A stretch of 64,000 nucleotides of DNA. Source: Acidobacteriota bacterium (GTDB taxonomy: Bacteria; Acidobacteriota; Vicinamibacteria; Vicinamibacterales; 2-12-FULL-66-21). Shown here in pieces: positions 1 to 64,000 of this stretch; within the stretch, counting starts at the first letter, position 1; the number at the start of each line of letters is the position of its first letter. Made by a program: the position numbers and the translations under genes. Below the pieces are notes generated by a model. The model searched no databases, was not told where the DNA came from, and saw only the letters and a list, made by a program, of their open reading frames with translations. Location: assembly GCA_013813355.1 (NCBI GenBank), contig JACCRT010000015.1, positions 1,328 to 65,327 of the forward strand, given 5' to 3'.

Positions 1-1
1 C

Positions 2-559
2 GGACCCGCCGGCGCAACGTCGAGCAGCCAGGCAACGGCTGAAATACAGGTCACCGGTGGCGCCGCCGGCACCGCGCGCGTGCCGCTCGCGGCGGGGCAG
101 CGGGCGTTCCTGGCCCCCGTCACGCTGGACCAGCCCGTGTCATCGGGGCACCTCGACGTGCGCGTACGGCTCCAGGGGGCCGGCATGGCGCAGACAAGCG
201 TCGTCAGGCTAGCGGTCGGCCCCGCGGCGGCACTGCTGTTCCGGCGCGGGCCATCCACCGGTAACCGGATGCAACCGGCGGGTGACGTCCAGTTCAGCCG
301 GACGGAGCGCGCCCGCCTCGAGATCCCGCTCGCAGGTGGTGACATGTCCGCGGCAGGGCGTGTGCTCGATCGGAATGGACAGACGCTCACCGTCCCTGTG
401 ACTGTCGGCCATCGCACGGACGACGAGACCGGGCAGCGCTGGCTCACGGCCGACGTGACGCTGGCGGCGCTCGGTGCCGGGGACTATGCAATCGAGGTCC
501 TGATGGGTCCCGCGGAGGCGCAGCAGCGGGTGTTGACGGCAATCCGCGTCACGCGGTGA
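2..559 (+). CDS. hypothetical protein, C-terminal fragment (frame open to the window edge)
   Basis: The frame of ORF 80..559 stays open back to position 2 with GC-rich third positions. I recognised no motif. Confidence 0.5.
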   Translation, partial: GPAGATSSSQATAEIQVTGGAAGTARVPLAAGQRAFLAPVTLDQPVSSGHLDVRVRLQGAGMAQTSVVRLAVGPAAALLFRRGPSTGNRMQPAGDVQFSRTERARLEIPLAGGDMSAAGRVLDRNGQTLTVPVTVGHRTDDETGQRWLTADVTLAALGAGDYAIEVLMGPAEAQQRVLTAIRVTR

Positions 560-654
560 GACCGGGGATTGCCAGAACAGCGCCAGCACTGATGAGCGAC
601 GGCTGGCGTGCCAGCCGCAGTGCACTCGGTGTGTTGGCAGTGAGGAGCGAAGGC

Positions 655-728
655 TGGAGCGGGCTACGGGAATCGAACCCGTCTAGCTGGCTTGGGAAGC
701 CAGAGCATTACCACTATGCTAAGCCCGC
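655..728 (-). tRNA. tRNA-Gly (anticodon CCC)
   Basis: The reverse complement GCGGGCTTAGCATAGTGGTAATGCTCTGGCTTCCCAAGCCAGCTAGACGGGTTCGATTCCCGTAGCCCGCTCCA folds as a cloverleaf. It has a 7-bp acceptor stem, a GCAT/ATGC D stem, a CTGGC/GCCAG anticodon stem with loop TTCCCAA, an ACGGG/CCCGT T stem with loop TTCGATT, and an encoded CCA end. Confidence 0.95.
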
Positions 729-785
729 ATCAGCCGGCGATTGTACCACGAGTGGGGAGCGGTGGGGTGAGCGCCGCCGCGCCGC

Positions 786-2141
786 TCACGCGCGGATGAA
801 GGCGAGGACTTCGTCGCGCTTCCGCTCCATCAATTCCGGCGTGGTCGCTTCCAGGTTCAGGCGCAGGAGCGGTTCCGTATTCGACGCCCGCACATTGAAG
901 TGCCAGTCCGGGTACTCGACCGACACGCCGTCCATCGTGTAGCTCCTGCCGTCGGTGTACCGCGCGGCCAGTCCATCGATCTTGGCCTGCACGGTTTCCA
1001 TGTCACCCACCTTGGTATTGATCTCGCCCGAGAGGAAGTACTTCTCACGCAGCGGCGCCAGCAGCGCGTGGAGCGTCTGCCGCTTACGCGACATCAGCTC
1101 CAGGATGAGCAGCGCCGGAATGAACCCGTTGTCTGCAAAGAAGTAGTCCCTGAAATAATAGTGCCCGGTGACCTCGCCACCAAAGATGGCGTTTTCTTCC
1201 CGCATGCGCCGCTTGAAGAACGCGTGGCCAACGCGGTTCATCAGCGCCGTGCCGTTGTATTTCGCGACGATGTCTTTCACCGCGTAGCTGGCCCTCACGT
1301 CGTAGACCACCTTCGCGCCCGGATGCCGGAGGAGAAAGGCCTCCGCAAGCAGCGCCGTCACGAAGTCACCCGCGATGAACTCGCCGGTGCCGTCGATGAA
1401 GAAGCAGCGGTCCGCGTCGCCGTCCCACGCGATCCCGATGTCGGCCTTGTCCCGCACGACCCGTTCGACGATGTCGCGGCGGTTCTCCTCGATCAGGGGG
1501 TTCGCCTCGTGGTTCGGAAACGTCCCGTCCACGTCGAAGCAGAGCGTCGTCACTTTGCAGGGCAGCCGCTCGAAGAGCCTCGGGGCGATCAAGCCTGCCA
1601 TGCCGTTGCCGGCGTCCAGCACCACGTGGAACGGCTCGATGATGGATGGATCGATGAAGGACATGACGTGCTCGACGTAATCGTCGAGCACATCCTTCCG
1701 GGACAGCGCGCCGGGAGCCGCGGCGGGCGGGGGCAGCGTGCCTGATGCAATCATGTCGCGGATGTCGCCGATGCCAGCATCACCGCTGAGCGGAAACGCC
1801 TCCCGCCGCACCAGCTTGATGCCGTTGTACTCACCCGGGTTGTGTGACGCCGTGATCTGCGCGCCGCCGTCGAGCCCGTCGCGCGCCACGGCGAAGTACA
1901 TCATGTCGGTGCCCATCATGCCGTAGTCGACCACGTCGGCACCCTGCTCGCGCGCGCCTTCGATGAACGCAGCCGCAACCGAGGGGGACGACACCCGCAT
2001 GTCGCGCGACACCGCGATGCGCGTCGCGCCGAGATACGCCACCAAGCCGCGGCCAATCAGGCGCGCCGCGTCCTCGTTGATCTCGGAAGGGTAGAGGCCG
2101 CGGACGTCGTACGCCTTGAAAATCGTCGGATTGATGCTCAT
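786..2141 (-). CDS. phosphomannomutase/phosphoglucomutase (alpha-D-phosphohexomutase family)
   Basis: Phosphoserine loop TASHNPGEYNGIKL and N-terminal FKAYDVRG are present. I place the start at MSINPT (ATG 2141), which overlaps the upstream stop as ATGA. The longer ORF reaching 2222 is rejected. Confidence 0.85.
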   Translation of the reverse strand: MSINPTIFKAYDVRGLYPSEINEDAARLIGRGLVAYLGATRIAVSRDMRVSSPSVAAAFIEGAREQGADVVDYGMMGTDMMYFAVARDGLDGGAQITASHNPGEYNGIKLVRREAFPLSGDAGIGDIRDMIASGTLPPPAAAPGALSRKDVLDDYVEHVMSFIDPSIIEPFHVVLDAGNGMAGLIAPRLFERLPCKVTTLCFDVDGTFPNHEANPLIEENRRDIVERVVRDKADIGIAWDGDADRCFFIDGTGEFIAGDFVTALLAEAFLLRHPGAKVVYDVRASYAVKDIVAKYNGTALMNRVGHAFFKRRMREENAIFGGEVTGHYYFRDYFFADNGFIPALLILELMSRKRQTLHALLAPLREKYFLSGEINTKVGDMETVQAKIDGLAARYTDGRSYTMDGVSVEYPDWHFNVRASNTEPLLRLNLEATTPELMERKRDEVLAFIRA

Positions 2142-3196
2142 AGTCTGCTGTAGTCGGTGATGACGGTCTTGTCGCCGAGCACGACCGGTGTTTCGATGGC
2201 GGCGTTGCGGCCGATGTGGCAATTACGGCCGAGGAGCGCGCCGCGGACCACCGCTTCAGTGCCGATCCGGCCGTTCGGCCAGATGATCGAACCGTCAATG
2301 ACGGCGGATTCCTCCACGTGCGTCTGTCGGCCGATCACAGAATAGGGCAGCACCCGGGCGCCTGCTTTGATGACCACCCCTTCGTCGATGAAACAGGGCC
2401 TTTGAAGGTCGACCCCCGGGTCGATCTTCGCCTCCGGCGACACGAAAGCCGCCCCGGCGCCGATCGTATCAAACGGGGGCGCGATGAACCGGCCGTCCAT
2501 GATGTCGCGATGGACCTGCAGGTACTTCGCCGGCGTGCCGATGTCGATCCAGTATCCGTCGTGCACGAACGCCACGAAGGTCTCGCCGCGTTCGATGAGC
2601 GACGGGAAAAAACTGCGCTCGATGGACCACGCGGTGTCTTTCGGGATCCGCTCGAAGGTCTCCGGCTCGAGCACGTAAATGCCGGCGTTGATCGTGTTGC
2701 AGGTAATCTCGCTGTCGCCCGGCTTCTCGAGGAATCGGCTGACATTCCCATCCGCGTCGGTTTCGACCAGGCCGTAGGCTCTCGGATTCTCGACCGGTGT
2801 CAGCACGATGGTGGCCTTCGCCTTCCGCTCCCGGTGCAGCCGCAGGACCGCGCCGAGGTCCACCTGGGTCAGCACGTCCCCGTTGAACACCACCACCGAG
2901 TCGGTCAGCGAATCGCCGGCGTACCGCACGGCCCCCCCCGTGCCCAGCGGGACCGGCTCCACGACGTAGCGCAGGCGAAGCCCGAGACCTTCCCCCTCAC
3001 CGAAGATCTCCTCGATGCGCCGGGGCTGGTAATTCAGGCTGAGGATGACCTCGTCAATCTCCGGAACCTGCCGGAGCAGATCGATCTGGTAATAGAGAAA
3101 CGGCCGCCCCAGAATCGGGACGATGGGCTTCGGCGTGTGGACGGTCAGCGGGCGGAGCCGCGTACCCTTACCGCCGGCGAGGAGTATGGCCTTCAT
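2138..3196 (-). CDS. NDP-sugar pyrophosphorylase (mannose-1-phosphate guanylyltransferase-like) with C-terminal hexapeptide-repeat domain
   Basis: N-terminal MKAILLAGGKGTRLRPLT nucleotidyltransferase signature. The gene is translationally coupled to the phosphohexomutase gene. Confidence 0.85.
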   Translation of the reverse strand: MKAILLAGGKGTRLRPLTVHTPKPIVPILGRPFLYYQIDLLRQVPEIDEVILSLNYQPRRIEEIFGEGEGLGLRLRYVVEPVPLGTGGAVRYAGDSLTDSVVVFNGDVLTQVDLGAVLRLHRERKAKATIVLTPVENPRAYGLVETDADGNVSRFLEKPGDSEITCNTINAGIYVLEPETFERIPKDTAWSIERSFFPSLIERGETFVAFVHDGYWIDIGTPAKYLQVHRDIMDGRFIAPPFDTIGAGAAFVSPEAKIDPGVDLQRPCFIDEGVVIKAGARVLPYSVIGRQTHVEESAVIDGSIIWPNGRIGTEAVVRGALLGRNCHIGRNAAIETPVVLGDKTVITDYSRL

Positions 3197-3229
3197 AGCG
3201 ACTAACGATCATACAATGCATGCGACGGA

Positions 3230-3796
3230 ATGATGAATCTTCCGAACCTGATCACCCTGGGCCGGATCTTCCTCGTGCCGCTGCTGGTCGTCGTGCTGTT
3301 GACGCGCTTCGAGGGGCGTCTCATCCTCGGCGTACGGAAGGAACTGGTCGGCGCCGCCATTTTCGGCATCGCCGCGCTGACGGACTGGCTCGACGGCTAT
3401 CTCGCCCGCCGGAACAAGCAGGTGACGACGCTCGGCCAGTTGCTGGACCCGCTGGCCGACAAGCTGCTCATCACCGCAGCCTTCGTGTCGCTGGTCCAGA
3501 TGGATCTCGCCCCGGCCTGGATGGTGGCCGTCATACTGGGACGCGAGTTCGCCGTGACGGTGCTGCGCAGCATCGCGCATTCCCGTGGCGTCGTCATCGC
3601 CGCCTCACCGCTGGGTAAGTTCAAGATGATTTCCCAGGTCGTGGCCATCCTGCTGCTGATCCTGGGCGATCACCACCTGCAACAGTTCTTCGTCCTTGGG
3701 GAAATCGCGCTCTGGGTGGCCGTCGTCGCCGCCGTCGTGTCGGCCGTGGACTACTACCGTCGATTCAACCACGTGCTGGCCGGTTCCCCCGGGTAG
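3230..3796 (+). CDS. pgsA: CDP-diacylglycerol--glycerol-3-phosphate 3-phosphatidyltransferase
   Basis: CDP-alcohol phosphatidyltransferase motif DWLDGYLARRNKQVTTLGQLLDPLADK. The protein is multi-pass hydrophobic. Confidence 0.85.
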   Translation: MMNLPNLITLGRIFLVPLLVVVLLTRFEGRLILGVRKELVGAAIFGIAALTDWLDGYLARRNKQVTTLGQLLDPLADKLLITAAFVSLVQMDLAPAWMVAVILGREFAVTVLRSIAHSRGVVIAASPLGKFKMISQVVAILLLILGDHHLQQFFVLGEIALWVAVVAAVVSAVDYYRRFNHVLAGSPG

Positions 3797-3803
3797 GACA
3801 CCT

Positions 3804-3820
3804 CCAGCCTTCAGCCTTTC
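3804..3820. repeat. short heptad repeat (CCAGCCT TCAGCCT TTC) containing the 16-mer CAGCCTTCAGCCTTTC
   Basis: Read directly from the sequence. The identical 16-mer recurs at 19034-19049, and a near-identical copy lies in inverted orientation at 34762-34778. Confidence 0.8.
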
Positions 3821-4586
3821 ATCTGTGCACCGCGACGCTGTCGCCGACGTAGACCGCGTCGCGGGAGCTATCGATGTAGACCAGGGCGGTCGCCGGGCTG
3901 ACCGTGATGACCGTTGCCTCGGCAACCAGCTCCACGGGCCCACCCTCGACGACCGGGCGGAAGACGGTGAGGCGCTGGCCCGGACGCACGTCATGGTTGC
4001 TCCCGCGGTTCAGTACCATCAGCGCGCCTGCCGCCCCGACGTGCCGCCGTTCGTTTCCCATGAGGACCCGGCCTGGATCTGAAAAATCGGGGTGTCCACG
4101 GGCGATCGGTGTGGGGATGACCGGCAACACGAACGGCTCCAGGTAATCACCTGAGGTGATCCCGTCGCATGCATGGAGGATGCGCGCGCTCGAGACCGCG
4201 GGGCCGACCTGCTCGAGCCGGACCCATCCGGCGGTCTGGATACTCACGTGCGCCGCCCGGCCCCGTGCAGGTTCCAGGAACGGATCCCTCAGCGCACGCC
4301 GCACGAAAAACTCCTGGCCAGCCGCCAGGCCATCGCTGCTGCCCGCGTTCAGGATCACGACGTCGTCGGGGCCAAAGAGCGAGCGGCCGGCCGCCTCCCC
4401 CGTGATGATACGCACCCGGCCGATCGGGTGCCGGGCCGCGGCCTGCGGGCCACAGGCCATCTCACGGGCGGTGTCGCGCTCGACCGGCCGTGCCGCGCTC
4501 CACTGTGCCGCCGAGGCAGGCGGTGGCGCGGCGAACGCCGCGACGGCCGCGACCGCAAGCGCCGGCAAAAAGCTGTTAGCGGACAT
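3819..4586 (-). CDS. hypothetical exported protein
   Basis: Start chosen at MSANSFLPALAVAAVAAFAAPPPASAA (signal-peptide-like), preceded by GGAGAGACTGGAG. It overlaps the bamD stop by 11 nt. Third-position GC is high. Confidence 0.6.
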   Translation of the reverse strand: MSANSFLPALAVAAVAAFAAPPPASAAQWSAARPVERDTAREMACGPQAAARHPIGRVRIITGEAAGRSLFGPDDVVILNAGSSDGLAAGQEFFVRRALRDPFLEPARGRAAHVSIQTAGWVRLEQVGPAVSSARILHACDGITSGDYLEPFVLPVIPTPIARGHPDFSDPGRVLMGNERRHVGAAGALMVLNRGSNHDVRPGQRLTVFRPVVEGGPVELVAEATVITVSPATALVYIDSSRDAVYVGDSVAVHR

Positions 4587-5448
4587 CTCCAGTCTCTCCC
4601 TGCTTCTTGGCGAGCAGTGCCCGGACTTCGGCGGACTGCTGGCGGGCGGCGTCAAGATGCTCGCTCTGCTCGAATTCCTCAATCAGCCGTTCGAGGAAGG
4701 GCAGGGCTTCGAACGGGCGGTCAATGCGCAGGAGTGCCTGCGCCATGTAGAAGTACGCCGCGTCGCGATAGGTGTACTCCGGATCGTTCTTGAGCAGCCC
4801 GGTGAAGCGTTCGATGGCGCCCGGGTACCACCTCATACGGTAGTACTGCAGACCGACATTGAATTCCGCCTGGCCAAGGCGGTCCTTGGATTCCCTGAGC
4901 CGCTGGCGCGCCTCTGGCAGCAGCGGGCTGTTGGGGTAGCGCTGCACGAACAGCGTGAATTCGGTGATCGCCTCCTTCGTCTCGGTCTGGTCACGGTACG
5001 GGTTGCGCATCTGGCCGAAGTGCGCCATCCCCAGCTGGTACTGCGCGTAGTCCGCCCGCGCGTGCGTCGGGTAGAACGACAGGAACTCCCGGTACTCGTT
5101 GATCGCGAGGAGCTGCGATTCGAGCGTGTTCTCCCCGAGGTAACTGTCGCCGATCCCGAGCTTCGCGTCGGCACGGAAGGGGCTCTGCGGGTAGCTGTCG
5201 ACGAGCTGCCGGAAGTATTCGCGCGCCGTGAACCAACGCCGGGCGTTGAGCGTCTCGGTGCCACGCTCCCAGAGAAACTTGTCGGGTTCCAGCGTGCCGA
5301 CCGGCGGCCGGGTGGAGGCAGTGGTACAGGCCGCGAGCGCGCAGAGCAGGGCCAGGGCCAGGGCGCCGCGCAGACGGGGCGCGGCGAACTGCCACGAAGG
5401 CGAATCAATCGCGCAGGTCACGCGCGCACGGGTGTGGTCGAGAGCCAT
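4576..5448 (-). CDS. bamD: outer membrane protein assembly factor BamD-like lipoprotein (TPR-like)
   Basis: Lipobox LLCALAAC followed by TPR-like repeats typical of BamD/YfiO. An alternative GTG start at 5421 overlaps the upstream stop as GTGA. Confidence 0.75.
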   Translation of the reverse strand: MALDHTRARVTCAIDSPSWQFAAPRLRGALALALLCALAACTTASTRPPVGTLEPDKFLWERGTETLNARRWFTAREYFRQLVDSYPQSPFRADAKLGIGDSYLGENTLESQLLAINEYREFLSFYPTHARADYAQYQLGMAHFGQMRNPYRDQTETKEAITEFTLFVQRYPNSPLLPEARQRLRESKDRLGQAEFNVGLQYYRMRWYPGAIERFTGLLKNDPEYTYRDAAYFYMAQALLRIDRPFEALPFLERLIEEFEQSEHLDAARQQSAEVRALLAKKQGETGDVR

Positions 5449-6365
5449 CGGTATTCCGCTTCAATCCCTTCTTCGAGCGTTACGGTAGGGGCGAACCCAA
5501 GGTCTGCGCGGGCCAGCGTCGTGTCGGCGTACGTATCCCGCATGTCGCCCAGCTGGGCCGGCTCCCGCCGGATCTCGAGCGGCCGCCCCGCCAGCCGCCC
5601 GATGATCTCGAGCACGTGGTTCACCGACACGCGGGAACCGCCGCCGATGTTATAGGCCCGACCGGGAACCCCCTGGTCGCCGGCCGCCATCGTCGCGGCG
5701 ACGGCATCCTTCACGAAGGTGAAGTCGCGCGTCTGCTCGCCGTCGCCATAGAGTGTTATGGGCGCGCCGGTGAGTGCCGCCCTGATGAATCGGTTGAAGG
5801 CCATGTCGGGACGCTGTCGCGGACCATACACGGTGAAGTAGCGGACCGACGTCGTCGGCACGCCGTGGTTCACGTGATACAGGTAGCAGAGCTGCTCGGC
5901 GGCGAGCTTCGTCACGCCATAGGGCGACACCGGCTGGGGCAGGGCGTCCTCGCGCATCGGAATCGACACGTTGTCGCCGTAGAGCGATGAGCTCGAGGCG
6001 TACACGAACCGGTGCAGCGGGCGCCCCGCGCACGCCTCGAGAAGCTGCTGGGAGGCGTCCACGTTGTTGTCGGTATAGATGCGGAAGTCGGCCCCCCAAC
6101 TCTTGCGGACGCCGGCTTGCGCCGCGAGGTGGAACACGTGCGTGACCCCGTCGAGGAGCCTCCGGAGGTCCGTGTCCTGGAGTCTCGCCTCGACGAAGTG
6201 GAACCCTTCCCGCCCGCGATTCGCGTCCAGGTTCGACTCCTTCAGCGACCGCGGGTAGTAGTCGGTGAAGCAGTCGATTCCGATGACGTCGGCACCGCGG
6301 TCGAGCAGCGCGCCTGTCAGATGCGAGCCGATGAAGCCGGCCGCGCCGGTCACGAGCGCCTTCAT
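5418..6365 (-). CDS. NAD-dependent epimerase/dehydratase (extended SDR)
   Basis: Rossmann motif VTGAAGFIGSHL and catalytic YGVTK. Confidence 0.85.
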   Translation of the reverse strand: MKALVTGAAGFIGSHLTGALLDRGADVIGIDCFTDYYPRSLKESNLDANRGREGFHFVEARLQDTDLRRLLDGVTHVFHLAAQAGVRKSWGADFRIYTDNNVDASQQLLEACAGRPLHRFVYASSSSLYGDNVSIPMREDALPQPVSPYGVTKLAAEQLCYLYHVNHGVPTTSVRYFTVYGPRQRPDMAFNRFIRAALTGAPITLYGDGEQTRDFTFVKDAVAATMAAGDQGVPGRAYNIGGGSRVSVNHVLEIIGRLAGRPLEIRREPAQLGDMRDTYADTTLARADLGFAPTVTLEEGIEAEYRWLSTTPVRA

Positions 6366-6766
6366 ACTAACACCTCCCGGATCCGCGGTGGCAGGCGGCA
6401 GGGGCGTCCCGCCGGGTCGACGGCCGCATGCACGGTCCGCCCGGCAGCCGCGACCACGCCGTCGGCACGCCGCACGACTTCATACCTGAACTCCATCCGC
6501 GCGGGTGACAGCATTCGGCCCTGTGTCCTCACGTCCAGCTCGTCATCGTACTTTGCCGGACGCCGATACTCGCAATGTGCCTCGATGACGGGCAACGACA
6601 CGCCCGCCGCCTCCATCTCGCGGTAACTCCAGCCGAGGGACCGCAGCAGGTCCGTGCGCCCCACCTCAAACCACACGAGGTAATTCGCGTAGTAGACCAC
6701 GCCCATCGTGTCGGTCTCGGCGTACCGCACGCGCACGGTGGAGATCGACTCGCACGGCCCCGTCAC
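6362..6766 (-). CDS. acyl-CoA thioesterase, 4HBT/YbgC hotdog family
   Basis: N-terminal VRYAETDTMGVVYYANYLVWFEVGR, typical of YbgC-type thioesterases. Confidence 0.8.
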   Translation of the reverse strand: MTGPCESISTVRVRYAETDTMGVVYYANYLVWFEVGRTDLLRSLGWSYREMEAAGVSLPVIEAHCEYRRPAKYDDELDVRTQGRMLSPARMEFRYEVVRRADGVVAAAGRTVHAAVDPAGRPCRLPPRIREVLV

Positions 6767-7449
6767 CGGGCCGCCAGGGCCGCCTCGGCCGCCGCCCGCA
6801 GCCCTCGCGTCGCCGCCTCCGCATCCGGACTGCCGAAGATCGCCTGCCCGGCGACAAGGATCGTCGCCCCGGCCGCGACCACGCGCGCAACCGTGGTGGC
6901 ATCCACGCCGCCATCGACTTCGATGGGGGCAGGGTTCCCGTTCTTCTCAAGCAATTCGCGCACGGCCCGGATCTTAGACTCGCTGCGCGCGATGAAGGTC
7001 TGCCCCCCGAACCCGGGATTCACCGACATGACCAGCACGTGGTCCACATCGCCGGCCACGTCCTCGAGCGCCGAAACCGGTGTGGACGGGTTGATTGCCA
7101 CGCCGGCCCGGGCCCCCAGGGCCTTGATGAGGTGCAGGGTCCGGTGCAGGTGCGGCAGGACCTCGGCGTGCACCGAGACCATCGCGGCGCCGGCCGTGAC
7201 GAACTCCTCGACGAACCGATCCGGCTCCTCGATCATCAGGTGGACGTCGAGCGGCACCCGGGCGACCTTGTGGATGGCACGAACGACCGGCACGCCGATC
7301 GTGATGTTCGGCACGAAATGGCCGTCCATCACGTCGACGTGGATGAGATCCGCGCCGCCTCGTTCGACCGCCGCGATGGCCGCGCCAAGCGCGGCGAAAT
7401 CAGCCGACAGGATCGAGGGCGCGATCTGCACGCGAAATCGGCCGCTCAC
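6763..7449 (-). CDS. rpe: ribulose-phosphate 3-epimerase
   Basis: Motifs IHVDVMDGHFVPN and VMSVNPGFGGQ. Confidence 0.95.
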   Translation of the reverse strand: MSGRFRVQIAPSILSADFAALGAAIAAVERGGADLIHVDVMDGHFVPNITIGVPVVRAIHKVARVPLDVHLMIEEPDRFVEEFVTAGAAMVSVHAEVLPHLHRTLHLIKALGARAGVAINPSTPVSALEDVAGDVDHVLVMSVNPGFGGQTFIARSESKIRAVRELLEKNGNPAPIEVDGGVDATTVARVVAAGATILVAGQAIFGSPDAEAATRGLRAAAEAALAAR

Positions 7450-8168
7450 CGGCTCACCTCGAGCGAGATCGGCTCGCCGGGGGCAATCTGGAATCCCGCC
7501 TGCGGGTTCTGCCGGATCACGATCCCTGCCGGGACACCCGGATACGGATGGTCCCCCACCACGGCCACGCGGAACCCGCGGGCGCGGAGCAGGTCGGCCG
7601 CCCGCTCGCCGTTGATCCCGATCAGGTCCGGCATCACGAACGTTGCCCCGCGCTCGCCGTGGTTGACGAGCAGCGACACCTGCATCGCGGTCGTCCGTGG
7701 CGGCGGGTTCTGCGCAATCACCGCGCCGGCAGGGTAGTCGCCCGAGCGGATAGCCGCCACCGGCCCGAGTTCGAGCCCCTCCTGCGAAATCCTCAGCTGT
7801 GCCGCGCGCTCCGACTCCCCGGCCACCGCGGGCACGATCGTCGATCGCGGCCCGGCGCTCAACCAGACCCGGATACTGCGCTCGTGCCTGGTCCGCAAGC
7901 CGGCATGGGGTTCCTGCGCCACGATTTGCCCGGCCGGAACCGTTGAATCGGTACGACGCCCCTCCTCGATGCGCAGGTTCAGGCCCGCCTCGGTCAGCAC
8001 CGCGGTCGCCTCGTTCACCGTCTTACCCGCGAGCACCGGCACCACGACCTCGCGGGTCTTGAGCGCCACGCGCATCGCCGCGGCCGCAAACAGCAGGTAA
8101 GTGCAGAGGAGCGCGCCACAGAGCAACAGGATCTTGCCTGCGCCCCAGACACGGGACTTGAGGGCCAT
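7446..8168 (-). CDS. membrane-anchored PASTA-domain protein (three PASTA repeats, no kinase or PBP domain)
   Basis: N-terminal TM helix ILLLCGALLCTYLLFAAAA. Three repeats of about 65 aa begin at VPVLAGKT, VPAVAGES and MPDLIGIN. Confidence 0.8.
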   Translation of the reverse strand: MALKSRVWGAGKILLLCGALLCTYLLFAAAAMRVALKTREVVVPVLAGKTVNEATAVLTEAGLNLRIEEGRRTDSTVPAGQIVAQEPHAGLRTRHERSIRVWLSAGPRSTIVPAVAGESERAAQLRISQEGLELGPVAAIRSGDYPAGAVIAQNPPPRTTAMQVSLLVNHGERGATFVMPDLIGINGERAADLLRARGFRVAVVGDHPYPGVPAGIVIRQNPQAGFQIAPGEPISLEVSR

Positions 8169-8181
8169 GAACTTCGAAAGT

Positions 8182-9546
8182 TTAGCGCAAGTCCTTAGTT
8201 TTCACCAGCATGGCGGCAAAGAAGCCTTCAAGGCCATCGCGGAATGGCGTCGTCTGGAAGTACCCGGCGTCCGAGACGAACCGCTGGAGTGCCGCTGGAT
8301 GCGCCGCAGCAGGTGCAGGCTGAAGACTCGCGTCCTCCTTCAGAACCGCCTCAACGACCTCTTCATTCTCCTCGGGCTCGCTGGAACAGGTCGCGTAGAT
8401 GAGGCGCCCGCCGGGCTTCACGACGCGCGCGGCTTCCCGGAGCATGGCCCGCTGCACGCCCGCAAGCCTGGGCAACTCGTCCAGCCTTCGACGCCAGCGG
8501 ATCTCCGGGTCCCGCCGCAGCGTGCCGAGGCCGGAACACGGGGCATCCAGGAGCACCGCGTCGAAGGCCGGGCGGAACGGAAGAGCCCGCGAGACGTCGG
8601 CCTGGACGAGACGAACGCATGAGGCGGCCGACTCCCGCACCGTGCGGGCCAGGAGCGCGACGCGGCGGCTTCTGACGTCCAACGCCACGAGTCGTCCCGC
8701 GTCTTCCATCATCGCCGCCATCGCGGTGGTCTTGCCCCCAGGCGAAGCGCACGCATCGAGCACCGTCTCCCCGGGCCGCGCGCCGACGAGCAGGGCCACG
8801 AGCTGCGACGACTCGTCCTGCACGACGAACCGGCCGCTGCCGGCAAGCGGTGTCAGCAGCGGGTTCCCCGAACGAACGACGAGGCCGTCCGGAGCGAACC
8901 GGGTGGGCTCGGTGGTGACGCCTTCGGCCGCGAGGGCGGCCGCCAGCGTGTCACGGTTCGCTGCAAGGGTATTCGTCCGCAGCGTCAGCGCGGCCGGGGC
9001 GTTGTCGAACTGCGCCCAGGCCTCGGCCGCGGCGAAGCCGTAGCGGTCGAGCCATCGCGCGGCCAGCCACGCGGGATGCGAGAGGGCCGTCGCAAGGTAG
9101 GCAATGGCGGCGTCGCGGGTGCCGCCTTCTTCGGGCCTCGCGGGAAGGGGCAGCGTCCGCCGTTCGCGTGAGATACGGCGCAGCACGGCGTTGACCAGCC
9201 CCGACGCGCTCTTCTTGCCCGCCTTCCTCACCAGGTTCACGGCGTCGTTGACCGCGGCCGAGGCGGGAACGCGATCGAGGTGCAGAAGCTGGAACGCGGT
9301 CAGCCGCAGCACGTCGACGACCTCCGGGTCCAGCTTGCCGACCGGCCGCCGGGCGAACGCTTCGATCACGTGGTCGAACGCGCCCATCCAACGCAGCGTC
9401 CCGGTGACGATCTCGCCGGCCAGCGCGCGGTCGCGCTCGTCGGGCAGTGACGTGCGCACACGCGCGAGGGCCGACGGCAGGTCTGCGCGCCTCGACGTGA
9501 CGGCGCGCAGCGCGTCGTAGGCGGCCTGCCGTGCCGGGGCAATCAT
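8182..9546 (-). CDS. rsmB: 16S rRNA (cytosine967-C5)-methyltransferase
   Basis: NusB-like N-terminus, SAM motif DACASPGGKT, and catalytic motifs DAPCSGLGTLRR and YATCS. The start at MIAPARQ (ATG 9546) overlaps the fmt stop as ATGA. Confidence 0.9.
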   Translation of the reverse strand: MIAPARQAAYDALRAVTSRRADLPSALARVRTSLPDERDRALAGEIVTGTLRWMGAFDHVIEAFARRPVGKLDPEVVDVLRLTAFQLLHLDRVPASAAVNDAVNLVRKAGKKSASGLVNAVLRRISRERRTLPLPARPEEGGTRDAAIAYLATALSHPAWLAARWLDRYGFAAAEAWAQFDNAPAALTLRTNTLAANRDTLAAALAAEGVTTEPTRFAPDGLVVRSGNPLLTPLAGSGRFVVQDESSQLVALLVGARPGETVLDACASPGGKTTAMAAMMEDAGRLVALDVRSRRVALLARTVRESAASCVRLVQADVSRALPFRPAFDAVLLDAPCSGLGTLRRDPEIRWRRRLDELPRLAGVQRAMLREAARVVKPGGRLIYATCSSEPEENEEVVEAVLKEDASLQPAPAAAHPAALQRFVSDAGYFQTTPFRDGLEGFFAAMLVKTKDLR

Positions 9547-10505
9547 GCCGGAGTGGCCAAAGCGCCGGGCTCCACCCGGCGGCCGGCCAGGAACTCGCGC
9601 GCGCTCATGACACGCTTGCCTTCCGGCTGCAGCGCGAGAATCCTGAGCGCCCCGTCGCCGGTGGCGACGAGCATGCCGGTGCCGTCCGCCGAGAGGACCG
9701 TTCCGGGAGTGGCGTTGCCCGGGACCGCCGCCGACGGCTCCGGACGGGTGGCGTGCAGCAGGCAGCGATGCCCCGCAATGAGCGTTGACACCAGCGGCCA
9801 GGGCTGCAGGCCGCGGACCCGGTTGTGAAGCTCGCGCGCCGGCCGCGACCAGTCGACACGGCCCTCCTCCCGCGCAATCTTCGGCGCGTACGTCGCCGCC
9901 TGGTGGTCTTGCGCTGTTTCCACGGCGCGCCCCTCCGCGAGCTGATCCAGCACGGCGAGGAGCCGCTCCGCTCCGAGCGCGGCGAGCCTGCGCTCGACGT
10001 CCGGGCTCGTCTCGTCGGCCCCGATCGGCACGCGAGCGACGTCCAGCATGGCGCCCGCGTCGAGTTCGCTCACCACGCGCATGATCGTAACGCCGGTTTC
10101 CTCGTCGCCGGCCATCACGGCCCGGTGGATCGGCGCCGCTCCGCGATACGCCGGGAGGATGGAAGCGTGCACGTTGACCATTCCCAGGCGCGGCAGCTCG
10201 AGCAGCGCATCCGGAAGAATGCGGCCGTACGCCGCCACCACACCGATGTCGGGTGCGTACGGCCGCAGCGCCTCGAGAAACACCTCGTCCTTCAAACGGG
10301 TGGGTTGCAGCACCGGGATGCCGTGCGCGTCGGCGACCCGCCGTGTCGGCGTGTGCGCAACCTGCTGACCACGGCCGCGCGGCCGATCCGGCTGCGAGAC
10401 GAGCGCGACGACGGCGTGCCGCGACTCGATCAACGCCTCGAGTGTCGGCACCGCGAACTCCGGCGTGCCGAAGTACACGACCCGCAGGGCGCCGTCCGCT
10501 ACCAT
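9543..10505 (-). CDS. fmt: methionyl-tRNA formyltransferase
   Basis: RVVYFGTPEFAVP N-terminus and HASILPAYRGAAPI motif. The start lies at MVADG (ATG 10505). Confidence 0.9.
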   Translation of the reverse strand: MVADGALRVVYFGTPEFAVPTLEALIESRHAVVALVSQPDRPRGRGQQVAHTPTRRVADAHGIPVLQPTRLKDEVFLEALRPYAPDIGVVAAYGRILPDALLELPRLGMVNVHASILPAYRGAAPIHRAVMAGDEETGVTIMRVVSELDAGAMLDVARVPIGADETSPDVERRLAALGAERLLAVLDQLAEGRAVETAQDHQAATYAPKIAREEGRVDWSRPARELHNRVRGLQPWPLVSTLIAGHRCLLHATRPEPSAAVPGNATPGTVLSADGTGMLVATGDGALRILALQPEGKRVMSAREFLAGRRVEPGALATPA

Positions 10506-11008
10506 CTGCCGCCACGCTTCAGTTTCTGGATGCGCCGGACGATCAGGTCGCGCTTGATCCCCCGCAGGCGATCGATGAACACCGTCCCCTCGAGGTGATC
10601 CATCTCGTGCTGGAACGCCCGCGCCAGCAGGTTGGTGCCTTCGATGGTTCGTTCGCGCCCGGCCCGGTCGAGCCCGCGCACCACCGCTCGGGACGGTCGC
10701 ACCACGGTCGCGCTGAAGCCGGGAGCACTGAGGCACCCTTCCTCCTCGAGCTGCACCCCCTCGCGTTCGATCCAGACGGGGTTCACCATCGTAATGAGAC
10801 CCTCGGGATCACGACCGACCGACAGGTCGATCACGAACACTCGCAGCGGCACACCCACCTGCGTCGCCGCCAGACCAATCCCGGGTGCCGCGTACATCGT
10901 TTCCACCATGTCGTCGACGAGCCCCTGCAGCTGCTCGTCGAAGACGGCGACCTCCGAGGAGGCACGATGGAGGTCGCGTTCTCCATAGCGCAGGATCGGC
11001 CGGATCAT
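10499..11008 (-). CDS. def: peptide deformylase
   Basis: The three deformylase motifs are present: [13 protein letters not shown] and QHEMDHL. Confidence 0.95.
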
Positions 11009-12210
11009 GCGCGGGGCTGGAAGCGGGCACCGATCCGCAGGCCGGTGTCGGCCATCGCCTGGTCCAGCCTGCCGATCGAGTCGCCGCCGAACCGCTCGAG
11101 CAGAGCCCCGGCGAGCACGAGGGCGAGCATCGCCTCGCCGACGACGGCCGCGGCCGGGACGGCGCAGACGTCACTTCGCTCGATCGCCGCGACGGCCGGT
11201 TCCATGGTGTCCAGATCGACGGACCGCAAGGGCTTCATCAGTGTCGCGATCGGCTTCATCCAGGCCGATACCCGGACGTCCTCGCCGTTGGTCACCCCGC
11301 CTTCGAGCCCCCCGGCCCGATTCGTCGGACGCGCCAGCCCGACCGCGCGGCGGCCGCCCTCGTCGGGCACGATCTCATCATGGACCTCGGAGCCAGGGCG
11401 CCAGGCCACCGCGGGGCCGATTCCGATTCCGACGGCCTTGATCGCGGGGATCGACATGAGCGCCTGCGCCAGGCGCCCGTCCAGCTTGCGATCCCATTGC
11501 ACGTAGCTGCCGAGCCCGACCGGGACGCCCGAGGCGATGACCTCGAAGGCGCCGCCTTTGGTGTCGCCGGCCTGGCGCGCCCGGTCGATCTCCGCGATCA
11601 TCTGCTGTCCGATGGCGTCGTCCACGCAGCGCACCGGCTCGTCGTCGGGCAGCGCGGCAGCCTCGTCGAAGCTGACGAGGCGGTCGGCGGGCAGAGCCGC
11701 GGCGCCGATGCTGAAGACGTGGCTGACGATCCGGATGCCCGCGTGCTGCAGGAGTTGGCGGGCGATCGCGCCGGCGGCAACCCGTGCGGCGGTTTCACGC
11801 GCGCTGGCGCGTTCGAGCACGTCGCGCACGTCAGTCCGCTCGTACTTGGCAACGCCCGCCAGGTCGGCGTGCCCCGGCCGCGGCCGCGTGACGGGTCCAC
11901 GATGGGCGCCGCCCGCATTCGCGGGCGGATCGGCCGTCGCGCTCATGGTGTGCTGCCAGTTCGCCCAGTCGCGGTTCTCGATCGTCATGGCGATCGGACC
12001 GCCGAGGGTTTCCCCGCGGCGGACGCCGGACAGGATCTCGGCGCGGTCGGTTTCGATGGCCATGCGGCGGCCCCGGCCATAGCCGCCCTGGCGCCGGCGG
12101 AGATCGCGAGTGATCAGGTCCTGGTCGATGCGCAGGCCGGCCGGCATGCCCTCGAGGATCACGACGAGGGCGCGGCCGTGTGACTCCCCCGCAGTGAGAA
12201 AACGCACCAT
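11005..12210 (-). CDS. aroC: chorismate synthase
   Basis: N-terminal FLTAGESHG and full-length chorismate synthase-like sequence. Confidence 0.95.
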
Positions 12211-12238
12211 TTAATCCGAGATTGTATACGAAATTTCT

Positions 12239-12260
12239 GCAGCACTCGGAGGAGTGCTGC
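12239..12260. promoter_or_regulatory. perfect 9-bp palindrome GCAGCACTC-GGAG-GAGTGCTGC in the aroC / sigma54-activator divergent region (candidate operator/UAS)
   Basis: Read directly from the sequence. The palindrome is centred about 47 nt upstream of the candidate -24 element. Confidence 0.4.
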
Positions 12261-12295
12261 GTCGGTTTCGGCCGAAAACCCGCCAATCTTCGTGA

Positions 12296-12310
12296 GGCTG
12301 TGCTCTTGCA
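12296..12310 (+). promoter_or_regulatory. candidate sigma54 (-24/-12) promoter GGCTGTGCTCTTGCA
   Basis: GG at 12296-12297 and GC at 12308-12309 have the canonical GG-N10-GC spacing with a TTGCA -12 element. The -24 half is only GGC. A GAGGAG Shine-Dalgarno sequence lies at 12324-12329 before ATG 12338. Confidence 0.3.
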
Positions 12311-12337
12311 CTGGCGGGGCGCCCGAGGAGCACAACC

Positions 12338-15300
12338 ATGCAGATTGTCGCCGACCGTTTCATCCACGTGCAGGGCGCCTGGTTCGATCTCGCGTCGGGT
12401 GCGAGCGTCCGCCTTCATGTCTCCGCCGCCGGCTCGCGCGGCGCCCAGATCGCGTGGGCAGCCCGGTGCGCCGTTCATGCGAACCTGCGGCACCCGTTGC
12501 TCAATCCCCTTGTGGATTTCGGCGCGCTCGGCGCCGAGCAATGCTTCGAAGCCTACGAGAACCGCGGCGCCGTCCCGGCCGGCGGACGCTCCGGCGAGGC
12601 CTGGCTGATGCACGCCATCAGGTTCTGCCGAGCACACGGCGTGGGTCTCGAGCAGCCGCTGGCCGACCTGGCGGTCCGTGCGATCGGTGCGGGGCCGTCG
12701 GCCGGCATTCCGATCGGCATCGTGTTGCAGCGCCGCGCGGCTCTGGACGCCGTGCAGGATGCGCTCGCAGCCACCAGCCCCGCCGGGGCTTGTCGGGTGA
12801 CGCTCGCGGGCGCCCGCCAGTCAGGGCTCCGGACGATCGCCGTGCTGGCCGCTCGTGCGGCGCGGCTCGGCGGCTACGTCCCGGTGGCGGCGTCGGCCCT
12901 CGACCGGTGGCCCGGCCTGGCGAAGTTGCTTGCGGACCGGCACGTCTGCGTGATCGAGTGGGAGGAAGGGCCCCGCCAGAGCCTGGCCCCGTTCCTGTCG
13001 CGGCTCGCCGCGGGCGTGGGGCGCCGCCACGTGGTGTTGTCGCTCGTCCGGCAGGCACCCGGCGGCGAGCCGGCCGTCGCCCTGGATCCCTTGAGCGTAC
13101 GAGCCCTTACTGCGATGATTTTCATCGACCCTGAGCATCCACCTTCGCCGATGCAGGTCATGCAGGCCGCGCGCGCCGCCGAGGGCCGTCCGGGTGCCAT
13201 GCTGGAGCGGCTCGACAACGTCCGGGCGGTTGTCACGCGGCCCCGGGCCGAGAGCGTCCGCGAGACCGCTCCGGCTTTCGCAGCTGACGGCCGGGTGGAG
13301 CGGAGCCCGATGACCCGGCCCCGCCGAACCGCCGCGGTCCTGCTCGCGGCAGCGCGGCGTGCCGATCGACTGGCGGAACGGGGCCGGCACGTCCAGGCGG
13401 AGCGCACGCTGCGTCGCGCGCTGCGGGTCCTCGAGGTACGCGGCCTCCATTCGCAGGCTGCGGAATGCGCGCTGGCACTCGGCAGGCTTGCCCGCGAGCG
13501 CGGCCGCGCCGACGCCGCCGTCAGTGCGTTCGAGCGCGCACGCGATCTTGCGCCGGACGGACTGGTCAGTGTGCGCGCCACGGTCGAACTGGGGCGCACC
13601 TGGCTGTACGCCGCCCGCCTCACGGAAGCCGAGGCGGCGTTCAGAACGGCACACCTCGCAGCCACCGGCATGCGGGAGCCTTACATCGGCGAGGAGGCCG
13701 CGGCGGGTCTGGCCGAGTGCCTGTGCCTGCAGGATCGGGCCGATGAGGCCGCCGCCCTGCCGCCGTTCCGCCAGCCGGGCGGCGATCGTCAGGAGTCCGT
13801 GCACCTGGCACTGGGCCGAGTCCTGATCGCTCTGGCCCGGGGGGATCTGCCTGTCGCCGTCGGGTCCGCCCGGGCGGCCATGGACCGCGCCGCGGCCCTG
13901 CGCGATCCGCGGGTCGTCACACGCGCCCACCGGATGCTGGGGCTGGCCCTCGCGGCCGCAGGCGATCAGCAGCAGGCAGGTCTGCACCTCGATGATGGCG
14001 TCGCGCTGGCCCGAGCGGCGCACCTGCCCGTCGAGGCCCTCCGGCTGCGGTGCGTGCGGCTCACGTTGAGTGACACGCCGTCGCGGAGTCGGCTCGCCAG
14101 GCACCTGCGGGCCGCCGCCGGAGGCGCTGTGCCGCGGCTGGTGCAGATGGAGATCCAGGCGGCCTGCGCCCTCGCCGCGGGCGATGACATCGACGCCGGG
14201 ACACGCGGCCTGCTCGAAGCACAGGGCATCCGCGGGCCGCTCTTCGGGCGACCGGCCCACAACGCCGTGATGATCCTCGAGCAGTTCCTCGAGCGCTGCC
14301 GGGTTGCGCCGGACGACAAGAGCGCGGTGGAGCACCTGTGCGCCGAACTGGGCGGGCGCCTGCGCGCGGTCACCGTGATCATCGTCGCGGGAACACCAGA
14401 CGCACGTCTCCTCGCGGTATGGGGCCGCGCGTGGCCGGGTGAACACCACGCACCGAACCGCGCGCTGGCAACCGGCTTGAGCCTCTCGCCTGATCCCGCG
14501 GTCGAGCCGTGCGTGGCCGCCGAACCGCTGCGCTATGGCGGGGAAGTGATTGCCGCGCTGGCCTGCCGCTGGGCGCCGGGCGTCGCGCTCGAGCCGGCGC
14601 GCGCATCGTCGCTCCTCAGGGTCGCGGGGCTTGCGGTGGCGGCCAACGTCCGTGCGATGCTGGACCGCGCGATCGGGGACGTCGGCGGGGCAGCCACCGG
14701 CGATCTGCTCGGCGAGAGCGGCCCGGCCCGCACGCTGCGCGAGTCGGTGGCACGCGCCGCGCGCGCACCGTTTCCGGTGTTGATTGAAGGGGAGAGCGGC
14801 AGCGGCAAAGAACTGGTCGCGCGCGCGGTTCATCGCCTGAGCCCCAGGCGGGACCGTCGTTTCTGCCCGCTCAACTGCGCGGCGCTCACGGACGACCTGA
14901 TCGAGGCGGAGCTGTTCGGCCACGCGCGCGGCGCGTTCACGGGCGCGGTAGGGGAGCGCGCGGGCCTCTTCGAGGAGGCCGATGGCGGCACGCTTTTCCT
15001 CGACGAGATCGGCGAACTGTCAGCGCGCGCCCAGGCCAAGCTGTTACGCGTGCTGCAGGACGGCGAGGTCCGCCGCGTGGGAGAGAACCACGCGCGCCGG
15101 GTCGACGTCCGGATCGTCGCAGCCACCAATCGCCGGCTGGAACAGGAAACCGCCGCCGGGCGCTTCCGCGCGGATCTCCGGTTCCGGCTCGATGTCGTGC
15201 GCCTCGATGTCCCGCCGCTTCGCGAACGGCCAGGCGACGTCTCGCTGCTCGCAGCCCACTTCTGGACCGACGCGACCGCCCGGGTCGGCTCGCGCGCCAC

Positions 15301-15619
15301 GCTCTCCCCTGAGGCGCTGGCCGCGCTGGCGCGCTACGACTGGCCCGGTAACGTCCGCGAACTCCAGAACGTCGTCGCCTGGATGGCGGTCCACTCGCCC
15401 ACGCGCGGCCGTGTCGGCCCGTCCGGTCTGCCGGCCCACGTCGCGCACGCGGGCGCCTGCTCCGGCGGCACGTTCGAGGCCGCCCGGCTGGAGTTCGAAC
15501 GCCGCTTCGTTCGCGCCGCGCTCGCTACCGCGAACGGCCAGCGCACCGCAACGGCCGCCGCGCTCGGGGTGTCACGACAAGGGCTGGCCAAGATGCTGCG
15601 GAGGCTGGGGCTCGAATAG
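12338..15619 (+). CDS. sigma54-dependent transcriptional activator (bEBP) with a roughly 750-aa non-receiver N-terminal region
   Basis: The C-terminal third carries Walker [16 protein letters not shown], the GAFTGA loop, and a Fis-type [22 protein letters not shown]. The N-terminal region is Ala/Leu/Arg-rich with TPR-like helical repeats. Confidence 0.85.
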
Positions 15620-15829
15620 GCGAGTGGCGACCACACGGTCGAGTGCGGCGGGGCCTATCGCTCAGGGGTGCGGGAAACACCACGACCACGCATGCGGGAA
15701 CTTGCATCTACGGCCTGTGGGTAGGAGGTGTGCTGTGGGTGGGGCGCGACGGCCCCCCGGCTACCTGACCGCCAGCGCACCGGTCGGCGTCAGCCGCAAC
15801 CGCCCCCGTGCGCTATCCTTGTCCGGCGT

Positions 15830-16750
15830 ATGCTGCGTTACCTCGTCCGCCGGTTGCTGTTGACCGTGCCTGTACTGCTCGGTGTGGCCACGCTGGTGTT
15901 TGCGCTGATCCACCTGGTGCCCGGCGATCCGGCGCAGGCGATGCTCGGGGAAGGCGCGACGGTCGAAGAGGTACAACGCCTGCGGGGGCAGCTCGGGCTT
16001 GATGAGCCGCTCCTCGTGCAGTATCGATCGTTCCTCGGCGGAATCCTGCGCGGCGACCTCGGGACCTCCTTCCGCTACGGCACACCAGTCACCGGCGAGA
16101 TCAGCGCCCGGCTGCCCAATACCGCGTTGCTGGCCGTGGCGGCGATGCTCGCGGCGATCGTTCTGGCCATCCCGCTCGGCATCCTCGCGGCGGTGTTCCG
16201 CGGGACCGCGATCGATCATGCCGCGATGACCTTCGCGCTGATCGGCATCTCGATGCCGAACTTCTGGCTCGGGCCGCTGCTCGCGATCCTGTTTGCCGTT
16301 CAGCTCGGCTGGCTGCCGGTGTCTGGAACGGGAACGCCGGCCCACCTCGTCCTGCCCGCGATCACCCTCGGGGCGGCGCTGGCCGCGATCCTGGCCCGCA
16401 TGACGCGCGCGAGCGTGCTCGAGGAACTGCGCGAGCTCTACGTGCTCGCGGCGCGGGCGCGCGGCCTGTCGGGGCGCCGCGCCGTGCTGCGGCACGCCTT
16501 TCGCAACAGCCTCATCCCGATCGTCACGATCATCGGCTTACAGTTCGGCGCGGTGTTGACCGGCACGATCATCACGGAAACGATCTTCGCGTGGCCTGGC
16601 ATCGGGCGCCTCCTCATCCAGGCGATCAACTTCCGCGACTATCCGCTCATCCAGGGCTGCATCCTCTTCATCTCGGTCACCTACGTCGCGATGAACCTGC
16701 TGACCGACCTGACCTACGGATACCTCGACCCGCGGATCCGATACGAGTGA
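15830..16750 (+). CDS. ABC transporter permease (Dpp/Opp peptide/nickel family, DppB-like)
   Basis: MLRYLVRRLLLTVPVLLGV N-terminus and LIHLVPGDP motif, typical of the family. The start is at ATG 15830; the 5' extension to 15728 is rejected. Confidence 0.85.
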   Translation: MLRYLVRRLLLTVPVLLGVATLVFALIHLVPGDPAQAMLGEGATVEEVQRLRGQLGLDEPLLVQYRSFLGGILRGDLGTSFRYGTPVTGEISARLPNTALLAVAAMLAAIVLAIPLGILAAVFRGTAIDHAAMTFALIGISMPNFWLGPLLAILFAVQLGWLPVSGTGTPAHLVLPAITLGAALAAILARMTRASVLEELRELYVLAARARGLSGRRAVLRHAFRNSLIPIVTIIGLQFGAVLTGTIITETIFAWPGIGRLLIQAINFRDYPLIQGCILFISVTYVAMNLLTDLTYGYLDPRIRYE

Positions 16751-17544
16751 TGCTGCGCGTCGGATTCTTCATCGTGGGGCTCACCCTCGTCGCGGCCATC
16801 ATCGGGCCGCACCTCGCCGCGCACGATGCCTCCTCGCAGGAACTCGCGCGCCGGCTCGAGGCGCCGAGCCTGGCGCACCCGTTCGGGCTCGATGAGCTCG
16901 GCCGCGACATCCTGGCCCGCATTCTCGCCGGCGCGCGGATCTCTCTTCTCGTCGGCCTCGCCGTCGTCTCCGTCTCCTCGACGGTCGGGATGCTGCTTGG
17001 GTCCATCGCCGGCTACTTCGGAGGGCGAATCGACGATGTGATCAGCCGCGTGATTGACGTGCTGATGGCCTTCCCGGGCATTCTGCTGGCGATCGCGCTG
17101 GTGGCCGTGCTCGGTCCGAGCCTGACGAACGTGGTCATCGCCTTGTCGGTGATTGGCTGGGTGGGGTACGCGCGGCTGGTGCGCGGTCAGGCCCTGCGGA
17201 CGCGCGAGTTCGAGTTCGTCCAGGCGGCGCGCGCATTGGGCGCCGGGGCGCCGCGGATCATCCTCCATCACGTGCTGCCGACCGCGTTTCCCTCGGTGGT
17301 CGTGCAGGCGACGCTCGGCATGGCCGGCGCCATCATCGCCGAGGCCTCCCTCGGCTTCCTGGGCCTCGGCGTGCAGCCGCCGACACCAAGCTGGGGGACC
17401 ATGCTCGATGCGGGACGATCGCATCTCTTCACGGCGCCGCACCTGACGATCTTCCCGGGCCTCGCGATCGCCCTGCTGGTGCTCGGGTTCAACTTCCTGG
17501 GCGACGGCCTGCGGGACCGCGTGGACCCGAAAATGGCGCAGTAG
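16750..17544 (+). CDS. ABC transporter permease (DppC-like)
   Basis: EAA-type loop FVQAARALGAGAPRIILHHVLP. ATG 16750 overlaps the upstream TGA by 1 nt. Confidence 0.85.
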   Translation: MLRVGFFIVGLTLVAAIIGPHLAAHDASSQELARRLEAPSLAHPFGLDELGRDILARILAGARISLLVGLAVVSVSSTVGMLLGSIAGYFGGRIDDVISRVIDVLMAFPGILLAIALVAVLGPSLTNVVIALSVIGWVGYARLVRGQALRTREFEFVQAARALGAGAPRIILHHVLPTAFPSVVVQATLGMAGAIIAEASLGFLGLGVQPPTPSWGTMLDAGRSHLFTAPHLTIFPGLAIALLVLGFNFLGDGLRDRVDPKMAQ

Positions 17545-17581
17545 CCTGCCGGCGCCACCCGGCGATGTGGAACTGCCGGCC

Positions 17582-18961
17582 TCAGCGTAAGCGGCGCTGG
17601 AGGGCGAGGGCCCCCGGGTGCCGGGGATCCTTCTCCAGCACCTCCTGCACGGTCGTCGTTGCCCCGGTGAGATTGCCGGACGCGGCTCTGGCTTCCGCGT
17701 ACCGGACGAGCAGCCCGAGGTCGGCCGCCCCCGCCGCGATGGCCCGCTCGTACCACGTGGCGGCCAGGGCCGGATCGCCGGACCGGGTGGCCAGGGACGC
17801 GACGCGTGCGGCGAACGACACCCGGCGGCGCGCATCGGGCGGGTCTCCGACGAGCGTGTGGTAGTCGAGCAGCGCATCGAGCGCAGTCGGGATATGTCCC
17901 AGACGCTCGGCGGCGTCGGCCAGGTGGAAGAACGCCCCCGCGTCCGCCGGGCGCTTGCGGGCCGCCTGCAGGAGCACGCGCTCGGCACGCTCGACCTCGC
18001 CCGTGAGCAGCAGCGCCCGCCCGAGCAGGGTCAAGGCCTCGCTGTTGCTTGCCGACGACGGAACGGCCTCGAGGGCGCCGCGCGCCTTGCTGAGCGCCAC
18101 GTGATCCTGGCGCGCCTCGGCGATGTCGAGCCAGACCCGCCCGAGCGCGATACGCGTGTACGGATAGTCGGGATACCGCTCGATGGTTTGCCCCAGCGCG
18201 GCGACGGCATAGTCGGTCCGGCCGGAGCGCGCATAGGCGAGCGCCAGCGAGACCTCCCGTGAGGGGTCGGCATCGAGCCCCCGAAGCGCCTCGAGCTGCG
18301 CGATGCGATCGTCAGGCCGGCCCAGGCGTTCGTAGAGGATGCCGAGTTCCTCCCGTGCCTGCAGCAGCGCAGGCGTCAGCGACACCGACCGCTCCAGCGC
18401 CACCGCCGCCTCCTCGAGCCGCTGCAGGTCGCGAAGGCTCAGGCCGAGTAGGTAATAGGCTTCGGCGAATCGATCGTCGAATTCGATGGCCGCGCGCAGC
18501 GTCGCCTCCGACGAGTGCGGTTGCCCGGCCGCGAACTGCGCGAGCGCGAGCTTGTAGAGCACGCGCGGCGACTGATCGTCGAGGGCGACGCAGCTCTGGT
18601 AGCGCTCGGCCGCGCGGCCGAAGCGCAACAGCGCATAGTTGACGTCCCCCAGCAGTTCGTAGGTTCGCGGGGCGTACGGGTCGAGTTCCACCGCCCGGAG
18701 AAGATCCCGAAGGGCCGCCTCGAGCTCGTGGCGCTGCTGGTAGGCCTCGCCTCGCCGGAGATAGCCGATCATCGCCTGCGGCTTGAGGTAGATGGCGCCA
18801 CTGAATGCCTCGATCGCCGCGAAGGTTTCCCCGGCGGCCAGCGCCTCTTCACCGGCCTGGACGAGCCGCTCGTGCGCCTCCTCCCGCCGGTGGTCCGCAA
18901 AGACGAAGAGCCCTGCCGCCAGGATGACGAGGAGAACTGCCGCCGCTGCCGCTCGCTTCAC
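17582..18961 (-). CDS. TPR-repeat protein with N-terminal membrane anchor
   Basis: GTG start, hydrophobic N-terminus AAAAVLLVILAAGLFVF, then repeated TPR-like helical pairs. Confidence 0.7.
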   Translation of the reverse strand: MKRAAAAAVLLVILAAGLFVFADHRREEAHERLVQAGEEALAAGETFAAIEAFSGAIYLKPQAMIGYLRRGEAYQQRHELEAALRDLLRAVELDPYAPRTYELLGDVNYALLRFGRAAERYQSCVALDDQSPRVLYKLALAQFAAGQPHSSEATLRAAIEFDDRFAEAYYLLGLSLRDLQRLEEAAVALERSVSLTPALLQAREELGILYERLGRPDDRIAQLEALRGLDADPSREVSLALAYARSGRTDYAVAALGQTIERYPDYPYTRIALGRVWLDIAEARQDHVALSKARGALEAVPSSASNSEALTLLGRALLLTGEVERAERVLLQAARKRPADAGAFFHLADAAERLGHIPTALDALLDYHTLVGDPPDARRRVSFAARVASLATRSGDPALAATWYERAIAAGAADLGLLVRYAEARAASGNLTGATTTVQEVLEKDPRHPGALALQRRLR

Positions 18962-18981
18962 GGCTTCATGGTATCAGCCCA

Positions 18982-19044
18982 CTTCAACCTTCAACCTTCA
19001 ACCTTCAACCTTCAACCTTCAACCTTCAACCTTCAGCCTTCAGC
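18982..19044. repeat. heptanucleotide tandem array (CTTCAAC)x7 (CTTCAGC)x2
   Basis: Read directly: nine perfect 7-nt units lie between the TPR gene start and the ECF promoter. Confidence 0.95.
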
Positions 19045-19053
19045 CTTTCTTGT

Positions 19054-19081
19054 GGAACTTCCCCTCCCCCCCGGGTTCTAA
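19054..19081 (+). promoter_or_regulatory. ECF-type promoter GGAACTT-N16-TCTAA upstream of the ECF sigma gene
   Basis: GGAACTT at 19054-19060, a 16-nt spacer, and TCTAA at 19077-19081. This matches the RpoE-like ECF consensus and suggests autoregulation. Confidence 0.55.
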
Positions 19082-19125
19082 CTATCAGGAGCATCGGGTG
19101 CGCCAAGCTGGACCGGGGTGGTAAG

Positions 19126-19743
19126 ATGGCCTCAGAACTGACCGTGAAGCCAGTCCCATCGATTACCTGGGCCGATGTAGACGGACGCGAAGCGTCACTC
19201 ATCCAGCGGTGCGCCGCCGGCGACGAGGACGCCTGTTCCGAGCTCGTCAGCGAGCAGCAGCGTATGGTCTACCAGCTCTCACTCAACCTGCTGGGGGATC
19301 ACAACGAGGCGCTTGACCTGTCTCAGGAGGTGTTTCTCCGCGTCTTCCGCACCATCCAGGGCTTCCGTGGGCAATCAGCCCTCCGTACCTGGATCTATCG
19401 CATCGTGGTCAACCAGGCGCGCAACCGGCAGCGCTGGTGGCGCAGGCGGTACCGGTCGTACCAGGTGTCGCTCGACGACCATATCCGGGACCACGGGGAG
19501 CTCGCGGCGCGCGAGAATGGCGGGGCGCCTGATCGCGTGCTGAATCAGAAGCAGCTGGCCGAGAGGATCCGCTTGGCGCTGGACTGCCTGCCGTTCGATC
19601 AGAAGTCGGCGCTGGTGCTGCGCGAGATCGACGGCCTGAGCTACGAGGAAATCGGCTTTTCGCTGGGGATTGCCGTCGGCACGGTCAAGTCGCGGCTCGC
19701 CCGCGCGCGCGAGACACTTCGCGGGCACCTGAGGGACGCATGA
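19126..19743 (+). CDS. RNA polymerase ECF sigma factor
   Basis: Sigma70 region 2 (DLSQEVFLRVFRTIQGF...WIYRIVVN) and region 4 (LREIDGLSYEEIGFSLGIAVGTVKSRLARAR). Confidence 0.9.
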   Translation: MASELTVKPVPSITWADVDGREASLIQRCAAGDEDACSELVSEQQRMVYQLSLNLLGDHNEALDLSQEVFLRVFRTIQGFRGQSALRTWIYRIVVNQARNRQRWWRRRYRSYQVSLDDHIRDHGELAARENGGAPDRVLNQKQLAERIRLALDCLPFDQKSALVLREIDGLSYEEIGFSLGIAVGTVKSRLARARETLRGHLRDA

Positions 19744-20495
19744 CGCTATTGTCCTGCTCAGCCGTGCGGCGGCGTCTTCCGGCCTTCTACGACCGCGAAC
19801 TGCCGGTCCGTGAACTGATTGCAATCGAGTCGCACCTGAACGACTGCCCACCCTGCCTCCGCGACCTGCGGGCGCTTCAGCAGGTAGGGACGGCCCTGCG
19901 TCTCGCGGCGGCCCCCGGGCCGGCCGACGACTGGACGGGGCTGCAGCCTGGCGTGATCAGCCGGATGCGCGCCGAGGAACACGATTCCTGGACCGAATGG
20001 GCCAAACGCACGTTCGACGACTGGCACCTGGTCTGGATTGGCTTGGCCTCCACCTCCGCCAGCCTGCTCTGCGGCGGCATCATCCTCAGCATGTTCTACT
20101 TCGCGTCGCCGGGCTATCGGCCCGACTCACTGGCGGGATTCTTCGCCGTGCTTGCCGCGCCATCGGGGTCCGACCTCAACCCGGCGATGCTCGATAATCG
20201 CTACCGCGTCCCCACGGTCCCCTCGAACGGCGTGGTCTTCGCCGCGCTCAAGAACCGCACGATTGAGAGCGATGACATGGTCGTGCCGCTGAGCGCCATC
20301 GTACGCCGAGACGGCTGGGTCTCGGGTCTCGAGCCGATCGCCAGCGACCAGACGCCACAGGATCTCGACCGGCTGATCGCGGCGCTGTCGCGCGGGCGGC
20401 TCGAACCGGCGCAGTTCGGCGGATCGCCGGTGGCCGTGAACCTCGTGTGGCTGGTGGCGCACACGACGGTGAAGGGACACAAGGGGCGGCTGTAA
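19740..20495 (+). CDS. anti-sigma factor (zf-HC2 type, single TM)
   Basis: HLNDCPPC (H-x3-C-x2-C) near the N-terminus, one TM helix, and an ATGA overlap with the sigma gene. Confidence 0.75.
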   Translation: MTLLSCSAVRRRLPAFYDRELPVRELIAIESHLNDCPPCLRDLRALQQVGTALRLAAAPGPADDWTGLQPGVISRMRAEEHDSWTEWAKRTFDDWHLVWIGLASTSASLLCGGIILSMFYFASPGYRPDSLAGFFAVLAAPSGSDLNPAMLDNRYRVPTVPSNGVVFAALKNRTIESDDMVVPLSAIVRRDGWVSGLEPIASDQTPQDLDRLIAALSRGRLEPAQFGGSPVAVNLVWLVAHTTVKGHKGRL

Positions 20496-20502
20496 GCCGT
20501 CC

Positions 20503-22782
20503 TTATTTCGCGGTCCGGACCTCGGCGACCGCCGTCGCGATGTTGTTCATCGCATCCGTGGCGCGGATGATGACGTTGCGCGCCGACTCGCTTTCATCGA
20601 GCGTCACCTCGAACTCTTCCCGCCTCGAATCCGGGATCCCATCCTTCGGATACACCACGCGCCAGCGACTCGCATCGAGCGAGTACTCCACCCGCAGCAC
20701 CGGTGACTGGGCGTCCGTGACAACGAACTCGATCGTCGTGCGGCCGCCGGTGCGGCGGGCCGGCTGAATCTCGATCCGCGGGGGCGTGTTGTCGACGTCG
20801 AAACTGGTGCTCTCGAGTTCGCCTGCCAGCGCCGTGGCGGGGGAGTTGGACAGCGCGTCGCTGGCCGCCACCTTCACGAAATACGTGCCGTCAGGCACCG
20901 ACGTGGTGTCCCAGACGAAAATCGAATCCGAGAGCGCGCGCCGAAGCGGGCGCCAGGATGTCTCACCCTCCGCACGGTAGAACACGTCGAACTGCAGGCG
21001 ATCGTCGTTGGCATCTTCGGCGCGCCAGACAAACGTCTGGAGCCCCTTCTGGTACATCCGGCGCCCGAGCGGCGGGCTCTGCTGGACCTGTGCCTGCGCG
21101 GCCTGGTTCGGCGCCCGCCCGTCCGTGCTGTCCTCGAAGCCCGCAATCTCCATCTCGCCCGTCGAGAAGGGCCGCTGGAAGACGGTACCGGGAGGGTGAA
21201 CCGTGATGGACGTGACCTCGGGCCGCAGGTTGCGCGGCAGGTACGCGGTGGTGACCGACGTCAGAACCGGTCCTGGTGCCGCCGAACCGCTCAATACCGC
21301 CCGCCACTGTACGTAGCGGGCGTTCGGGCTCGCGATCTGCTCGCCGTCCGCGTTGGTGTACGCCTTCGACCACGCGCTCCACGTCTCGTCCGGCGTGGAC
21401 GTATTGCCGGTCCGGGTGAAGACCTCCACGCGTCCGCCGTTGACCGCCGCACGCCAGCGAATAACACCCCAGCTGGCCACGGTGCCGGCGTCGCGCACGT
21501 CCGAATCGTACGTGCCCGTTTGCGCCGGGGCCGACGACAGCGCAAAGAGCTTGCCCGGGTTGCTGGCCGCGCCGATGATCCGGCCGGACGGTTCGCGCCA
21601 CAGCGCGGTCACCTGCCGGGCGCCCGCGCGGGCCAGCAGCGTCGCACGAGCGGGCTCGCCGCTGACACGGAAAATCTTGCCTTCGCTGCCGGTCCCGACC
21701 AGCAGACTCCCGGACGGCTCAATGACGATGTCGAAGGGGGCGTCGTCGCCGGAATCCCACATCACATCCCAGAGGCCATCCGGCAGGATGCGGTAGATCG
21801 CGCCGCGGCCGGTCCGCCGAGGGCTGCGTGGCGTCGTCGGCGTCGCCGCGCCCTGCACCGGGCTGTCCACGACCGCGATGGCCGTGATCTCGGTGGAGAT
21901 GCTCGGGACGGGCTGGGTCGGTGGTTCGGGTGTGATCCGTTCGGCCGGACGATCGGCGCCGCCCGAGGCGTCGTTGACGGCGGCCGCGTAGATGATCCCG
22001 TCCGGCGCGAGGCGCACGGCATGGATCTCGCGATAAGGCGAGTCCAGCAGGACAAAACCCTTGCCGGCCTGATCGATCCGGAAGAGACGGCCGGGCGACT
22101 CGGTTCCGGCAATCAGGTCGCCGCTGGGAGCGATCGCCAGGGACACGGCATTGCTGGTGTTCGTGCTGTAGAACGGCCCCCCCTTGCCGTCAGGCGAGAT
22201 GCGATAGATGACGCCCTTGTCCCCGGTCGCCGCGAAGACGTTACCCTTCTGGTCCACCACCATGGCCCAGATGTACTTGGCACCGGGTTCGAAAAAGGTC
22301 CGCGAGGTGCCGTCGGCAGCCACGTGGTAGATGCGCCCGTCAGGCGAGGTGCCGACGTACACGTCGCCGTTCGGGGCGAGCGCCAGCGCGTGCACCGCCA
22401 GTTCCGGCGAATCGAAGAAGGTGGTCAGCGTGCCATCGGGCGCAACTTTCAGGACCTGCCCTTCGTTCCCGCTGCCGGCCCAGATCGTGCCGTCGGCGGC
22501 GGTCACGATTCGCCAGAGGAATGGAGCGGCGGTTTCAGCCAGGAGTGAAGCTGTCGGCCCGAGGAAGATCCGTCCGTCGCTGTCGATCGAGAGATCCTCG
22601 ACGTCCCCCTTCAGGAAGTCCGTCTGGGTCGCGACGGTCCAGAACGTGGGCGCTGCCGCGGCGACGCCGATCCAGGCGGCGGCCGCGAGGACGAGTGCGG
22701 TCATGGTTCCCGCAGCCGCGCGGGGGAATCTTCTCCGAACCGCCCCGGGGGCGGCCGGTTCAGGCCGAGGTGCTGTAGTCAT
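20503..22782 (-). CDS. exported beta-propeller-repeat protein with C-terminal Ig-like region (hypothetical)
   Basis: Signal-like MTALVLAAAAWIGVAAAAP and many repeated blade-like segments (..DG.IY.A....G.L.R..). The start could be 22782 or 22704. Confidence 0.6.
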   Translation of the reverse strand: MTTAPRPEPAAPGAVRRRFPRAAAGTMTALVLAAAAWIGVAAAAPTFWTVATQTDFLKGDVEDLSIDSDGRIFLGPTASLLAETAAPFLWRIVTAADGTIWAGSGNEGQVLKVAPDGTLTTFFDSPELAVHALALAPNGDVYVGTSPDGRIYHVAADGTSRTFFEPGAKYIWAMVVDQKGNVFAATGDKGVIYRISPDGKGGPFYSTNTSNAVSLAIAPSGDLIAGTESPGRLFRIDQAGKGFVLLDSPYREIHAVRLAPDGIIYAAAVNDASGGADRPAERITPEPPTQPVPSISTEITAIAVVDSPVQGAATPTTPRSPRRTGRGAIYRILPDGLWDVMWDSGDDAPFDIVIEPSGSLLVGTGSEGKIFRVSGEPARATLLARAGARQVTALWREPSGRIIGAASNPGKLFALSSAPAQTGTYDSDVRDAGTVASWGVIRWRAAVNGGRVEVFTRTGNTSTPDETWSAWSKAYTNADGEQIASPNARYVQWRAVLSGSAAPGPVLTSVTTAYLPRNLRPEVTSITVHPPGTVFQRPFSTGEMEIAGFEDSTDGRAPNQAAQAQVQQSPPLGRRMYQKGLQTFVWRAEDANDDRLQFDVFYRAEGETSWRPLRRALSDSIFVWDTTSVPDGTYFVKVAASDALSNSPATALAGELESTSFDVDNTPPRIEIQPARRTGGRTTIEFVVTDAQSPVLRVEYSLDASRWRVVYPKDGIPDSRREEFEVTLDESESARNVIIRATDAMNNIATAVAEVRTAK

Positions 22783-22825
22783 GCAAGGAAAACGTTAGCA
22801 GGTCTCGAGGGAGCAAGATTGGCAC

Positions 22826-24694
22826 TTACCGGCCGGCCGGGCCCCGGGCGTCTACCTCGATCGTCAAGGTCCGGGAGCCGCGGACGGCTGAATCCATGGT
22901 GAGTTCCCACTCGCCAACGGCGGCGTTGCGAATCGGCGTGTAGCTTCCGCCGTTGCGATCCCCCTCAAACACCGACAGCACCGACGGCGGCAGGGACGTC
23001 AGCGCTTCGCCGTTGACGACGGCGCCCGGCGTGCCCGCGAGTAACCGGACGTAGATCCGGTTGTTCCGGCGCGTGTTGTTCAGGACCCGAATGAGCTGCG
23101 CCACGCTGTCGGGCTGCATCGAGCGGCGCATCTCCCGCTGCTCGAGGGCGTTCAGCTGCTGTCCATCGGTGACCAGGATAGAGAGCGGGCCCGACACGTT
23201 GGCGGGGATGTCCACCTGGATCGTGGAAATCTTCTCTTCGCCGCGATAGCTGCGGGTGAGGATCTTGAGCGGCACCGTGCGCCCGGCGCGGGGGCGAATC
23301 TCGTCGAGCCAGACCCGCTCGATCGTGACGCTTCGCGGCACCTCGCTGGCGCTGATCGTGATGTCGAGCTCCTCGATTGTAATGGGCTCTCGCTCGTTGC
23401 CGAGCAGCATCGTGAGCGGGCCGGCCACCGCGGTCGCGACGCCGGTGGTGGCGGTGTCGCCTGTGAACACGTCTCGCAGCGCCACGTCATCGTGCCCCTT
23501 GATCCGGGTGCGGCTGCTGACCGAGAACGTGGCCGATCCGAACTGCCGTTCGTACGCCGTGATCGTATTGAACATGGCGACGTAGGTGAGCAGCGACGTG
23601 AACGTCTGATCGTTGACGACCTCGTAGGTGAACGAACGGCGGGAGGTCTGCCCGTCCCGGTCGGACTCCAGGGTCACCTTTACCGGGATCATTGTCGGCC
23701 CCTTGCCGAGCGTTCCCGCGATAGCCGTGGCGCGATCCTGCTGGACGGTGCCGACGACCTCGCCCATGGAGGAGATCTTGAACGACGACATCAGGCTGGG
23801 CAGCATGGTGTAGACATACGCCCGCGTCATCGGGAACTCGGTCGGCCCGAGGTTGAAGAAGGGGTGGCCGAACGCGTAAACACGGTCTCCGTCGATGTGC
23901 GTGATGGTTCCCGTGGCTCCCATCTCGAAATCGCCGCCCACCAGCGTGACGCCGACCGCATCCCCCTCGCGCAGCGGGCCGGTCATCCTGCGCAGTTCCT
24001 CCGACAGCTGCCCGGCGGCGCCGCCGCCTATCACGGGCGTGAAGCCAGCGTCCCGGAAGGCGGCCGACAGCAGGTCCACCGTTTCGGGCTCGAAGCCCGT
24101 CATCACGAGCGGCGTCGAGATGGGCCGCAGCATCGCGCCGAGCCGGGCCCCGGCTGCCGACGGTACGCCGATCGCCTGCACGTCAGCCGGACGTGCCGCG
24201 AAGGGCGCCAGGCGCGCATGGGCCGCGCTGAGCGCCGCGGCCAGCCCCTCGCGCGTCACCGGCAGATCGATGCGGGCCTGCTGCCCGCCACGGCGACGGG
24301 CCATCGCCGTGGCGTCCTTCATCTCGGCGATCGGCGTGATCCCCGCGATCGGCTCCTTCGAAAACGCGCCAACCGAGTACGACACCGCCCCGACAAGTCG
24401 ACCGTCGATGTAGACCGGGCTGCCGCTCATTCCCTGGGCGACGCCCGTTTCCGCGAGCGGCCCCCCTTCGAGCCGGGCCAGGATGAGATCGCGCTTTGGG
24501 CCCTGGACGTTGCGCAGGACGCCGAGCACATGGACCTGGAACTCCTCGAGTTGCGTGCCTTCGAAGACCGTCCGCCCGACCCCGACCATTCCCGGACGCA
24601 CCTCCTCGATCGGCATCAGCAACGTGGTGGCGGGCACCGGAATCCAGAGGAGCGCAGAGACAGCTAGCGCCGACAATGCAGTGCGGAAGGTCAT
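22826..24694 (-). CDS. exported protein with N-terminal SpoIVB-type (S55) serine peptidase domain
   Basis: Signal peptide, then H (QVHVLGV), D (DLILARL) and S (GMSGSPVYIDGRLVGAVSY) in chymotrypsin-fold order. GMSGSP..G.V.GAV is the S55 signature. The C-terminal ~500 aa is unassigned. Confidence 0.7.
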   Translation of the reverse strand: MTFRTALSALAVSALLWIPVPATTLLMPIEEVRPGMVGVGRTVFEGTQLEEFQVHVLGVLRNVQGPKRDLILARLEGGPLAETGVAQGMSGSPVYIDGRLVGAVSYSVGAFSKEPIAGITPIAEMKDATAMARRRGGQQARIDLPVTREGLAAALSAAHARLAPFAARPADVQAIGVPSAAGARLGAMLRPISTPLVMTGFEPETVDLLSAAFRDAGFTPVIGGGAAGQLSEELRRMTGPLREGDAVGVTLVGGDFEMGATGTITHIDGDRVYAFGHPFFNLGPTEFPMTRAYVYTMLPSLMSSFKISSMGEVVGTVQQDRATAIAGTLGKGPTMIPVKVTLESDRDGQTSRRSFTYEVVNDQTFTSLLTYVAMFNTITAYERQFGSATFSVSSRTRIKGHDDVALRDVFTGDTATTGVATAVAGPLTMLLGNEREPITIEELDITISASEVPRSVTIERVWLDEIRPRAGRTVPLKILTRSYRGEEKISTIQVDIPANVSGPLSILVTDGQQLNALEQREMRRSMQPDSVAQLIRVLNNTRRNNRIYVRLLAGTPGAVVNGEALTSLPPSVLSVFEGDRNGGSYTPIRNAAVGEWELTMDSAVRGSRTLTIEVDARGPAGR

Positions 24695-24700
24695 ACAGGT

Positions 24701-24730
24701 AGATTACGCAGCTAACTGCTTGCTGGTCAA
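24701..24730 (-). promoter_or_regulatory. sigma70-type promoter TTGACC-N18-TAATCT, with the -10 element 6 nt from ATG 24694 (leaderless-type)
   Basis: Minus-strand reading: TTGACC at 24730-24725, TAATCT at 24706-24701, then ACCTGT and ATG. Confidence 0.55.
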
Positions 24731-24749
24731 GGAGAAACAGGGACGCCGT

Positions 24750-24779
24750 TTGACAGCAGCGCTCGGGCTCTGCTATCGT
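24750..24779 (+). promoter_or_regulatory. sigma70-type promoter TTGACA-N18-TATCGT (TG at 24771-24772) for the aro/trp leader
   Basis: Perfect -35 hexamer at 24750-24755, and an extended -10-like TGCTATCGT at 24771-24779. Confidence 0.55.
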
Positions 24780-24789
24780 CACATGGATT

Positions 24790-24888
24790 TTGACGTTCCA
24801 TCACCTCCTTCGGCCGTCACCCCCGCGCTATCACGCCGGCCAGTTTGCCTGGTGGTGGTACGGGTGTGCTGAGGGGGCGGATTTCTAA
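24790..24888 (+). CDS. candidate leader peptide MTFHHLLRPSPPRYHAGQFAWWWYGCAEGADF (TTG start)
   Basis: Three consecutive TGG codons at 24850-24858 are flanked by Phe and Tyr codons. Third-position GC is higher than in the alternative ATG frame. The frame contains no ATG or GTG, so the start is uncertain. Confidence 0.4.
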   Translation: MTFHHLLRPSPPRYHAGQFAWWWYGCAEGADF

Positions 24889-24912
24889 CCTGCACGGCAG
24901 GGACGAAGACAG

Positions 24913-24949
24913 GAGCCTCCTCAGCATTCGCTGAGGGGGCTTTTTTTTT
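24913..24949 (+). terminator. intrinsic terminator (attenuator terminator) upstream of aroDE
   Basis: An 11-bp stem pairs GCCTCCTCAGC (24915-24925) with GCTGAGGGGGC (24930-24940) around loop ATTC. It is followed by T9 at 24941-24949. Confidence 0.85.
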
Positions 24950-24977
24950 GCCTCGGATCAAGAACGGATGACACGGA

Positions 24978-26471
24978 TTGGCTGAGCCGCTGCTTTGTGA
25001 AACGGTGACGGGGCGGACGATGGACGAGGTTCGGCGCGCCCGGGATTCGTCAGCCGCCGACATGGTCGAGGTGCGGCTCGACGGCGTCACACGGCCCGAC
25101 GGTTTCGGCGCCATCGAAGGCCGACGTCGCCCGGTCATCGTCACGTGCCGGCCCATCTGGGAAGGCGGATTGTTCGATGGAGCCGAAGAGGAGCGCCACC
25201 GGCTGCTCGGCGACGCATTCAGGGGAGGGGCCGAGTTCGTGGACGTCGAGGCGCAGGCGCCCTTCGTCCCCGAGATTGCCAGGATGCGCCGCGGCGATCG
25301 TGGTCTCGTGCTGTCGCGGCACTTCTTCGGCGAGGCGCCCCCCGGAAACCTCGCGGAGCTGGCCTCGGCAATGCACGCCAAGGGCGCCGAGGTCGTCAAG
25401 CTGGCCTTCGAAGCCCGGCGGCTCGTGGATCTGCTGCCGCTCATGACGCTGGCGGATACGCTGTCGCGCAACGAGTCCGGCGAGGCGGCGGGGCACGTGC
25501 TCATCGCGATGGGGGCGCCCGGTGTCACCTCGCGCATTCTCTCGAGACGACTGCACAATCGGTGGAGCTATGCCGGCGACGGCGTGGCGCCCGGCCAGGT
25601 CCCGCTGCAGCGCATGGTCGACGAGTTCCACGTCCGGCGCATCGCCGCGGATGCCGATCTGTACGGCGTCGTCGGCAATCCAGTGATGCACTCGCTCTCG
25701 CCCGCGATGCACAACGCCGGCTTCGCGGCGCTCGGAATGAATGCGGCTTACCTGCCGCTCGAGGCGGCCACCCTGGAGGACTTCGTGGCGTTTGCCGGAA
25801 GCATGCATCTGCGCGGCGCCAGCGTGACCGCGCCGTTCAAAGTCGACATGCTCCAGCACGTGCATGTGCTCGATCCGGTGGCCAGGCAGATCGGTGCGGT
25901 AAACACGATCACGATGCGCGATGGGCAGTGGGAGGGCGCCAATACCGATGTCGAAGGCTTTCTCGCGCCGCTCTCCGGTCGCCTGCGGCTCAAGGGCACA
26001 CGCGCCAGTCTGCTCGGCGCCGGTGGCGCCGCACGGGCGGTTGCCGCTGCTCTGGCGCGCGAAGGCGCACAGGTCACGGTCTGCGCCCGGCGACCCGAGG
26101 CGGCCGCGAAAGTTGCGGCACTCGCCCACGGACGTGTCTCCAGGATTCCTCCGGCCGCGGGCAGCTGGGATGTCCTGATCAACACCACCTCCTGCGGGAG
26201 CGCCGCACAACCGGGCAACCTCATGGCGGGGGAGCCCCTCACCGGCGAGATCGTCTTCGACCTCGTCTATGCACCCGCCGACACCGCGTTGCTGCAGCAC
26301 GCGCGCGCGGAAGGCTGTCTCACCATTGGCGGACTCGAGATGCTCGTCGCACAAGCCGAGCGGCAGTTCGAAATCTGGACCGGGCAGCGCCCGCCCGGCG
26401 GCCTGTTCCTGGCTGCCGCCGACAGCGCGCTCCGAGCGACCGCTCCAAAGGCCGAGGCACATACGCTGTGA
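24978..26471 (+). CDS. bifunctional 3-dehydroquinate dehydratase (type I) / shikimate 5-dehydrogenase fusion
   Basis: The N-terminal half is AroD-like (LCETVTGRTMDEV..., VVKLAFEA). The C-terminal half is AroE-like (YGVVGNPVMHSLSPAMHNAGF, LLGAGGAARAVA). The start is TTG. Confidence 0.85.
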   Translation: MAEPLLCETVTGRTMDEVRRARDSSAADMVEVRLDGVTRPDGFGAIEGRRRPVIVTCRPIWEGGLFDGAEEERHRLLGDAFRGGAEFVDVEAQAPFVPEIARMRRGDRGLVLSRHFFGEAPPGNLAELASAMHAKGAEVVKLAFEARRLVDLLPLMTLADTLSRNESGEAAGHVLIAMGAPGVTSRILSRRLHNRWSYAGDGVAPGQVPLQRMVDEFHVRRIAADADLYGVVGNPVMHSLSPAMHNAGFAALGMNAAYLPLEAATLEDFVAFAGSMHLRGASVTAPFKVDMLQHVHVLDPVARQIGAVNTITMRDGQWEGANTDVEGFLAPLSGRLRLKGTRASLLGAGGAARAVAAALAREGAQVTVCARRPEAAAKVAALAHGRVSRIPPAAGSWDVLINTTSCGSAAQPGNLMAGEPLTGEIVFDLVYAPADTALLQHARAEGCLTIGGLEMLVAQAERQFEIWTGQRPPGGLFLAAADSALRATAPKAEAHTL

Positions 26472-27964
26472 AGCAGACGACCTTCGAGGAGTTCGTGGAG
26501 CTGTCCCGGCGCGGCACGTTCGTGCCGATTGTGAAGGAAATCATGGCAGACCTGCTCACGCCGGTCTCGGCCTTCCTCAAGATCGCGGAGCATTCCGACT
26601 ACGCGTTCCTGCTTGAGAGCGTCGAGGGCGGGGAGCGGGTCGCGCGCTACTCCTTCCTGGGCAAGGACCCTTTCCTGGTGCTGCGCCAGCACGGCGGCCG
26701 CACGGTGCTGGACCGCTCGGGCGTCACGACGGAGAGTGACGAGCCCTTCGTGGCCGTGCTGCGCCGGTTGATGGCGGAGTTCCGCGCGCCGTTCGTTCCC
26801 GGCCTGCCGCGATTCACCGGCGGGGCGGTAGGCTTCGTCGGGTACGACGCCTCGCCGCTGTTCGAACCGGCACTCCGCGACGCCTTCGTGCGCGCCGCCC
26901 GGCGCGGGATCGAAGGCGCCGAGATCGAGGACGACGCCGGCTTCATGCTGTTCGATACCGTCCTGGCCTTCGATCACGTCAAGCACCGCATCCTCGTCGT
27001 CGCCAACGCCCGCATCACGCCTGACGAGGATCTCCGCGCGCTCTACCAGTTCGCCTGCGCCAAGATTCAGTTCCTCGAGGGGGAATTGCAGCGAGGGCTC
27101 TCGCAGAGCGAGCGGCGCGTCGAAGGCCTTCCGCCCATGCGGTCCAACTTCACGCAGGAAGCGTTCGAGTCGGGCGTGCGGACCATCCAGGATCGCATCG
27201 GCGCCGGCGAGATCTACCAGGCCGTACTGTCGCAGCGCTTCGAGGTGGACGTCACGGCCGATCCGTTCACAATCTACAGGGCCCTGAGGCACGTGAATCC
27301 CTCGCCGTACATGTACTTCATCCGGATGGGCGCGCTCGCCATCGTGGGCTCCTCACCCGAGATGCTCGTGCGCGTGGAAGGACCGCACGTCGAAACCCAT
27401 CCGATTGCCGGCACCCGCCCGCGGGGAACCAGCGACGAGGACGACCTGCGGCTTGCCGAGGAGTTGAAGCGCAACGAGAAGGAGCGCGCCGAACACGTCA
27501 TGCTCGTGGACCTCGGCCGCAACGACCTGGGTCGCGTCTGCGAATACGGCTCCGTCCGCGTGCCCCAGTACATGACGCTCGAGCGGTACTCGCACGTGAT
27601 GCACCTCGTCTCGCGGGTTGAAGGGAAGCTGGCCGATGACCGCGACCACCTGGACGCGCTGGTCGCATGCTTTCCCGCCGGCACCGTGTCGGGCGCGCCG
27701 AAAATCCGGGCGATGGAAACGCTGGCGGAGCTCGAGCCCACCGCCCGCGGCCTGTACGGGGGAGCCATCGGCTACATCGACTTCGCCGGCAACCTGGACT
27801 TCTGCATCGCCATCCGCACCATCACCATCCGCAAGGGCCGCGCGCACGTCCAGGCCGGCGCCGGCATCGTCGCCGACTCGAATCCGGCGGCCGAGTTCGA
27901 GGAGACCCGCGACAAGGCGCGCGCGATGCTCCACGCGCTCCAGATGGCCGAGGCGGGGCTGTGA
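26468..27964 (+). CDS. trpE: anthranilate synthase component I
   Basis: Motifs LLTPVSAFLKI, LVDLGRNDLGRV and GGAIGYIDF. The GTG start at 26468 overlaps the aroDE stop as GTGA. Confidence 0.95.
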   Translation: MKQTTFEEFVELSRRGTFVPIVKEIMADLLTPVSAFLKIAEHSDYAFLLESVEGGERVARYSFLGKDPFLVLRQHGGRTVLDRSGVTTESDEPFVAVLRRLMAEFRAPFVPGLPRFTGGAVGFVGYDASPLFEPALRDAFVRAARRGIEGAEIEDDAGFMLFDTVLAFDHVKHRILVVANARITPDEDLRALYQFACAKIQFLEGELQRGLSQSERRVEGLPPMRSNFTQEAFESGVRTIQDRIGAGEIYQAVLSQRFEVDVTADPFTIYRALRHVNPSPYMYFIRMGALAIVGSSPEMLVRVEGPHVETHPIAGTRPRGTSDEDDLRLAEELKRNEKERAEHVMLVDLGRNDLGRVCEYGSVRVPQYMTLERYSHVMHLVSRVEGKLADDRDHLDALVACFPAGTVSGAPKIRAMETLAELEPTARGLYGGAIGYIDFAGNLDFCIAIRTITIRKGRAHVQAGAGIVADSNPAAEFEETRDKARAMLHALQMAEAGL

Positions 27965-28139
27965 ACCACCCGCGTGTACGCGCGGGTGCGCCGTACCGGG
28001 CGGCTTCCGCTGTCGTCTCTTCGGACCGGAGGTCAGGCGATCGGGAGATCAGGACGCGGAACAGGCTGGGGGGCTGGCTCTCTGCCGAATGCGGTGGCGC
28101 GCCTATTCTCCAGACCTCTTCACCCCGTGTGACACAGAC

Positions 28140-28700
28140 GTGCTGCTGCTGATAGACAACTACGATTCGTTCACGTGGAACCTGGCCCAGTACTTCGGAG
28201 AGCTGGGCGCGCCGCCGCTCGTCAGGCGCAACGACGAGATCTCGGTCGAGGAGATCGCGGCGCTTCGGCCGGACCGGATCGTGATATCGCCCGGGCCGGG
28301 TCGCCCCGAGGACGCGGGGATCTCGATCGACGTCATCAGGCGCTTCGGCCCGGAGCGCCCCGTACTCGGCGTCTGCCTGGGCCACCAGGGCATCGGCGCC
28401 GCGTTCGGCGGGCAGATCGTCCGCGCGCACGAACTGATGCACGGCAAGACGTCGAGCGTGCTGCACGACGGGCGCGGGGTCTTCAAGGGGCTGTCACCCG
28501 CATTTGCGGCGGGACGCTACCACTCGCTCGTGGTCGCCGAACCGTTGCCGCCGGACCTGGAGTCAGCCGCCCGGACGGAGGACGGAACGATCATGGGGCT
28601 GCGGCATCGCGAGTACCCGATTCACGGGGTGCAGTTCCATCCCGAGTCGATCCTGACGGCCGAGGGGCGGCGGCTGCTCCGAAACTTCCTGGAGTTGTGA
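28140..28700 (+). CDS. trpG: anthranilate synthase component II (glutamine amidotransferase)
   Basis: LLLIDNYDSFTWN, catalytic GVCLGHQ, and HPES. The start is GTG 28140, with an alternative ATG at 28089. Confidence 0.9.
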   Translation: MLLLIDNYDSFTWNLAQYFGELGAPPLVRRNDEISVEEIAALRPDRIVISPGPGRPEDAGISIDVIRRFGPERPVLGVCLGHQGIGAAFGGQIVRAHELMHGKTSSVLHDGRGVFKGLSPAFAAGRYHSLVVAEPLPPDLESAARTEDGTIMGLRHREYPIHGVQFHPESILTAEGRRLLRNFLEL

Positions 28701-29731
28701 TGTTTGCCCCATTGCTCGAGAAGCTGCAACGGCGTGAGGACTTGACGGTGGAGGAGGCGGCCGCCGCCATGGAGGCCATCATGGACGGCCAGGCGCAGCC
28801 GGCCCAGATCGCCGGCCTTCTCATCGCACTCGCCATGAAGGGTGAACGCCCCGCCGAAATTGTCGGTTTCGCGCAGACGATGCGCGCGCGGGCTTCGAAG
28901 CTGTCGTCGAACTACCACCCGGTGTTCGATACATGCGGAACGGGCGGTGACCGCGCGCACACGTTCAACGTGTCCACCATCGCAGCGCTGGTCGTGGCCG
29001 CCTGTGGCGTCCGGGTGGCGAAACACGGCAACCGTTCCGTCTCGAGCCGCTGCGGCAGCGCGGACGTCTTCGAGGCGCTCGGGGTACACGTGTCCGCCGC
29101 GCCGCCCGTGGTCGAACGCTGCCTGGACGAGGCGGGGATTGCGTTCTTCTTCGCTCCGACGTTCCATCCCTCGATGCGGCACGCGGCACCCACGCGAAAG
29201 GAACTCGGCGTCCGCACCGCCTTCAACCTGCTCGGGCCCCTGACGAATCCCGCTGGCGCCACGCGGCAGCTCGTCGGCGTGCCGCGGCCCGAGCTGACCG
29301 AGCTCGTGGCGCGCGCGCTGGCGTGGCTCGGGACCGAACGAGCCTGGGTGGTGCACGGGGCCGACGGGCTCGACGAGATCTCAACCACGGGGTACACGAA
29401 GGTGTCGGAGTGCCGCGCCGGTACGGTGAACACGTTCTACGTCCACCCCGCCGATTTCGGCGTGTCCAAGTCTGCGCCAGCCGCGCTCCTGGGTGGTGAT
29501 GCCGAGCAGAACGCGGGAATCGCGCGCGCGGTCCTCGACGGCGCCGCCGGGGCGCCGCGCGACATCGTGTTGATCAATGCCGCGGCCTCGCTCCTCATCG
29601 CCGGTCGTGCGTCGACGATGGCCGAGGGGATGGCGCAGGCCGCCGAGGCGGTCGACAACGGAGGGGCAGCAGCCGCGCTCGATCGGCTGGTCGAGATCTC
29701 TCGTGCCGGGCAAGAGGCCGTGACGTCATGA
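28700..29731 (+). CDS. trpD: anthranilate phosphoribosyltransferase
   Basis: DTCGTGGD motif and KHGNRSVSS. ATG 28700 overlaps the trpG TGA by 1 nt. Confidence 0.95.
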   Translation: MFAPLLEKLQRREDLTVEEAAAAMEAIMDGQAQPAQIAGLLIALAMKGERPAEIVGFAQTMRARASKLSSNYHPVFDTCGTGGDRAHTFNVSTIAALVVAACGVRVAKHGNRSVSSRCGSADVFEALGVHVSAAPPVVERCLDEAGIAFFFAPTFHPSMRHAAPTRKELGVRTAFNLLGPLTNPAGATRQLVGVPRPELTELVARALAWLGTERAWVVHGADGLDEISTTGYTKVSECRAGTVNTFYVHPADFGVSKSAPAALLGGDAEQNAGIARAVLDGAAGAPRDIVLINAAASLLIAGRASTMAEGMAQAAEAVDNGGAAAALDRLVEISRAGQEAVTS

Positions 29732-30528
29732 CCGTTGCGGCACCGGACCTGCTGCACACGATTGTCGCGGCCGCGACGCGGATCGTCGAAATTCGCCAGG
29801 AGGCGCGCCCGGCGCGGCAGCTCGAAGCCTCGCTGGTCCGGGCGCCCGCGGGCCGTGCGTTCGCAGCTGCCCTGCGGGCCACGGGCGGCCTCAAGGTAAT
29901 CGCGGAGTGCAAGCGCCGGTCGCCCTCGAAGGGCACCCTGCGCGAGGCGTACGACCCCGCAGAGCACGCCCGGGCTTACGCAGACGCTGGCGCCGCCGCG
30001 ATATCCATACTCACCGAACCGACGTTCTTCGACGGCGCGCCCGAGCACCTCTCGGCAGCCCGTGCCGCGGTACACGTGCCACTGCTGCGGAAGGACTTCA
30101 TCGTTTCGGAGTACCAGCTGCTCGAAGCCGCTGCGCTGGGCGCCGACGCCGTACTGCTGATCGTCGGAGCGCTCGACGGTGCCGCGTTGAAGAACCTGGT
30201 GCGGGCGGCCGAGTGGCTCGGCCTGGCCTCACTGGTGGAGGTTCACGATCTCGGCGAGTTGCGGCGAGCCCTGGAGGCCGGGGCGACCATCGTCGGCGTG
30301 AATAGCCGCAATCTGCGGACGCTGGAGGTGGATCACGGCATCCAGGAACAGCTCGCCGGCCACCTGCCCGCCGGCGTGACGACGGTCGCGGAGAGTGGCA
30401 TCCGTACGCACGCCGACCTCGTGCGACTCGGTGCGTTGGGTTACCACGCCTTTCTCGTCGGCGAGCAGCTCATGACGACACCCGATCCAGGCGCGGCCCT
30501 GCGGGAGCTGCTGGGGGAGCACCCGTGA
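29728..30528 (+). CDS. trpC: indole-3-glycerol phosphate synthase
   Basis: ECKRRSPSKG motif and LRKDFI. Four-nt overlap with trpD. Confidence 0.95.
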   Translation: MTVAAPDLLHTIVAAATRIVEIRQEARPARQLEASLVRAPAGRAFAAALRATGGLKVIAECKRRSPSKGTLREAYDPAEHARAYADAGAAAISILTEPTFFDGAPEHLSAARAAVHVPLLRKDFIVSEYQLLEAAALGADAVLLIVGALDGAALKNLVRAAEWLGLASLVEVHDLGELRRALEAGATIVGVNSRNLRTLEVDHGIQEQLAGHLPAGVTTVAESGIRTHADLVRLGALGYHAFLVGEQLMTTPDPGAALRELLGEHP

Positions 30529-31127
30529 GGGTCAAAATCTGCGGCATCACGCGAGCCGAGGATGCGCGACTGGCCGCAGCGCTCGGCGCAGCCGCCGTCG
30601 GCTTCGTGTTCTGGCCTCGCAGCCCGCGCTGCATACACCCGGATGTCGCACGTGCGATCGTCGCGGACCTGCCGGCCCACGTCAGGGCGGTCGGTGTTTT
30701 TGTCGATCAGCCTGTCGAGGAGGTGGCCCGCGTGGTCCGGACGGTTGGCCTCGGCGCCGTGCAGCTTCACGGCCGCGAGGATTCAGGGCCGTTCGAAGCA
30801 CTCGGCCTGCCGATCATCAAGGCTGTCGCGGTAGGGGCCGGGTTCGTTCCCGCATCGGTAGCGACAATCCCGCCGACGGTGATGGTGCTGCTCGACGCGC
30901 ATGACCCGGCGAAGCGGGGGGGGACCGGCCGCACGATCGACTGGAGCCTCGCGGCTCGGGTCGCGGCCACGCGCGACACGGTGCTCTCGGGAGGGCTGGA
31001 TCCAGCGAATGTTCGCGCGGCGATCGCACAGGTCCGGCCGTACATGATTGACGTCTCTTCGGGCGTGGAGTCGGTGCCGGGCATCAAGGATCCCGCCCGC
31101 CTGCGCGCGTTGTTCCAGGAAGTGTAG
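30525..31127 (+). CDS. trpF: phosphoribosylanthranilate isomerase
   Basis: VKICGIT N-terminus and DVSSGVE. Four-nt overlap with trpC. Confidence 0.9.
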   Translation: MRVKICGITRAEDARLAAALGAAAVGFVFWPRSPRCIHPDVARAIVADLPAHVRAVGVFVDQPVEEVARVVRTVGLGAVQLHGREDSGPFEALGLPIIKAVAVGAGFVPASVATIPPTVMVLLDAHDPAKRGGTGRTIDWSLAARVAATRDTVLSGGLDPANVRAAIAQVRPYMIDVSSGVESVPGIKDPARLRALFQEV

Positions 31128-32345
31128 ATGGAACCATCATTCGGCAGGCGTGACCCTGATGCGCGCGGATACTTTGGCGCGTATGGTGGACGATTCGTTC
31201 CGGAGACGCTCGTGGCGCCTGTCGAGGCACTCGAACGGGCCTACCGGGCGGCCCGGGACGAGCCGGCGTTCCGGGCGGCACTGGCGCGTCTGCTGAGGGA
31301 CTTCGTCGGCCGCGCGACGCCCCTCTACGAGGCCCGGCGCCTGTCGGCCTCTCTCGGCGGAGCACGCATCTTTCTGAAACGAGAAGACCTTGCGCATACC
31401 GGAGCGCACAAGATCAATAACGCCCTGGGCCAGGCCTTGCTGGCACAGCGCATGGGCAAGCGCCGCATCGTCGCCGAGACCGGCGCCGGTCAGCACGGCG
31501 TGGCGACGGCCACGGCCTGTGCGCTGCTCGGCCTGTCGTGCGAGATCTACATGGGTGCGGAAGACATGGAGCGGCAATCGCTCAACGTGTTCCGCATGCA
31601 GTTGCTCGGAGCCACCGTGCGGCGCGTGGACGCCGGCGCCCGAACGCTGAAGGATGCGATCAACGAGGCGATGCGCGACTGGGTCACGAACGTGGTCGAC
31701 ACCTACTACCTGCTCGGGTCCGTCCTGGGGCCGCATCCCTATCCGCTCATGGTCCGTGAGTTCCAGTCGGTGATCGGCCAGGAGGCCCGTGCCCAGTGCC
31801 TTGACCAGGTCGGCCGGCTTCCCGACGCCGTCGTCGCCTGCATTGGAGGCGGCAGCAACGCGATGGGTATTTTCGATGCGTTCCTGGGCGACGAGTCGGT
31901 CCGCCTCGTAGGCGTCGAGGCGGGTGGGCATGGGATCGAACGCGGGCAGCACGCGGCGCGGTTCGCCGGCGGAAGCGCAGGCGTGCTCCAGGGCACCCGC
32001 AGCTACGTCCTGCAGGACGAGGCGGGCAACATCGAGCTGACGCACTCCATCTCGGCCGGCCTCGACTACGCCGCCGTCGGGCCTGAGCATGCCTGGCTGC
32101 ACGAGACAGGGCGCGCGGAATACACCTGGGTCGACGACACCGCCGCGCTGCAGGCCTTCCAACGACTCGCGAGAGAGGAAGGAATCCTGCCCGCGCTCGA
32201 GTCGTCGCACGCGATTGCCCATGCATGTCGCCTCGCCCCCGGGCTGCCGCCTGACGGCGTGCTGCTGGTGAACTTGTCGGGACGCGGCGACAAGGATGTC
32301 CTGAGTGTCCAGAAGGTCCTGGACGCCGTGGAGGAGCGCCGCTGA
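31128..32345 (+). CDS. trpB: tryptophan synthase beta chain
   Basis: YGGRFVPE and the PLP-lysine motif HTGAHKINN. Confidence 0.97.
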
Positions 32346-33139
32346 TGTCGCGGCTTGACGGCTCGTTCGCACGCATTCGGGCACAGGGCGGGCCGGGTCT
32401 CGTGACCTACGTCACCGCTGGCGACCCCGATGCGGCGACGTCCGTGCGGATCCTCGTGGCGATCGCGAGGGCGGGCGCCGACGTGCTCGAGGTCGGGGTA
32501 CCGTTCTCGGACCCGCTCGCCGATGGTCCGGTCATCCAGCGCGCCAGCGAGCGGGCGCTCGCGTCGGGCATGACGCTGGCGGGGGCGCTCGACGTGGTTC
32601 GCGCCGTCCGGCGCGAAGTGGACACACCGATCGTCCTCTTTACCTACGCCAACCCGGTCGTGCGGATGGACGCCTCCGTGTTCGCCCGCTCGGCACGAGA
32701 CGCGGGCGTGGACGGCGTGCTCATCCTCGATCATCCGATCGAAGAGGCGGAGCCGCTGCGGAGCCTGCTGGTCGAGGCCGGCGTCGATCCGATCTTCCTG
32801 GTCAGCCCGACGACCAGCGATGAGAGGATTCGACGGTCAGCCGAGCTGGGCCGCGGGTTCCTCTACGTGATCTCGCGACTCGGCATCACCGGCGTCAGCG
32901 ACCAGGTGGCGAGCGGCGCCGCCGGCCTCGTCACCCGCGTCCGCGCCGGTGCTGCGGGGTTGCCAATCGCTCTCGGCTTCGGCATCTCGCGACCGGAACA
33001 CGTGCTGGAGGCATGCGCGACGGCGGACGCGGCGGTCGTCGGCAGTGCCCTGGTCAGCGTTATCGCGGCGCACGGTTCGGCAGCCGATGTCGACGCGCGC
33101 GCAGCCGGGTTCGTCCGGTGGCTGAAAGGGACGGCATGA
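32345..33139 (+). CDS. trpA: tryptophan synthase alpha chain
   Basis: FSDPLADGPVIQ motif. One-nt overlap with trpB. Confidence 0.95.
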   Translation: MSRLDGSFARIRAQGGPGLVTYVTAGDPDAATSVRILVAIARAGADVLEVGVPFSDPLADGPVIQRASERALASGMTLAGALDVVRAVRREVDTPIVLFTYANPVVRMDASVFARSARDAGVDGVLILDHPIEEAEPLRSLLVEAGVDPIFLVSPTTSDERIRRSAELGRGFLYVISRLGITGVSDQVASGAAGLVTRVRAGAAGLPIALGFGISRPEHVLEACATADAAVVGSALVSVIAAHGSAADVDARAAGFVRWLKGTA

Positions 33140-33435
33140 GCCGCCGGCTCGACGATCTGCGCCGCAGCATGGACGAGATCGACGCGCAGCTGGTCGAGCT
33201 GCTGAGCGCCAGGGCCACCTGCGCGCTCGAGATCGGACAGGTCAAGAAGCAATGCGGCATGCCGGTGTATCAACCCGCCCGTGAAAGCGACGTCCTGGCC
33301 CACGTGCAGCGGATCAACCAGGGGCCGCTCGACGACGGGGCCGTGAAGCGGCTCTTCGAGCGGATCATCGATGAGGCTCGACGCCTGGAGCGACTCGCGG
33401 AGGCAGGGCAGGGAGAGCCGGAGCCTCCACGCTAG
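33136..33435 (+). CDS. chorismate mutase (AroQ class, monofunctional)
   Basis: LRRSMDEIDAQLVELLSARA helix, typical of AroQ. ATG 33136 overlaps the trpA stop as ATGA. Confidence 0.85.
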   Translation: MSRRLDDLRRSMDEIDAQLVELLSARATCALEIGQVKKQCGMPVYQPARESDVLAHVQRINQGPLDDGAVKRLFERIIDEARRLERLAEAGQGEPEPPR

Positions 33436-33598
33436 TCCCCTCGGAAGCGTCATGCGTTGCCTACGTCCCGGAGCGCGGCGCCCGGATCGCCAGGCGCGAC
33501 GACCGCGCATAGTGGGCCTCTGTAGGGGAGGAGCAACGCCGCGAGCCGGGATGCCCCGCCCGGGACGTATGTGACGCATCACGTTTCCAGGGGACTAG
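33432..33598. other. 167-nt long-stem inverted-repeat element (structured RNA or MITE-like)
   Basis: The arms 33432-33471 and 33560-33598 pair over about 39 bp, with 2 mismatches, 1 bulge and 3 G-U pairs. The termini are CTAGTCCCCT and AGGGGACTAG. An 88-nt GC-rich apical part contains sub-hairpins. Confidence 0.6.
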
Positions 33599-33713
33599 AA
33601 TAGACACGACGACACGCGGATTTTGAACGGATTCGACAGGGGACGGAATCACACGGCAGCCGCTGCGGCGTGCTGCGAACGGTCAGCTGCCTGCTTCAAG
33701 AGCGATAATTTTT

Positions 33714-34760
33714 ATGGTTGTGGTCATGCAGGAGCGCGCGACGGACGAGCAGATCCAGAGTGTCATCGCGCAGCTCGTGGGGATGGGATTCGACGTGCAC
33801 CGGTCCACGGGGTCGCTGCGGACCGTGATCGGTGCAGTCGGGCCGACAACAGGCGACCCTCGCCTCGTGGAGATGCTCGACGGGGTGAAGGAAGTGTTGC
33901 GGATTACGGAGCCTTACAAGCTGGCCAGCCGCACGTTCCGGCCCGAGAACACCGTAATCACGATCGGCGACGTCCGGATCGGCGGGGACGAAGTGATCGT
34001 CATGGCGGGCCCGTGCTCGGCAGAGAGCGAGGAACAGGTCGAAGCCAGCGCGGCGGCCGTGCGGCGCGCCGGCGCGAAGATCCTCCGCGGCGGGGCGTAC
34101 AAGCCGCGAAGCTCGCCGTACAGCTTCCAGGGGCTCGGCGAGGACGGCCTGCGGCTGCTGCGCGGCGCCGCCGATCGCCACAACCTGAAGCTGGTCTCGG
34201 AGGTGATGGATATCAGCCAGCTCGAGACGATCCTGCGCTATGCCGATATCCTGCAGGTCGGCGCCCGCAACATGCAGAACTTCACGCTGCTGCGCGAACT
34301 GGGTCGCACCCGGAAGCCGGTGCTGCTCAAGCGCGGCATCTCGGCGACTATCGAGGAGTGGCTCCTCTCGGCCGAGTACATCCTGGCCGGCGGGAACGCC
34401 GACGTCATGCTATGCGAGCGAGGCATCCGAACGTTCGAAAGCTACACGCGCAACACGCTCGACATCTCGGCGATCCCCGTCGTCCAGAAACTGAGCCACC
34501 TCCCGGTCCTTGTCGATCCCAGCCACGGCACCGGGCGCCGCGACAAGGTCGCCCCGATGGCCCGCGCCGCCGTCGCGGCCGGCGCCGACGGCCTGCTCAT
34601 CGAGGTGCACTGCGATCCTGACCACGCGCTCAGCGACGGTGCACAGTCGCTGTTCCCCTCCCAGTTCGATCGCCTGATGGCCGAGCTCCGGATCATCGCC
34701 CCGGCGATCGGTCGCAGTATCTGCCTCGAGCCCGTGGCTCGCCGCGGCTGGGGAACGTAG
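33714..34760 (+). CDS. aroF: 3-deoxy-7-phosphoheptulonate (DAHP) synthase, class I-beta with N-terminal regulatory (ferredoxin-like) domain
   Basis: N-terminal ~70-aa domain ([21 protein letters not shown]...) followed by a catalytic barrel with [13 protein letters not shown]. Confidence 0.9.
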
Positions 34761-34763
34761 GGA

Positions 34764-34792
34764 AAGGCTGAAGGGCTGAAGGATGAAGGTTC
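34764..34792. repeat. degenerate heptad array AAGGCTG AAGGGCTG AAGGATG AAGGTTC
   Basis: Read directly. The array starts 4 nt after the DAHP synthase stop and shares GAAAGGCTGAAGG with the arrays at 3805 and 19034. Confidence 0.8.
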
Positions 34793-34809
34793 ACGGGGGA
34801 TTTTGACCC

Positions 34810-35736
34810 ATGCCCACCCGGCTCCCGATGGCTGACACTCGGCGCGAATCGAGCGCGCCCCCGCCGTTTGCACGGGTCGCGATCGTCGGCTTCGGGTTGA
34901 TTGGCGCCTCGCTGGGTCTCGCGATCAAGCAACGGTGGCCGCAGGCGCTGGTCATCGCCGTGGACCGCAAAGACGTCATCGAGACCGCCATGCGGATGCA
35001 CGCGGCGGACGTCGGCGGCGACGACCTGGTGCTGGCGGCTGAAGCTGAGCTGATCGTGCTGGCGGCACCGGTCCAGGCCAACCACCGCATCCTTCGCGAA
35101 CTCGCGGACCATGTCCCCGGCGTTGCGCTGGTCACAGACGTGGGCAGCACCAAGCGGGAAACCGTGGCGGCGGCACAGGCGCTTCCCGAACGGCTCCGCT
35201 TCATCGGCGGGCACCCGCTCGCCGGCGCAGCCGTCGGAGGCATCGAGGCCGCGCGTGGGGACCTGTTCCATGGCCGCCCCTGGATCCTCACCCCGAGCTC
35301 GTCACGCCACGAGACCGGCCTCCTGGGCACGATGCTCGAAGCCATCGGTGCGCAGGTGCGGACGCTGGCGCCCGAGGCGCACGACGCGCTCGTCACGTAT
35401 CTCAGCCACCTGCCGCAGCTCGTCGCCTCGGCCCTGATGCACGTGGTCGGCACGCACACGGGCGCAGAGGGCCTCGCCCTCGCGGGGCGCGGGCTGCGTG
35501 ACTCGACGCGTCTCGCCACGAGCCCACCAGGCGTCTGGCGGGACATCGTGGCCACAAATCACGACAACATCAGCGCCGCGCTGGACGATCTGATCGAGGT
35601 ACTGCGCCGGTTGCAGGCCGGAGAGGGCGCGGCCGACGACCTCGGACGCACGTTCGAGTCGGCGGCTGACTGGAAGCGCACGCTGGAACAGGCCTTCGAT
35701 GATCCCGCCATCACGAGCCGCGAAGGAGGCGCGTAG
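34810..35736 (+). CDS. tyrA: prephenate dehydrogenase
   Basis: Rossmann motif [14 protein letters not shown] and GGHPLAG. Confidence 0.9.
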
Positions 35737-37688
35737 TGGACGCGCCGTTGTGGACCCCATCCCCGGCGCGCGTGGAGCGGGCCCGACTCACAGCGTTTTC
35801 ACGCCACGTACAGCAGCAATGGGACGTCGACGCGTCCACATATGACGCCCTGTACCGCTTTTCGATCGAACGGCCGGCGGAATTCTGGCGCTCCATCTGG
35901 GAATTCAGCGGCGTCATCGGCGACATGGGCGAGCAGGCCGTCGTGGATCTCGATCGCATGCCCGGCGCGCGATTCTTTCCCGATGCGCGTCTCAATTTTG
36001 CCGAGAACCTGCTCCGGGGCACGGGCGACGGGCCGGCCATCATTTTTCAAGGAGAGGGGCTGGCGCCGAAGACGCTGAGCTGGGCCGGGCTGCGGGCCGA
36101 GGTGGCAGTGTTTGCGGCCGCGCTCAGGGCTCAGGGCCTTCAGCCCGGCGACCGGGTCGCCGCGTTCCTGCCAAACATCCCGGAGGCAGTCGTCGCGGCG
36201 CTCGCGGTGGCGGCGATTGGCGCCGTCTGGTCGTCCTGCTCGCCGGATTTCGGCGTCACCGGCGTGCTCGATCGGTTCGGCCAGATCGAACCGCGCATCC
36301 TGATCACGGCCGACGGATACTTGTACGGTGGTAAGAGTCATGACTCGCTGGCGAAAGCGGGTGAGGTGGTTCGGTCGCTTCCGACCGTCGAGCGCGTCGT
36401 GGTCGTGCCATACGTGAACAGCGCCCTCAACCTCGAAGGTGTTCCGGGCGCCGTGCTCTGGAACGATTTCACGGCCGGGCACCATGGTACGCCGCTCACG
36501 TTCGAACAGCTGACCTTCGATCACCCGCTGTACATTCTGTACTCGTCCGGCACGACCGGCATCCCGAAGTGCATCGTGCACGGCGCGGGCGGCACGCTCA
36601 TCCAGCACCTGAAAGAGCATCAACTCCACTGCGACATCCATCCGGGAGACCGCGTCTTCTACTTCACGACGCTCGGGTGGATGATGTGGAACTGGCTCGT
36701 CACCGTCCTCGCCTCGGAGGCGACCGTCCTGCTGTACGACGGGTCGCCCTTCCACCCGAACGGCCACGTGTTGTTCGACCTGGCCGACGCGCATGGCATG
36801 ACCCTCTTCGGCACGTCCGCCAAGTTCATCGACGCTCTGAACAAGGCCGACGTGGCGCCAATCGACACTCACCGGCTCGACACGGTGCGGACGATGACCT
36901 CGACCGGTTCGCCGCTGGCGGCCGAGAGCTTCGACTACGTCTACGGGCGCGTGAAGAAGGACCTGCACCTCGCGTCCATTTCCGGCGGCACAGACATCGT
37001 GAGCTGCTTCGTGGGAGGCAACCCTGCCGGGCCGGTATGGCGTGGCGAGATCCAGGGCCGTGCGCTCGGCATGAAGGTCGAGGTCTTCGACGATGATGGG
37101 AGGCCGCTGCCGCCGGGTGCAAAAGGAGAGCTCGTCTGCACTATGCCGTTCCCCTCGATGCCGGTCGGCTTCTGGAACGACCCGGACGGCCGGAAGTATC
37201 ACGCCGCATACTTCGACACCTGGCCGGGCGTCTGGCGCCACGGCGATTACGTGGAACTGACCTCCCGCGGCGGGATGATCATCTACGGCCGCTCCGACGC
37301 CGTGCTGAACCCGGGAGGCGTGCGGATCGGGACGGCCGAGATCTACCGCCAGGTGGAGCAGCTCGACGAGGTCCTGGAGAGCCTGGTCATCGGCCAGCAG
37401 TGGGATCGCGACGAGCGCGTGGTGCTGTTCGTCCGGCTCCGGGATGACATGACGCTCTCACCAGAACTCGAGGATTTGATCCGGCGGCAGATCCGCGCCA
37501 GCACCACGCCCCGGCACGTGCCGGCCCGTATCGTCCAGGTTCCGGAGATCCCGCGGACCAAGAGCGGCAAGATCGTCGAACTCGCCGTGCGCGACGTCGT
37601 GCACGGCCGCCCCGTGAAGAACCGCGAGGCACTGGCCAACCCGAGCGCGCTCGAGCACTTCAGGGACAGGCCCGAACTGAGCGGATGA
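35736..37688 (+). CDS. acetoacetate--CoA ligase (acetoacetyl-CoA synthetase)
   Basis: N-terminal WTPS...[13 protein letters not shown], typical of AacS, and AMP-binding motif [14 protein letters not shown]. The GTG start overlaps the tyrA TAG. Confidence 0.85.
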
Positions 37689-37730
37689 TCTGTCGCGCAG
37701 GGCTCGGGTGAATCAGCAACGGGAGTTGAC

Positions 37731-38915
37731 ATGGACCAGGCAGTGATTCTGAGTGCGTGCCGCACGCCCATCGGGTCGTTCGGCGGCGCGTTGAAGGACC
37801 TCTCCGCGGCCGACCTGGGCGCCGTGGTCATCCGCGACGCCATCGCCCGCGCGCGGATAGACCCGGCGGAGATCGGCGACGTCATCATGGGCTGCGTGCT
37901 GCAGGCGGGCGCCGGGATGAACGTGGCCAGGCAGGCGGCAATCAAGGCGGGTGTTCCGGTTGACGTGCCGGCCGAGACGGTGAACCGCGTCTGCGGCTCC
38001 GGCCTCCAGGCGGTCGTGCACGCGGTCGAAGCCGTGAAAGCCGGCTACATCGACCTGGTGCTGGCGGGGGGCACCGAGTCGATGAGCAACGCGCCGTACC
38101 TGCTGAAGGGGGCGCGCTGGGGCTACCGGATGGGGAATGGTGAGGCCGTGGATTCGATGATCCACGAGGGACTCACCTGCGCGATCAACGGCTGCCACAT
38201 GGGCAACACGGCCGAAGAGATCGTGAAACGCTTCGGGATTTCGCGCGCCGACCAGGATGCGTTTGCCGCAGAGAGCCAGCGGCGCGCCGCAGCGGCCATC
38301 GACGCCGGCGTGTTCGACGAGGAAATCGTCCCTGTCGAGATCCCGCAGCGCAAGGGCGCCGCCGTGAAGGTGACGAAAGACGAGTATCCGCGCGCCGGCA
38401 CCACCGTCGAAAAGCTGGCCTCGCTGAAGGCCGCGTTCATGAAAGAGGGCGGCACCGTCACCGCAGGCAACGCCTCGGGCATCAACGACGGCGCGGCGGC
38501 CCTCGTGATCGCGACCGAGGCCAAGGCCCGGGCGCTCGGACGGAAACCGCTGGCCCGCATCCTGTCGTACTGCACGATCGGCGTTGACCCGATGATCATG
38601 GGGATGGGCCCTGTTGAAGCGATGCGCAAGGCCGTCGCCCGTGCCAATCTCTCACTCGACGAGCTGGACGTCGTCGAGCTGAATGAGGCCTTCGCCTCCC
38701 AGTCGCTCGCCGTCGTCCGCGAGCTGAAGCTGGATCCCGACAAGGTGAACGTGCACGGCGGCGCCATCGCTCTCGGCCACCCCATCGGTGCCAGCGGGGC
38801 GCGCGTGCTCACCACGCTCGTCCACGCCTTGCAGGCGCGCGGCGGCGGACGCGGTGCCGCCGCGTTATGTGTCGGCGGCGGGATGGGGACGGCGATGGTC
38901 GTGGAAGCCATGTGA
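37731..38915 (+). CDS. acetyl-CoA C-acetyltransferase (thiolase II)
   Basis: Active-site [17 protein letters not shown], and C-terminal CVGGGMG. Confidence 0.95.
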
Positions 38916-39319
38916 GAATCACGGCTGCCGTCACCGCCGAGCTCGTTGCGCACGCGAGAGAGGAAGCGCCCAACGAGTGCTGCGGTCTGCTGCTGGAGCG
39001 CGCCGGCGAGATTGTCGCCGGCGTGCGGGCGCGGAATGCCCACGCCAGCCCGTCGCGGTATCTGGTGCACCCGGAGGACCACTTCGGCGCCATCCGGCGG
39101 GCACGGCGCGAGGGGCTGACGCTTGCTGGAGCGTACCATTCCCATCCACGGTCACCGGCTCAACCGTCTGCGACGGACGTCGCCGAGGCGCACGATCCCG
39201 AGCTGTTGTATGTAATTGTCGCGCTGAACGACGGGAGTGGCTGGCGAGTTCCTGACCTGCGGGCCTGGCGCCTGGCGAAGGGGTCCGCACGCGCGGTCCT
39301 CCTCTCGATCACGCCGTAA
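38912..39319 (+). CDS. JAB/MPN (JAMM) metalloprotease-family protein
   Basis: E in NECCG plus [14 protein letters not shown] (H-x-H-x7-S-x2-D). The GTG start overlaps the thiolase stop as GTGA. Confidence 0.8.
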
Positions 39320-39337
39320 GGAGCCGCGGGTTGAGAA

Positions 39338-39817
39338 TCAGTGCCAGCCGTCCCGGTCCCCGAGCCCGGGACGAATACGCAGCAGTGTCTGCCCGGACCC
39401 GACGACCTTGTTGTTCTGCTTCATCCGGAAGATGACCCGGAACTCGCCGGAGGTGTGGAAGGTGCGCTCCACCGTGTAGCGCCGCCGAACCTCGCTCTTG
39501 CCGGCCTCATAAGGGTCGCAGTCTACACGCTGCTCCGATCTCGTCCCGTCGCCCCACTCCCACTCGATCACGGGGCAATAGAAGTCTTCGTAGTCGCTCG
39601 AGCCTCCGCGAAGCTCCGCCGTGGCTACGACACGGAGAGGTGAGAACCCCGTTTGAGGGGATGTCCGCACAGACACCGACGGCTTCGTTGCCTTGTCGTC
39701 GTTGGTGCCTTCGACGGCCGCCGGACCGCCGCCGGCGGCGGCCTCCACGGACGTGAAGGCCGCCACGCACACCAGCGCCCCCACCGTCCGCCAGACGTGT
39801 GAGTAGGTGTTTCGCAT
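39338..39817 (-). CDS. hypothetical exported protein (PKD/Ig-like fold suspected)
   Basis: Signal-like N-terminus GALVCVAAFTSVEAAAG and a beta-rich sequence. No catalytic motif seen. Confidence 0.55.
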   Translation of the reverse strand: MRNTYSHVWRTVGALVCVAAFTSVEAAAGGGPAAVEGTNDDKATKPSVSVRTSPQTGFSPLRVVATAELRGGSSDYEDFYCPVIEWEWGDGTRSEQRVDCDPYEAGKSEVRRRYTVERTFHTSGEFRVIFRMKQNNKVVGSGQTLLRIRPGLGDRDGWH

Positions 39818-39915
39818 CTGACCTCCTGTACCGGCCCGAAAGGTCGCATTCTAGCAGACCCATTAGCAGACGGCGTGCCGACTTCGCAGCCACCTGAACA
39901 AGGCGGCAATCCCCT

Positions 39916-39921
39916 TATAAT
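39916..39921 (+). promoter_or_regulatory. -10 hexamer TATAAT placed 6 nt before ATG 39928 (leaderless-type pepA promoter)
   Basis: TATAAT, then TGCCGA, then ATG, read directly. Confidence 0.5.
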
Positions 39922-39927
39922 TGCCGA

Positions 39928-41454
39928 ATGCCCATGATCGAACTGGCCCCGGTGCTCGCCCTGGCGAGGTCACCCCTTTCCGAGATCGATACTGACTTAC
40001 TCATTGCGCCGATATTCGAGGGTGAAGGACTCCCGGAGGACCTTGTCAGCACAGACGACGCGGCGGCCGGAGCGGTCGGGAGGGCTATCGAAGCAGGAGA
40101 GGTCCGGGGCCGCCCCTTTGAGACATTTCTCACGCCCGTGACGGGCTGGAAGTCGAGCCGTGTCGCCCTTGTCGGCGCGGGGCCGGCGGCCGACTTCACC
40201 ATCGAGCGGCTCCGCCGCCTCGCCACCGTCGCGGCGCTGGACGCCCGGCGCCGGCGAATCCGCCGCATCGGCTGGATCAACCGCGGGGGCTTGCCCGCAG
40301 CGGCCGCCGTGCAGGCGACGACAGAAGGCCTCCTGCTCGCCACGTTCAGCGCCGATTCCTACAAGAGCGGGGAACGGGATTGCGCCCCACCCGAGCAGTT
40401 GACGGTTGCCGTCACCAGCAGCGGGGGCTCCGAACTCGAGGCCGCTCTCGAACGCGGGCGCATCCTGGGAGAGTGCAGCAACCTTGCGCGCCAGCTGTGT
40501 AACGAGCCGTCGAACGTCCTGACACCGACCGTGCTGGCGGAGCGCGCCTTTGCGCTCTGCGACGGATCCGGCTTGTCGATCGACATCCTGGACGAGCAGA
40601 GGATTGCCGCGCTCCACATGGGTCTGCTGCTTGGGGTGGCCCGCGGCAGCGCGGAGCCTCCGCGCGTCATCGTCATACGGCACGATCCGCCGGGCGCCCC
40701 CGCGTCGCCGGTACTCGGCCTGGTAGGCAAGGGCGTGACGTTCGATACCGGCGGCATCTCGATCAAGCCTGCCGACGGCATGGAACGGATGAAGGATGAC
40801 ATGGCAGGGGGAGCGGCGGTCATCTGTGCCATGCGCGCCATCGCGCTGCTGAAGGCGCCCATCCGGGTCATCGGGGTGGTGCCGGCTACCGAGAACATGC
40901 CCGGCGGCCGCGCGATGAAGCCGGGCGACGTCCTGACGTCCGCCAACGGCAAGACGGTCGAGATTATCAACACGGACGCGGAAGGGCGGCTGATCCTCGG
41001 CGACGCGCTCTGGTATGCGCAGTCGCTCGGCGCCACTCACCTCGTGGACGTGGCCACGCTGACCGGCGCCTCGGTGGTAGCCCTCGGCAAGGCGGCCGCA
41101 GCCATCTTCGGACGGCCAGACGGCTGGGTCGAGGTCGTCCGACGGACGGCCCTCGCCGCCGGCGATCGGTGCTGGCCGATGCCGCTCTACGACGAATACC
41201 GGGATCAGCTCAAGAGCGAGATTGCGGACATGGTGAACTCCGGCGGTCGGCCCGCCGGGGCGTGCACGGCGGCGAGGTTCCTGCAAGAGTTTGCGGCCGA
41301 GACCCCGTGGGTGCACCTCGATATCGCAGGCACCGCCTGGGCGGAAGAAGCCAAGGCGTGGCAGCCGAAGGGACCGACGGGGGTCGCCGTCAGGACACTG
41401 GCCGAGCTGGCGTTCGTGGACCCTGCCAGCTTTCCGCGCGGTCTAAGCGATTGA
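39928..41454 (+). CDS. pepA: leucyl aminopeptidase (M17)
   Basis: VGKGVTFDTGG and NTDAEGRL motifs. Confidence 0.95.
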   Translation: MPMIELAPVLALARSPLSEIDTDLLIAPIFEGEGLPEDLVSTDDAAAGAVGRAIEAGEVRGRPFETFLTPVTGWKSSRVALVGAGPAADFTIERLRRLATVAALDARRRRIRRIGWINRGGLPAAAAVQATTEGLLLATFSADSYKSGERDCAPPEQLTVAVTSSGGSELEAALERGRILGECSNLARQLCNEPSNVLTPTVLAERAFALCDGSGLSIDILDEQRIAALHMGLLLGVARGSAEPPRVIVIRHDPPGAPASPVLGLVGKGVTFDTGGISIKPADGMERMKDDMAGGAAVICAMRAIALLKAPIRVIGVVPATENMPGGRAMKPGDVLTSANGKTVEIINTDAEGRLILGDALWYAQSLGATHLVDVATLTGASVVALGKAAAAIFGRPDGWVEVVRRTALAAGDRCWPMPLYDEYRDQLKSEIADMVNSGGRPAGACTAARFLQEFAAETPWVHLDIAGTAWAEEAKAWQPKGPTGVAVRTLAELAFVDPASFPRGLSD

Positions 41455-41476
41455 GGACGTCCGGGGGGAACAATCC

Positions 41477-41719
41477 ATGATCCAGTCACCAATCATCATC
41501 GACATCAGGGAGCGGGAAGTCGTCGATCCGACGACGATGGGTGATGTGCTGCTGACGGCAATCGGGTTGAGCGGCGTACTGGCCGTGGCAGGTCTCCTGC
41601 TGGGCATCCTCCTCGGCGGTCTGTTCATCGTCTGGAAGCGCCGGCGGGACGCGACCCGCCTCGACGGCCCTCGCGCGGGCGCCGAATCCGACGCCGTGCA
41701 CATCTCGCCTTACGCGTAA
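41477..41719 (+). CDS. small membrane protein (hypothetical)
   Basis: High third-position GC and one TM helix LLTAIGLSGVLAVAGLLLGILLGGLFIVW followed by KRRRD. Confidence 0.55.
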   Translation: MIQSPIIIDIREREVVDPTTMGDVLLTAIGLSGVLAVAGLLLGILLGGLFIVWKRRRDATRLDGPRAGAESDAVHISPYA

Positions 41720-41739
41720 GTGCCGGCGTCACGGCACGC

Positions 41740-43551
41740 CTACCGCGCGCTCGAGGTCGTGCTCGGGCTCTTCATCTTCTTCACCGATTGCTGGTAGCGC
41801 TGGATCCCCAGGAACAGCGAGTCGGCAATCTGCTGGCGGTAGGCCGGCGTTTGCAGCAGCGCGGCATCCTGCTTGTTCGTGAGGAAGGAAATCTCAGCCA
41901 GCACGCTGGGCATTTCGGCACCGATGAGCACCACGAAGGGCGCCTGCTTCACACCGCGATCAATGACCTGCTGGTTCCGCGCCGCGAGCCCCTGAACCAT
42001 CGCGCGCTGGATGGTATCGGCGAAATCGCGGGACTCGTTGATCTTGTTGTTCAGTGCGATGGCCCGGACGATGTTCGGCAGCTGGTGCATCCTGCGCGAC
42101 GATGTCGCGTTCTCGCGTGCGGCCACCGCCTCGGCTTCGGGGTCCGTCGCGAAGTTCAGGAAGTAGGTTTCCACGCCGCGGGCCTGCAGGTTCCGCGCGG
42201 AGTTCGCGTGAATGGACAGGAACAGGTCCGCCCCCGCCCGGTTGGCAATCGCCGTGCGCTCCTCGAGATCGATGAACACGTCCGTGTCCCGGGTCATCAC
42301 GACGTCGATGTTCATGTCCTTGCGCAGCCTCGCGGCCAGCCGTCGGGCGACGTCCAGCACGAGCTCCGACTCGCGCAGCCCGTTGGCCATGGTACCAGGG
42401 TCGCGGCCGCCGTGGCCGGCATCGATCACGATCCGCGAGATGCCGAGGCCGAGCTGCCGCGCGAGTGAATACGTGCCGTTGGCGTTTGCCGTGGGCACTT
42501 CGGGGGCGGTGAGCGGCGGTGTCGGCAGCGTCTTCAGCTCCGCCGTGCCGGAGGTCGCCGTTGGCGCGGGCGTCCTCACGGTACTGGCGGCGGGCGGCGG
42601 GGCCGCTGGCGGCGGGGAAGCCACGGCCCAATCGAGGACGGCGTTCGCGGCATTCGCCGCCGCGGGCGTCACGGCAGGTGTCGGCCCGCCGGGGGCAGGC
42701 GCCCCGCTGCGCGCGAGCGCGGGAAGGGCCTTGAAGTCGACGACCAGCCGGAACGGGTCGTACAAGGTGAAGACGCTGTAGTCTTCGACTCCTTCCATGT
42801 CCATCACGACCCGTGTCGTGTTCTGCGGATGCCGCCCCAGCCGGACCTCCCGCACCACGTCGTCCTCGAAGCGCAGGCTCGCGTCGCGGAGGCCTGCGAC
42901 GGGCTCGGTTCCGGGTAAATCGAAGAAGACTCGCGCCGGATCGTCGAGGCGCTCGACGTGGAATGCCGTCTCATCGTCCATTTCGATCGTCACGCGCACG
43001 CCTCCGGGAATCGGGCTGCGCGCGACGTCGCGGATGCTCACCCGCCTGTTGGGGGCGGTCGACGCGGCCTCGCGGGACGCCGGCGGTGCTTTCGAGGCAG
43101 GAGCGGGGGCCGTGGGTGCGGCGGGTTTCGCCTGGGCCCTGGCCGGCGCCGGCGGCCGGGCATTCTCCGCGAGCCGCAGGGCGCCGTCCACGCGTGGCAC
43201 GAGCGAACTCGACGGATACTGCGATTTCAAGACGTTCAGCAGGCGAATAGCGGTCCGCTTGTCAGCCTCCTGGCCGAAGCGCTCGTACGCCACGATCGCG
43301 AGGTTCCCCCCTTGCCAGAGCGCGTTGTCGCTGTAACCGCTGCGCGGAAACCTCCGCACGATGGACTCGTACGCCGCGACGCCGGCGCGAAGCTGCTGCA
43401 GCGTGACCCTGCTTGCCGCGTCCCTGAGCGTGCGTTCGCGGGCCAGCGCCGCGGTGTACAGCGCCTGCGGTGAATTCGCCTGCGCCCACGCCTCCGCCGC
43501 CGGCAGCGCCAGCAACATGAGGACGAGAAGGGCAGTGCACCGGAGTTTCAT
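41740..43551 (-). CDS. N-acetylmuramoyl-L-alanine amidase (AmiC-like) with N-terminal TPR-like and AMIN regions
   Basis: Amidase_3 motifs VIDAGHGGRDPG and LSIHANS. A signal peptide is present. Confidence 0.85.
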   Translation of the reverse strand: MKLRCTALLVLMLLALPAAEAWAQANSPQALYTAALARERTLRDAASRVTLQQLRAGVAAYESIVRRFPRSGYSDNALWQGGNLAIVAYERFGQEADKRTAIRLLNVLKSQYPSSSLVPRVDGALRLAENARPPAPARAQAKPAAPTAPAPASKAPPASREAASTAPNRRVSIRDVARSPIPGGVRVTIEMDDETAFHVERLDDPARVFFDLPGTEPVAGLRDASLRFEDDVVREVRLGRHPQNTTRVVMDMEGVEDYSVFTLYDPFRLVVDFKALPALARSGAPAPGGPTPAVTPAAANAANAVLDWAVASPPPAAPPPAASTVRTPAPTATSGTAELKTLPTPPLTAPEVPTANANGTYSLARQLGLGISRIVIDAGHGGRDPGTMANGLRESELVLDVARRLAARLRKDMNIDVVMTRDTDVFIDLEERTAIANRAGADLFLSIHANSARNLQARGVETYFLNFATDPEAEAVAARENATSSRRMHQLPNIVRAIALNNKINESRDFADTIQRAMVQGLAARNQQVIDRGVKQAPFVVLIGAEMPSVLAEISFLTNKQDAALLQTPAYRQQIADSLFLGIQRYQQSVKKMKSPSTTSSAR

Positions 43552-43553
43552 GA

Positions 43554-45950
43554 TTACCTCAATTGCGCGTCGACTTCCTCGAAGTAGTCTGCCTTGACGA
43601 GGACCTCGCGCGCCTTGCCACCCGCCGCCGCCGAGACGAGCCCTTCGGCTTCCATCATGTCGACCAGGCGGGCGGCGCGGCTGAAGCCGATCCGCAGCCG
43701 TCGCTGCAGGTATGAAATAGAGGCCTGCCCGCTCGAGACCACGATGCGGGAGGCTTCGTCGTACAAGTCGTCCTTGTCGAACTCCAGATCCCCGCCGGTC
43801 TTCCGTTCATCGTCGGTGATCGTCGTGTCGTAGGTGGGCTTGCCCTGTTTCCGCAGAAAGCTCGCGAGCCTCGCGCTCTCCTGCTCCGAGATGTACGGGC
43901 CATGAAGGCGCACGAAGCGCGACGAGGCGGGCGGCAGATACAGCATGTCGCCCTTCCCGAGCAGCTGTTCCGCGCCGTTGCCGTCGAGAATCGTCCGCGA
44001 GTCGATTTTCGACGACACGCGGAAGGAGATGCGGGCCGGCAGGTTCGCCTTGATGAGACCGGTGATGACGTCCACCGACGGACGCTGCGTCGCCAGGATC
44101 AGGTGGATGCCGACCGCGCGCGCCATCTGCGCCAGCCGGCAGATCGATTCCTCGACCTCGTTGCTCGCGACCATCATCAGGTCGGCCAGCTCGTCGATCA
44201 GCACGACGATGAAGGGCAGGGTCTTGATCTCGATGCCCTTGTCGTCGAGAACCGGCCCCTTCGCCTCGACCTGCTGGTTGCGGAGATTCCGATTGTACTG
44301 CTCGATGTTCCGGACCCCGACGGCCGCCAGCGTCTTGTAGCGTTCCTCCATCTCGCGCACGGCCCAGCGCAGCGCATTCGCGGCGAGCTTGGGATCGACG
44401 ACGACCGGCGTCAGCAGGTGGGGGATCTCTTCGTACATTCCCAGCTCGAGCCGCTTCGGATCGATCATGATCATCCGGACGTCGTCGGGTGTCGCCCGAA
44501 AGAGGATGCTCGAGAGCATGGCGTTGACGCTCACCGACTTGCCGGTCCCAGTGGACCCCGCGATCAGCAGGTGCGGCATCGTCGCGAGATCGCTGACGAA
44601 CGGCTCGCCATGGATGGTCTTGCCGAGGGCCAGGGTGAGCTTTGACTGGGACCGCTTGTACGCGTCGGCCTCGAGAAGTTCCCGCATCGAGATCAGATCC
44701 CGATTGATGTTCGGGATCTGAATGCCGACCGTGGACTTGCCGGGTATCCGGTCGATGAGGACCGACTCGGCCTGCATGGCCAGGCACAGATCGTCGGCGA
44801 GCCCGGTGATCTTGCTGTACTTCACGCCGGCGTCTGGCTTGAACTCGTAGGTCGTGACGACCGGCCCCGGGTGAATCTGCACCACGGAGCCCTCGACCGA
44901 GAACTCGCGGCACTTCTCTTCGAGCAGCCGCGCGCCTTCCATCAGCTCGCGCTCGTCGATCTTGCGCTCCGTCCTCGGCGCATCGAGCAGCGCCAGCGGC
45001 GGGAGCGTGTACGCTCCCTTCTTGCGTTCGGCGGGGGCGCGATCGACTTCGGCGCCGAGCGGCAGCGACGGCTCCACCTGCGGAGGGCGACGAATGGCCG
45101 GAGCCGGCGTCGGTTTCGACGAGGCGGCCCTCAGGGCTGCCGCGGCAGCGCCGACCATCGCCGCGGTCCGCGACGGCCGGGGTCCCGCAGGGTCGGGCTC
45201 CGCCTCCCGAGGGTTCCTGGCCACGGCCGGCCGTGGCACCGGACTCTCGCGGCTTTCCAGCTGTGAGACGCCAGCCAGGGCTTCCTGCGGCTTGGCCTCC
45301 TTGCCGGCCTTCTCGAGATGCTTTTTCAACACTTCCTGCCGCTGCTTCTCGCGCCTGCGCTCCTCGCGGCGTTCACGGACACCTGCACGGAATGCCGCCC
45401 AACGATTCAGGATCATTTCGCCGATCGCCTGGAACAATCGTCCGAACGAGAACTGCGTCGAGAGGATGACCGCGAGGAAGAGCAGCGTCAGGATCAGGAT
45501 GAAGGAGCCGGTCTTGTTCAGGTAGTCTGCGAGGCTGCCAGCCAGGAAGTCGCCCAGGTAGCCGCCGGCGCGGAACGCCCGGGCCTCGGGTTCGTTGACG
45601 ACCACGAGCGACAGGAATGCCGAGGTGCAGCAGAAGAGGAGCCCCGCACCTATGAGCTTCGTGTACGCCGCATCGAGCACCCGGCACCAGAAGTAGTGCC
45701 AGCCGATGACCGCCATGACGACGGGGATCAGATAGGCGGCGTAGCCGACGAGCTGACTCGACAGCTCGGCCATGAAGGCACCCAGGCGCCCGGCCAAATT
45801 GGCGGGTGGGCCGCCAGACCCGGTGTTAAAAAACCAGACCGGGTCCGCAGCGCTATGGCTCGCCAGGGCCACCAGCCAGAGCAGTGACCACGCAAACAGC
45901 GTCACGCCGATGAACTCGCTCAGGCGCCGCGACAGGGCAGAGTCGGCCAT
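43554..45950 (-). CDS. ftsK: DNA translocase FtsK
   Basis: N-terminal TM helices, a Pro/Ala linker, Walker A GSTGTGKSV, and a C-terminal gamma winged-helix domain. Confidence 0.95.
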   Translation of the reverse strand: MADSALSRRLSEFIGVTLFAWSLLWLVALASHSAADPVWFFNTGSGGPPANLAGRLGAFMAELSSQLVGYAAYLIPVVMAVIGWHYFWCRVLDAAYTKLIGAGLLFCCTSAFLSLVVVNEPEARAFRAGGYLGDFLAGSLADYLNKTGSFILILTLLFLAVILSTQFSFGRLFQAIGEMILNRWAAFRAGVRERREERRREKQRQEVLKKHLEKAGKEAKPQEALAGVSQLESRESPVPRPAVARNPREAEPDPAGPRPSRTAAMVGAAAAALRAASSKPTPAPAIRRPPQVEPSLPLGAEVDRAPAERKKGAYTLPPLALLDAPRTERKIDERELMEGARLLEEKCREFSVEGSVVQIHPGPVVTTYEFKPDAGVKYSKITGLADDLCLAMQAESVLIDRIPGKSTVGIQIPNINRDLISMRELLEADAYKRSQSKLTLALGKTIHGEPFVSDLATMPHLLIAGSTGTGKSVSVNAMLSSILFRATPDDVRMIMIDPKRLELGMYEEIPHLLTPVVVDPKLAANALRWAVREMEERYKTLAAVGVRNIEQYNRNLRNQQVEAKGPVLDDKGIEIKTLPFIVVLIDELADLMMVASNEVEESICRLAQMARAVGIHLILATQRPSVDVITGLIKANLPARISFRVSSKIDSRTILDGNGAEQLLGKGDMLYLPPASSRFVRLHGPYISEQESARLASFLRKQGKPTYDTTITDDERKTGGDLEFDKDDLYDEASRIVVSSGQASISYLQRRLRIGFSRAARLVDMMEAEGLVSAAAGGKAREVLVKADYFEEVDAQLR

Positions 45951-47626
45951 CAGATCACCATCACCACGGGCAACACCAGCGGCCGGAGCCCCGAACGCTT
46001 GCGGAACACTCGCTGTAGATCCACGCGGATCTTCTCCTTGATGAGCCCGGGATCGGTCCGTTCCTCGGGGCTGGCGGCTTCGAGTGTCGAGGCCAGCAGG
46101 CCCGGGATCTCTTTGAGCAGCGCCTCGGTGCGCGCGTTGACCACGAACCCGCGGGTAATCACGTCAGTTTCCTCCAGCGTGCCCGACTGGCTGCCAATCG
46201 AAACCACGGGCACGACGACCCCATCGCCCGCCAGGTGGCGGCGGTCCCTCAGCACTTCGTCGCCCACCTCGCCAGTCCGGGTGCCGTCGATCAGGATGCG
46301 GCCTGCGGGCACCTTCCCGGCGAGCCGCCCGCCGGCCTCGTCGAACCGCAGGACGTCGCCGGTCTCCGCCAGCAGCACTTTGGTCGCCCTCGACACCTTC
46401 GCCGCCAGCTTCGCGTGCCGCGAGAGCTGGCGGTACTCCCCATGTATCGGCACGAAGAAGCGCGGCCTGACCAGGGCAAGGACGAGCTTCAGCTCTTCCT
46501 CGCCGCCGTGACCTGACACGTGCACGTGTTTGAGGCCCTCGTGGATGACGTCCGCCTGCCGCCGGGCGATGTGGTTCATGACCCGCCCGATTGCCTTCTC
46601 GTTTCCAGGGATCTCCCGCGCCGAGAACACCACCACGTCGTCGGGCTCCAGTTTCACGTAGCGGTGGTCGTTGATGGCGATCCGCGGCAGCGCGGCCTGG
46701 GGTTCTCCCTGGGACCCGGTGCAGATGCACACCACGTCCTGTGCGGGGAAGTTGCGGATCTCGGTGTCTCGGATCTGCACACCCGCCGGCACGCGGAGAT
46801 AGCCGAGCCGCTGCGCGATCTCGGTGTTGTCGATGACGCCGCGGCCGACAAACGCGACCCGTCGGTCGAACTGCGCCGCGAGATCCACCAGGATCTGCAT
46901 GCGGTGCAGGCTCGAGGAAAACATCGCGACCACGATCTTGCCCTCGGCGCTCGTGAAGATCTCCTCGAAGGCGTCGGTCACGTCCAGCTCGGAGCCGGCG
47001 AAGCCTCGCCGTTCGATGTTGGTGCTGTCGCAGAGCAGGGCCAGCACACCCTGGGACCCGAGTTCCGCGAGGCGCGGGAGATCCACGTGCTCGCCATCGA
47101 GCGGCGTCTGGTCGATCTTGAAATCGCCCGTATGGATGACCAGCCCCTGCGGTGTCTCGATCGCGACCGCGACGCAGTCGGGCATGCTGTGTGTGACGCG
47201 AAGGAACTCCAGCGTGAACGCGCCGACCTTGACCCGATCACGCGGTTTGACTGTCGTCAACCGCGCCCGCGAGGCCTTGTCCTTCTCGTCGAGTTTCGAC
47301 GTGACGAAGGCCAGTGTCAGGGCGGTTCCGTAGATCGGCCCCTCGAAGTGCCCGAGGACGTGCGGCACCGCGCCGATGTGATCCTCATGGCCGTGCGTCA
47401 GCACGAGCGCCGAGATCGTGTACTGCTCGAGCGCCCGCAAATCGGGGATGACCAGGTCAACGCCGAGCAACTCCGGTTCCGGAAACATTACGCCGGCATC
47501 GATGAGGATGGCCGTGTCGCCGCACGCCACGATCATCATGTTCATGCCGAACTCGCCGACCCCGCCGAGCGGGATGATTTCGAGGGGCGGAGCGCCGCCC
47601 GGCCTGTGTTCGCCGGCTTCAATCAT
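45950..47626 (-). CDS. rnj: ribonuclease J
   Basis: Metallo-beta-lactamase motif HGHEDHIG plus beta-CASP. The start is placed at MIEAGE (47626) because the upstream 49 codons have poor third-position GC. Confidence 0.85.
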   Translation of the reverse strand: MIEAGEHRPGGAPPLEIIPLGGVGEFGMNMMIVACGDTAILIDAGVMFPEPELLGVDLVIPDLRALEQYTISALVLTHGHEDHIGAVPHVLGHFEGPIYGTALTLAFVTSKLDEKDKASRARLTTVKPRDRVKVGAFTLEFLRVTHSMPDCVAVAIETPQGLVIHTGDFKIDQTPLDGEHVDLPRLAELGSQGVLALLCDSTNIERRGFAGSELDVTDAFEEIFTSAEGKIVVAMFSSSLHRMQILVDLAAQFDRRVAFVGRGVIDNTEIAQRLGYLRVPAGVQIRDTEIRNFPAQDVVCICTGSQGEPQAALPRIAINDHRYVKLEPDDVVVFSAREIPGNEKAIGRVMNHIARRQADVIHEGLKHVHVSGHGGEEELKLVLALVRPRFFVPIHGEYRQLSRHAKLAAKVSRATKVLLAETGDVLRFDEAGGRLAGKVPAGRILIDGTRTGEVGDEVLRDRRHLAGDGVVVPVVSIGSQSGTLEETDVITRGFVVNARTEALLKEIPGLLASTLEAASPEERTDPGLIKEKIRVDLQRVFRKRSGLRPLVLPVVMVI

Positions 47627-48000
47627 GTCGATGTGTGCTGTCCGTATCGAGTGAGCCGAGTGGACGGAGGCAGCGGAGGGATTCAGCCACAGAGGTTGCT
47701 CCCTGCACTCCGTTACCAGTCCGCGAGCGTTGTTCCAATTTGCGCGAGCAGTATCCCAGAAAATGGCGTCCACTCAGTCGCAGGGCACGGTGCGGACGGA
47801 GAGCCACCCGGGCGGGTGGAGCCGGACGCAGGGCGGCAGGGCGCCGCGGAACCGAATGCCCACCTGGCGGGCCGCTGGGACAGTTTGCCAGGACTGATTG
47901 CCTGGACGGAAGCGATACCGCCAAGCGTGTAAAACCGCGCAAACTATAGCACAGCTTTGAACTTACGCGGTAGCAGACAGCGGGCACAGGGCGCCTTCGG

Positions 48001-48816
48001 TCAGCCTTCCCGCCCCGGCACAAATGCGGCCGCCAGTCGAGCCAGTTCCGGCAGCGACAGGGTTTCTGGGCGGCGGGTGGGGTCGATGCCGGCGGCGTTC
48101 AGGGCATCGGTGGCCCGGCCGTGGCGGGATTCCGCGAACGGCCGCAGCGCGTTGGCCAGAGTCTTCCGGCGCTGCGTGAACATGGATCGGACCATCGCGG
48201 TGAAGGCGGCTTCATCCCCCAGGGCCACCGTCGGCGGGCGGAACCGGAGGCAGACCACCGCGGAGTGAACCCTGGGAACCGGCCGGAAGGCGCCCGGGGG
48301 GAGGGCCAGCACGCGGCGGACATCGGCGTGCAGCTGCAGGAAGATCGACAGCACGCCGTAGTCCTTCGTGCCGGGGGCGGCGACGAGTCGATCGGCCACC
48401 TCTCGCTGGACCATCAGCGTGGCGTCCATGAGCCCGCCCAGCGTCCGGTGCGCCTCCAGCAGCCGGAACAGGATTGGGGACGAGATGTTGTAGGGCAGGT
48501 TGCCCGCCACGCGAAGCGGGAGGTACGGGCGCAGCCGTTCGAGATCGAACTCGAGCACGTCGGCCTGGACGAGCGTTACGGTCGACGGCATCCTCGGTGC
48601 GAGCGCGGCCAGCATCGCCGCGTCCACCTCGATGGCCAGCACGTGTTCGACGAGTGGCGCGAGCCGGAGCGTCAGCGCGCCGGGCCCGGGTCCTATCTCG
48701 AGAAACCGGTCGGTTGACTGCGGTTTGATGGCGGCAATCAGCTTGTCGGCCCAGGCCGCCTCGAGAAAGTGCTGCCCGAACTTCTTTCGCGCGCGCATCA
48801 GATTAGAGCTCTTCAA
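48001..48816 (-). CDS. rsmA: 16S rRNA (adenine1518/1519-N6)-dimethyltransferase
   Basis: KKFGQHFL N-terminus and SAM motif FLEIGPGPGALT. Confidence 0.95.
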   Translation of the reverse strand: MKSSNLMRARKKFGQHFLEAAWADKLIAAIKPQSTDRFLEIGPGPGALTLRLAPLVEHVLAIEVDAAMLAALAPRMPSTVTLVQADVLEFDLERLRPYLPLRVAGNLPYNISSPILFRLLEAHRTLGGLMDATLMVQREVADRLVAAPGTKDYGVLSIFLQLHADVRRVLALPPGAFRPVPRVHSAVVCLRFRPPTVALGDEAAFTAMVRSMFTQRRKTLANALRPFAESRHGRATDALNAAGIDPTRRPETLSLPELARLAAAFVPGREG

Positions 48817-49201
48817 GCGACTCGCCGCGCCAGTACTTTTCCTCGATCTCCTCGATCTCTTCCTCGCTCATCCCGAAGTAGTGTCCGAACTCGTGGATCA
48901 CCGTTTCGGCCACGCACGTCCGGATCTCCTCATCGTCTTCACACGCATCCTCGATCGGAAACTGATAGATCGAGATCCGGTCTGGCAGCGCGTTGCCGTA
49001 TGACCAGCCGCGCTCCGGCAGCGGCGTGCCCTGGTAGAGCCCAAACAGAGAGTCGTCCGGACCAATCTCCATTTCCTCCACGACGTCGGGCGGAGGTTCG
49101 TCCTCGACGACGACGGCGACATTCTTCATCTCGTTGCGAAAACTGCGCGGGATATCTCGCAGGGCCTCCTCGACGAGGCGGGTGAAGCGTTCGCGGGTCA
49201 T
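48803..49201 (-). CDS. metallopeptidase-family protein (small zinicin-like, HExxH)
   Basis: HEFGHYFG motif in an acidic 132-aa protein. The start is at MTRERF; the long 5' extension to 49612 is rejected. Confidence 0.75.
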   Translation of the reverse strand: MTRERFTRLVEEALRDIPRSFRNEMKNVAVVVEDEPPPDVVEEMEIGPDDSLFGLYQGTPLPERGWSYGNALPDRISIYQFPIEDACEDDEEIRTCVAETVIHEFGHYFGMSEEEIEEIEEKYWRGESLEEL

Positions 49202-49205
49202 GGCG

Positions 49206-50024
49206 TCATTTACGTTTTCGCGGGGCCCCACCCTCGCGACTGTGCCTTCGCGCCTGCGGCGCTCGGCGTTCATCGGCCACCGATCCGCTGTCACCGCGAC
49301 TCTGCGGGGCCCTCCGCGGCAGCTGGGGCTTTGCGGTTTTCTGAATCTTCGGCCCCAACGCCCGGTAATAATCGCACTCCGCGCGGACGGCGCACCTATC
49401 GCAGAGCGGCTTCGGCTTGCAGATGCGGCGGCCGTGGAGGATGAGCGTGTCGGACGTCTTCGTCCACTCGGCAGGCGGCATGGCCGCGCCCAGCTGTTGT
49501 TCGACAACTTCGGGATCCTCCGAGCGCGCGATGCCGATCCGGTTGGCGACGCGCAGCACGTGACGATCGACCGGCAGGCCCGGGATGCCGAGTGCATGAC
49601 CGAGAACGACATTGGCCGTCTTGCGCCCCACCCCCGGCAGCGTCACCAGTTCCTCCATCGTCTTTGGCACCTCGCCGCCGTGCTCTTCGACGACGGCGGC
49701 AGCCATGCCGGTGAGCGAACGCGATTTGGCGCGGAAGAAACCGGTGGACTGGATCTGCGGCTCGAGTTCGTCGGTGGACGCCCTGGCGAGCGCGCGCGCA
49801 TCCGGGTAGCGCCTGAACAGCGCCGGCGTGACCTGGTTCACCCGCTCGTCGGTGCACTGCGCCGAGAGGATGGTCGCGACGAGGAGCTCGTAAGGAGTCG
49901 TGAAGTTCAGCTCGGTGTCGGCGTTGGGGTGCTGTGCGCCGAGCTTCCGGAGGATGCGACGCGTCTCGGTCACTGTCTTGCCGGGAGAGGGGAGGACCTT
50001 GCCCGCGACCGGCCGCTTCACCAT
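49206..50024 (-). CDS. nth: endonuclease III
   Basis: HhH motif LPGVGRKTANVVL and 4Fe-4S cluster loop CKPKPLCDRCAVRAEC. A basic C-terminal tail is present. Confidence 0.9.
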   Translation of the reverse strand: MVKRPVAGKVLPSPGKTVTETRRILRKLGAQHPNADTELNFTTPYELLVATILSAQCTDERVNQVTPALFRRYPDARALARASTDELEPQIQSTGFFRAKSRSLTGMAAAVVEEHGGEVPKTMEELVTLPGVGRKTANVVLGHALGIPGLPVDRHVLRVANRIGIARSEDPEVVEQQLGAAMPPAEWTKTSDTLILHGRRICKPKPLCDRCAVRAECDYYRALGPKIQKTAKPQLPRRAPQSRGDSGSVADERRAPQARRHSREGGAPRKRK

Positions 50025-50125
50025 ACGGCCCTATTGTAGGCCAGCGGCAGCCACAGACGGGGGCAAGAGGAGTTCAGGGGATCAAGAACTCCTCAAAAAC
50101 TGATCTTTTGATCTCGTGTCAACAC

Positions 50126-50251
50126 TCAACGCGTGCCGCTGCCCTTCGGGGGCACCGCGGTCAGCAGCGCGATGAGCGCCTTGTCACCCTGGATGCGCGA
50201 GGTACCGACGACCACTGTCTCGCCGACGTCCATCCGGAAACTGGCATCCAT
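50126..50251 (-). CDS. candidate small ORF (41 aa; 35 aa if started at ATG 50233)
   Basis: MDASFRMDVGETVVVGTSRIQGDKALIALLTAVPPKGSGTR. About 85 percent of third positions are G/C. It lies 27 nt downstream of the DUF3467-like gene on the same strand and is below the 60-aa cut-off of the ORF track. Confidence 0.35.
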   Translation of the reverse strand: MDASFRMDVGETVVVGTSRIQGDKALIALLTAVPPKGSGTR

Positions 50252-50278
50252 CCCCCGGGTGGGGACGTGTTGGTGGGG

Positions 50279-50593
50279 TTAATGAACCGGTCCTTTATCC
50301 CAGCTGTTGCCCGTCGATTCCGAATACACCCGCATATGTTCCTGCAGGGCGGCGATCAGATTCGGGATGACCTGGAGCGGCACCACCACTTTCGCCCGTA
50401 CCGGCGCCTTGACCACGTGGTCGGACTCAGCCGCCTTGATGTCTTGCTCCGACAACGGCAGCACTTCGCAGAAGGCGAGGGTGAAATCAAACGGCGTGTG
50501 GGAAATCGCGCAGAAATTCGCGTAGGTGCGCGGCAGGTCGTCAGGGTCGTCGGGGACGATGGTGAAGTTGATCTGTTTGCGCTCGTTGCTCAT
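50279..50593 (-). CDS. DUF3467-like small protein
   Basis: MSNERKQINFTIVPDDPDDLPRTYANFCAISHTPFDFTLAFCEV resembles the DUF3467 family. Confidence 0.7.
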   Translation of the reverse strand: MSNERKQINFTIVPDDPDDLPRTYANFCAISHTPFDFTLAFCEVLPLSEQDIKAAESDHVVKAPVRAKVVVPLQVIPNLIAALQEHMRVYSESTGNSWDKGPVH

Positions 50594-50612
50594 GCCACGG
50601 ACTCTACCACCG

Positions 50613-50679
50613 AACGTCAGGTAACGTCAGGTGTCACGAATCGACGCGGATTACACGGAGGGACACGGATTTACACGGA
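50613..50679. promoter_or_regulatory. phased direct repeats: 2x AACGTCAGGT tandem (50613-50632) and 3x CACGGA at a 10-bp period (50654, 50664, 50674)
   Basis: Read directly. They lie between the lexA stop and the DUF3467-like gene start, and overlap a TAGAGT-N7-ATG promoter. Confidence 0.5.
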
Positions 50680-50711
50680 TAAAACGAGCGCAAGGCGTCG
50701 GACTTTCGATC

Positions 50712-51317
50712 TCAGTACCGGCGCATGACACCGACGACGACGCCTTGGACCTGGACCTGATCGGCGGCCACGAGAATCGGCTGCATCGCCGGGTTGGCCG
50801 GCTGGAGGCGGATGCGGCCGTGCTCGCGGTACAGCTTCTTCAGCGTGACATCGGCGCCGTTCAGCAGCGCAATGACCATCTCGCCATTGTCGGCAGTGTG
50901 CCGATCCTCGACGATCACGTAGTCGCCGTCCCGGATCTGCTCGTCGATCATCGAGTCGCCCTTGACGCGAAGCACGTAGGTGTCGCGCTTGCCGACCATG
51001 TCTTCGGGCACGGCGATCGTATCGCCGCCGACGACCGCCTCGATCGGGGAGCCAGCGGCAACGTAGCCGAGCATGGGCAGCTCGACCGCTCTTCCGCCCG
51101 TCCGCATCGGCACCATCTCGACGGATCGGCTGCGATTCCAGGACCGCCGGATGAACCCCTTTTCCTCCAGGTTCGTCAGGTGTTTGTGCACCGTCGCGAG
51201 TGAGGACAACCCGAACTTGCGACCAATTTCCTCCAGGCTCGGGGCATAGCCGTGCTGCTGGATGAACTCGTTGAGGTAGTCGAGGATCTCGCGCTGGCGC
51301 TTGGTCAGTGGCAGCAT
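50712..51317 (-). CDS. lexA: LexA repressor
   Basis: N-terminal winged HTH, Ala-Gly cleavage site VAAGSP, and catalytic Ser (KGDSM) and Lys (TLKKL). Confidence 0.95.
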   Translation of the reverse strand: MLPLTKRQREILDYLNEFIQQHGYAPSLEEIGRKFGLSSLATVHKHLTNLEEKGFIRRSWNRSRSVEMVPMRTGGRAVELPMLGYVAAGSPIEAVVGGDTIAVPEDMVGKRDTYVLRVKGDSMIDEQIRDGDYVIVEDRHTADNGEMVIALLNGADVTLKKLYREHGRIRLQPANPAMQPILVAADQVQVQGVVVGVMRRY

Positions 51318-51323
51318 GCGCGC

Positions 51324-51352
51324 ACTATAGACAAAGGAAAAGCGAAAGTCAA
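51324..51352 (-). promoter_or_regulatory. lexA promoter TTGACT-N17-TATAGT, with the -10 element 6 nt from ATG 51317 (leaderless-type)
   Basis: Minus-strand reading: TTGACT at 51352-51347, TATAGT at 51329-51324, then GCGCGC and ATG. Confidence 0.6.
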
Positions 51353-51373
51353 CGTTTTGTGTACAATCGACCG

Positions 51374-51982
51374 ATGAAATCCCGTGGTCTCCCGGGGCTG
51401 GTCCTCGCGCTGGCCCTCACGCCTCTCCTCATCGCACAGACGCCCGCCAACCGAAAGGACGCCGACGCGTTCCAGGCGAAGCTCACGCACATCGTCGAGT
51501 ATGGCAACGTGCCGCCGCCCAAGGCGGCTAAGCCCGTCACCCGGCACACGAAGGTGAGCGACGCCGAAGTGAACGCCTACCTGCGCATCCACGCTACCGA
51601 GCAGATCCCCCTTGGGGTCGTGGACCCGACGATCAACGCGATGGGTGACGGCCGAGTCTCAGGCAGCGCAATCGTGGACCTCGATGCGGTCCGCAAGTCG
51701 AAGGAGCGCGGCTGGATGGACCCGATGGGATACCTCACGGGCCGGATGCCCCTCACGGCGTCGGGGCGCCTGACCACGAAGAACGGGGTCGGCCGCTTCG
51801 AACTCGAATCCGCGGAGGTGTCGGGCGTGCCACTCCCGAAGACCGTGCTCCAGGAGCTTCTGACCTACTACTCGCGGACGCCGGACAATCCCTCCGGGAT
51901 CAACATGGACGATCCGTTCGAGCTGCCCTCACGGATCAAGGAGATCCAGGTCGCGCGCGGCAGCGCCACGATCGTGCAATGA
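51374..51982 (+). CDS. hypothetical exported protein
   Basis: Signal peptide MKSRGLPGLVLALALTPLLIAQ. TACAAT (51362-51367) lies 6 nt before the ATG. Confidence 0.6.
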   Translation: MKSRGLPGLVLALALTPLLIAQTPANRKDADAFQAKLTHIVEYGNVPPPKAAKPVTRHTKVSDAEVNAYLRIHATEQIPLGVVDPTINAMGDGRVSGSAIVDLDAVRKSKERGWMDPMGYLTGRMPLTASGRLTTKNGVGRFELESAEVSGVPLPKTVLQELLTYYSRTPDNPSGINMDDPFELPSRIKEIQVARGSATIVQ

Positions 51983-52024
51983 GCAGCAGGCAGCGGGCAG
52001 CGGGCAGTAGGCAGTAGGCAGTAG
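51983..52024. repeat. heptanucleotide tandem array GCAGCAG (GCAGCGG)x2 (GCAGTAG)x3
   Basis: Read directly. The array begins at the base after the TGA stop of the upstream gene and ends 19 nt before the recG ATG. Confidence 0.9.
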
Positions 52025-52042
52025 GGCAGACGCCTCTTTGCC

Positions 52043-54169
52043 ATGATCGGCCTCGAGACACCGCTCCAGTTCTTGAAGGGCGTCGGGCCGCGCCGCGCGG
52101 CCGACCTGCTACGCGTGGGCCTCGCGACGGTTGAGGACCTGCTCTACCGATTTCCCATCCGCTACGAGGATCGCGGCAGCTTCGCGACGATCTCGACGCT
52201 CCGCCCCGGCGCGTCGGCGTCGATCGCCGCCGAGGTCGTCGGCTGCGGCGTGCGCCCCACGCGGCGCCCGCGCTTCAGGATCTTCGAGTTGCTCGTGCGC
52301 GACGCCACTGGCTCGCTACGCGCCGTTTTCTTCAACCAGCCGTTCCTGGCCGACGTCTTCCGGCCGCATCAACGCGTGATCCTGTTCGGCAAGCTCGAGC
52401 TGACGTCGCACGGGCTGCAGATGCAGAACCCGCAGTACGAAATTCTGAAGGCCGAAGCAGACGTTCAGCCCGACGCCGCGCCGCTGGCAGCCGAGCCGGA
52501 GGAAGACACGCTGCACACCGGACGCATCGTGCCCGTGTACGAGAAGACCGGCACGCTGACGCCGAAGATGCAGCGGGCGATCGTGCACCGGACCCTCGCG
52601 GAAGTACCGCCGGACATCCCGGAGCCGCTTCCCGCGGACGTCCGTGCGCGACAGGGGCTTATCGATAGGCGCACGGCCATCCACGACGTCCACTTTCCGT
52701 CGGAAGGCACGGCCGTCGAGCAACTGAACGCCTTCCGCACGGCCGCGCACCGGCGGCTGATCTTCGAGGAGTTCTTCCTCTTCCAGCTCGGGCTGGTGCT
52801 GCGAAAGCGCAGGGCCGAGGCCGACCTGAAGCCCCGATCCGTCGTCATCACCGACGAGATCCGGGAAGCGGTCCGCCGCATCCTGCCGTTCAGGCTGACT
52901 GGCGATCAGAAGAAGGTCATCTTTGAAATCGTCAAGGATATGGAGCGGCCACAGCCCATGAACCGGCTGCTCCAGGGCGACGTCGGTTCCGGCAAGACCA
53001 TCGTCGCGCTCATGGCTGCCGTCGTCGCGATGGAGAATGGCTTCCAGGTCGCGTTCATGGCACCGACCGAGATACTGGCCGAGCAGCACTTCATCACCAT
53101 TCGCCGGCTGCTGGAATCGTCGCGGTTCCGCATTGCGCTCGTCACGGGCTCAACGGCCGCGAAGAAACGTCGCGAGGTCCAGGCGGAGCTGTCGGGCGGG
53201 TCCATCCACCTGGTCGTCGGCACCCATGCGCTCGTAGAGGACCCGGTCGGCTTCCGGGAACTCGGGCTCGTCATCATCGACGAGCAGCATCGCTTCGGCG
53301 TGCTGCAGCGGGCGAGCCTGCGGTCCAAGGGCGTGCATCCGGACGTGCTCGTCATGACGGCGACGCCGATCCCACGCACCCTGGCGCTGACGACCTACGG
53401 GGACCTCGACGTGTCGGTGATGCGCGAGATGCCACCGGGGCGCCAGCCCATCAAGACCACGGTCCGGCCCGAAGACCGGCGGCAGGAGATTTACGACTTC
53501 GTGAGGATGCAGGTCGACGCGGGCCGGCAGACATATGTGATTTACCCGCTGGTGGAGGAGTCCGAGAAGGTGGACCTGAAGGCGGCAACCGAGATGGCGG
53601 ATCACCTCGCGCAGGACATCTTTCCCCAGTACCGCGTCGGCCTGCTGCACGGCCGGCTGAAGCAGGATGCCAAGGAGCGCGTCATGGGTGCGTTCGCGCG
53701 GGGCGAGTTCGACATCCTCGTATCGACGACGGTCGTCGAAGTCGGTGTGGACGTGCCGAACGCCACCGTAATGCTCGTCGAGCACGCCGAGCGGTTCGGC
53801 CTGTCGCAGCTCCACCAGCTCCGCGGACGGGTTGGGCGCGGCCAGCACCAGTCCTACTGCATGCTCCTCTATCAATACCCACTGACCGACGATGCGCGGG
53901 AACGGCTGAAGGCGCTGACCGACACCACCGACGGCTTCGAGATTGCGGAACGCGACCTCGCGCTACGCGGTCCCGGTGACTTCTTCGGCACACGCCAGTC
54001 GGGCCTGCCGACGCTGCGGGTGGGGGACGTGCTGCGCGATCACGACATCATGGAGGCCGCCCGCCGCGAAGCGGTGGCCGCGCTGGACGACGAGAAACAG
54101 GCGGAGACGCTGGCGGCGTTCGTGCGAACCAGCTGGGAACAGCGGTTCGGGCTCGTCGGGGTGGGATGA
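52043..54169 (+). CDS. recG: ATP-dependent DNA helicase RecG
   Basis: Wedge-domain N-terminus, Walker A GDVGSGKT, and DEQH box. Confidence 0.95.
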   Translation: MIGLETPLQFLKGVGPRRAADLLRVGLATVEDLLYRFPIRYEDRGSFATISTLRPGASASIAAEVVGCGVRPTRRPRFRIFELLVRDATGSLRAVFFNQPFLADVFRPHQRVILFGKLELTSHGLQMQNPQYEILKAEADVQPDAAPLAAEPEEDTLHTGRIVPVYEKTGTLTPKMQRAIVHRTLAEVPPDIPEPLPADVRARQGLIDRRTAIHDVHFPSEGTAVEQLNAFRTAAHRRLIFEEFFLFQLGLVLRKRRAEADLKPRSVVITDEIREAVRRILPFRLTGDQKKVIFEIVKDMERPQPMNRLLQGDVGSGKTIVALMAAVVAMENGFQVAFMAPTEILAEQHFITIRRLLESSRFRIALVTGSTAAKKRREVQAELSGGSIHLVVGTHALVEDPVGFRELGLVIIDEQHRFGVLQRASLRSKGVHPDVLVMTATPIPRTLALTTYGDLDVSVMREMPPGRQPIKTTVRPEDRRQEIYDFVRMQVDAGRQTYVIYPLVEESEKVDLKAATEMADHLAQDIFPQYRVGLLHGRLKQDAKERVMGAFARGEFDILVSTTVVEVGVDVPNATVMLVEHAERFGLSQLHQLRGRVGRGQHQSYCMLLYQYPLTDDARERLKALTDTTDGFEIAERDLALRGPGDFFGTRQSGLPTLRVGDVLRDHDIMEAARREAVAALDDEKQAETLAAFVRTSWEQRFGLVGVG

Positions 54170-54274
54170 ACGGCGCTCTCGGAGCGGGGGGCGGACGCCG
54201 AGGGTCCGGGGAAACTGACGCCGAGGGTGCAGCGCGCTATCGCTGAGGGGGGCTCGTGTGGTGATGTGTCGATT

Positions 54275-54847
54275 ATGCGGATTATTGCCGGCAGGCTGAA
54301 GGGACGGCGGCTCGAGGCGCCGGATTGGGCGGGGTTGCGGCCGACCTCTGACAAGCTGCGGGAGACGCTCTTCAACGTGCTCGCGCCGCGGATGGATGGG
54401 GCACGCGTGCTCGACGGATATGCGGGGACCGGCGCGGTTGGCATCGAAGCCATCAGTCGTGGCGCCGCGCACGTGACGTTCGTCGAACGCGACCCGCGCG
54501 CCGTCCGGCTGATCGAGGGGAACCTGGAGCGCTGTGGCGTGCGGCGCCCGCCGTCGGGCTCACATACGCCGGACGGGCCCTATGCTATTATCCGCGCGGG
54601 GTTTGTACCCGCGGCTGAACGGCTGGCCGGCGCGGCGTTCGACGTGATCTTTCTCGACCCGCCCTACGGGGCCGAGGAGCTCACCACGGCCCTCGACCGA
54701 GCGGCGCCGCTGGTCCGCTCCGGCACGCTGCTGGTGCTGGAGCACGCGAGGCGGGACGCCACGCCGGGAGCGTGTGGGGGCCTCGCACGCACGCGAGAGC
54801 TGGTATCCGGCGACAGTGCGCTGGCATTCTATTCGCTGGTGGAGTAG
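54275..54847 (+). CDS. rsmD: 16S rRNA (guanine966-N2)-methyltransferase
   Basis: MRIIAGRLKGRRL N-terminus and DPPY motif (IFLDPPYG). Confidence 0.85.
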   Translation: MRIIAGRLKGRRLEAPDWAGLRPTSDKLRETLFNVLAPRMDGARVLDGYAGTGAVGIEAISRGAAHVTFVERDPRAVRLIEGNLERCGVRRPPSGSHTPDGPYAIIRAGFVPAAERLAGAAFDVIFLDPPYGAEELTTALDRAAPLVRSGTLLVLEHARRDATPGACGGLARTRELVSGDSALAFYSLVE

Positions 54848-54897
54848 GGGAGGCGGTGGCGCCCCGTCCGTTAACCCGTGAGAGGAGCAGGCCCCCG

Positions 54898-55401
54898 ATG
54901 ACCGACGTCATAGCCATCTACCCCGGCTCCTTCGACCCCCTGACCAACGGGCACGTCGACATCATCCGCCGCGGCTCCCGCCTCTTCGACCGCATCATCA
55001 TCGCCGTCCTGATCAACATCGAAAAAGCGCCGCTCTTTACCGTGCCGGAGCGCGTCGACATCGCGCGCGAGGCGTTCCGCGGGTGGGACAACGTCGAGGT
55101 CGACACCTTCGACGGCCTGCTCGTCGACTACGCACGGCGCAAAAAGGCCAGCGTGATCGTGCGCGGCCTCCGGGCCATCTCCGACTTCGAGTTCGAGATG
55201 CAGATGGCGCTGATGAACCGCCGCCTCAACGGCGATGTCGAAACCGTCTTCATGATGCCGGCAGAGCCGTATACCTATGTCAGCTCGCGGCTGGTGAAGG
55301 AAGTCGTCGCACTCGGCGGGTCGGTCCACGGCCTGGTCCCCGACTCGGTCGAGGAACGGCTGCGACAGAAGAAACTGGCGCGCGAAACGCTTCGCGCATG
55401 A
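54898..55401 (+). CDS. coaD: phosphopantetheine adenylyltransferase
   Basis: YPGSFDPLTNGHVDII motif. GAGAGGAG Shine-Dalgarno sequence upstream. Confidence 0.95.
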   Translation: MTDVIAIYPGSFDPLTNGHVDIIRRGSRLFDRIIIAVLINIEKAPLFTVPERVDIAREAFRGWDNVEVDTFDGLLVDYARRKKASVIVRGLRAISDFEFEMQMALMNRRLNGDVETVFMMPAEPYTYVSSRLVKEVVALGGSVHGLVPDSVEERLRQKKLARETLRA

Positions 55402-55426
55402 CGAGAGTGGCTGACCACCAACACAC

Positions 55427-56635
55427 ATGAAGCAGGAAGACATGCTAGCGGATCGCACGAAACGAATCTGCGTCTCCCCCACCATGAAGGTGGCGGCGGA
55501 GGCGCTGCGGCTGAAGGCCCAGGGCGTAGATGTCATCGACTTCGGGGCGGGGGAGCCCGACTTCCCGACCCCGGCCCACGTCGCGCAGGCGGCGCATGCC
55601 GCCATCGACGCGAACTTCACGAAATACACGACCAACTCCGGCACCGAGGAACTCAAGCGCGCCGTGTGCGATCGCTACCGGGCCGACTACGGTCTCGAAT
55701 GCACAACGGGCGAGGTCATCGCGACGGCCGGCGGCAAGCAGGCGCTTTACAACGCGGCCATGTGCCTCTTCGGCCAGGGCGACGAGGTGATCACGCACAT
55801 GCCCGGGTGGCCGACGCTGCTCGAGCAGATCAAGCTGGCCGATGCGACGCCCGTGGTCGTCCGCACGCACGCCGAGGACGGTTTTTGCGTCCGGGCCGAG
55901 CCGATCCTCTCGGCCATCACCCCGCGGACGCGCGGCATCATCATCAACTCACCGGGCAACCCGACCGGTGCGCTCATCGACGAAGAGTCCCTGGCCGCCG
56001 TGGCCGACGAGGCCGCGCGGCGCGGCATCTGGATTCTGCTGGACCTCTGTTACGAGAAGCTGATCTACGATGCGACCGCGCACAACCTGCCAGGCGTCCT
56101 CGCCAGGCGGATGCGCGACCGCACCGTCCTTTGCGGATCGGCCTCCAAGGCATACGCGATGACGGGGTGGCGCTGCGGCTGGATGGTGGGTCCCCCGGCA
56201 CTCGTCAGCGCGTGCAACGCCCTCCAGAGCCACTCGACGTCGAACGTCTGCTCGATCACCCAGAAGGCCGTCGTCGCCGCGCTCAACGGGCCCCAGGCCT
56301 GCGTCACCGAGATGCTCGACGAATACCGCCGCCGACGGGACCAGGTCTGCGAGTGGCTCGCCGAGGAGCCGCGCATCCGCCTGCAGAAGCCCGCGGGTGC
56401 GTTCTACCTCTTCCCGGACGTGTCGGATTTTCTCTCACCCGACGGCATTCGCACGACCGCGGACCTGGCGCAGGCGCTCCTCGATGAACAGCGCGTCGCC
56501 ATCACACCCGGCGAGGCGTTTGACGCACCAGGGTTCATTCGTATTTCGTACGCCACGTCGATGGGCACGCTCGAACGCGGCACTGAGCGCATCATCGAGT
56601 ACGTCCGGACCCTGTCAGCAACCCTGCCCGCATAG
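55427..56635 (+). CDS. class I pyridoxal-phosphate-dependent aminotransferase (aspartate aminotransferase-like)
   Basis: PLP-lysine context SASKAYAMTGWRCGW and NPTGA. Confidence 0.85.
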   Translation: MKQEDMLADRTKRICVSPTMKVAAEALRLKAQGVDVIDFGAGEPDFPTPAHVAQAAHAAIDANFTKYTTNSGTEELKRAVCDRYRADYGLECTTGEVIATAGGKQALYNAAMCLFGQGDEVITHMPGWPTLLEQIKLADATPVVVRTHAEDGFCVRAEPILSAITPRTRGIIINSPGNPTGALIDEESLAAVADEAARRGIWILLDLCYEKLIYDATAHNLPGVLARRMRDRTVLCGSASKAYAMTGWRCGWMVGPPALVSACNALQSHSTSNVCSITQKAVVAALNGPQACVTEMLDEYRRRRDQVCEWLAEEPRIRLQKPAGAFYLFPDVSDFLSPDGIRTTADLAQALLDEQRVAITPGEAFDAPGFIRISYATSMGTLERGTERIIEYVRTLSATLPA

Positions 56636-56674
56636 GCCCGATCGTCGCTGTCGGGCCGTGCACCGGCCTCGCCC

Positions 56675-58090
56675 GTGTCGATGAACCTCGCCCACATGAC
56701 CACCCTCACGCCAGAGTTCGTCATCGGCCTCCGGGACCTGCTTGGTCCGGCCTACGTCCGGACCGACGAGGCCACGCGCACTGCGTACGGCGTCGATGCG
56801 CTGAAGCGCGGCACGCCGGCGGACGTCGTCGTCCTGCCGGCGAACACGGCGGAAGTGGCCGGCGTGGTAAAGCTGTGCGCGCAGTACCGCGTGCCGGTCG
56901 TGCCGCGCGGCGCCGGCACCGGCTACACCGGAGGCGCGGTGCCCATCAGGGGAGGCGTCGTCCTCTCGCTCGAGCGGTTGAACCGACTCCTCGAGATCGA
57001 CGAAGCCAACCTCGTCGCCGTCGTCGAACCCAACGTCGTCACGGGCGACCTGCAGGAGGCGGTGGAGAAGGTTGGGCTCTTCTATCCCCCTGACCCGGCG
57101 TCGCTGAAGCAGTCGGTCATCGGCGGCAACGTCGCCGAGAACGCCGGCGGGCCGCGCGCGTTCAAGTACGGCACGACGAAGCAGTACGTGCTGGGGCTCG
57201 AGGCCGTGCTCCCCACCGGCGAGATCATCGAAACCGGCGGCAAGGTCGTGAAGAATGTCGTGGGCTACGACCTGACGCACCTGCTGGTCGGCTCAGAGGG
57301 CACGCTGGCGATCATCACGAAGATCATCCTGCGGCTCGTGCCGAAGCCGCCCGTGCAGGCGACGCTCCGCGCGACGTTTTCGAGCGTCGAGGCGGCCGTC
57401 GAGGCGGTGAGCGCAATCGTTCGCAACCGCGTCGTGCCGGCGGCACTGGAGCTCATCGACGGCGAGTCGCTCGAGGCCGTGGCGCAGAATCTGGGGGTCC
57501 GATCGCTGGCGCCGGAGGGGACGGTTGCGCTCCTCCTCCTCGACGTGGACGGCGTGCCCGCCGCCGTGACCGAGGAGGCGGCGCGTGTGGAGGCCGCCTG
57601 CCTGGCGGCGGGGGCGACCGAGGTCCTGCACGCACGCGACGAGTCCGAACGCGAGGAACTCTGGCGCGTGCGACGGGAATTGTCGCTGTCGCTAAAGCTG
57701 GTGGCGCCGCTCAAGTTCAACCACGACCTGGTCGTCCCCAAAGGGCGCATTCCGGAGCTGTTTGCCCTCGTGCGGCAGGTGCGCGAGGACTTCCGCCTCC
57801 GCATCCCCTGTTTCGGGCACGCGGGCGACGGCAACATTCACGTGAACATCATGGTGGATCCGGATGATGCGGACGAGATCGCGAGGGCGCACAAAGCGGA
57901 GCACGTGCTGTTCAGCGGGGTGATCGCGCTGGAGGGGGCGATCAGCGGCGAGCACGGTATCGGCTTCTCGAAGATGCCGTTCATGCCGCTGGCGCTGTCG
58001 CCGGAGGAGATCGCGCTGATGAAACGTGTCAAGGCGGCCTTCGACCCGTTGGGGATCCTGAATCCGGGGAAGATGTTTCCGGAGAGCTGA
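56675..58090 (+). CDS. FAD-linked oxidase (glycolate oxidase GlcD-like)
   Basis: PCMH FAD-binding motif VVPRGAGTGYTGGAVP, and C-terminal GEHGIG. Confidence 0.85.
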   Translation: MSMNLAHMTTLTPEFVIGLRDLLGPAYVRTDEATRTAYGVDALKRGTPADVVVLPANTAEVAGVVKLCAQYRVPVVPRGAGTGYTGGAVPIRGGVVLSLERLNRLLEIDEANLVAVVEPNVVTGDLQEAVEKVGLFYPPDPASLKQSVIGGNVAENAGGPRAFKYGTTKQYVLGLEAVLPTGEIIETGGKVVKNVVGYDLTHLLVGSEGTLAIITKIILRLVPKPPVQATLRATFSSVEAAVEAVSAIVRNRVVPAALELIDGESLEAVAQNLGVRSLAPEGTVALLLLDVDGVPAAVTEEAARVEAACLAAGATEVLHARDESEREELWRVRRELSLSLKLVAPLKFNHDLVVPKGRIPELFALVRQVREDFRLRIPCFGHAGDGNIHVNIMVDPDDADEIARAHKAEHVLFSGVIALEGAISGEHGIGFSKMPFMPLALSPEEIALMKRVKAAFDPLGILNPGKMFPES

Positions 58091-58119
58091 TTTCTCTGTC
58101 AGAGCAAGTGACTGGGAAG

Positions 58120-58213
58120 AACAGGAGATCAGGAGGTCAGGAGATCGTCGTTATCCAGAAGATTGGTATCCAGGAAAAACCCCATCAGTCTCCTGATCTC
58201 TTGATCTCCTGTT
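58120..58213. repeat. long hairpin built from CAGGAGRT octads (26-bp stem, 42-nt loop) between convergent genes
   Basis: The left arm AACAGGAGATCAGGAGGTCAGGAGAT (58120-58145) pairs with GTCTCCTGATCTCTTGATCTCCTGTT (58188-58213), using 3 G-U pairs. Confidence 0.85.
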
Positions 58214-58308
58214 AACACTGACAAGCAGCCGGAGTGAGAAACCATGCCGTATGTCTCTGCGGCGGCCGAACGACACCGTCCATGTGCACTGCCGCCCTGG
58301 CGGAACCA

Positions 58309-59631
58309 TCACCGGTCCATTGGCACGCGGTTGCCCGCGATCCACACGGACTCGATCGTCCGCGTATGCCGGATGTCCTCCAGCGGATTACGCGAGAGGA
58401 CGACGAAGTCAGCGGCGCGGTCGGCTTCGAGGGTGCCGAGCCGGTCGGCGAGCCCCATACAGGCCGCTGCCGTGCCGGTGCCGGCAAGAAGCGCCTGTGC
58501 CGGCGTCAGACCTGCACGCATGAGTTCTTCCAGCTCCAGGTGCTCGAAGTAGCCCTGGAATCGCGCGGGCGGACCCGAGTCGGTGCCGGACGCGATCCGC
58601 ACGCCAGCGTCGTGCAGCGCCTTGACGTTGCGCCGCGCCACCTCCAGCCCTTTCTTGTAGGCCTGCGCCGCGCGGCTCTTCGCCGTCGACGCCTGCCGCG
58701 TCGGATCCTCCAGCGCGGCGATGACCTGTGGATCGACCTCTCGCGTGAAGAACGGGTCGTCGAAGAACGAGGGACGCGATTCGTACACGAATGTCGAGAC
58801 CTCGCGCATGAGGGTCGGTGACAGGCACACGTCGCGCGCCTTCATCAGGTCGATCAACTCCTGGTCCACCGGACGATCGCGGACGCTGTGCGCCAGCAGG
58901 TCCGCCCCCGCGCGGAGCAGTTCCATGGCGTCAGCGAGGTAGAACATGTGTGCCGCGACCCGCAGCTTGTGCCCGTGCGCCTCCTCGATGACCGCGCGGT
59001 ACACCTCAGGCGCCATCTTCGTCGTCGCCCCAAGGTTGTCGTCCACCCTGATCTTGATCCAGTCCGGCTTCAGCGCCGCGACCTCGCGCACGGCGCGCCT
59101 GGCCTCGTCGGGTGACTTCGCGGTTACGACCGGCCCCGCGACGAACACCCGCGCGCGATCGAGATCCGGGGCCTCGTTCGCGCGGCGCATGGCGAAGCCC
59201 GGCTCGCGGTCATCCCCCAGGCTGACGACCGTGGTGATGCCGTAGCGAGCGTTGAGCGCCAGTTGCCGGCGTACGTTGGCCTCGGTGTTCACGGCGGCGC
59301 CGCTCTCGAGGCCGGCCGCTGACCCGACGTGCCCGTGCGCGTTGATCAGCCCGGGCATGATGAATCGGCCGCTCACGTCCACGCGCTCGGCGCCCGCGGG
59401 GATGGTGGTCGTCGCGGCAGGGCCAGCCGAAACGACGCGGCCCGACCTGACGATGAGAACAGCATCCGGGAGAGGCGTCGCGGCGGCGCCATCAAACAGC
59501 GTAGCCCCCACGAAGGCGCGAGTCGCATCAGCCTGGGGCGCTGGCGCCCGGGTGGGCCATGCGAACGGGGAGGCGGCGAGCAGCGCCGACAGCCCGACAG
59601 CCATGCCGAGCGGAAGAGATGTGTGGTTCAC
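58309..59631 (-). CDS. exported amidohydrolase-family protein
   Basis: Signal peptide and metal-binding GLINAHGHVG (H-x-H). GTG start with GGAGGG Shine-Dalgarno. TTGACA-N18-TACGGT promoter at 59654-59683. Confidence 0.8.
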   Translation of the reverse strand: MNHTSLPLGMAVGLSALLAASPFAWPTRAPAPQADATRAFVGATLFDGAAATPLPDAVLIVRSGRVVSAGPAATTTIPAGAERVDVSGRFIMPGLINAHGHVGSAAGLESGAAVNTEANVRRQLALNARYGITTVVSLGDDREPGFAMRRANEAPDLDRARVFVAGPVVTAKSPDEARRAVREVAALKPDWIKIRVDDNLGATTKMAPEVYRAVIEEAHGHKLRVAAHMFYLADAMELLRAGADLLAHSVRDRPVDQELIDLMKARDVCLSPTLMREVSTFVYESRPSFFDDPFFTREVDPQVIAALEDPTRQASTAKSRAAQAYKKGLEVARRNVKALHDAGVRIASGTDSGPPARFQGYFEHLELEELMRAGLTPAQALLAGTGTAAACMGLADRLGTLEADRAADFVVLSRNPLEDIRHTRTIESVWIAGNRVPMDR

Positions 59632-59812
59632 GATGCCCTCCGCGTGTACCGTATGACCGGCGCTCTCAGGCTGTCAAGCGCTCTGGCCGGGGGGCACGCG
59701 AACGCGGTCAGCCACTGCGGCCGCGAAAGACCCGTGGGTTACGGAGAACAAGCCGGGCCGTCACGAGCACCCGCGGGCAAACCTGCGCCCGTGCCGCACC
59801 GTCTAAGCACAC

Positions 59813-60445
59813 ATGAACCCGCACCTGTTCCGCCGCCTCTTCGGCTTCTACGTCTTCCTGCTCGTCTTCACCGTCTCTCCGGCCGCCCAGCAGAAGCATG
59901 TGCCGGCGGAGACAACCCGGTTGATAGAGCGGCTGAAGCTGGGGCCGAACAGCACCGTGGCGGATGTCGGCGCCGGCGAAGGGGAGATGACAGCCGAACT
60001 CTCCCGCCAGCTCGACCCTGACGCCCGCATCTACAGCACGGACGTCAACGAGAAGACGCTGGCGGAGCTCCACGATCTGGTCGTGCGGCAGAAGCTCGGC
60101 AACGTCATCGTGCAGGCGGGGGCGTTCGAGGCGACGAACCTCCCGGAGGCGTGCTGTGACGCCATCTTCGTCCGGCGCGTGTATCACCACTTCGGGAACC
60201 CGGAGGTGATGAACGCCAGCATCCTGCGCACGCTGAAACCCGGCGGACGGTTCGCCGTCATGGACTTTCCCCCGAAAAAGCCCGTTGCGGGCCGGGTGCC
60301 GCCGGAACAGCGCGCCTCCGGAGACACTCACGGCGTGACCGCCCAGACGGTCGTCCAGGAACTCGAAACGGCAGGCTTCCGGATCGTCGAGGTCATCCGC
60401 GACTGGCCTGGCGGCCTCTTCATGGTGCTGGCGGAACGCCCCTGA
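59813..60445 (+). CDS. class I SAM-dependent methyltransferase with N-terminal signal/anchor
   Basis: Motif I VADVGAGEGEM. Hydrophobic N-terminus FGFYVFLLVFTVSPAAQ. Confidence 0.8.
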   Translation: MNPHLFRRLFGFYVFLLVFTVSPAAQQKHVPAETTRLIERLKLGPNSTVADVGAGEGEMTAELSRQLDPDARIYSTDVNEKTLAELHDLVVRQKLGNVIVQAGAFEATNLPEACCDAIFVRRVYHHFGNPEVMNASILRTLKPGGRFAVMDFPPKKPVAGRVPPEQRASGDTHGVTAQTVVQELETAGFRIVEVIRDWPGGLFMVLAERP

Positions 60446-60469
60446 GGGTCCGGTCAGGCCCACGCATTC

Positions 60470-60478
60470 TGGTAATAT
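60470..60478 (+). promoter_or_regulatory. extended -10 TGGTAATAT placed 6 nt before ATG 60485 (leaderless-type)
   Basis: TG at 60470-60471, TAATAT at 60473-60478, then CGCGGG and ATG. Confidence 0.5.
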
Positions 60479-60484
60479 CGCGGG

Positions 60485-61264
60485 ATGCTCAAGGTGACGG
60501 CCGTTGCACTTCTCGCCATTCTCTCGCTTTCGCCGCCGCAGTCACGAGATGCCGAGATCGAGGCGCTCAAGCGCGAGGTCGCGGCGCTCAGAGCACAGCA
60601 GGAAGGGATGGCCCGCGATCTCCAGGCCATCAAGCAGCTCCTGCAATCCCTCATGCAACCGGCGCCTTCGCCGGGCAACGAAATGCCGGGCCTTGTCGGC
60701 GCATCGATCGCGCCATCCCAGCGCGCACCGCTCGGTGCCGCGTCCGCGCGGGTGATGATTCTCGAGATCTCCGACTACCACTGCGGTTTCTGCCGCCGCC
60801 ACACGCAGCAGACGTTTCCACGAATCTACGAGCAGTACGTGAAAACGGGGCAGGCGCAGTACGGCTTCGTGGACTTCCCGATCACGCAGGCGCCCCAGGT
60901 CGGCTTCAAGCCCCACGAGGCGGCCCTGTGCGCCGGCGAGCAGGGTAAAGCGTGGGAAATGCACACGCAGCTGTTCGGAGGCTCCCCCGCGAGCACCACC
61001 GAGGCGCTCGTGGCCAAGGCGTCAGCGATTGGTCTGAACACATCAGCGTTTACGACGTGCCTGAATAGCGGCAAGTACACAGCCGCCATCCAGGAGAGCG
61101 TCGGCGCCGTGCAGCGCCTCGGTGTCGGCGGTACGCCGATGACGCTCATCGGCTTGACGCCCGAGCCCGGGCAGCCTATGAAGGTCGCAAAGTTCGTGTA
61201 CGGCGCCCACCCGTTCGAAGCCTTCAAGGAGGCGATCGACGAGGTCCTGGCCGAAGCGCGGTGA
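60485..61264 (+). CDS. DsbA-family thiol:disulfide oxidoreductase (exported, coiled-coil N-terminal part)
   Basis: Thioredoxin-fold active site CGFC and a signal-like N-terminus. Confidence 0.85.
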   Translation: MLKVTAVALLAILSLSPPQSRDAEIEALKREVAALRAQQEGMARDLQAIKQLLQSLMQPAPSPGNEMPGLVGASIAPSQRAPLGAASARVMILEISDYHCGFCRRHTQQTFPRIYEQYVKTGQAQYGFVDFPITQAPQVGFKPHEAALCAGEQGKAWEMHTQLFGGSPASTTEALVAKASAIGLNTSAFTTCLNSGKYTAAIQESVGAVQRLGVGGTPMTLIGLTPEPGQPMKVAKFVYGAHPFEAFKEAIDEVLAEAR

Positions 61265-61524
61265 CTCTGGGCTCGTCGAAGCGCAGCCACTGGGGCTTAC
61301 AAGAGATCAGGAGTTCAGGAGCTTTCTTTTTTCTGAGTCTCGATTAGAAGTCCTCCAAAGTTCGTGTACGGCGCCCACCCGTTCGAAGCCTTCAAGGAGG
61401 CGATCGACGAGGTCCTGGCCGAAGCGCGGTGACTCTGGGCTCGTCGAAGGGCAGCCACTGGGGCTTACAAGAGATCAGGAGTTTAGGAGCTTTCTTTTTT
61501 CTGAGTCTCGATTAGAAGTCCTCC
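61189..61524. repeat. tandem duplication, 2 x 168 bp (61189-61356 and 61357-61524), with 2 mismatches seen
   Basis: Direct comparison shows differences only at GAAGCGCAG vs GAAGGGCAG and GAGTTCAGG vs GAGTTTAGG. Copy 1 starts inside the DsbA-like gene, and copy 2 ends inside the last codons of the radical SAM gene. Confidence 0.9.
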
Positions 61525-62666
61525 TGATCTCCTGATCTCCTGATCTCCTGTAAAGACACCCGCCGCGAGCCGGGCAGAAATGGCGACGAGGCGATCTGGC
61601 CGTCGAAGCGATCAGCCCACCGGCCGGGGATAGTCGTCCCGCAGTCCGGGCATGCGCCTCCAGGCGTCAGCCGGTAATCCTGGACGAAGTAGCCGTAGCG
61701 CTCGACGAGCCGGGCCCGGCAGTGGTGGCAGTGCGTGTGTTCCAGGTCCCCAACCTGCCCGGGGAGGTTGCCGGCATAGACATAGCGCAACCCGTTCCTC
61801 TGGCCGATCTCCGCTGCACGGACGAGCATGTCGGGCGTGGTATTCTCCGGGTCGTTCATCCGGTAGTCCTTGTGAAAGGCCGTGACGTGCCAGGGGATGT
61901 CGGGTGACACGCCCGCGACGAAGGCCGTCATGCGCTCGATCTCATCGGCCGAATCGTTGAACCCCGGGATGAGCAGCGTCACGAGCTCCAGCCAGATGCC
62001 CATCTCGTGCAGCGCGCGGATGGTGTAGAGGATCGGCTCCAGCCGTCCGCCGAGCGACCGGTAATGCCGATCGTCGAAGCTCTTGAGATCCACCTTGTAG
62101 AGGTCAACCCACGGCTGGATGTACTCGAGCACCCGCGCCGTACCGTTGCCGTTCGACACGTACGCCGTCATCAAGCCTGCCGCGCGCGCCTCCTTGAAGA
62201 TCGCCACCCCCCATTCACTGGTTATGAGCGGCTCGTTGTAAGTGGACACGACGATGCGGCTGCCGAGGCGGAGGGCTTCAGCGACGAGCGCCGCGGGATC
62301 GGCGTCGAGCGGCGGAGAGACCGCGTGCGGGTCGCGCAACGCCTGCGACGTGACCCAGTTCTGGCAGTAGGAACAATGGAGGTCGCAGCCCAGCATCCCG
62401 AAGCTGAAGGCGAGCGCGCCCGGACGCGCGTGAAAGAACGGCTTCTTTTCGACCGGATCGCACTGCACGCCGCCCACGTAGCCCCAGGGGACCTGGAGCG
62501 TGCCGCCGCGATTGAACCGCACCCTGCAGACGCCCACCGCGCCATCGGGAATGGGACACTCGTGCCCGCACGCATAGCACCGGAGGCGGTCCTTCGAGAT
62601 CGCCTCGACGAGCTCCGCCGCCGCCGGGACGGTGCGAGCTTGGAGGATATCGGACAGCGTCGGCAT
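61512..62666 (-). CDS. AmmeMemoRadiSam-system-type radical SAM enzyme
   Basis: CDLHCSYCQNW (CxxxCxxC), N-terminal Cys cluster RCYACGHECPIPDGAVGVCRVR, and C-terminal CPDCGTTIPGRW. Confidence 0.8.
   Translation of the reverse strand: MPTLSDILQARTVPAAAELVEAISKDRLRCYACGHECPIPDGAVGVCRVRFNRGGTLQVPWGYVGGVQCDPVEKKPFFHARPGALAFSFGMLGCDLHCSYCQNWVTSQALRDPHAVSPPLDADPAALVAEALRLGSRIVVSTYNEPLITSEWGVAIFKEARAAGLMTAYVSNGNGTARVLEYIQPWVDLYKVDLKSFDDRHYRSLGGRLEPILYTIRALHEMGIWLELVTLLIPGFNDSADEIERMTAFVAGVSPDIPWHVTAFHKDYRMNDPENTTPDMLVRAAEIGQRNGLRYVYAGNLPGQVGDLEHTHCHHCRARLVERYGYFVQDYRLTPGGACPDCGTTIPGRWADRFDGQIASSPFLPGSRRVSLQEIRRSGDQEDF
61521..61551. repeat. octanucleotide tandem array (CTCCTGAT)x3 CTCCTGT
   Basis: Read directly. 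It is complementary to the GAGATCAGGAGTTCAGGAG arms at 61303-61321 and 61471-61489, and it encodes the C-terminal tail of the radical SAM ORF. Confidence 0.9.
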
Positions 62667-62759
62667 ATCTCTCTGTCGATCGTGTGGCTTCTCCGCGTGC
62701 CTCTGTGGTGAAAATCTCCGCTTCCTCCGCCACCTCCGTGACCTCTGCCCGGGCAGGCG

Positions 62760-63131
62760 TCAATACCGGGCGGGCGACTCTCCAATCCCGATGATGCTGC
62801 ACGCCTGGATTGTCTCGAGGCCCAGCTCACGCGCCCGGGCGACCACCTCGTCGTCGTCGGCGCCCGGGTTGAGCCAGACCTCGCCGACTCCCTTTGTCGC
62901 GAGCTCTTCCATCGCCTTCAGCCCGACGTGCGCCGGCACGTACACCGTGGCTATGTCGATGTTGCCCGGCACGTCAGTCACCGACGCGTAAGTGCGGTGC
63001 CCTTCCACCTCTGGAACGTTTGGGTTGATGGGGATCACCGTGTACCCCTGCTTCTCGAACGCGCGCAGCGCCTTGTTCCCGAACTTGCTGCGATTCCTCG
63101 ATGCGCCGATCACCGCCACGGTCTTCTCCAT
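62760..63131 (-). CDS. CoA-binding domain protein (YccU-like)
   Basis: MEKTVAVIGASRNRSKFGN motif. The ATG 63131 start is preferred because TATGAT (63143-63138) lies 6 nt upstream. A GTG at 63149 is the alternative. Confidence 0.8.
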   Translation of the reverse strand: MEKTVAVIGASRNRSKFGNKALRAFEKQGYTVIPINPNVPEVEGHRTYASVTDVPGNIDIATVYVPAHVGLKAMEELATKGVGEVWLNPGADDDEVVARARELGLETIQACSIIGIGESPARY

Positions 63132-63189
63132 GGCTCGATCATAAGGCACCGAGTCGCACGGACTCAGACAAACACGATTTTCAGGTGAT

Positions 63190-63219
63190 TTGACACGGTT
63201 TACGAGCTCTGCCTATACT
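63190..63219 (+). promoter_or_regulatory. sigma70-type promoter TTGACA-N18-TATACT upstream of rho (about 115-nt leader)
   Basis: TTGACA at 63190-63195 and TATACT at 63214-63219. Confidence 0.55.
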
Positions 63220-63340
63220 CATGGCACACGTTAGGCTGGCATCTCCTCGGACCGCACGCGAGCCTTGGGCATCGGCACTCCCCCCGCACGACCACGTTCA
63301 GCCCTGTATAACAGCCTCAACGACAGCACCCTCACCAGCC

Positions 63341-64000
63341 ATGGCACCCAGACGTACCGCCGCGCGCGCGTCCGCCGACGAGGCGACCGCCAGTCCACTC
63401 GACACCTCCGACCCGCAAGCCGTCGCGACAGAGGATCCTCCGACCGCCGGTGAGATCGCGAGTCCGCCGGGCGCGAGTGCAACCGGCCGGGAGAGAGGCC
63501 TGAACATCAACGACATGAAAGATATGTCGATCCAGAAGCTCACGCAGGCCGCCAAGGATCTCAACGTCGAAGGGGCCACCGGCATGCGCAAGCAGGATCT
63601 GATCTTCCGGATCCTCAGGGCCCAGACCGAGCAGAGCGGCTTCATCTTCTCGGAAGGCGTGCTCGAGGTGCTGGCCGACGGCTTTGGCTTCCTCCGCGCC
63701 CCCGGCTACAACTACCTGCCGGGACCGGACGACATCTACGTCTCGCCGTCACAGATCCGAAAATTCGACCTGCACACCGGCGACACGGTGTCCGGGCAGA
63801 TCCGGTCGCCAAAGGAGGGTGAACGCTATTTCGCGCTCATCAAGGTCGAGGCGGTCAACTTCGAGTCGCCGGACCGCGCGCGCGAGAAGCTGTTCTTCGA
63901 AAACCTCACGCCGCTCTACCCCCAGGAGCGGTTCGTGCTCGAGACGACGCCAGATTCCCTTGCGGGCCGGGTCCTCGACTTGATGGCACCCGTCGGCAAG
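63341..64000 (+). CDS. rho: transcription termination factor Rho, 5' part (runs off the window), with an Ala/Pro/Thr-rich N-terminal extension
   Basis: The frame is open from ATG 63341 to the window end. It contains MKDMSIQKLTQAAKDLNVEG, GVLEVLADGFGFLRAPGYNYLPGPDDIYVSPSQIRKFDL and ERYFALIKVEAVN, which are the Rho N-terminal and RNA-binding domains. It is absent from the ORF track because no stop codon is reached. Confidence 0.9.
   Translation, partial: MAPRRTAARASADEATASPLDTSDPQAVATEDPPTAGEIASPPGASATGRERGLNINDMKDMSIQKLTQAAKDLNVEGATGMRKQDLIFRILRAQTEQSGFIFSEGVLEVLADGFGFLRAPGYNYLPGPDDIYVSPSQIRKFDLHTGDTVSGQIRSPKEGERYFALIKVEAVNFESPDRAREKLFFENLTPLYPQERFVLETTPDSLAGRVLDLMAPVGK

What the first reader, a model, noticed from the sequence alone, without database searches (positions are those of the whole stretch)
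24750..24949. Candidate ribosome-mediated attenuator with an F-A-W-W-W-Y leader in front of the aromatic supraoperon
The sequence shows five linked elements. (a) A promoter TTGACA(24750-24755)-N18-TATCGT(24774-24779) with TG at 24771-24772. (b) A frame that opens after TGA 24751-24753 and reads, from TTG 24790, MTFHHLLRPSPPRYHAGQFAWWWYGCAEGADF, ending at TAA 24886-24888. It carries TGG TGG TGG at 24850-24858, flanked by TTT (Phe) and TAC (Tyr). (c) The 11-mer GCTGAGGGGGC occurs twice, as copy A at 24868-24878 and copy C at 24930-24940. Both copies are complementary to B, GCCTCCTCAGC at 24915-24925. (d) B:C followed by T9 (24941-24949) is a textbook intrinsic terminator, and A:B is a mutually exclusive antiterminator. 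(e) A begins 9 nt after the last Trp codon, and the leader stop codon lies 7 nt beyond A. The inference is the classical trpL logic. A ribosome that reaches the stop codon masks A, so the terminator forms. A ribosome stalled at the Trp (or Phe/Tyr) codons leaves A free to sequester B, so transcription reads through into aroDE-trpEGDCFBA-CM-DAHPS-tyrA. There are two caveats. The W frame has no ATG or GTG, and TTG 24790 would sit only about 3-4 nt from the predicted transcription start. The downstream aroDE gene also starts with TTG in a similar context (ACACGGATTG versus ACATGGATTTTG). I am not aware of leader-peptide trp attenuators described for this kind of high-GC diderm lineage.
Basis: partly seen in the sequence, partly recalled or inferred. 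Interest (0 to 1): 0.8.

Follow-up and report, generated by a model that had tools for sequence, protein, structure and literature searches.

The report
Tryptophan leader-peptide attenuator in Acidobacteria
A short upstream reading frame with three tryptophan codons, plus a switchable terminator hairpin, very probably lets this soil acidobacterium turn its 11-gene aromatic amino-acid operon on only when tryptophan runs short; this is the classic E. coli trp mechanism, here conserved across a poorly studied order.

Summary

- **Context:** The window is from a Vicinamibacterales (Acidobacteriota) MAG. The leader sits 28 nt upstream of aroDE-trpEGDCFBA-aroQ-DAHPS-tyrA.
- **Conservation of the frame:** 76 related species-level genomes had enough upstream sequence. 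65 carry TGGTGG(TGG) 105-240 nt before aroDE, 10 carry interrupted or aromatic variants (WRW, YWYWYY, SWFWFLYF), and 1 has no leader.
- **Start and stop:** 62 of 64 loci have an in-frame TTG, ATG or GTG 8-18 nt after a conserved extended -10 box. Out-of-frame starts occur in only 1 and 2 loci. The stop lies 36 nt after the first Trp codon in 48 of 66.
- **RNA switch:** The antiterminator A:B is 95% paired across 53 sequences, with 6 of 11 pairs changed on both sides. The terminator B:C is 98.5% paired.
  - two extra covarying hairpins;
  - Tyr codons flanking the Trp run;
  - a start codon so close to the promoter that the transcript is nearly leaderless.
- **Weak point:** A 1:2 anti-antiterminator is only weakly supported.
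- **Prior knowledge:** No Rfam family matches, and I found no paper describing this for Acidobacteria.

Verdict: a new member of a known kind. No experiment exists yet.

The parts
24750..24755 (+). -35 hexamer TTGACA of the leader promoter
   Evidence: The best -35 is TTGACA in 32 of 64 related loci and TTGCNN in 24 more, at 17-18 nt spacing from the -10.
24771..24779 (+). Extended -10 box TGcTATCGT
   Evidence: TGnTAnnnT is present at the equivalent place in 64 of 66 leaders.
24786..24787 (+). Predicted transcription start (inferred only), giving a 5' UTR of about 3-4 nt
   Evidence: Inference from the usual distance between a -10 box and the start site (7th-8th nt after the hexamer). The spacer between the -10 and the start codon is 9-10 nt in 43 of 62 loci. 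Not mapped experimentally.
24790..24888 (+). Leader ORF (trpL-like), TTG start, 32 codons, TAA stop
   Evidence: An in-frame TTG, ATG or GTG lies 8-18 nt after the -10 in 62 of 64 loci, against 1 and 2 loci for the other two frames. Homologous peptides read ...SYWWWYAxAEGA(V/I)R*.
24805..24814 (+). Possible segment 1 (CUCCUUCGGC), which can pair with arm A as an anti-antiterminator
   Evidence: It pairs with A in the minimum-free-energy fold. The YTCAGC motif is present in 20 of 63 loci against a 2.2% background. Duplex energy is no better than controls, and pairing in the MAFFT register is only 60%. Inconclusive.
24838..24849 (+). Degenerate copy of the conserved hairpin just 5' of the Trp codons (GGC/GCC here; GGGAC-N6-GUCCU in relatives)
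   Evidence: 80% of cells paired, 5 of 5 pairs changed on both sides, slid controls 40-59%. In the window only 3 pairs remain.
24850..24858 (+). Three tandem Trp codons (regulatory codons), flanked by Phe 24844-46 and Tyr 24859-61
   Evidence: Tyr makes up 27.5% of the 3 codons either side of the Trp run, against 1.9% in the rest of the leaders.
24868..24878 (+). Arm A (segment 2), the 5' half of the antiterminator
   Evidence: A:B is 95.2% paired over 53 sequences, with 6 of 11 pairs changed on both sides. Per-locus duplex: median -22.9 kcal/mol, z = -4.0.
24889..24901 (+). Small hairpin CCUGC-ACG-GCAGG directly after the stop codon, inside the antiterminator loop
   Evidence: 69.6% paired, 4 of 5 pairs changed on both sides.
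24915..24925 (+). Arm B (segment 3), shared by the antiterminator and the terminator
24930..24940 (+). Arm C (segment 4), the 3' half of the terminator
   Evidence: B:C is 98.5% paired, with 6 of 11 pairs changed on both sides. RNAalifold gives this hairpin as the consensus structure.
24911..24949 (+). Complete intrinsic terminator: 15-pair stem, 4-nt loop, T9
   Evidence: -25.7 kcal/mol. A comparable hairpin plus T-run was found in all but about 10 of 66 relatives; those 10 have a bulged stem that my simple finder missed.
24978..35736 (+). Regulated operon: aroD-aroE fusion, trpE, G, D, C, F, B, A, aroQ chorismate mutase, DAHP synthase, prephenate dehydrogenase
   Evidence: Pfam matches. trpE follows aroDE in 80 of 80 related loci.

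Best explanation
This is a ribosome-mediated (leader-peptide) transcription attenuator that senses charged tRNA-Trp and controls the aromatic supraoperon.

**Sequence of events (inferred)**
1. Transcription starts a few nt upstream of UUG 24790. A ribosome starts there without a Shine-Dalgarno sequence.
2. When Trp-tRNA is plentiful, the ribosome runs to UAA 24886. With the stop codon in its A site it covers roughly 24871-24898, which includes arm A.
3. Arm B then pairs with arm C. The hairpin plus U9 releases RNA polymerase before aroDE.
4. When Trp-tRNA is scarce (and possibly Tyr-tRNA too), the ribosome stalls at 24850-24858. Its front edge reaches only about 24863-24870, so A stays free.
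5. A pairs with B as soon as B is transcribed. C is left single-stranded and polymerase reads through.

**Shown here**
- All sequence elements are present.
- They are conserved in relatives.
- The ORF is kept in frame.
- The helices covary.
- The energies fit the model.

**Inferred only**
- The position of the transcription start.
- Use of UUG as the start codon.
- The ribosome footprints.
- The response to Trp.
For: **Operon identity.**

**Conservation of the regulatory codons.** 65 of 76 usable Vicinamibacterales loci have TGGTGG(TGG) upstream of aroDE. 10 more have WRW, YWYWYY, SWFWFLYF or single-W variants.

**Evidence of translation.**
- An in-frame start is present in 62 of 64 loci, against 1 and 2 for the other frames.
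- TTG, ATG and GTG interchange at the same position.
- The length before the Trp run ranges from 14 to 29 codons and is always in frame.
- The stop lies 36 nt after the first Trp codon in 48 of 66 leaders.

**Helices.**
- A:B is 95.2% paired with 6 of 11 pairs changed on both sides, against 40-54% for slid controls.
- B:C is 98.5% paired.
- The per-locus A:B duplex beats all 200 shuffles in 42 of 63 loci.

**Energies in the window.**
- Antiterminator -30.2 kcal/mol; terminator -25.7 kcal/mol.
- Masking 24871-24898 gives the terminator fold.
- Folding the transcript only as far as B, with the ribosome-covered part masked, gives A:B.

**Uniqueness.** This is the only strong intrinsic terminator in the 60 kb scanned.
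Against: - There are no expression data and no mapped 5' or 3' ends.
- The start codon is UUG, only about 3 nt from the predicted 5' end, with no Shine-Dalgarno sequence. In model bacteria, efficient leaderless initiation needs a 5'-terminal AUG or GUG (own knowledge).
- The anti-antiterminator (1:2) that completes the classical scheme is not statistically supported.
- In the window the hairpin before the Trp codons is degenerate.
- With the third Trp codon in the A site, 1-3 nt of arm A would already be covered.
Confidence: 0.85

Rival explanations
1. The A:B / B:C switch is real, but a protein or small ligand sets it by binding the conserved UGGUGGUGG-containing RNA (as TRAP or a riboswitch would). 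The Trp 'codons' would then be an RNA motif, not translated.
For: - The run and its flanks are conserved at the nucleotide level.
- A covarying hairpin sits directly 5' of it.
- There is no Shine-Dalgarno sequence, and the start codon is weak.
Against: - Start and stop stay in frame through many length changes, and TTG, ATG and GTG interchange at one position.
- The run is replaced by other aromatic codon mixes (WRW, YWYWYY, SWFWFLYF). These keep the amino-acid class rather than the RNA sequence.
- No Rfam family matches.
- There is no (G/U)AG repeat array of the TRAP type.
Confidence: 0.05
2. The small ORF mainly acts at another level, with the hairpin plus U-run playing a minor part. Examples would be Rho-dependent polarity, or translational coupling or reinitiation into aroDE.
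For: - In many relatives the aroDE start is only 10-30 nt from the U-run.
- Canonical intrinsic terminators are otherwise rare in this genome, so Rho may dominate termination here (inference).
Against: - A 13-15 bp GC-rich stem followed by 5-9 U is conserved in nearly all loci, and RNAalifold returns it as the consensus.
- The alternative A:B pairing covaries. That is only needed if formation of the terminator is the regulated step.
Confidence: 0.06
3. Besides acting in cis, the terminated leader RNA or the 32-aa peptide has a function in trans, as rnTrpL and peTrpL do in Sinorhizobium. This would be additional, not exclusive.
For: There is precedent in PMC6614838. The C-terminal ...AEGA(V/I)R is conserved.
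Against: - AEGA is encoded by arm A itself, so the RNA constraint explains its conservation.
- The N-terminal half and the codons between the Trp run and A vary freely.
- No target is known.
Confidence: 0.08
4. Chance: an ordinary constitutive terminator and promoter with an accidental TGG run.
For: TGGTGGTGG occurs a second time in the window, and 8 of 100 shuffles give at least 2 matches.
Against: The whole arrangement is conserved in 75 of 76 genomes whose AroDE proteins are only 48-67% identical to the window's.
Confidence: 0.01

Closest known systems
Enterobacterial trp operon leader (trpL attenuator; Rfam RF00513 Trp_leader)
   Same: - A short leader ORF with tandem Trp codons.
- Mutually exclusive antiterminator (2:3) and terminator (3:4) followed by a U-run.
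- A ribosome at the stop codon masks segment 2, and a ribosome stalled at the Trp codons frees it.
   Different: - No sequence or covariance-model similarity.
- The ORF has 32 codons instead of 14, and three Trp codons instead of two.
- Arm A lies inside the ORF rather than after the stop codon.
- There is no Shine-Dalgarno sequence, and the start is UUG a few nt from the 5' end.
- The 1:2 hairpin is not established.
- It controls an 11-gene aromatic supraoperon that begins with aroDE.
Leaderless leader peptides of Deinococcus deserti, including the trpEGD leader (PMC4007540)
   Same: - A high-GC diderm.
[quoted passage not shown]
- It was predicted to act in transcription attenuation of amino-acid genes.
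   Different: - A different phylum, and no sequence relationship was tested.
- The D. deserti leaders start with AUG or GUG and have mapped start sites.
- Here most leaders start with UUG about 3 nt from a start site that is only predicted.
Actinobacterial trp leader peptides (Corynebacterium glutamicum trpL, Streptomyces venezuelae trpE leader)
   Same: High-GC genomes with Trp-codon leader ORFs, and experimental support for Trp-dependent attenuation (cited in PMC4833913; PMC1262725).
   Different: A different phylum and a monoderm envelope. These control a different gene set (trpE or the trp operon only). Homology was not tested here.
Sinorhizobium meliloti trpL / rnTrpL attenuator (PMC6614838)
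   Same: A ribosome-dependent Trp attenuator upstream of trpE(G). The terminated leader is released as a small RNA.
   Different: That leader is a 14-aa peptide preceded by a Shine-Dalgarno sequence, with proven trans functions. Nothing of that kind is shown here.

Membership tests
Ribosome-mediated (leader-peptide) amino-acid attenuators | A short ORF with start and stop codons in the 5' leader, upstream of the first structural gene | tested here: met
   an in-frame start in 62 of 64 loci and a conserved stop position.
Ribosome-mediated (leader-peptide) amino-acid attenuators | Tandem regulatory codons for the amino acid made by the operon | tested here: met
   WWW in the window. At least two tandem TGG codons in 65 of 76 loci, and aromatic variants in 10 more. 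The operon encodes Trp biosynthesis.
Ribosome-mediated (leader-peptide) amino-acid attenuators | An intrinsic terminator between the leader ORF and the first gene | tested here: met
Ribosome-mediated (leader-peptide) amino-acid attenuators | An antiterminator helix that shares one strand with the terminator, supported by covariation | tested here: met
   95.2% paired, 6 of 11 pairs changed on both sides; z = -4.0; -30.2 against -25.7 kcal/mol.
Ribosome-mediated (leader-peptide) amino-acid attenuators | Geometry: a ribosome at the stop codon covers the 5' antiterminator arm, and a ribosome at the regulatory codons does not | tested here: met
   Distances read from the sequence: 9 nt from the Trp run to A, and 7 nt from A to the stop. 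The distance is conserved. The footprint sizes come from general knowledge, not from measurement in this organism.
Ribosome-mediated (leader-peptide) amino-acid attenuators | A 1:2 pause or anti-antiterminator hairpin | tested here: inconclusive
   Present in the window's minimum-free-energy fold. The motif occurs in 20 of 63 loci, but energies are no better than controls, and pairing is 60% in the MAFFT register.
Ribosome-mediated (leader-peptide) amino-acid attenuators | Readthrough that depends on the supply of the amino acid and on translation of the leader | not testable with these tools
   Needs RNA-seq, Term-seq or reporter assays.
Rfam Trp_leader (RF00513) and other curated leader families | A match to the family covariance model | tested here: not met
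   no leader family appears even at E up to 10. Only weak terminator-like hits were found (ctRNA models at 24 bits).
Leaderless mRNAs | Transcription start at, or within a few nt of, the start codon, and no Shine-Dalgarno sequence | tested here: inconclusive
   The gap between the -10 box and the start codon is 8-13 nt in 57 of 62 loci, and no Shine-Dalgarno sequence is present. The start site is not mapped, and the predicted UTR is about 1-6 nt rather than 0.

The most novel reading that the evidence does not exclude
The leader peptide is translated from an almost leaderless transcript, with a 5' UTR of about 3 nt and no Shine-Dalgarno sequence. Most species of the order use UUG as the start codon. 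That would be leaderless-type initiation at a non-AUG, non-5'-terminal codon.

A second part of this reading concerns the regulatory codons. The flanking Tyr codons, and the YWYWYY and SWFWFLYF variants, would make the element a combined aromatic amino-acid sensor. That would fit an operon that also holds common-pathway and tyrosine-branch genes.
Probability: 0.4. Interest if true: 0.6.

Novelty: new member of a known kind. Interest (0 to 1): 0.42.

Why it matters
- **Phylogenetic reach.** It extends classical leader-peptide attenuation to Acidobacteriota, an abundant soil phylum that is barely tractable genetically. A 2010 survey noted that almost no predicted attenuators in this phylum had an assigned function (PMC2965389).
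- **A usable model.** It gives a well-defined, conserved cis-regulatory element with about 75 natural sequence variants. These can be used to study gene regulation and transcription-translation coupling in the phylum.
- **Annotation.** It provides a rule for a small ORF that gene callers are likely to miss (NCBI's name for the adjacent AroDE protein is the only annotation I checked).
- **Translation initiation.** It is a natural test case for initiation at UUG, GUG or AUG codons a few nt from a 5' end.
- **Metabolic logic.** It suggests that Trp charging governs the whole aromatic supraoperon in these bacteria.

Tried and rejected
1. **Rfam.** A search of 24500-25200 at E up to 10 found no leader, T-box or riboswitch family, only terminator-like noise.
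2. **Segment 1 (anti-antiterminator).**
   - In the MAFFT register it is only 60% paired.
   - Its duplex energy against A is no better than dinucleotide shuffles (median z = -0.2).
   - It is no better than random windows from the same locus (median p = 0.2).
   - Only the YTCAGC motif is enriched (20 of 63 loci against 2.2%).
   - I kept it as possible, not established.
3. **ATG 24783 in another frame** (MDFDVPSPP...VVVRVC*). It is not conserved in relatives, which have no ATG there. Rejected.
4. **TTGACG at 24790 as a second -35 box.** No -10-like hexamer lies at 16-19 nt, and ATG or GTG replace TTG in other loci. Rejected.
5. **My simple terminator finder.** It mis-called about 10 loci whose stems carry a bulge. 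By eye those loci do have the hairpin.
6. **Literature.**
   - No paper combines Acidobacteria or Acidobacteriota with leader peptide and attenuation for trp.
   - The review by Merino, Jensen and Yanofsky (2008; PMC2387123) is not held.
   - I could not read Lopatovskaya et al. (2010).
   - An earlier mention therefore cannot be excluded.
7. **Searches not run.** I judged a metagenome scan, a protein search with the leader peptide and a covariance model unnecessary for the verdict.

Full report
**Observation.** Reading 24400-25300 confirms every coordinate in the finding.
- TTGACA is at 24750-24755, followed by 18 nt and TATCGT at 24774-24779, with TG at 24771-24772.
- An ORF runs from TTG 24790 to TAA 24886-24888 and encodes MTFHHLLRPSPPRYHAGQFAWWWYGCAEGADF. 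TGGTGGTGG lies at 24850-24858.
- GCTGAGGGGGC occurs at 24868-24878 (A) and 24930-24940 (C). Its complement, with one G.U position, is at 24915-24925 (B).
- T9 lies at 24941-24949.
- The promoter scan scores the promoter 10 of 12 with the TG extension and finds a 15-pair hairpin plus T-run.
- Over the 60 kb scanned, that hairpin is by far the strongest terminator-like site. The other hits are at chance level.
- The leader folds at -81.2 kcal/mol, z = -4.45.

**Context.** Pfam confirms the downstream genes:
- an aroD-aroE fusion (24978-26471);
- trpE, trpG, trpD, trpC, trpF, trpB and trpA;
- an AroQ chorismate mutase;
- a DAHP synthase with a ferredoxin-like domain;
- prephenate dehydrogenase.

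The upstream gene is divergent and encodes an S55-type peptidase, so the terminator cannot belong to an upstream gene. The AroDE protein is identical to one from an Acidobacteria MAG, and all close relatives are Vicinamibacterales.

**Comparative test of the leader ORF.** I fetched 80 species-level genome loci carrying AroDE homologues that are 48-67% identical to the window's protein.
- 76 have enough upstream sequence. Of these, 65 carry TGGTGG or TGGTGGTGG 105-240 nt before aroDE.
- Ten more carry interrupted or mixed aromatic runs: WRW, YWYWYY, SWFWFLYF or a single W. One (L072) has no leader.
- The Trp frame encodes a recognisable peptide family...SYWWWYAxAEGA(V/I)R*.
- The stop codon lies 36 nt after the first Trp codon in 48 of 66 leaders.
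- An extended -10 box, TGnTAnnnT, is present in 64 leaders. In 62 of those, an ATG, GTG or TTG in the Trp frame lies 8-18 nt downstream (mode 9-10). Only 1 and 2 loci have a start codon in the other two frames in that interval.
- Start codon usage is TTG 37, ATG 16 and GTG 9.
- The distance from the start to the first Trp codon ranges from 14 to 29 codons and is always in frame.
- Start-codon interchange at one position, together with frame-preserving length changes, is the signature of a translated ORF.
- Tyr codons are strongly enriched next to the Trp run: 27.5% against 1.9% elsewhere in the leaders.

**RNA structure.** I counted pairs on a MAFFT alignment of 53 leaders (A2).

| Helix | Cells paired | Pairs changed on both sides | Slid controls |
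|---|---|---|---|
| Antiterminator A:B | 95.2% | 6 of 11 | 40-54% (counted together with the post-stop hairpin) |
| Terminator B:C | 98.5% | 6 of 11 | not counted for this helix alone |
| Hairpin after the stop codon (24889-24901) | 69.6% | 4 of 5 | not counted for this helix alone |
| Hairpin 5' of the Trp codons (GGGAC-N6-GUCCU) | 80.2% | 5 of 5 | 40-59% |

- RNAalifold returns the terminator as the consensus structure, with 9 of 14 pairs showing compensatory change.
- Locus by locus, the best partner of B upstream is always the sequence 14-38 nt after the Trp run. The median duplex energy is -22.9 kcal/mol and the median z is -4.0. In 42 of 63 loci, none of 200 shuffles does as well.
- The hairpin 5' of the Trp codons is reduced to three pairs in the window itself.
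- Energies in the window:
  - The A-to-B structure folds at -30.2 kcal/mol, against -25.7 for the terminator.
  - Masking the footprint of a ribosome at the stop codon (24871-24898) gives the terminator fold.
  - Folding the transcript only as far as B, with everything up to 24865 masked (ribosome stalled at the first Trp codon), gives A:B.

**Segment 1.** The window's minimum-free-energy fold pairs 24805-24814 with A, as a classical 1:2 hairpin would. A YTCAGC motif identical to part of B is present in 20 of 63 loci, mostly at one fixed position, against a 2.2% background. However, duplex energies are no better than shuffles or random genomic windows. I therefore treat the anti-antiterminator as possible, not shown.

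**Promoter and initiation.**
- The -35 box is TTGACA in 32 of 64 loci and TTGCNN in 24 more, with a 17-18 nt spacer.
- Only 95 nt separate the divergent start codons, and nothing resembling a Shine-Dalgarno sequence precedes the leader start.
- SD-like GGAG-type sequences do precede trpA, trpF and other genes in the window.
- With the usual spacing between a -10 box and the transcription start, the 5' UTR would be about 1-6 nt, and about 3 nt in the window. This is inferred, not mapped.
- Two other genes in the window look truly leaderless. The S55 peptidase gene has TAATCT-N6-ATG on the minus strand, and the M17 aminopeptidase gene at 39928 has TATAAT-N6-ATG.
- Leaderless genes were predicted for 9.7-19.4% of genes in three acidobacterial genomes (PMC3160421).
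- Deinococcus deserti has mapped leaderless leader peptides, including one for trpEGD (PMC4007540).

**Mechanism (inferred).**
1. A ribosome initiates at the 5'-proximal UUG.
2. With charged tRNA-Trp available, it reaches the stop codon and sits on arm A. B pairs with C and transcription ends at the U-run.
3. When Trp-tRNA is scarce, the ribosome stalls at 24850-24858 and arm A, 9 nt further on, is free. A pairs with B and polymerase continues into aroDE-trp-aroQ-DAHPS-tyrA.
4. The hairpin before the Trp codons may pause polymerase until the ribosome arrives. This last point is speculation.

**Rivals.**
- A protein- or ligand-controlled switch is made unlikely by the codon-level evidence.
- A purely Rho-dependent or translational mechanism is made unlikely by the conserved terminator and the covarying alternative helix.
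- Chance is excluded by conservation.
- A trans function of the released RNA or peptide cannot be excluded. The conserved AEGA is encoded by arm A, so the RNA constraint already explains it.

**Comparison and novelty.** The element works like the E. coli trp leader but is not a sequence member of any Rfam family. The nearest analogues are the leaderless leader peptides of Deinococcus and the actinobacterial trp leaders. I found no description for Acidobacteria. A 2010 survey stated that almost no predicted attenuators in that phylum had an assigned function, and that leader peptides were then known only from Proteobacteria and Actinobacteria (PMC2965389). Two relevant papers could not be read, so an earlier mention is possible. 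I class it as a new member of a known kind. The unusual secondary feature is near-leaderless initiation, mostly at UUG.

Noticed in passing
window 24692-24730, minus strand: The divergent S55 (SpoIVB-like) peptidase gene has a promoter TTGACC (complement of 24725-24730), 18 nt, TAATCT (complement of 24701-24706), then 6 nt and its ATG (24694). In this genome it therefore looks leaderless. In most relatives the same conserved promoter (TTGACC-N17/18-TATAAC) lies 25-40 nt before the homologous start (MKIRTAAAALAL).
   Followed up: partly
window 39916-39930: The M17 leucyl aminopeptidase gene (39928-41454) is preceded by TATAAT, 6 nt, then ATG. This is a second candidate leaderless gene in the window.
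   Followed up: no
L049 (about 226-100 nt before aroDE); L079 (about 270-150 nt before aroDE); L022, L059, L073, L076: Some relatives have replaced the WWW run with other aromatic mixes: YWYWYY (L049), SWFWFLYF (L079), and WRW or WRWYW (L022, L059, L073, L076). This suggests the leader can be retuned to sense Tyr and Phe as well as Trp.
   Followed up: partly
One lies directly after the leader stop codon (CCUGC-N3-GCAGG). The other lies directly before the Trp codons (GGGAC-N6-GUCCU in relatives, degenerate in the window). Their roles are unknown; a polymerase pause is one possibility.
   Followed up: partly
window 1-60000: Canonical intrinsic terminators (GC-rich hairpin plus T-run) are at or below chance level across the window, apart from the leader terminator. 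Ordinary gene ends in this genome seem not to use them.
   Followed up: partly
L072:2670-3000: One relative has no leader at all. aroDE is preceded closely by another same-strand ORF and a TTGACA-like box. This may be a natural loss of the attenuator.
   Followed up: no
L025 and L037, 18 nt after the Trp run: In two relatives a short deletion puts the TGA inside arm A (GCTGAGG) in frame, so the leader ORF ends at A rather than 7 nt after it. This geometry is closer to that of E. coli trpL.
   Followed up: no
window 22254-22262, minus strand: The only other TGGTGGTGG in the window lies within the span of the 759-aa ORF 20503-22782. I assume it is coding and unrelated.
   Followed up: no
window 24978 versus relatives: aroDE starts with TTG in the window (MAEPLLC...) but with ATG in most relatives (MRxPLLC...). 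The distance from the terminator U-run to the aroDE start is only about 10-30 nt.
   Followed up: no

What the first reader, a model, noticed from the sequence alone, without database searches (positions are those of the whole stretch)
33432..33598. 167-nt long-stem inverted-repeat element between chorismate mutase and DAHP synthase
The element starts at the base before the chorismate mutase TAG stop codon. Its arms, 33432-33471 and 33560-33598, pair over about 39 bp with 2 mismatches, 1 bulged C and 3 G-U pairs. Its termini are CTAGTCCCCT and AGGGGACTAG. The 88-nt apical part is GC-rich and has its own small hairpins, for example GCGCG-ACGAC-CGCGC at 33494-33508. No T-tract follows, so it is not an ordinary terminator. 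It sits inside an otherwise tightly coupled operon. Possible roles, all inferred, are an RNase III processing or stability element that uncouples expression of the trp genes from aroF-tyrA, a cis-regulatory RNA for the DAHP synthase gene, an unannotated small RNA, or a MITE-like insertion with terminal inverted repeats.
Basis: seen in the sequence. Interest (0 to 1): 0.55.

Follow-up and report, generated by a model that had tools for sequence, protein, structure and literature searches.

The report
Mobile hairpin repeat at stop codon
The 167-nt hairpin is one copy of a small mobile DNA repeat found many times in this group of soil bacteria; it landed exactly on the stop codon of the chorismate mutase gene and rebuilt that codon, so it is a recent insertion rather than an evolved regulatory RNA.

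Summary
Bases 33432-33598 form a very stable hairpin (RNA MFE -112.8 kcal/mol, z = -9.8) between chorismate mutase and DAHP synthase.

It is a 161-nt miniature inverted-repeat transposable element (MITE), 33435-33595, flanked by a duplicated TA (33433-34 and 33596-97).
- Orthologous operons of close relatives lack it exactly. They read ...TAG-AATAG..., and the window reads ...TA-[element]-TA-GAATAG....
- An arm pattern found at least 118 loci in about 43 mostly Vicinamibacterales/Acidobacteriota genomes, and at least 120 metagenome contigs.
- I recovered 75 complete copies. Their modal length is 160 nt, and the window copy is 87% identical to the consensus.
- The target is CTAG in 57 of 63 copies. 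About 43% of copies sit on a gene's stop codon, where TA plus the element's first G rebuilds TAG.

The cis-regulatory RNA and small-RNA readings are not supported. Any effect of the hairpin on the operon mRNA is untested.

One family-level point is unexplained. The hairpin, its 160-nt length and purine-rich internal loops are kept by compensatory changes, on one strand only. Orientation relative to genes is nevertheless random, and no parent transposase was found.

Verdict: a new member of a known kind, of modest interest.

The parts
33136..33435 (+). Chorismate mutase gene (99 aa). Its start overlaps the trpA stop. Its stop codon TAG (33433-33435) is made of the left TA copy plus the first base of the element.
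   Evidence: Pfam CM_2, E = 1e-24. Gene call in the near-identical contig L001. Sequence.
33433..33434 (.). Left copy of the duplicated target dinucleotide TA. The preceding C33432 is the 5' base of the CTAG target.
   Evidence: Flank statistics: C-TA on the left in 68 of 74 copies. Comparison with the empty site in relatives.
33435..33595 (+). MITE body, 161 nt (family mode 160 nt; this copy has one extra C at 33442). It lies in the orientation in which the family folds best.
   Evidence: It is 87.0% identical to the 160-nt family consensus and 90.7% to the nearest copy, L097.
33435..33471 (+). Left terminal inverted repeat and arm. The outer 19 nt (consensus GTCCCCTGGAAnCGTGATG) are conserved in all subfamilies.
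33490..33540 (+). Apical domain. It holds the conserved CAAGGCG-like motif (CCAGGCG here), purine-rich tandem G.A loops, the YGGGC loop and GAGCAACGCC. In this copy the third G.A loop and one apical pair are degraded.
33560..33595 (+). Right terminal inverted repeat and arm (...CATCACGTTTCCAGGGGAC).
33596..33597 (.). Right copy of the duplicated TA. Together with G33598 it is the original CM stop codon TAG, followed by the ancestral AATAG.
   Evidence: Relatives read GAG-TAG-AATAG at the CM end. TA-G on the right in 70 of 74 copies.
33598..33713 (+). Ancestral CM-DAHP synthase spacer (about 115 nt). It is not part of the element and has no significant structure.
   Evidence: z = +0.38. No promoter-like or terminator-like site. 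Relatives have spacers of 53-143 nt.
33714..34760 (+). DAHP synthase gene (ferredoxin-like domain plus DAHP_synth_1), downstream of the insertion.
   Evidence: Pfam. Gene call.

Best explanation
The element is a resident copy of a non-autonomous transposon (MITE) family of Vicinamibacterales (Acidobacteriota).

Inferred mechanism of mobility: a DDE transposase supplied in trans recognises the conserved outer 19-25 nt of the two inverted ends and cuts the element out. It then integrates the element at the TA of a CTAG site and duplicates that TA, as IS630/Tc1-mariner elements do.

Shown for this locus: the target was the C-TAG stop codon of chorismate mutase. Because the element begins with G, the left TA plus that G rebuilds TAG, so the protein is unchanged. 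The old stop codon now lies downstream of the element, and the CM-DAHP synthase spacer grew from about 115 to 278 nt.

Inferred consequence: the operon transcript now carries a -113 kcal/mol hairpin whose base contains the CM stop codon. This hairpin may alter mRNA processing, stability or read-through into aroF-tyrA, but as a side effect only. This copy shows neutral decay rather than maintenance.
For: 1. Precise presence or absence.
- Relatives with 91-92% identical DAHP synthase and the same gene order have CM-DAHP synthase gaps of 53 and 77 nt. They read ...GAG-TAG-AATAG... where the window reads ...CGC-TA-[161 nt]-TA-GAATAG....
- The closest relatives (94% identity) have gaps of 137 and 143 nt, too short to hold the element.
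- A 99.4% identical assembly carries an identical copy.

2. Many dispersed copies.
- A filtered pattern hit at least 120 metagenome contigs. Many contigs end inside the repeat, as expected where an assembly breaks at a repeat.

3. Copy properties. Of 75 complete copies, 58 are 160 nt long, and median identity to the consensus is 90.6%.

4. Target duplication and specificity.
- TA is present on both sides in 64 of 75 copies.
- The reconstructed target is CTAG in 57 of 63 copies, although CTAG makes up only 3.3% of TA sites in these loci.

5. Location. Only 3 of 75 copies lie inside predicted genes.

6. Stop-codon insertion.
- 33 gene ends in 32 of the 75 copies use TA plus the element's G as their stop codon, exactly as here.
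- Unoccupied CTAG sites fall at stop codons in 43 of 181 cases, so this largely follows from target choice.

7. No sign of local function.
- Orientation relative to the hit gene is random: 13 sense, 15 antisense.
- Variant pair states private to one copy break pairing in 52 of 74 cases. The window copy has such changes at C33451 and C33461, plus a degraded apical G.A loop.

8. Literature. IS630-family elements duplicate TA, and IS630 prefers TA within CTAG (PMC2170065 and the Tenzen 1990 and 1991 papers cited there). RUP is an IS630-type MITE (PMC2229807).
Against: - No autonomous element with matching ends was found. There are no arm pairs 300-4000 nt apart in the genome loci. ORFs next to solo arms are ordinary genes. 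The one long arm pair (L205) is a MITE interrupted by an unrelated ISAzo13-family IS.
- tblastn with an IS630 transposase sequence recalled from memory found nothing in 1.69 Mb of held DNA. This is only a weak negative.
- Because CTAG is palindromic, a 4-bp CTAG duplication (IS5 type) gives the same sequence as a TA duplication with G...C element ends. The case for TA rests on the inner G and C being invariant (75 of 75 and 74 of 75) while the outer C and G vary.
- Classical cut-and-paste needs only the terminal repeats. It does not explain why the whole hairpin is conserved on one strand.
- Transcription across the element, and any effect on the operon, were not measured.
Confidence: 0.9

Rival explanations
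1. It is an evolved cis-acting RNA element of the trp-aro operon, either an RNase III processing or stability site or a leader for DAHP synthase, kept because it uncouples expression of the two operon halves.
For: It is a very stable hairpin inside a tightly packed operon. Co-transcribed MITE hairpins are reported to affect mRNA through RNase III (Correia) or RNase E (ERIC) (PMC2229807).
Against: It is absent from all orthologous operons examined. It is one of more than 100 copies at unrelated loci. Orientation relative to genes is random. This copy carries private changes that break pairs. There is no Rfam match. The rest of the spacer is unstructured.
Confidence: 0.05
2. It is a MITE of the same kind but mobilised by an IS5-family (or IS427-type) transposase that duplicates the 4-bp target CTAG. 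The element would then be 159 nt (TCCCCT...AGGGGA).
For: Both flanks read CTAG in 57 of 63 copies. An IS5-related MITE, MITEPsy1, inserts at CTAG or YTAA and duplicates it (PMC3189936). The sequence cannot formally separate the two models.
Against: In the six non-CTAG cases only the outermost base differs (TTAG on one side, CTAG on the other), while the inner G and C are invariant (75 of 75 and 74 of 75). This fits TA duplication at a YTAR site better than identical 4-bp duplications. No IS5-like partner was seen.
Confidence: 0.2
3. It is a structured-nucleic-acid mobile element. The single-stranded hairpin itself (ssDNA or RNA of one strand) would be the substrate or cofactor of mobilisation, rather than a passive remnant of an IS.
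For: - 97.5% of stem cells are paired, and 19 pairs show double changes, against about 40% paired in slid controls.
- All 66 copies fold better on the same strand, with mean MFE -110 versus -98 kcal/mol.
- The tandem G.A loops are near-invariant and are flanked by covarying Watson-Crick pairs.
- Four subfamilies share only the outer 19 nt, yet all are exactly 160 nt and keep the same apical motifs.
- Variant pair states shared by several copies keep pairing in 29 of 33 cases, while private ones break it in 52 of 74.
Against: It has perfect terminal inverted repeats and a TA duplication at a palindromic target, the hallmarks of dsDNA DDE cut-and-paste. There is no orientation bias relative to transcription or local GC skew. 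Whole-length palindromy and compensatory change are also reported for other bacterial MITE-like repeats (ERIC in PMC2229807; bcr1 from my own recollection). Related copies can inflate covariation counts.
Confidence: 0.15
4. It is an intrinsic (U-tract-less) transcription terminator that separates the trp-CM genes from aroF-tyrA.
For: It is a GC-rich long hairpin directly after a stop codon.
Against: No T-tract follows and the terminator scan is negative. No promoter-like site lies downstream to re-start transcription of aroF. Relatives have no hairpin there. Half of the family copies lie antisense to the upstream gene.
Confidence: 0.05

Closest known systems
RUP (repeat unit of pneumococcus), mobilised by IS630-Spn1
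   Same: It is a short, non-coding, multi-copy element with terminal inverted repeats that inserts at TA. It is the standard example of a bacterial IS630-type MITE (PMC2229807).
   Different: RUP is 107 bp and occurs in a Firmicute. Its ends match a known IS, whereas no partner IS was found here. The strong CTAG preference, the 160-nt whole-length hairpin and the frequent stop-codon insertion are not described for RUP.
IS630 (Shigella sonnei) and ISY100: the IS630/Tc1-mariner family
   Same: They duplicate TA, and IS630 prefers the TA within 5'-CTAG-3' (PMC2170065, citing Tenzen 1990 and 1991). This is the same target as in 57 of 63 copies here.
   Different: These are autonomous elements of about 1.1-1.2 kb that encode a transposase. 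The window element has no ORF, and its sequence relationship to any IS630 member is untested.
Correia / NEMIS elements of Neisseria
   Same: They are 100-155 bp with inverted ends and TA at the termini. They are often co-transcribed with neighbouring genes as long RNA hairpins, which are proposed RNase III substrates (PMC2229807).
   Different: The sequence and the phylum differ. Correia elements carry an IHF site and promoter elements, and none was detected here. RNA processing is untested here.
ERIC / IRU (RU-1) and YPAL (RU-2) of enterobacteria
   Same: They are whole-length imperfect palindromes of 127-168 bp that are co-transcribed and fold into long stem-loops. ERIC has TA at its termini and affects mRNA stability depending on its orientation (PMC2229807).
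   Different: Their terminal repeats are much shorter (7 bp). They have no CTAG specificity. They occur in a different phylum.
MITEPsy1 of Pseudomonas syringae (IS5-related)
   Same: It inserts at CTAG (or YTAA), so it has CTAG on both sides (PMC3189936).
   Different: It is 100 nt with 18-nt GGAAGG-type ends and a 4-bp duplication. Here the pattern of variation in the flanks favours a 2-bp duplication.

Membership tests
Bacterial MITE (miniature inverted-repeat transposable element) | Short (under about 300 bp), with no coding capacity | tested here: met
   161 nt here, and 160 nt in 58 of 75 copies. Only spurious ORFs overlap it.
Bacterial MITE (miniature inverted-repeat transposable element) | Terminal inverted repeats | tested here: met
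   The outer 19 nt or more (GTCCCCTGGAAnCGTGATG) are inverted at both ends and conserved across subfamilies.
Bacterial MITE (miniature inverted-repeat transposable element) | Target-site duplication flanking the copies | tested here: met
   TA on both sides in 64 of 75 copies. The partner arm was found without requiring TA.
Bacterial MITE (miniature inverted-repeat transposable element) | Many dispersed copies per genome | tested here: met
At least 120 metagenome contigs.
Bacterial MITE (miniature inverted-repeat transposable element) | Filled versus empty orthologous sites (evidence of insertion) | tested here: met
   An empty site TAG-AATAG in L002 and L004, against TA-[element]-TA-GAATAG in the window. 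Gap sizes in closer relatives agree.
Bacterial MITE (miniature inverted-repeat transposable element) | An autonomous IS with matching ends that supplies the transposase | tested here: not met
   None was found in 1.69 Mb of held loci. The search was limited, so this is absence of evidence. Many accepted MITE families also lack a known partner.
IS630/Tc1-mariner-type element | 2-bp TA duplication at the insertion site | tested here: inconclusive
   The data are compatible and favoured: the inner G and C are invariant while the outer C and G vary. A 4-bp CTAG duplication gives the same sequence at CTAG targets.
IS630/Tc1-mariner-type element | Ends bound by an IS630-family (DDE, HTH-HTH) transposase | not testable with these tools
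   No cognate transposase was identified.
Conserved cis-regulatory RNA (riboswitch, leader or attenuator) | Conserved at the orthologous position upstream of the regulated gene | tested here: not met
   Absent in L002-L006 and in the loci encoding P0002 and P0003.
Conserved cis-regulatory RNA (riboswitch, leader or attenuator) | Match to a curated RNA family | tested here: not met
   No Rfam hit at gathering score. Only chance-level matches to plant miRNA-precursor families at E = 0.06-0.4.
Intrinsic terminator | GC-rich hairpin followed directly by a U-tract | tested here: not met
   The hairpin is followed by TAGAATAGACACG, and the scan found 0 sites.
REP/BIME (RAYT-associated) repeats | 20-40-nt palindromes with a GTAG or CGTC head, no TIR or TSD | tested here: not met
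   The element is 160 nt with 19 nt or more of terminal inverted repeat and a TA duplication. Family definition taken from PMC3733652 (abstract).
Correia/ERIC-like post-transcriptional modulators (works-like comparison) | Co-transcribed hairpin cleaved by RNase III or RNase E, changing the stability of neighbouring mRNA | not testable with these tools
   Only the predicted fold within mRNA context is available.

The most novel reading that the evidence does not exclude
The 160-nt family may be more than a decayed remnant of an insertion sequence. It could be a mobile structured module defined on one strand.

Its features are a fixed 160-nt length, purine-rich G.A internal loops, a YGGGC apical loop and conserved CAAGGCG and GCAACGC motifs. 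All of these are kept by compensatory evolution in the lineages that propagate, across subfamilies that share only the outer 19 nt.

In that case the folded single strand (ssDNA or RNA) would itself be the substrate, guide or cofactor of mobilisation. That would be a different mechanism from classical TIR-only, double-strand cut-and-paste. Insertion at CTAG stop codons, which rebuilds the stop codon, would be its way of landing harmlessly in compact genomes.
Probability: 0.15. Interest if true: 0.7.

Novelty: new member of a known kind. Interest (0 to 1): 0.35.

Why it matters
For this window, the result removes a false lead. The hairpin is a recent mobile insertion, not a conserved regulator of aromatic amino-acid genes.

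More broadly, it documents what appears to be an undescribed, abundant MITE family in Vicinamibacterales, a dominant but poorly studied group of soil Acidobacteriota.
- I found no paper describing it.
- The family explains contig breaks in metagenome assemblies.
- It provides a lineage marker.
- It shows how a CTAG-targeting element whose first base is G can sit on stop codons without changing the protein.

The structural conservation on one strand is a small open question about how such elements propagate.

Tried and rejected
- **Second copy in the window or in L001:** none found by blastn-short or by pattern search with mismatches.
- **Plasmid collection:** no match. **Viral contigs:** 0 matches.
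- **Rfam:** nothing at gathering score, and permissive searches of the window copy and four representative copies gave only chance-level matches to plant miRNA precursors.
- **Promoter and terminator scans of 33000-34000:** none found.
- **Structured leader in the remaining spacer, 33598-33725:** rejected, z = +0.38.
- **Parent IS:**
  - There are no arm pairs 300-4000 nt apart in the genome loci.
  - ORFs next to solo arms look like ordinary transporter, enzyme and secretin genes rather than transposases. I judged this by reading the translations and did not scan them.
  - The only long arm pair (L205, 1464 nt) is a MITE copy interrupted by an ISAzo13-family IS.
  - tblastn with an IS630 transposase sequence written from memory found nothing. 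This was a lead only, not evidence.
- **Orientation bias:** none relative to flanking genes or to local GC skew.
- **Other classes considered and rejected on anatomy:**
  - Integron attC sites: the element has no GTTRRRY cores and the copies are dispersed rather than arrayed.
  - IS200/IS605-type PATEs: those lack terminal inverted repeats and target duplications.
  - REP/BIME repeats: wrong length and wrong head sequence.
  - C/D-box-like reading of GTGATGA in the arm: coincidence.
Full report
**Observation**

- The chorismate mutase (CM) stop codon TAG is at 33433-33435.
- The termini are CTAGTCCCCT and AGGGGACTAG.
- Two arms of about 37 nt pair with two mismatches and one bulged C.
- The apex is GC-rich, and no T-tract follows.

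As RNA the segment folds into one long hairpin. MFE is -112.8 kcal/mol against -71.9 ± 4.2 for dinucleotide shuffles (z = -9.8, 0 of 200 shuffles as stable). The same hairpin forms when 381 nt of surrounding mRNA are folded.

The context is an aromatic amino-acid operon:
- trpC, trpF, trpB and trpA;
- CM (33136-33435, its start overlapping the trpA stop);
- a 278-nt gap;
- DAHP synthase (33714-34760);
- prephenate dehydrogenase;
- an acetyl-CoA-synthetase-like gene.

The organism is a Vicinamibacterales-type acidobacterium. The nearest homologues are labelled Acidobacteria or Vicinamibacterales MAGs. One public assembly (GCA_965610645.1, held as locus L001) is 99.4% identical over 21 kb and carries an identical copy of the element.

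**Is it conserved at this locus? No**

Relatives whose DAHP synthase is 91-92% identical have the same gene order, but their CM-DAHP synthase gaps are only 53 nt (L002, L003) and 77 nt (L004-L006).
- In the alignment, the relatives read ...GAG-TAG-AATAG(A/G)G... directly after CM.
- The window reads ...CGC-TA-[GTCCCCT...161 nt...AGGGGAC]-TA-GAATAGACACG.
- Removing the element and one TA restores CGC-TAG-AATAG, which is the ancestral junction.
- The two closest relatives (94% identity) have gaps of 137 and 143 nt. The window has 115 nt once the 163-nt insertion is removed, so they cannot contain the element.

This is the footprint of a precise insertion at a TA dinucleotide with duplication of that TA. 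The remaining spacer, 33598-33713, has no significant structure (z = +0.38) and no promoter-like or terminator-like site.

**Is it repeated elsewhere? Yes, massively**

There is no second copy in the window or in L001.

I scanned one genome per bacterial species with the arm pattern TAGTCCCCTN{0,1}GGAANCGTNATG.
- Most come from Vicinamibacterales, Vicinamibacteria or Acidobacteriota MAGs, about 43 assemblies in all, with up to 11 loci per assembly.
- From these loci I extracted 75 elements with both arms. Of these, 58 are exactly 160 nt long.
- The window copy (33435-33595, 161 nt because of one extra C) is 87% identical to the 160-nt consensus. The median for all copies is 90.6%.

A second scan, of JGI metagenomes, was filtered to exclude this subfamily. 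Many of them end inside the repeat, which is typical where an assembly breaks at a multi-copy element. Viral contigs and plasmids gave nothing.

**Insertion-site anatomy**

- TA flanks both ends in 64 of 75 copies.
- The base before the left TA is C in 68 of 74 copies. The base after the right TA is G in 70 of 74.
- The reconstructed target is therefore CTAG in 57 of 63 copies, TTAG in 4 and CTAA in 2. CTAG makes up only 3.3% of the TA sites in the same loci.

Because CTAG is a palindrome, a 2-bp TA duplication with G...C as the element's end bases and a 4-bp CTAG duplication give the same sequence. The pattern of variation favours the 2-bp model, but not decisively. The inner G and C are invariant (75 of 75 and 74 of 75), while the outer C and G and the TA itself vary. 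In the six non-CTAG cases only the outermost base on one side differs.

TA duplication with a preference for CTAG is the documented behaviour of IS630 (PMC2170065, citing Tenzen et al. 1990 and 1991). An IS5-related MITE that duplicates CTAG also exists (MITEPsy1, PMC3189936), so that family remains a rival for the source of the transposase.

**Stop-codon insertion**

In 32 of the 75 copies (33 gene ends) a GC3-supported ORF ends exactly with the TA of the duplication plus the first G of the element. On the other strand the equivalent is the last C of the element. This is the arrangement seen at CM.
- Since the element starts with G, insertion into a C-TAG stop codon rebuilds TAG and leaves the protein unchanged.
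- Among CTAG sites not occupied by an element in the same loci, 43 of 181 are at predicted stop codons, 35 lie inside genes and 103 are intergenic.
- The association with stop codons is therefore mostly a consequence of target choice, combined with purging of insertions inside genes. Only 3 of 75 copies lie inside predicted genes.

**What the family looks like**

Within the window's subfamily the whole element is one hairpin, and it is maintained by compensatory change.
- Across 52 consensus pairs, 97.5% of cells form standard pairs. In controls with the partner slid by 1-3 columns the figure is 36-46%.
- 19 pairs show changes on both sides, amounting to 273 cells. The covariation score is 0.253, against 0.05 or less in the slid controls and 0.088 in shuffles.
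- Covariation extends well beyond the terminal repeats into the apex. Examples are columns 66-96 (CG 35, AU 19, GC 9), 69-93 (GC 32, CG 28) and 74-88 (CG 35, AU 17, GC 9).

Between these covarying pairs lie three near-invariant 5'-GA-3'/3'-AG-5' loops, at A2 columns 64-65/97-98, 67-68/94-95 and 71-72/90-91. The apical loop is YGGGC. These purine-purine loops exist on one strand only. In line with that, all 66 copies fold better as RNA in the same orientation, with a mean of -110 versus -98 kcal/mol. The window copy lies in that orientation on the + strand.

The metagenome scan revealed at least three further subfamilies (for example L151, L176 and L126).
- They share only the outer 19 nt with the window's subfamily (95-100% identity there). 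The interior is about 30-65% identical in an ungapped comparison.
- Each is nevertheless exactly 160 nt long.
- Each keeps CAAGGCG ... a YGGGC-type apical loop (CGGGC in L176, CUGCG predicted in L126) ... GCAACGC in the same places and has purine-rich internal loops.
- Miniature versions made only of the two terminal repeats also occur, for example the 48-nt copy in L169.

**Where does the constraint act?**

- Variant pair states shared by three or more copies keep pairing in 29 of 33 cases, and 20 of those are double changes.
- Variant states private to a single copy break pairing in 52 of 74 cases.

The structure is therefore preserved in the lineages that propagate, while resident copies decay. 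The window copy fits this picture. Relative to its nearest relative (L097, 90.7% identity) it has private C-C and C-U mismatches at 33451 and 33461, the extra C at 33442 and a degraded third G.A loop.

Orientation is random with respect to the gene whose stop codon is hit (13 sense, 15 antisense), with respect to tandem gene pairs (7 and 8), and with respect to local GC skew.

Taken together, the data give no sign that host genes have recruited the hairpin as a regulatory RNA. There is also no support for function at this particular locus.

**Mechanism**

Shown:
- precise insertion at the TA of a CTAG;
- duplication of the TA;
- regeneration of the CM stop codon;
- enlargement of the spacer;
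- many copies, with filled and empty orthologous sites.

Inferred:
- mobilisation in trans by a DDE transposase, most likely of the IS630/Tc1-mariner type, that binds the conserved outer 19-25 nt;
- co-transcription with the operon, so that the mRNA carries a very stable hairpin whose base includes the CM stop codon.

By analogy with Correia and ERIC elements (PMC2229807), the hairpin could be cut by a double-strand-specific RNase, could protect upstream mRNA from 3' exonucleases, or could reduce read-through into aroF-tyrA. None of this was measured. The lack of a U-tract argues against a canonical terminator.

**What remains unexplained**

No autonomous element with these ends was found.
- No arm pairs lie 300-4000 nt apart in the genome loci.
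- ORFs beside solo arms look like ordinary genes rather than transposases, judged by reading the translations.
- The single long arm pair (L205 3971-5434) is a MITE copy with an ISAzo13-family IS nested inside it (Pfam DDE_Tnp_ISAZ013, E = 7e-134).
- A tblastn with an IS630 transposase sequence recalled from memory found nothing in 1.69 Mb. This is a weak negative.

A cut-and-paste element needs only its ends. The conservation of the whole hairpin on one strand, of its exact length and of the G.A loops is therefore not accounted for. It may reflect a cruciform or single-stranded transposition substrate, a host-factor binding site, or an RNA or ssDNA role. I give this more novel reading about 15%.

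**Comparison with known families, and verdict**

The element meets every testable defining feature of a bacterial MITE except a known partner IS. It fails the tests for a conserved cis-regulatory RNA, an intrinsic terminator and REP/BIME repeats.

Its closest analogues are:
- RUP with IS630-Spn1 (TA target, IS630 type);
- IS630 itself (CTAG preference);
- Correia and ERIC elements (co-transcribed long hairpins with TA termini).

I found no description of this family in the searchable literature. I therefore classify it as a new member of a known kind. The specific finding, a hairpin in the trp-aro operon, is an ordinary and probably near-neutral MITE insertion. The family-level features make it modestly interesting: CTAG stop-codon targeting that regenerates the stop codon, and compensatory maintenance of a 160-nt hairpin on one strand.

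Noticed in passing
window 18982-19047; 61521-61550; 58121-58146; 51983-52025; also L004 8481-8557: There are short-period tandem repeats in intergenic DNA: the heptamer CTTCAAC x9.4, the octamer CTCCTGAT x3.8 with inverted relatives about 3.4 kb away, and GCAGCAG x6. The CM-DAHP synthase spacer of a relative is built of CAGCTGA-like repeats. Such repeats seem common in this lineage.
   Followed up: no
window 61188-61524: A 168-nt unit is duplicated in tandem at 98-99% identity. The unit appears to include the 3' end of a coding region (...AEAR-stop) and the sequence downstream of it.
   Followed up: no
L205 3971-5434 (metagenome contig Ga0210380_10000015): A copy of the 160-nt MITE is split by a nested insertion of about 1.3 kb. 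The insert is an ISAzo13-family IS encoding a 404-aa transposase (Pfam DDE_Tnp_ISAZ013, E = 7e-134). It is not the MITE's parent.
   Followed up: yes
L064, L065, L071, L088, L100, L109 (labelled Bifidobacteriaceae); L016 (Chloroflexia); L074 (Polyangiales); L121 (Gemmatimonadaceae): MAGs labelled as unrelated phyla carry the Vicinamibacterales MITE arm, and several carry full copies. This suggests mis-binned or mislabelled contigs, or less likely horizontal transfer. The repeat could serve as a marker of contamination.
   Followed up: no
L126-L245 (for example L138 1794-1940, L151 12422-12581, L176 1112-1271, L126 1753-1912, L169 3034-3081): There are sibling subfamilies with the same outer 19 nt but different interiors. 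Most are exactly 160 nt. There are also deletion derivatives of 147, 109 and 48 nt. One soil metagenome (JGI12210J13797) has dozens of contigs that end inside the repeat.
   Followed up: partly
L007 5808-7199: In one relative the gene caller fused CM and DAHP synthase into a single 463-aa product. That contig shows many fragmented genes, so frameshift errors in the assembly are more likely than a real fusion.
   Followed up: no
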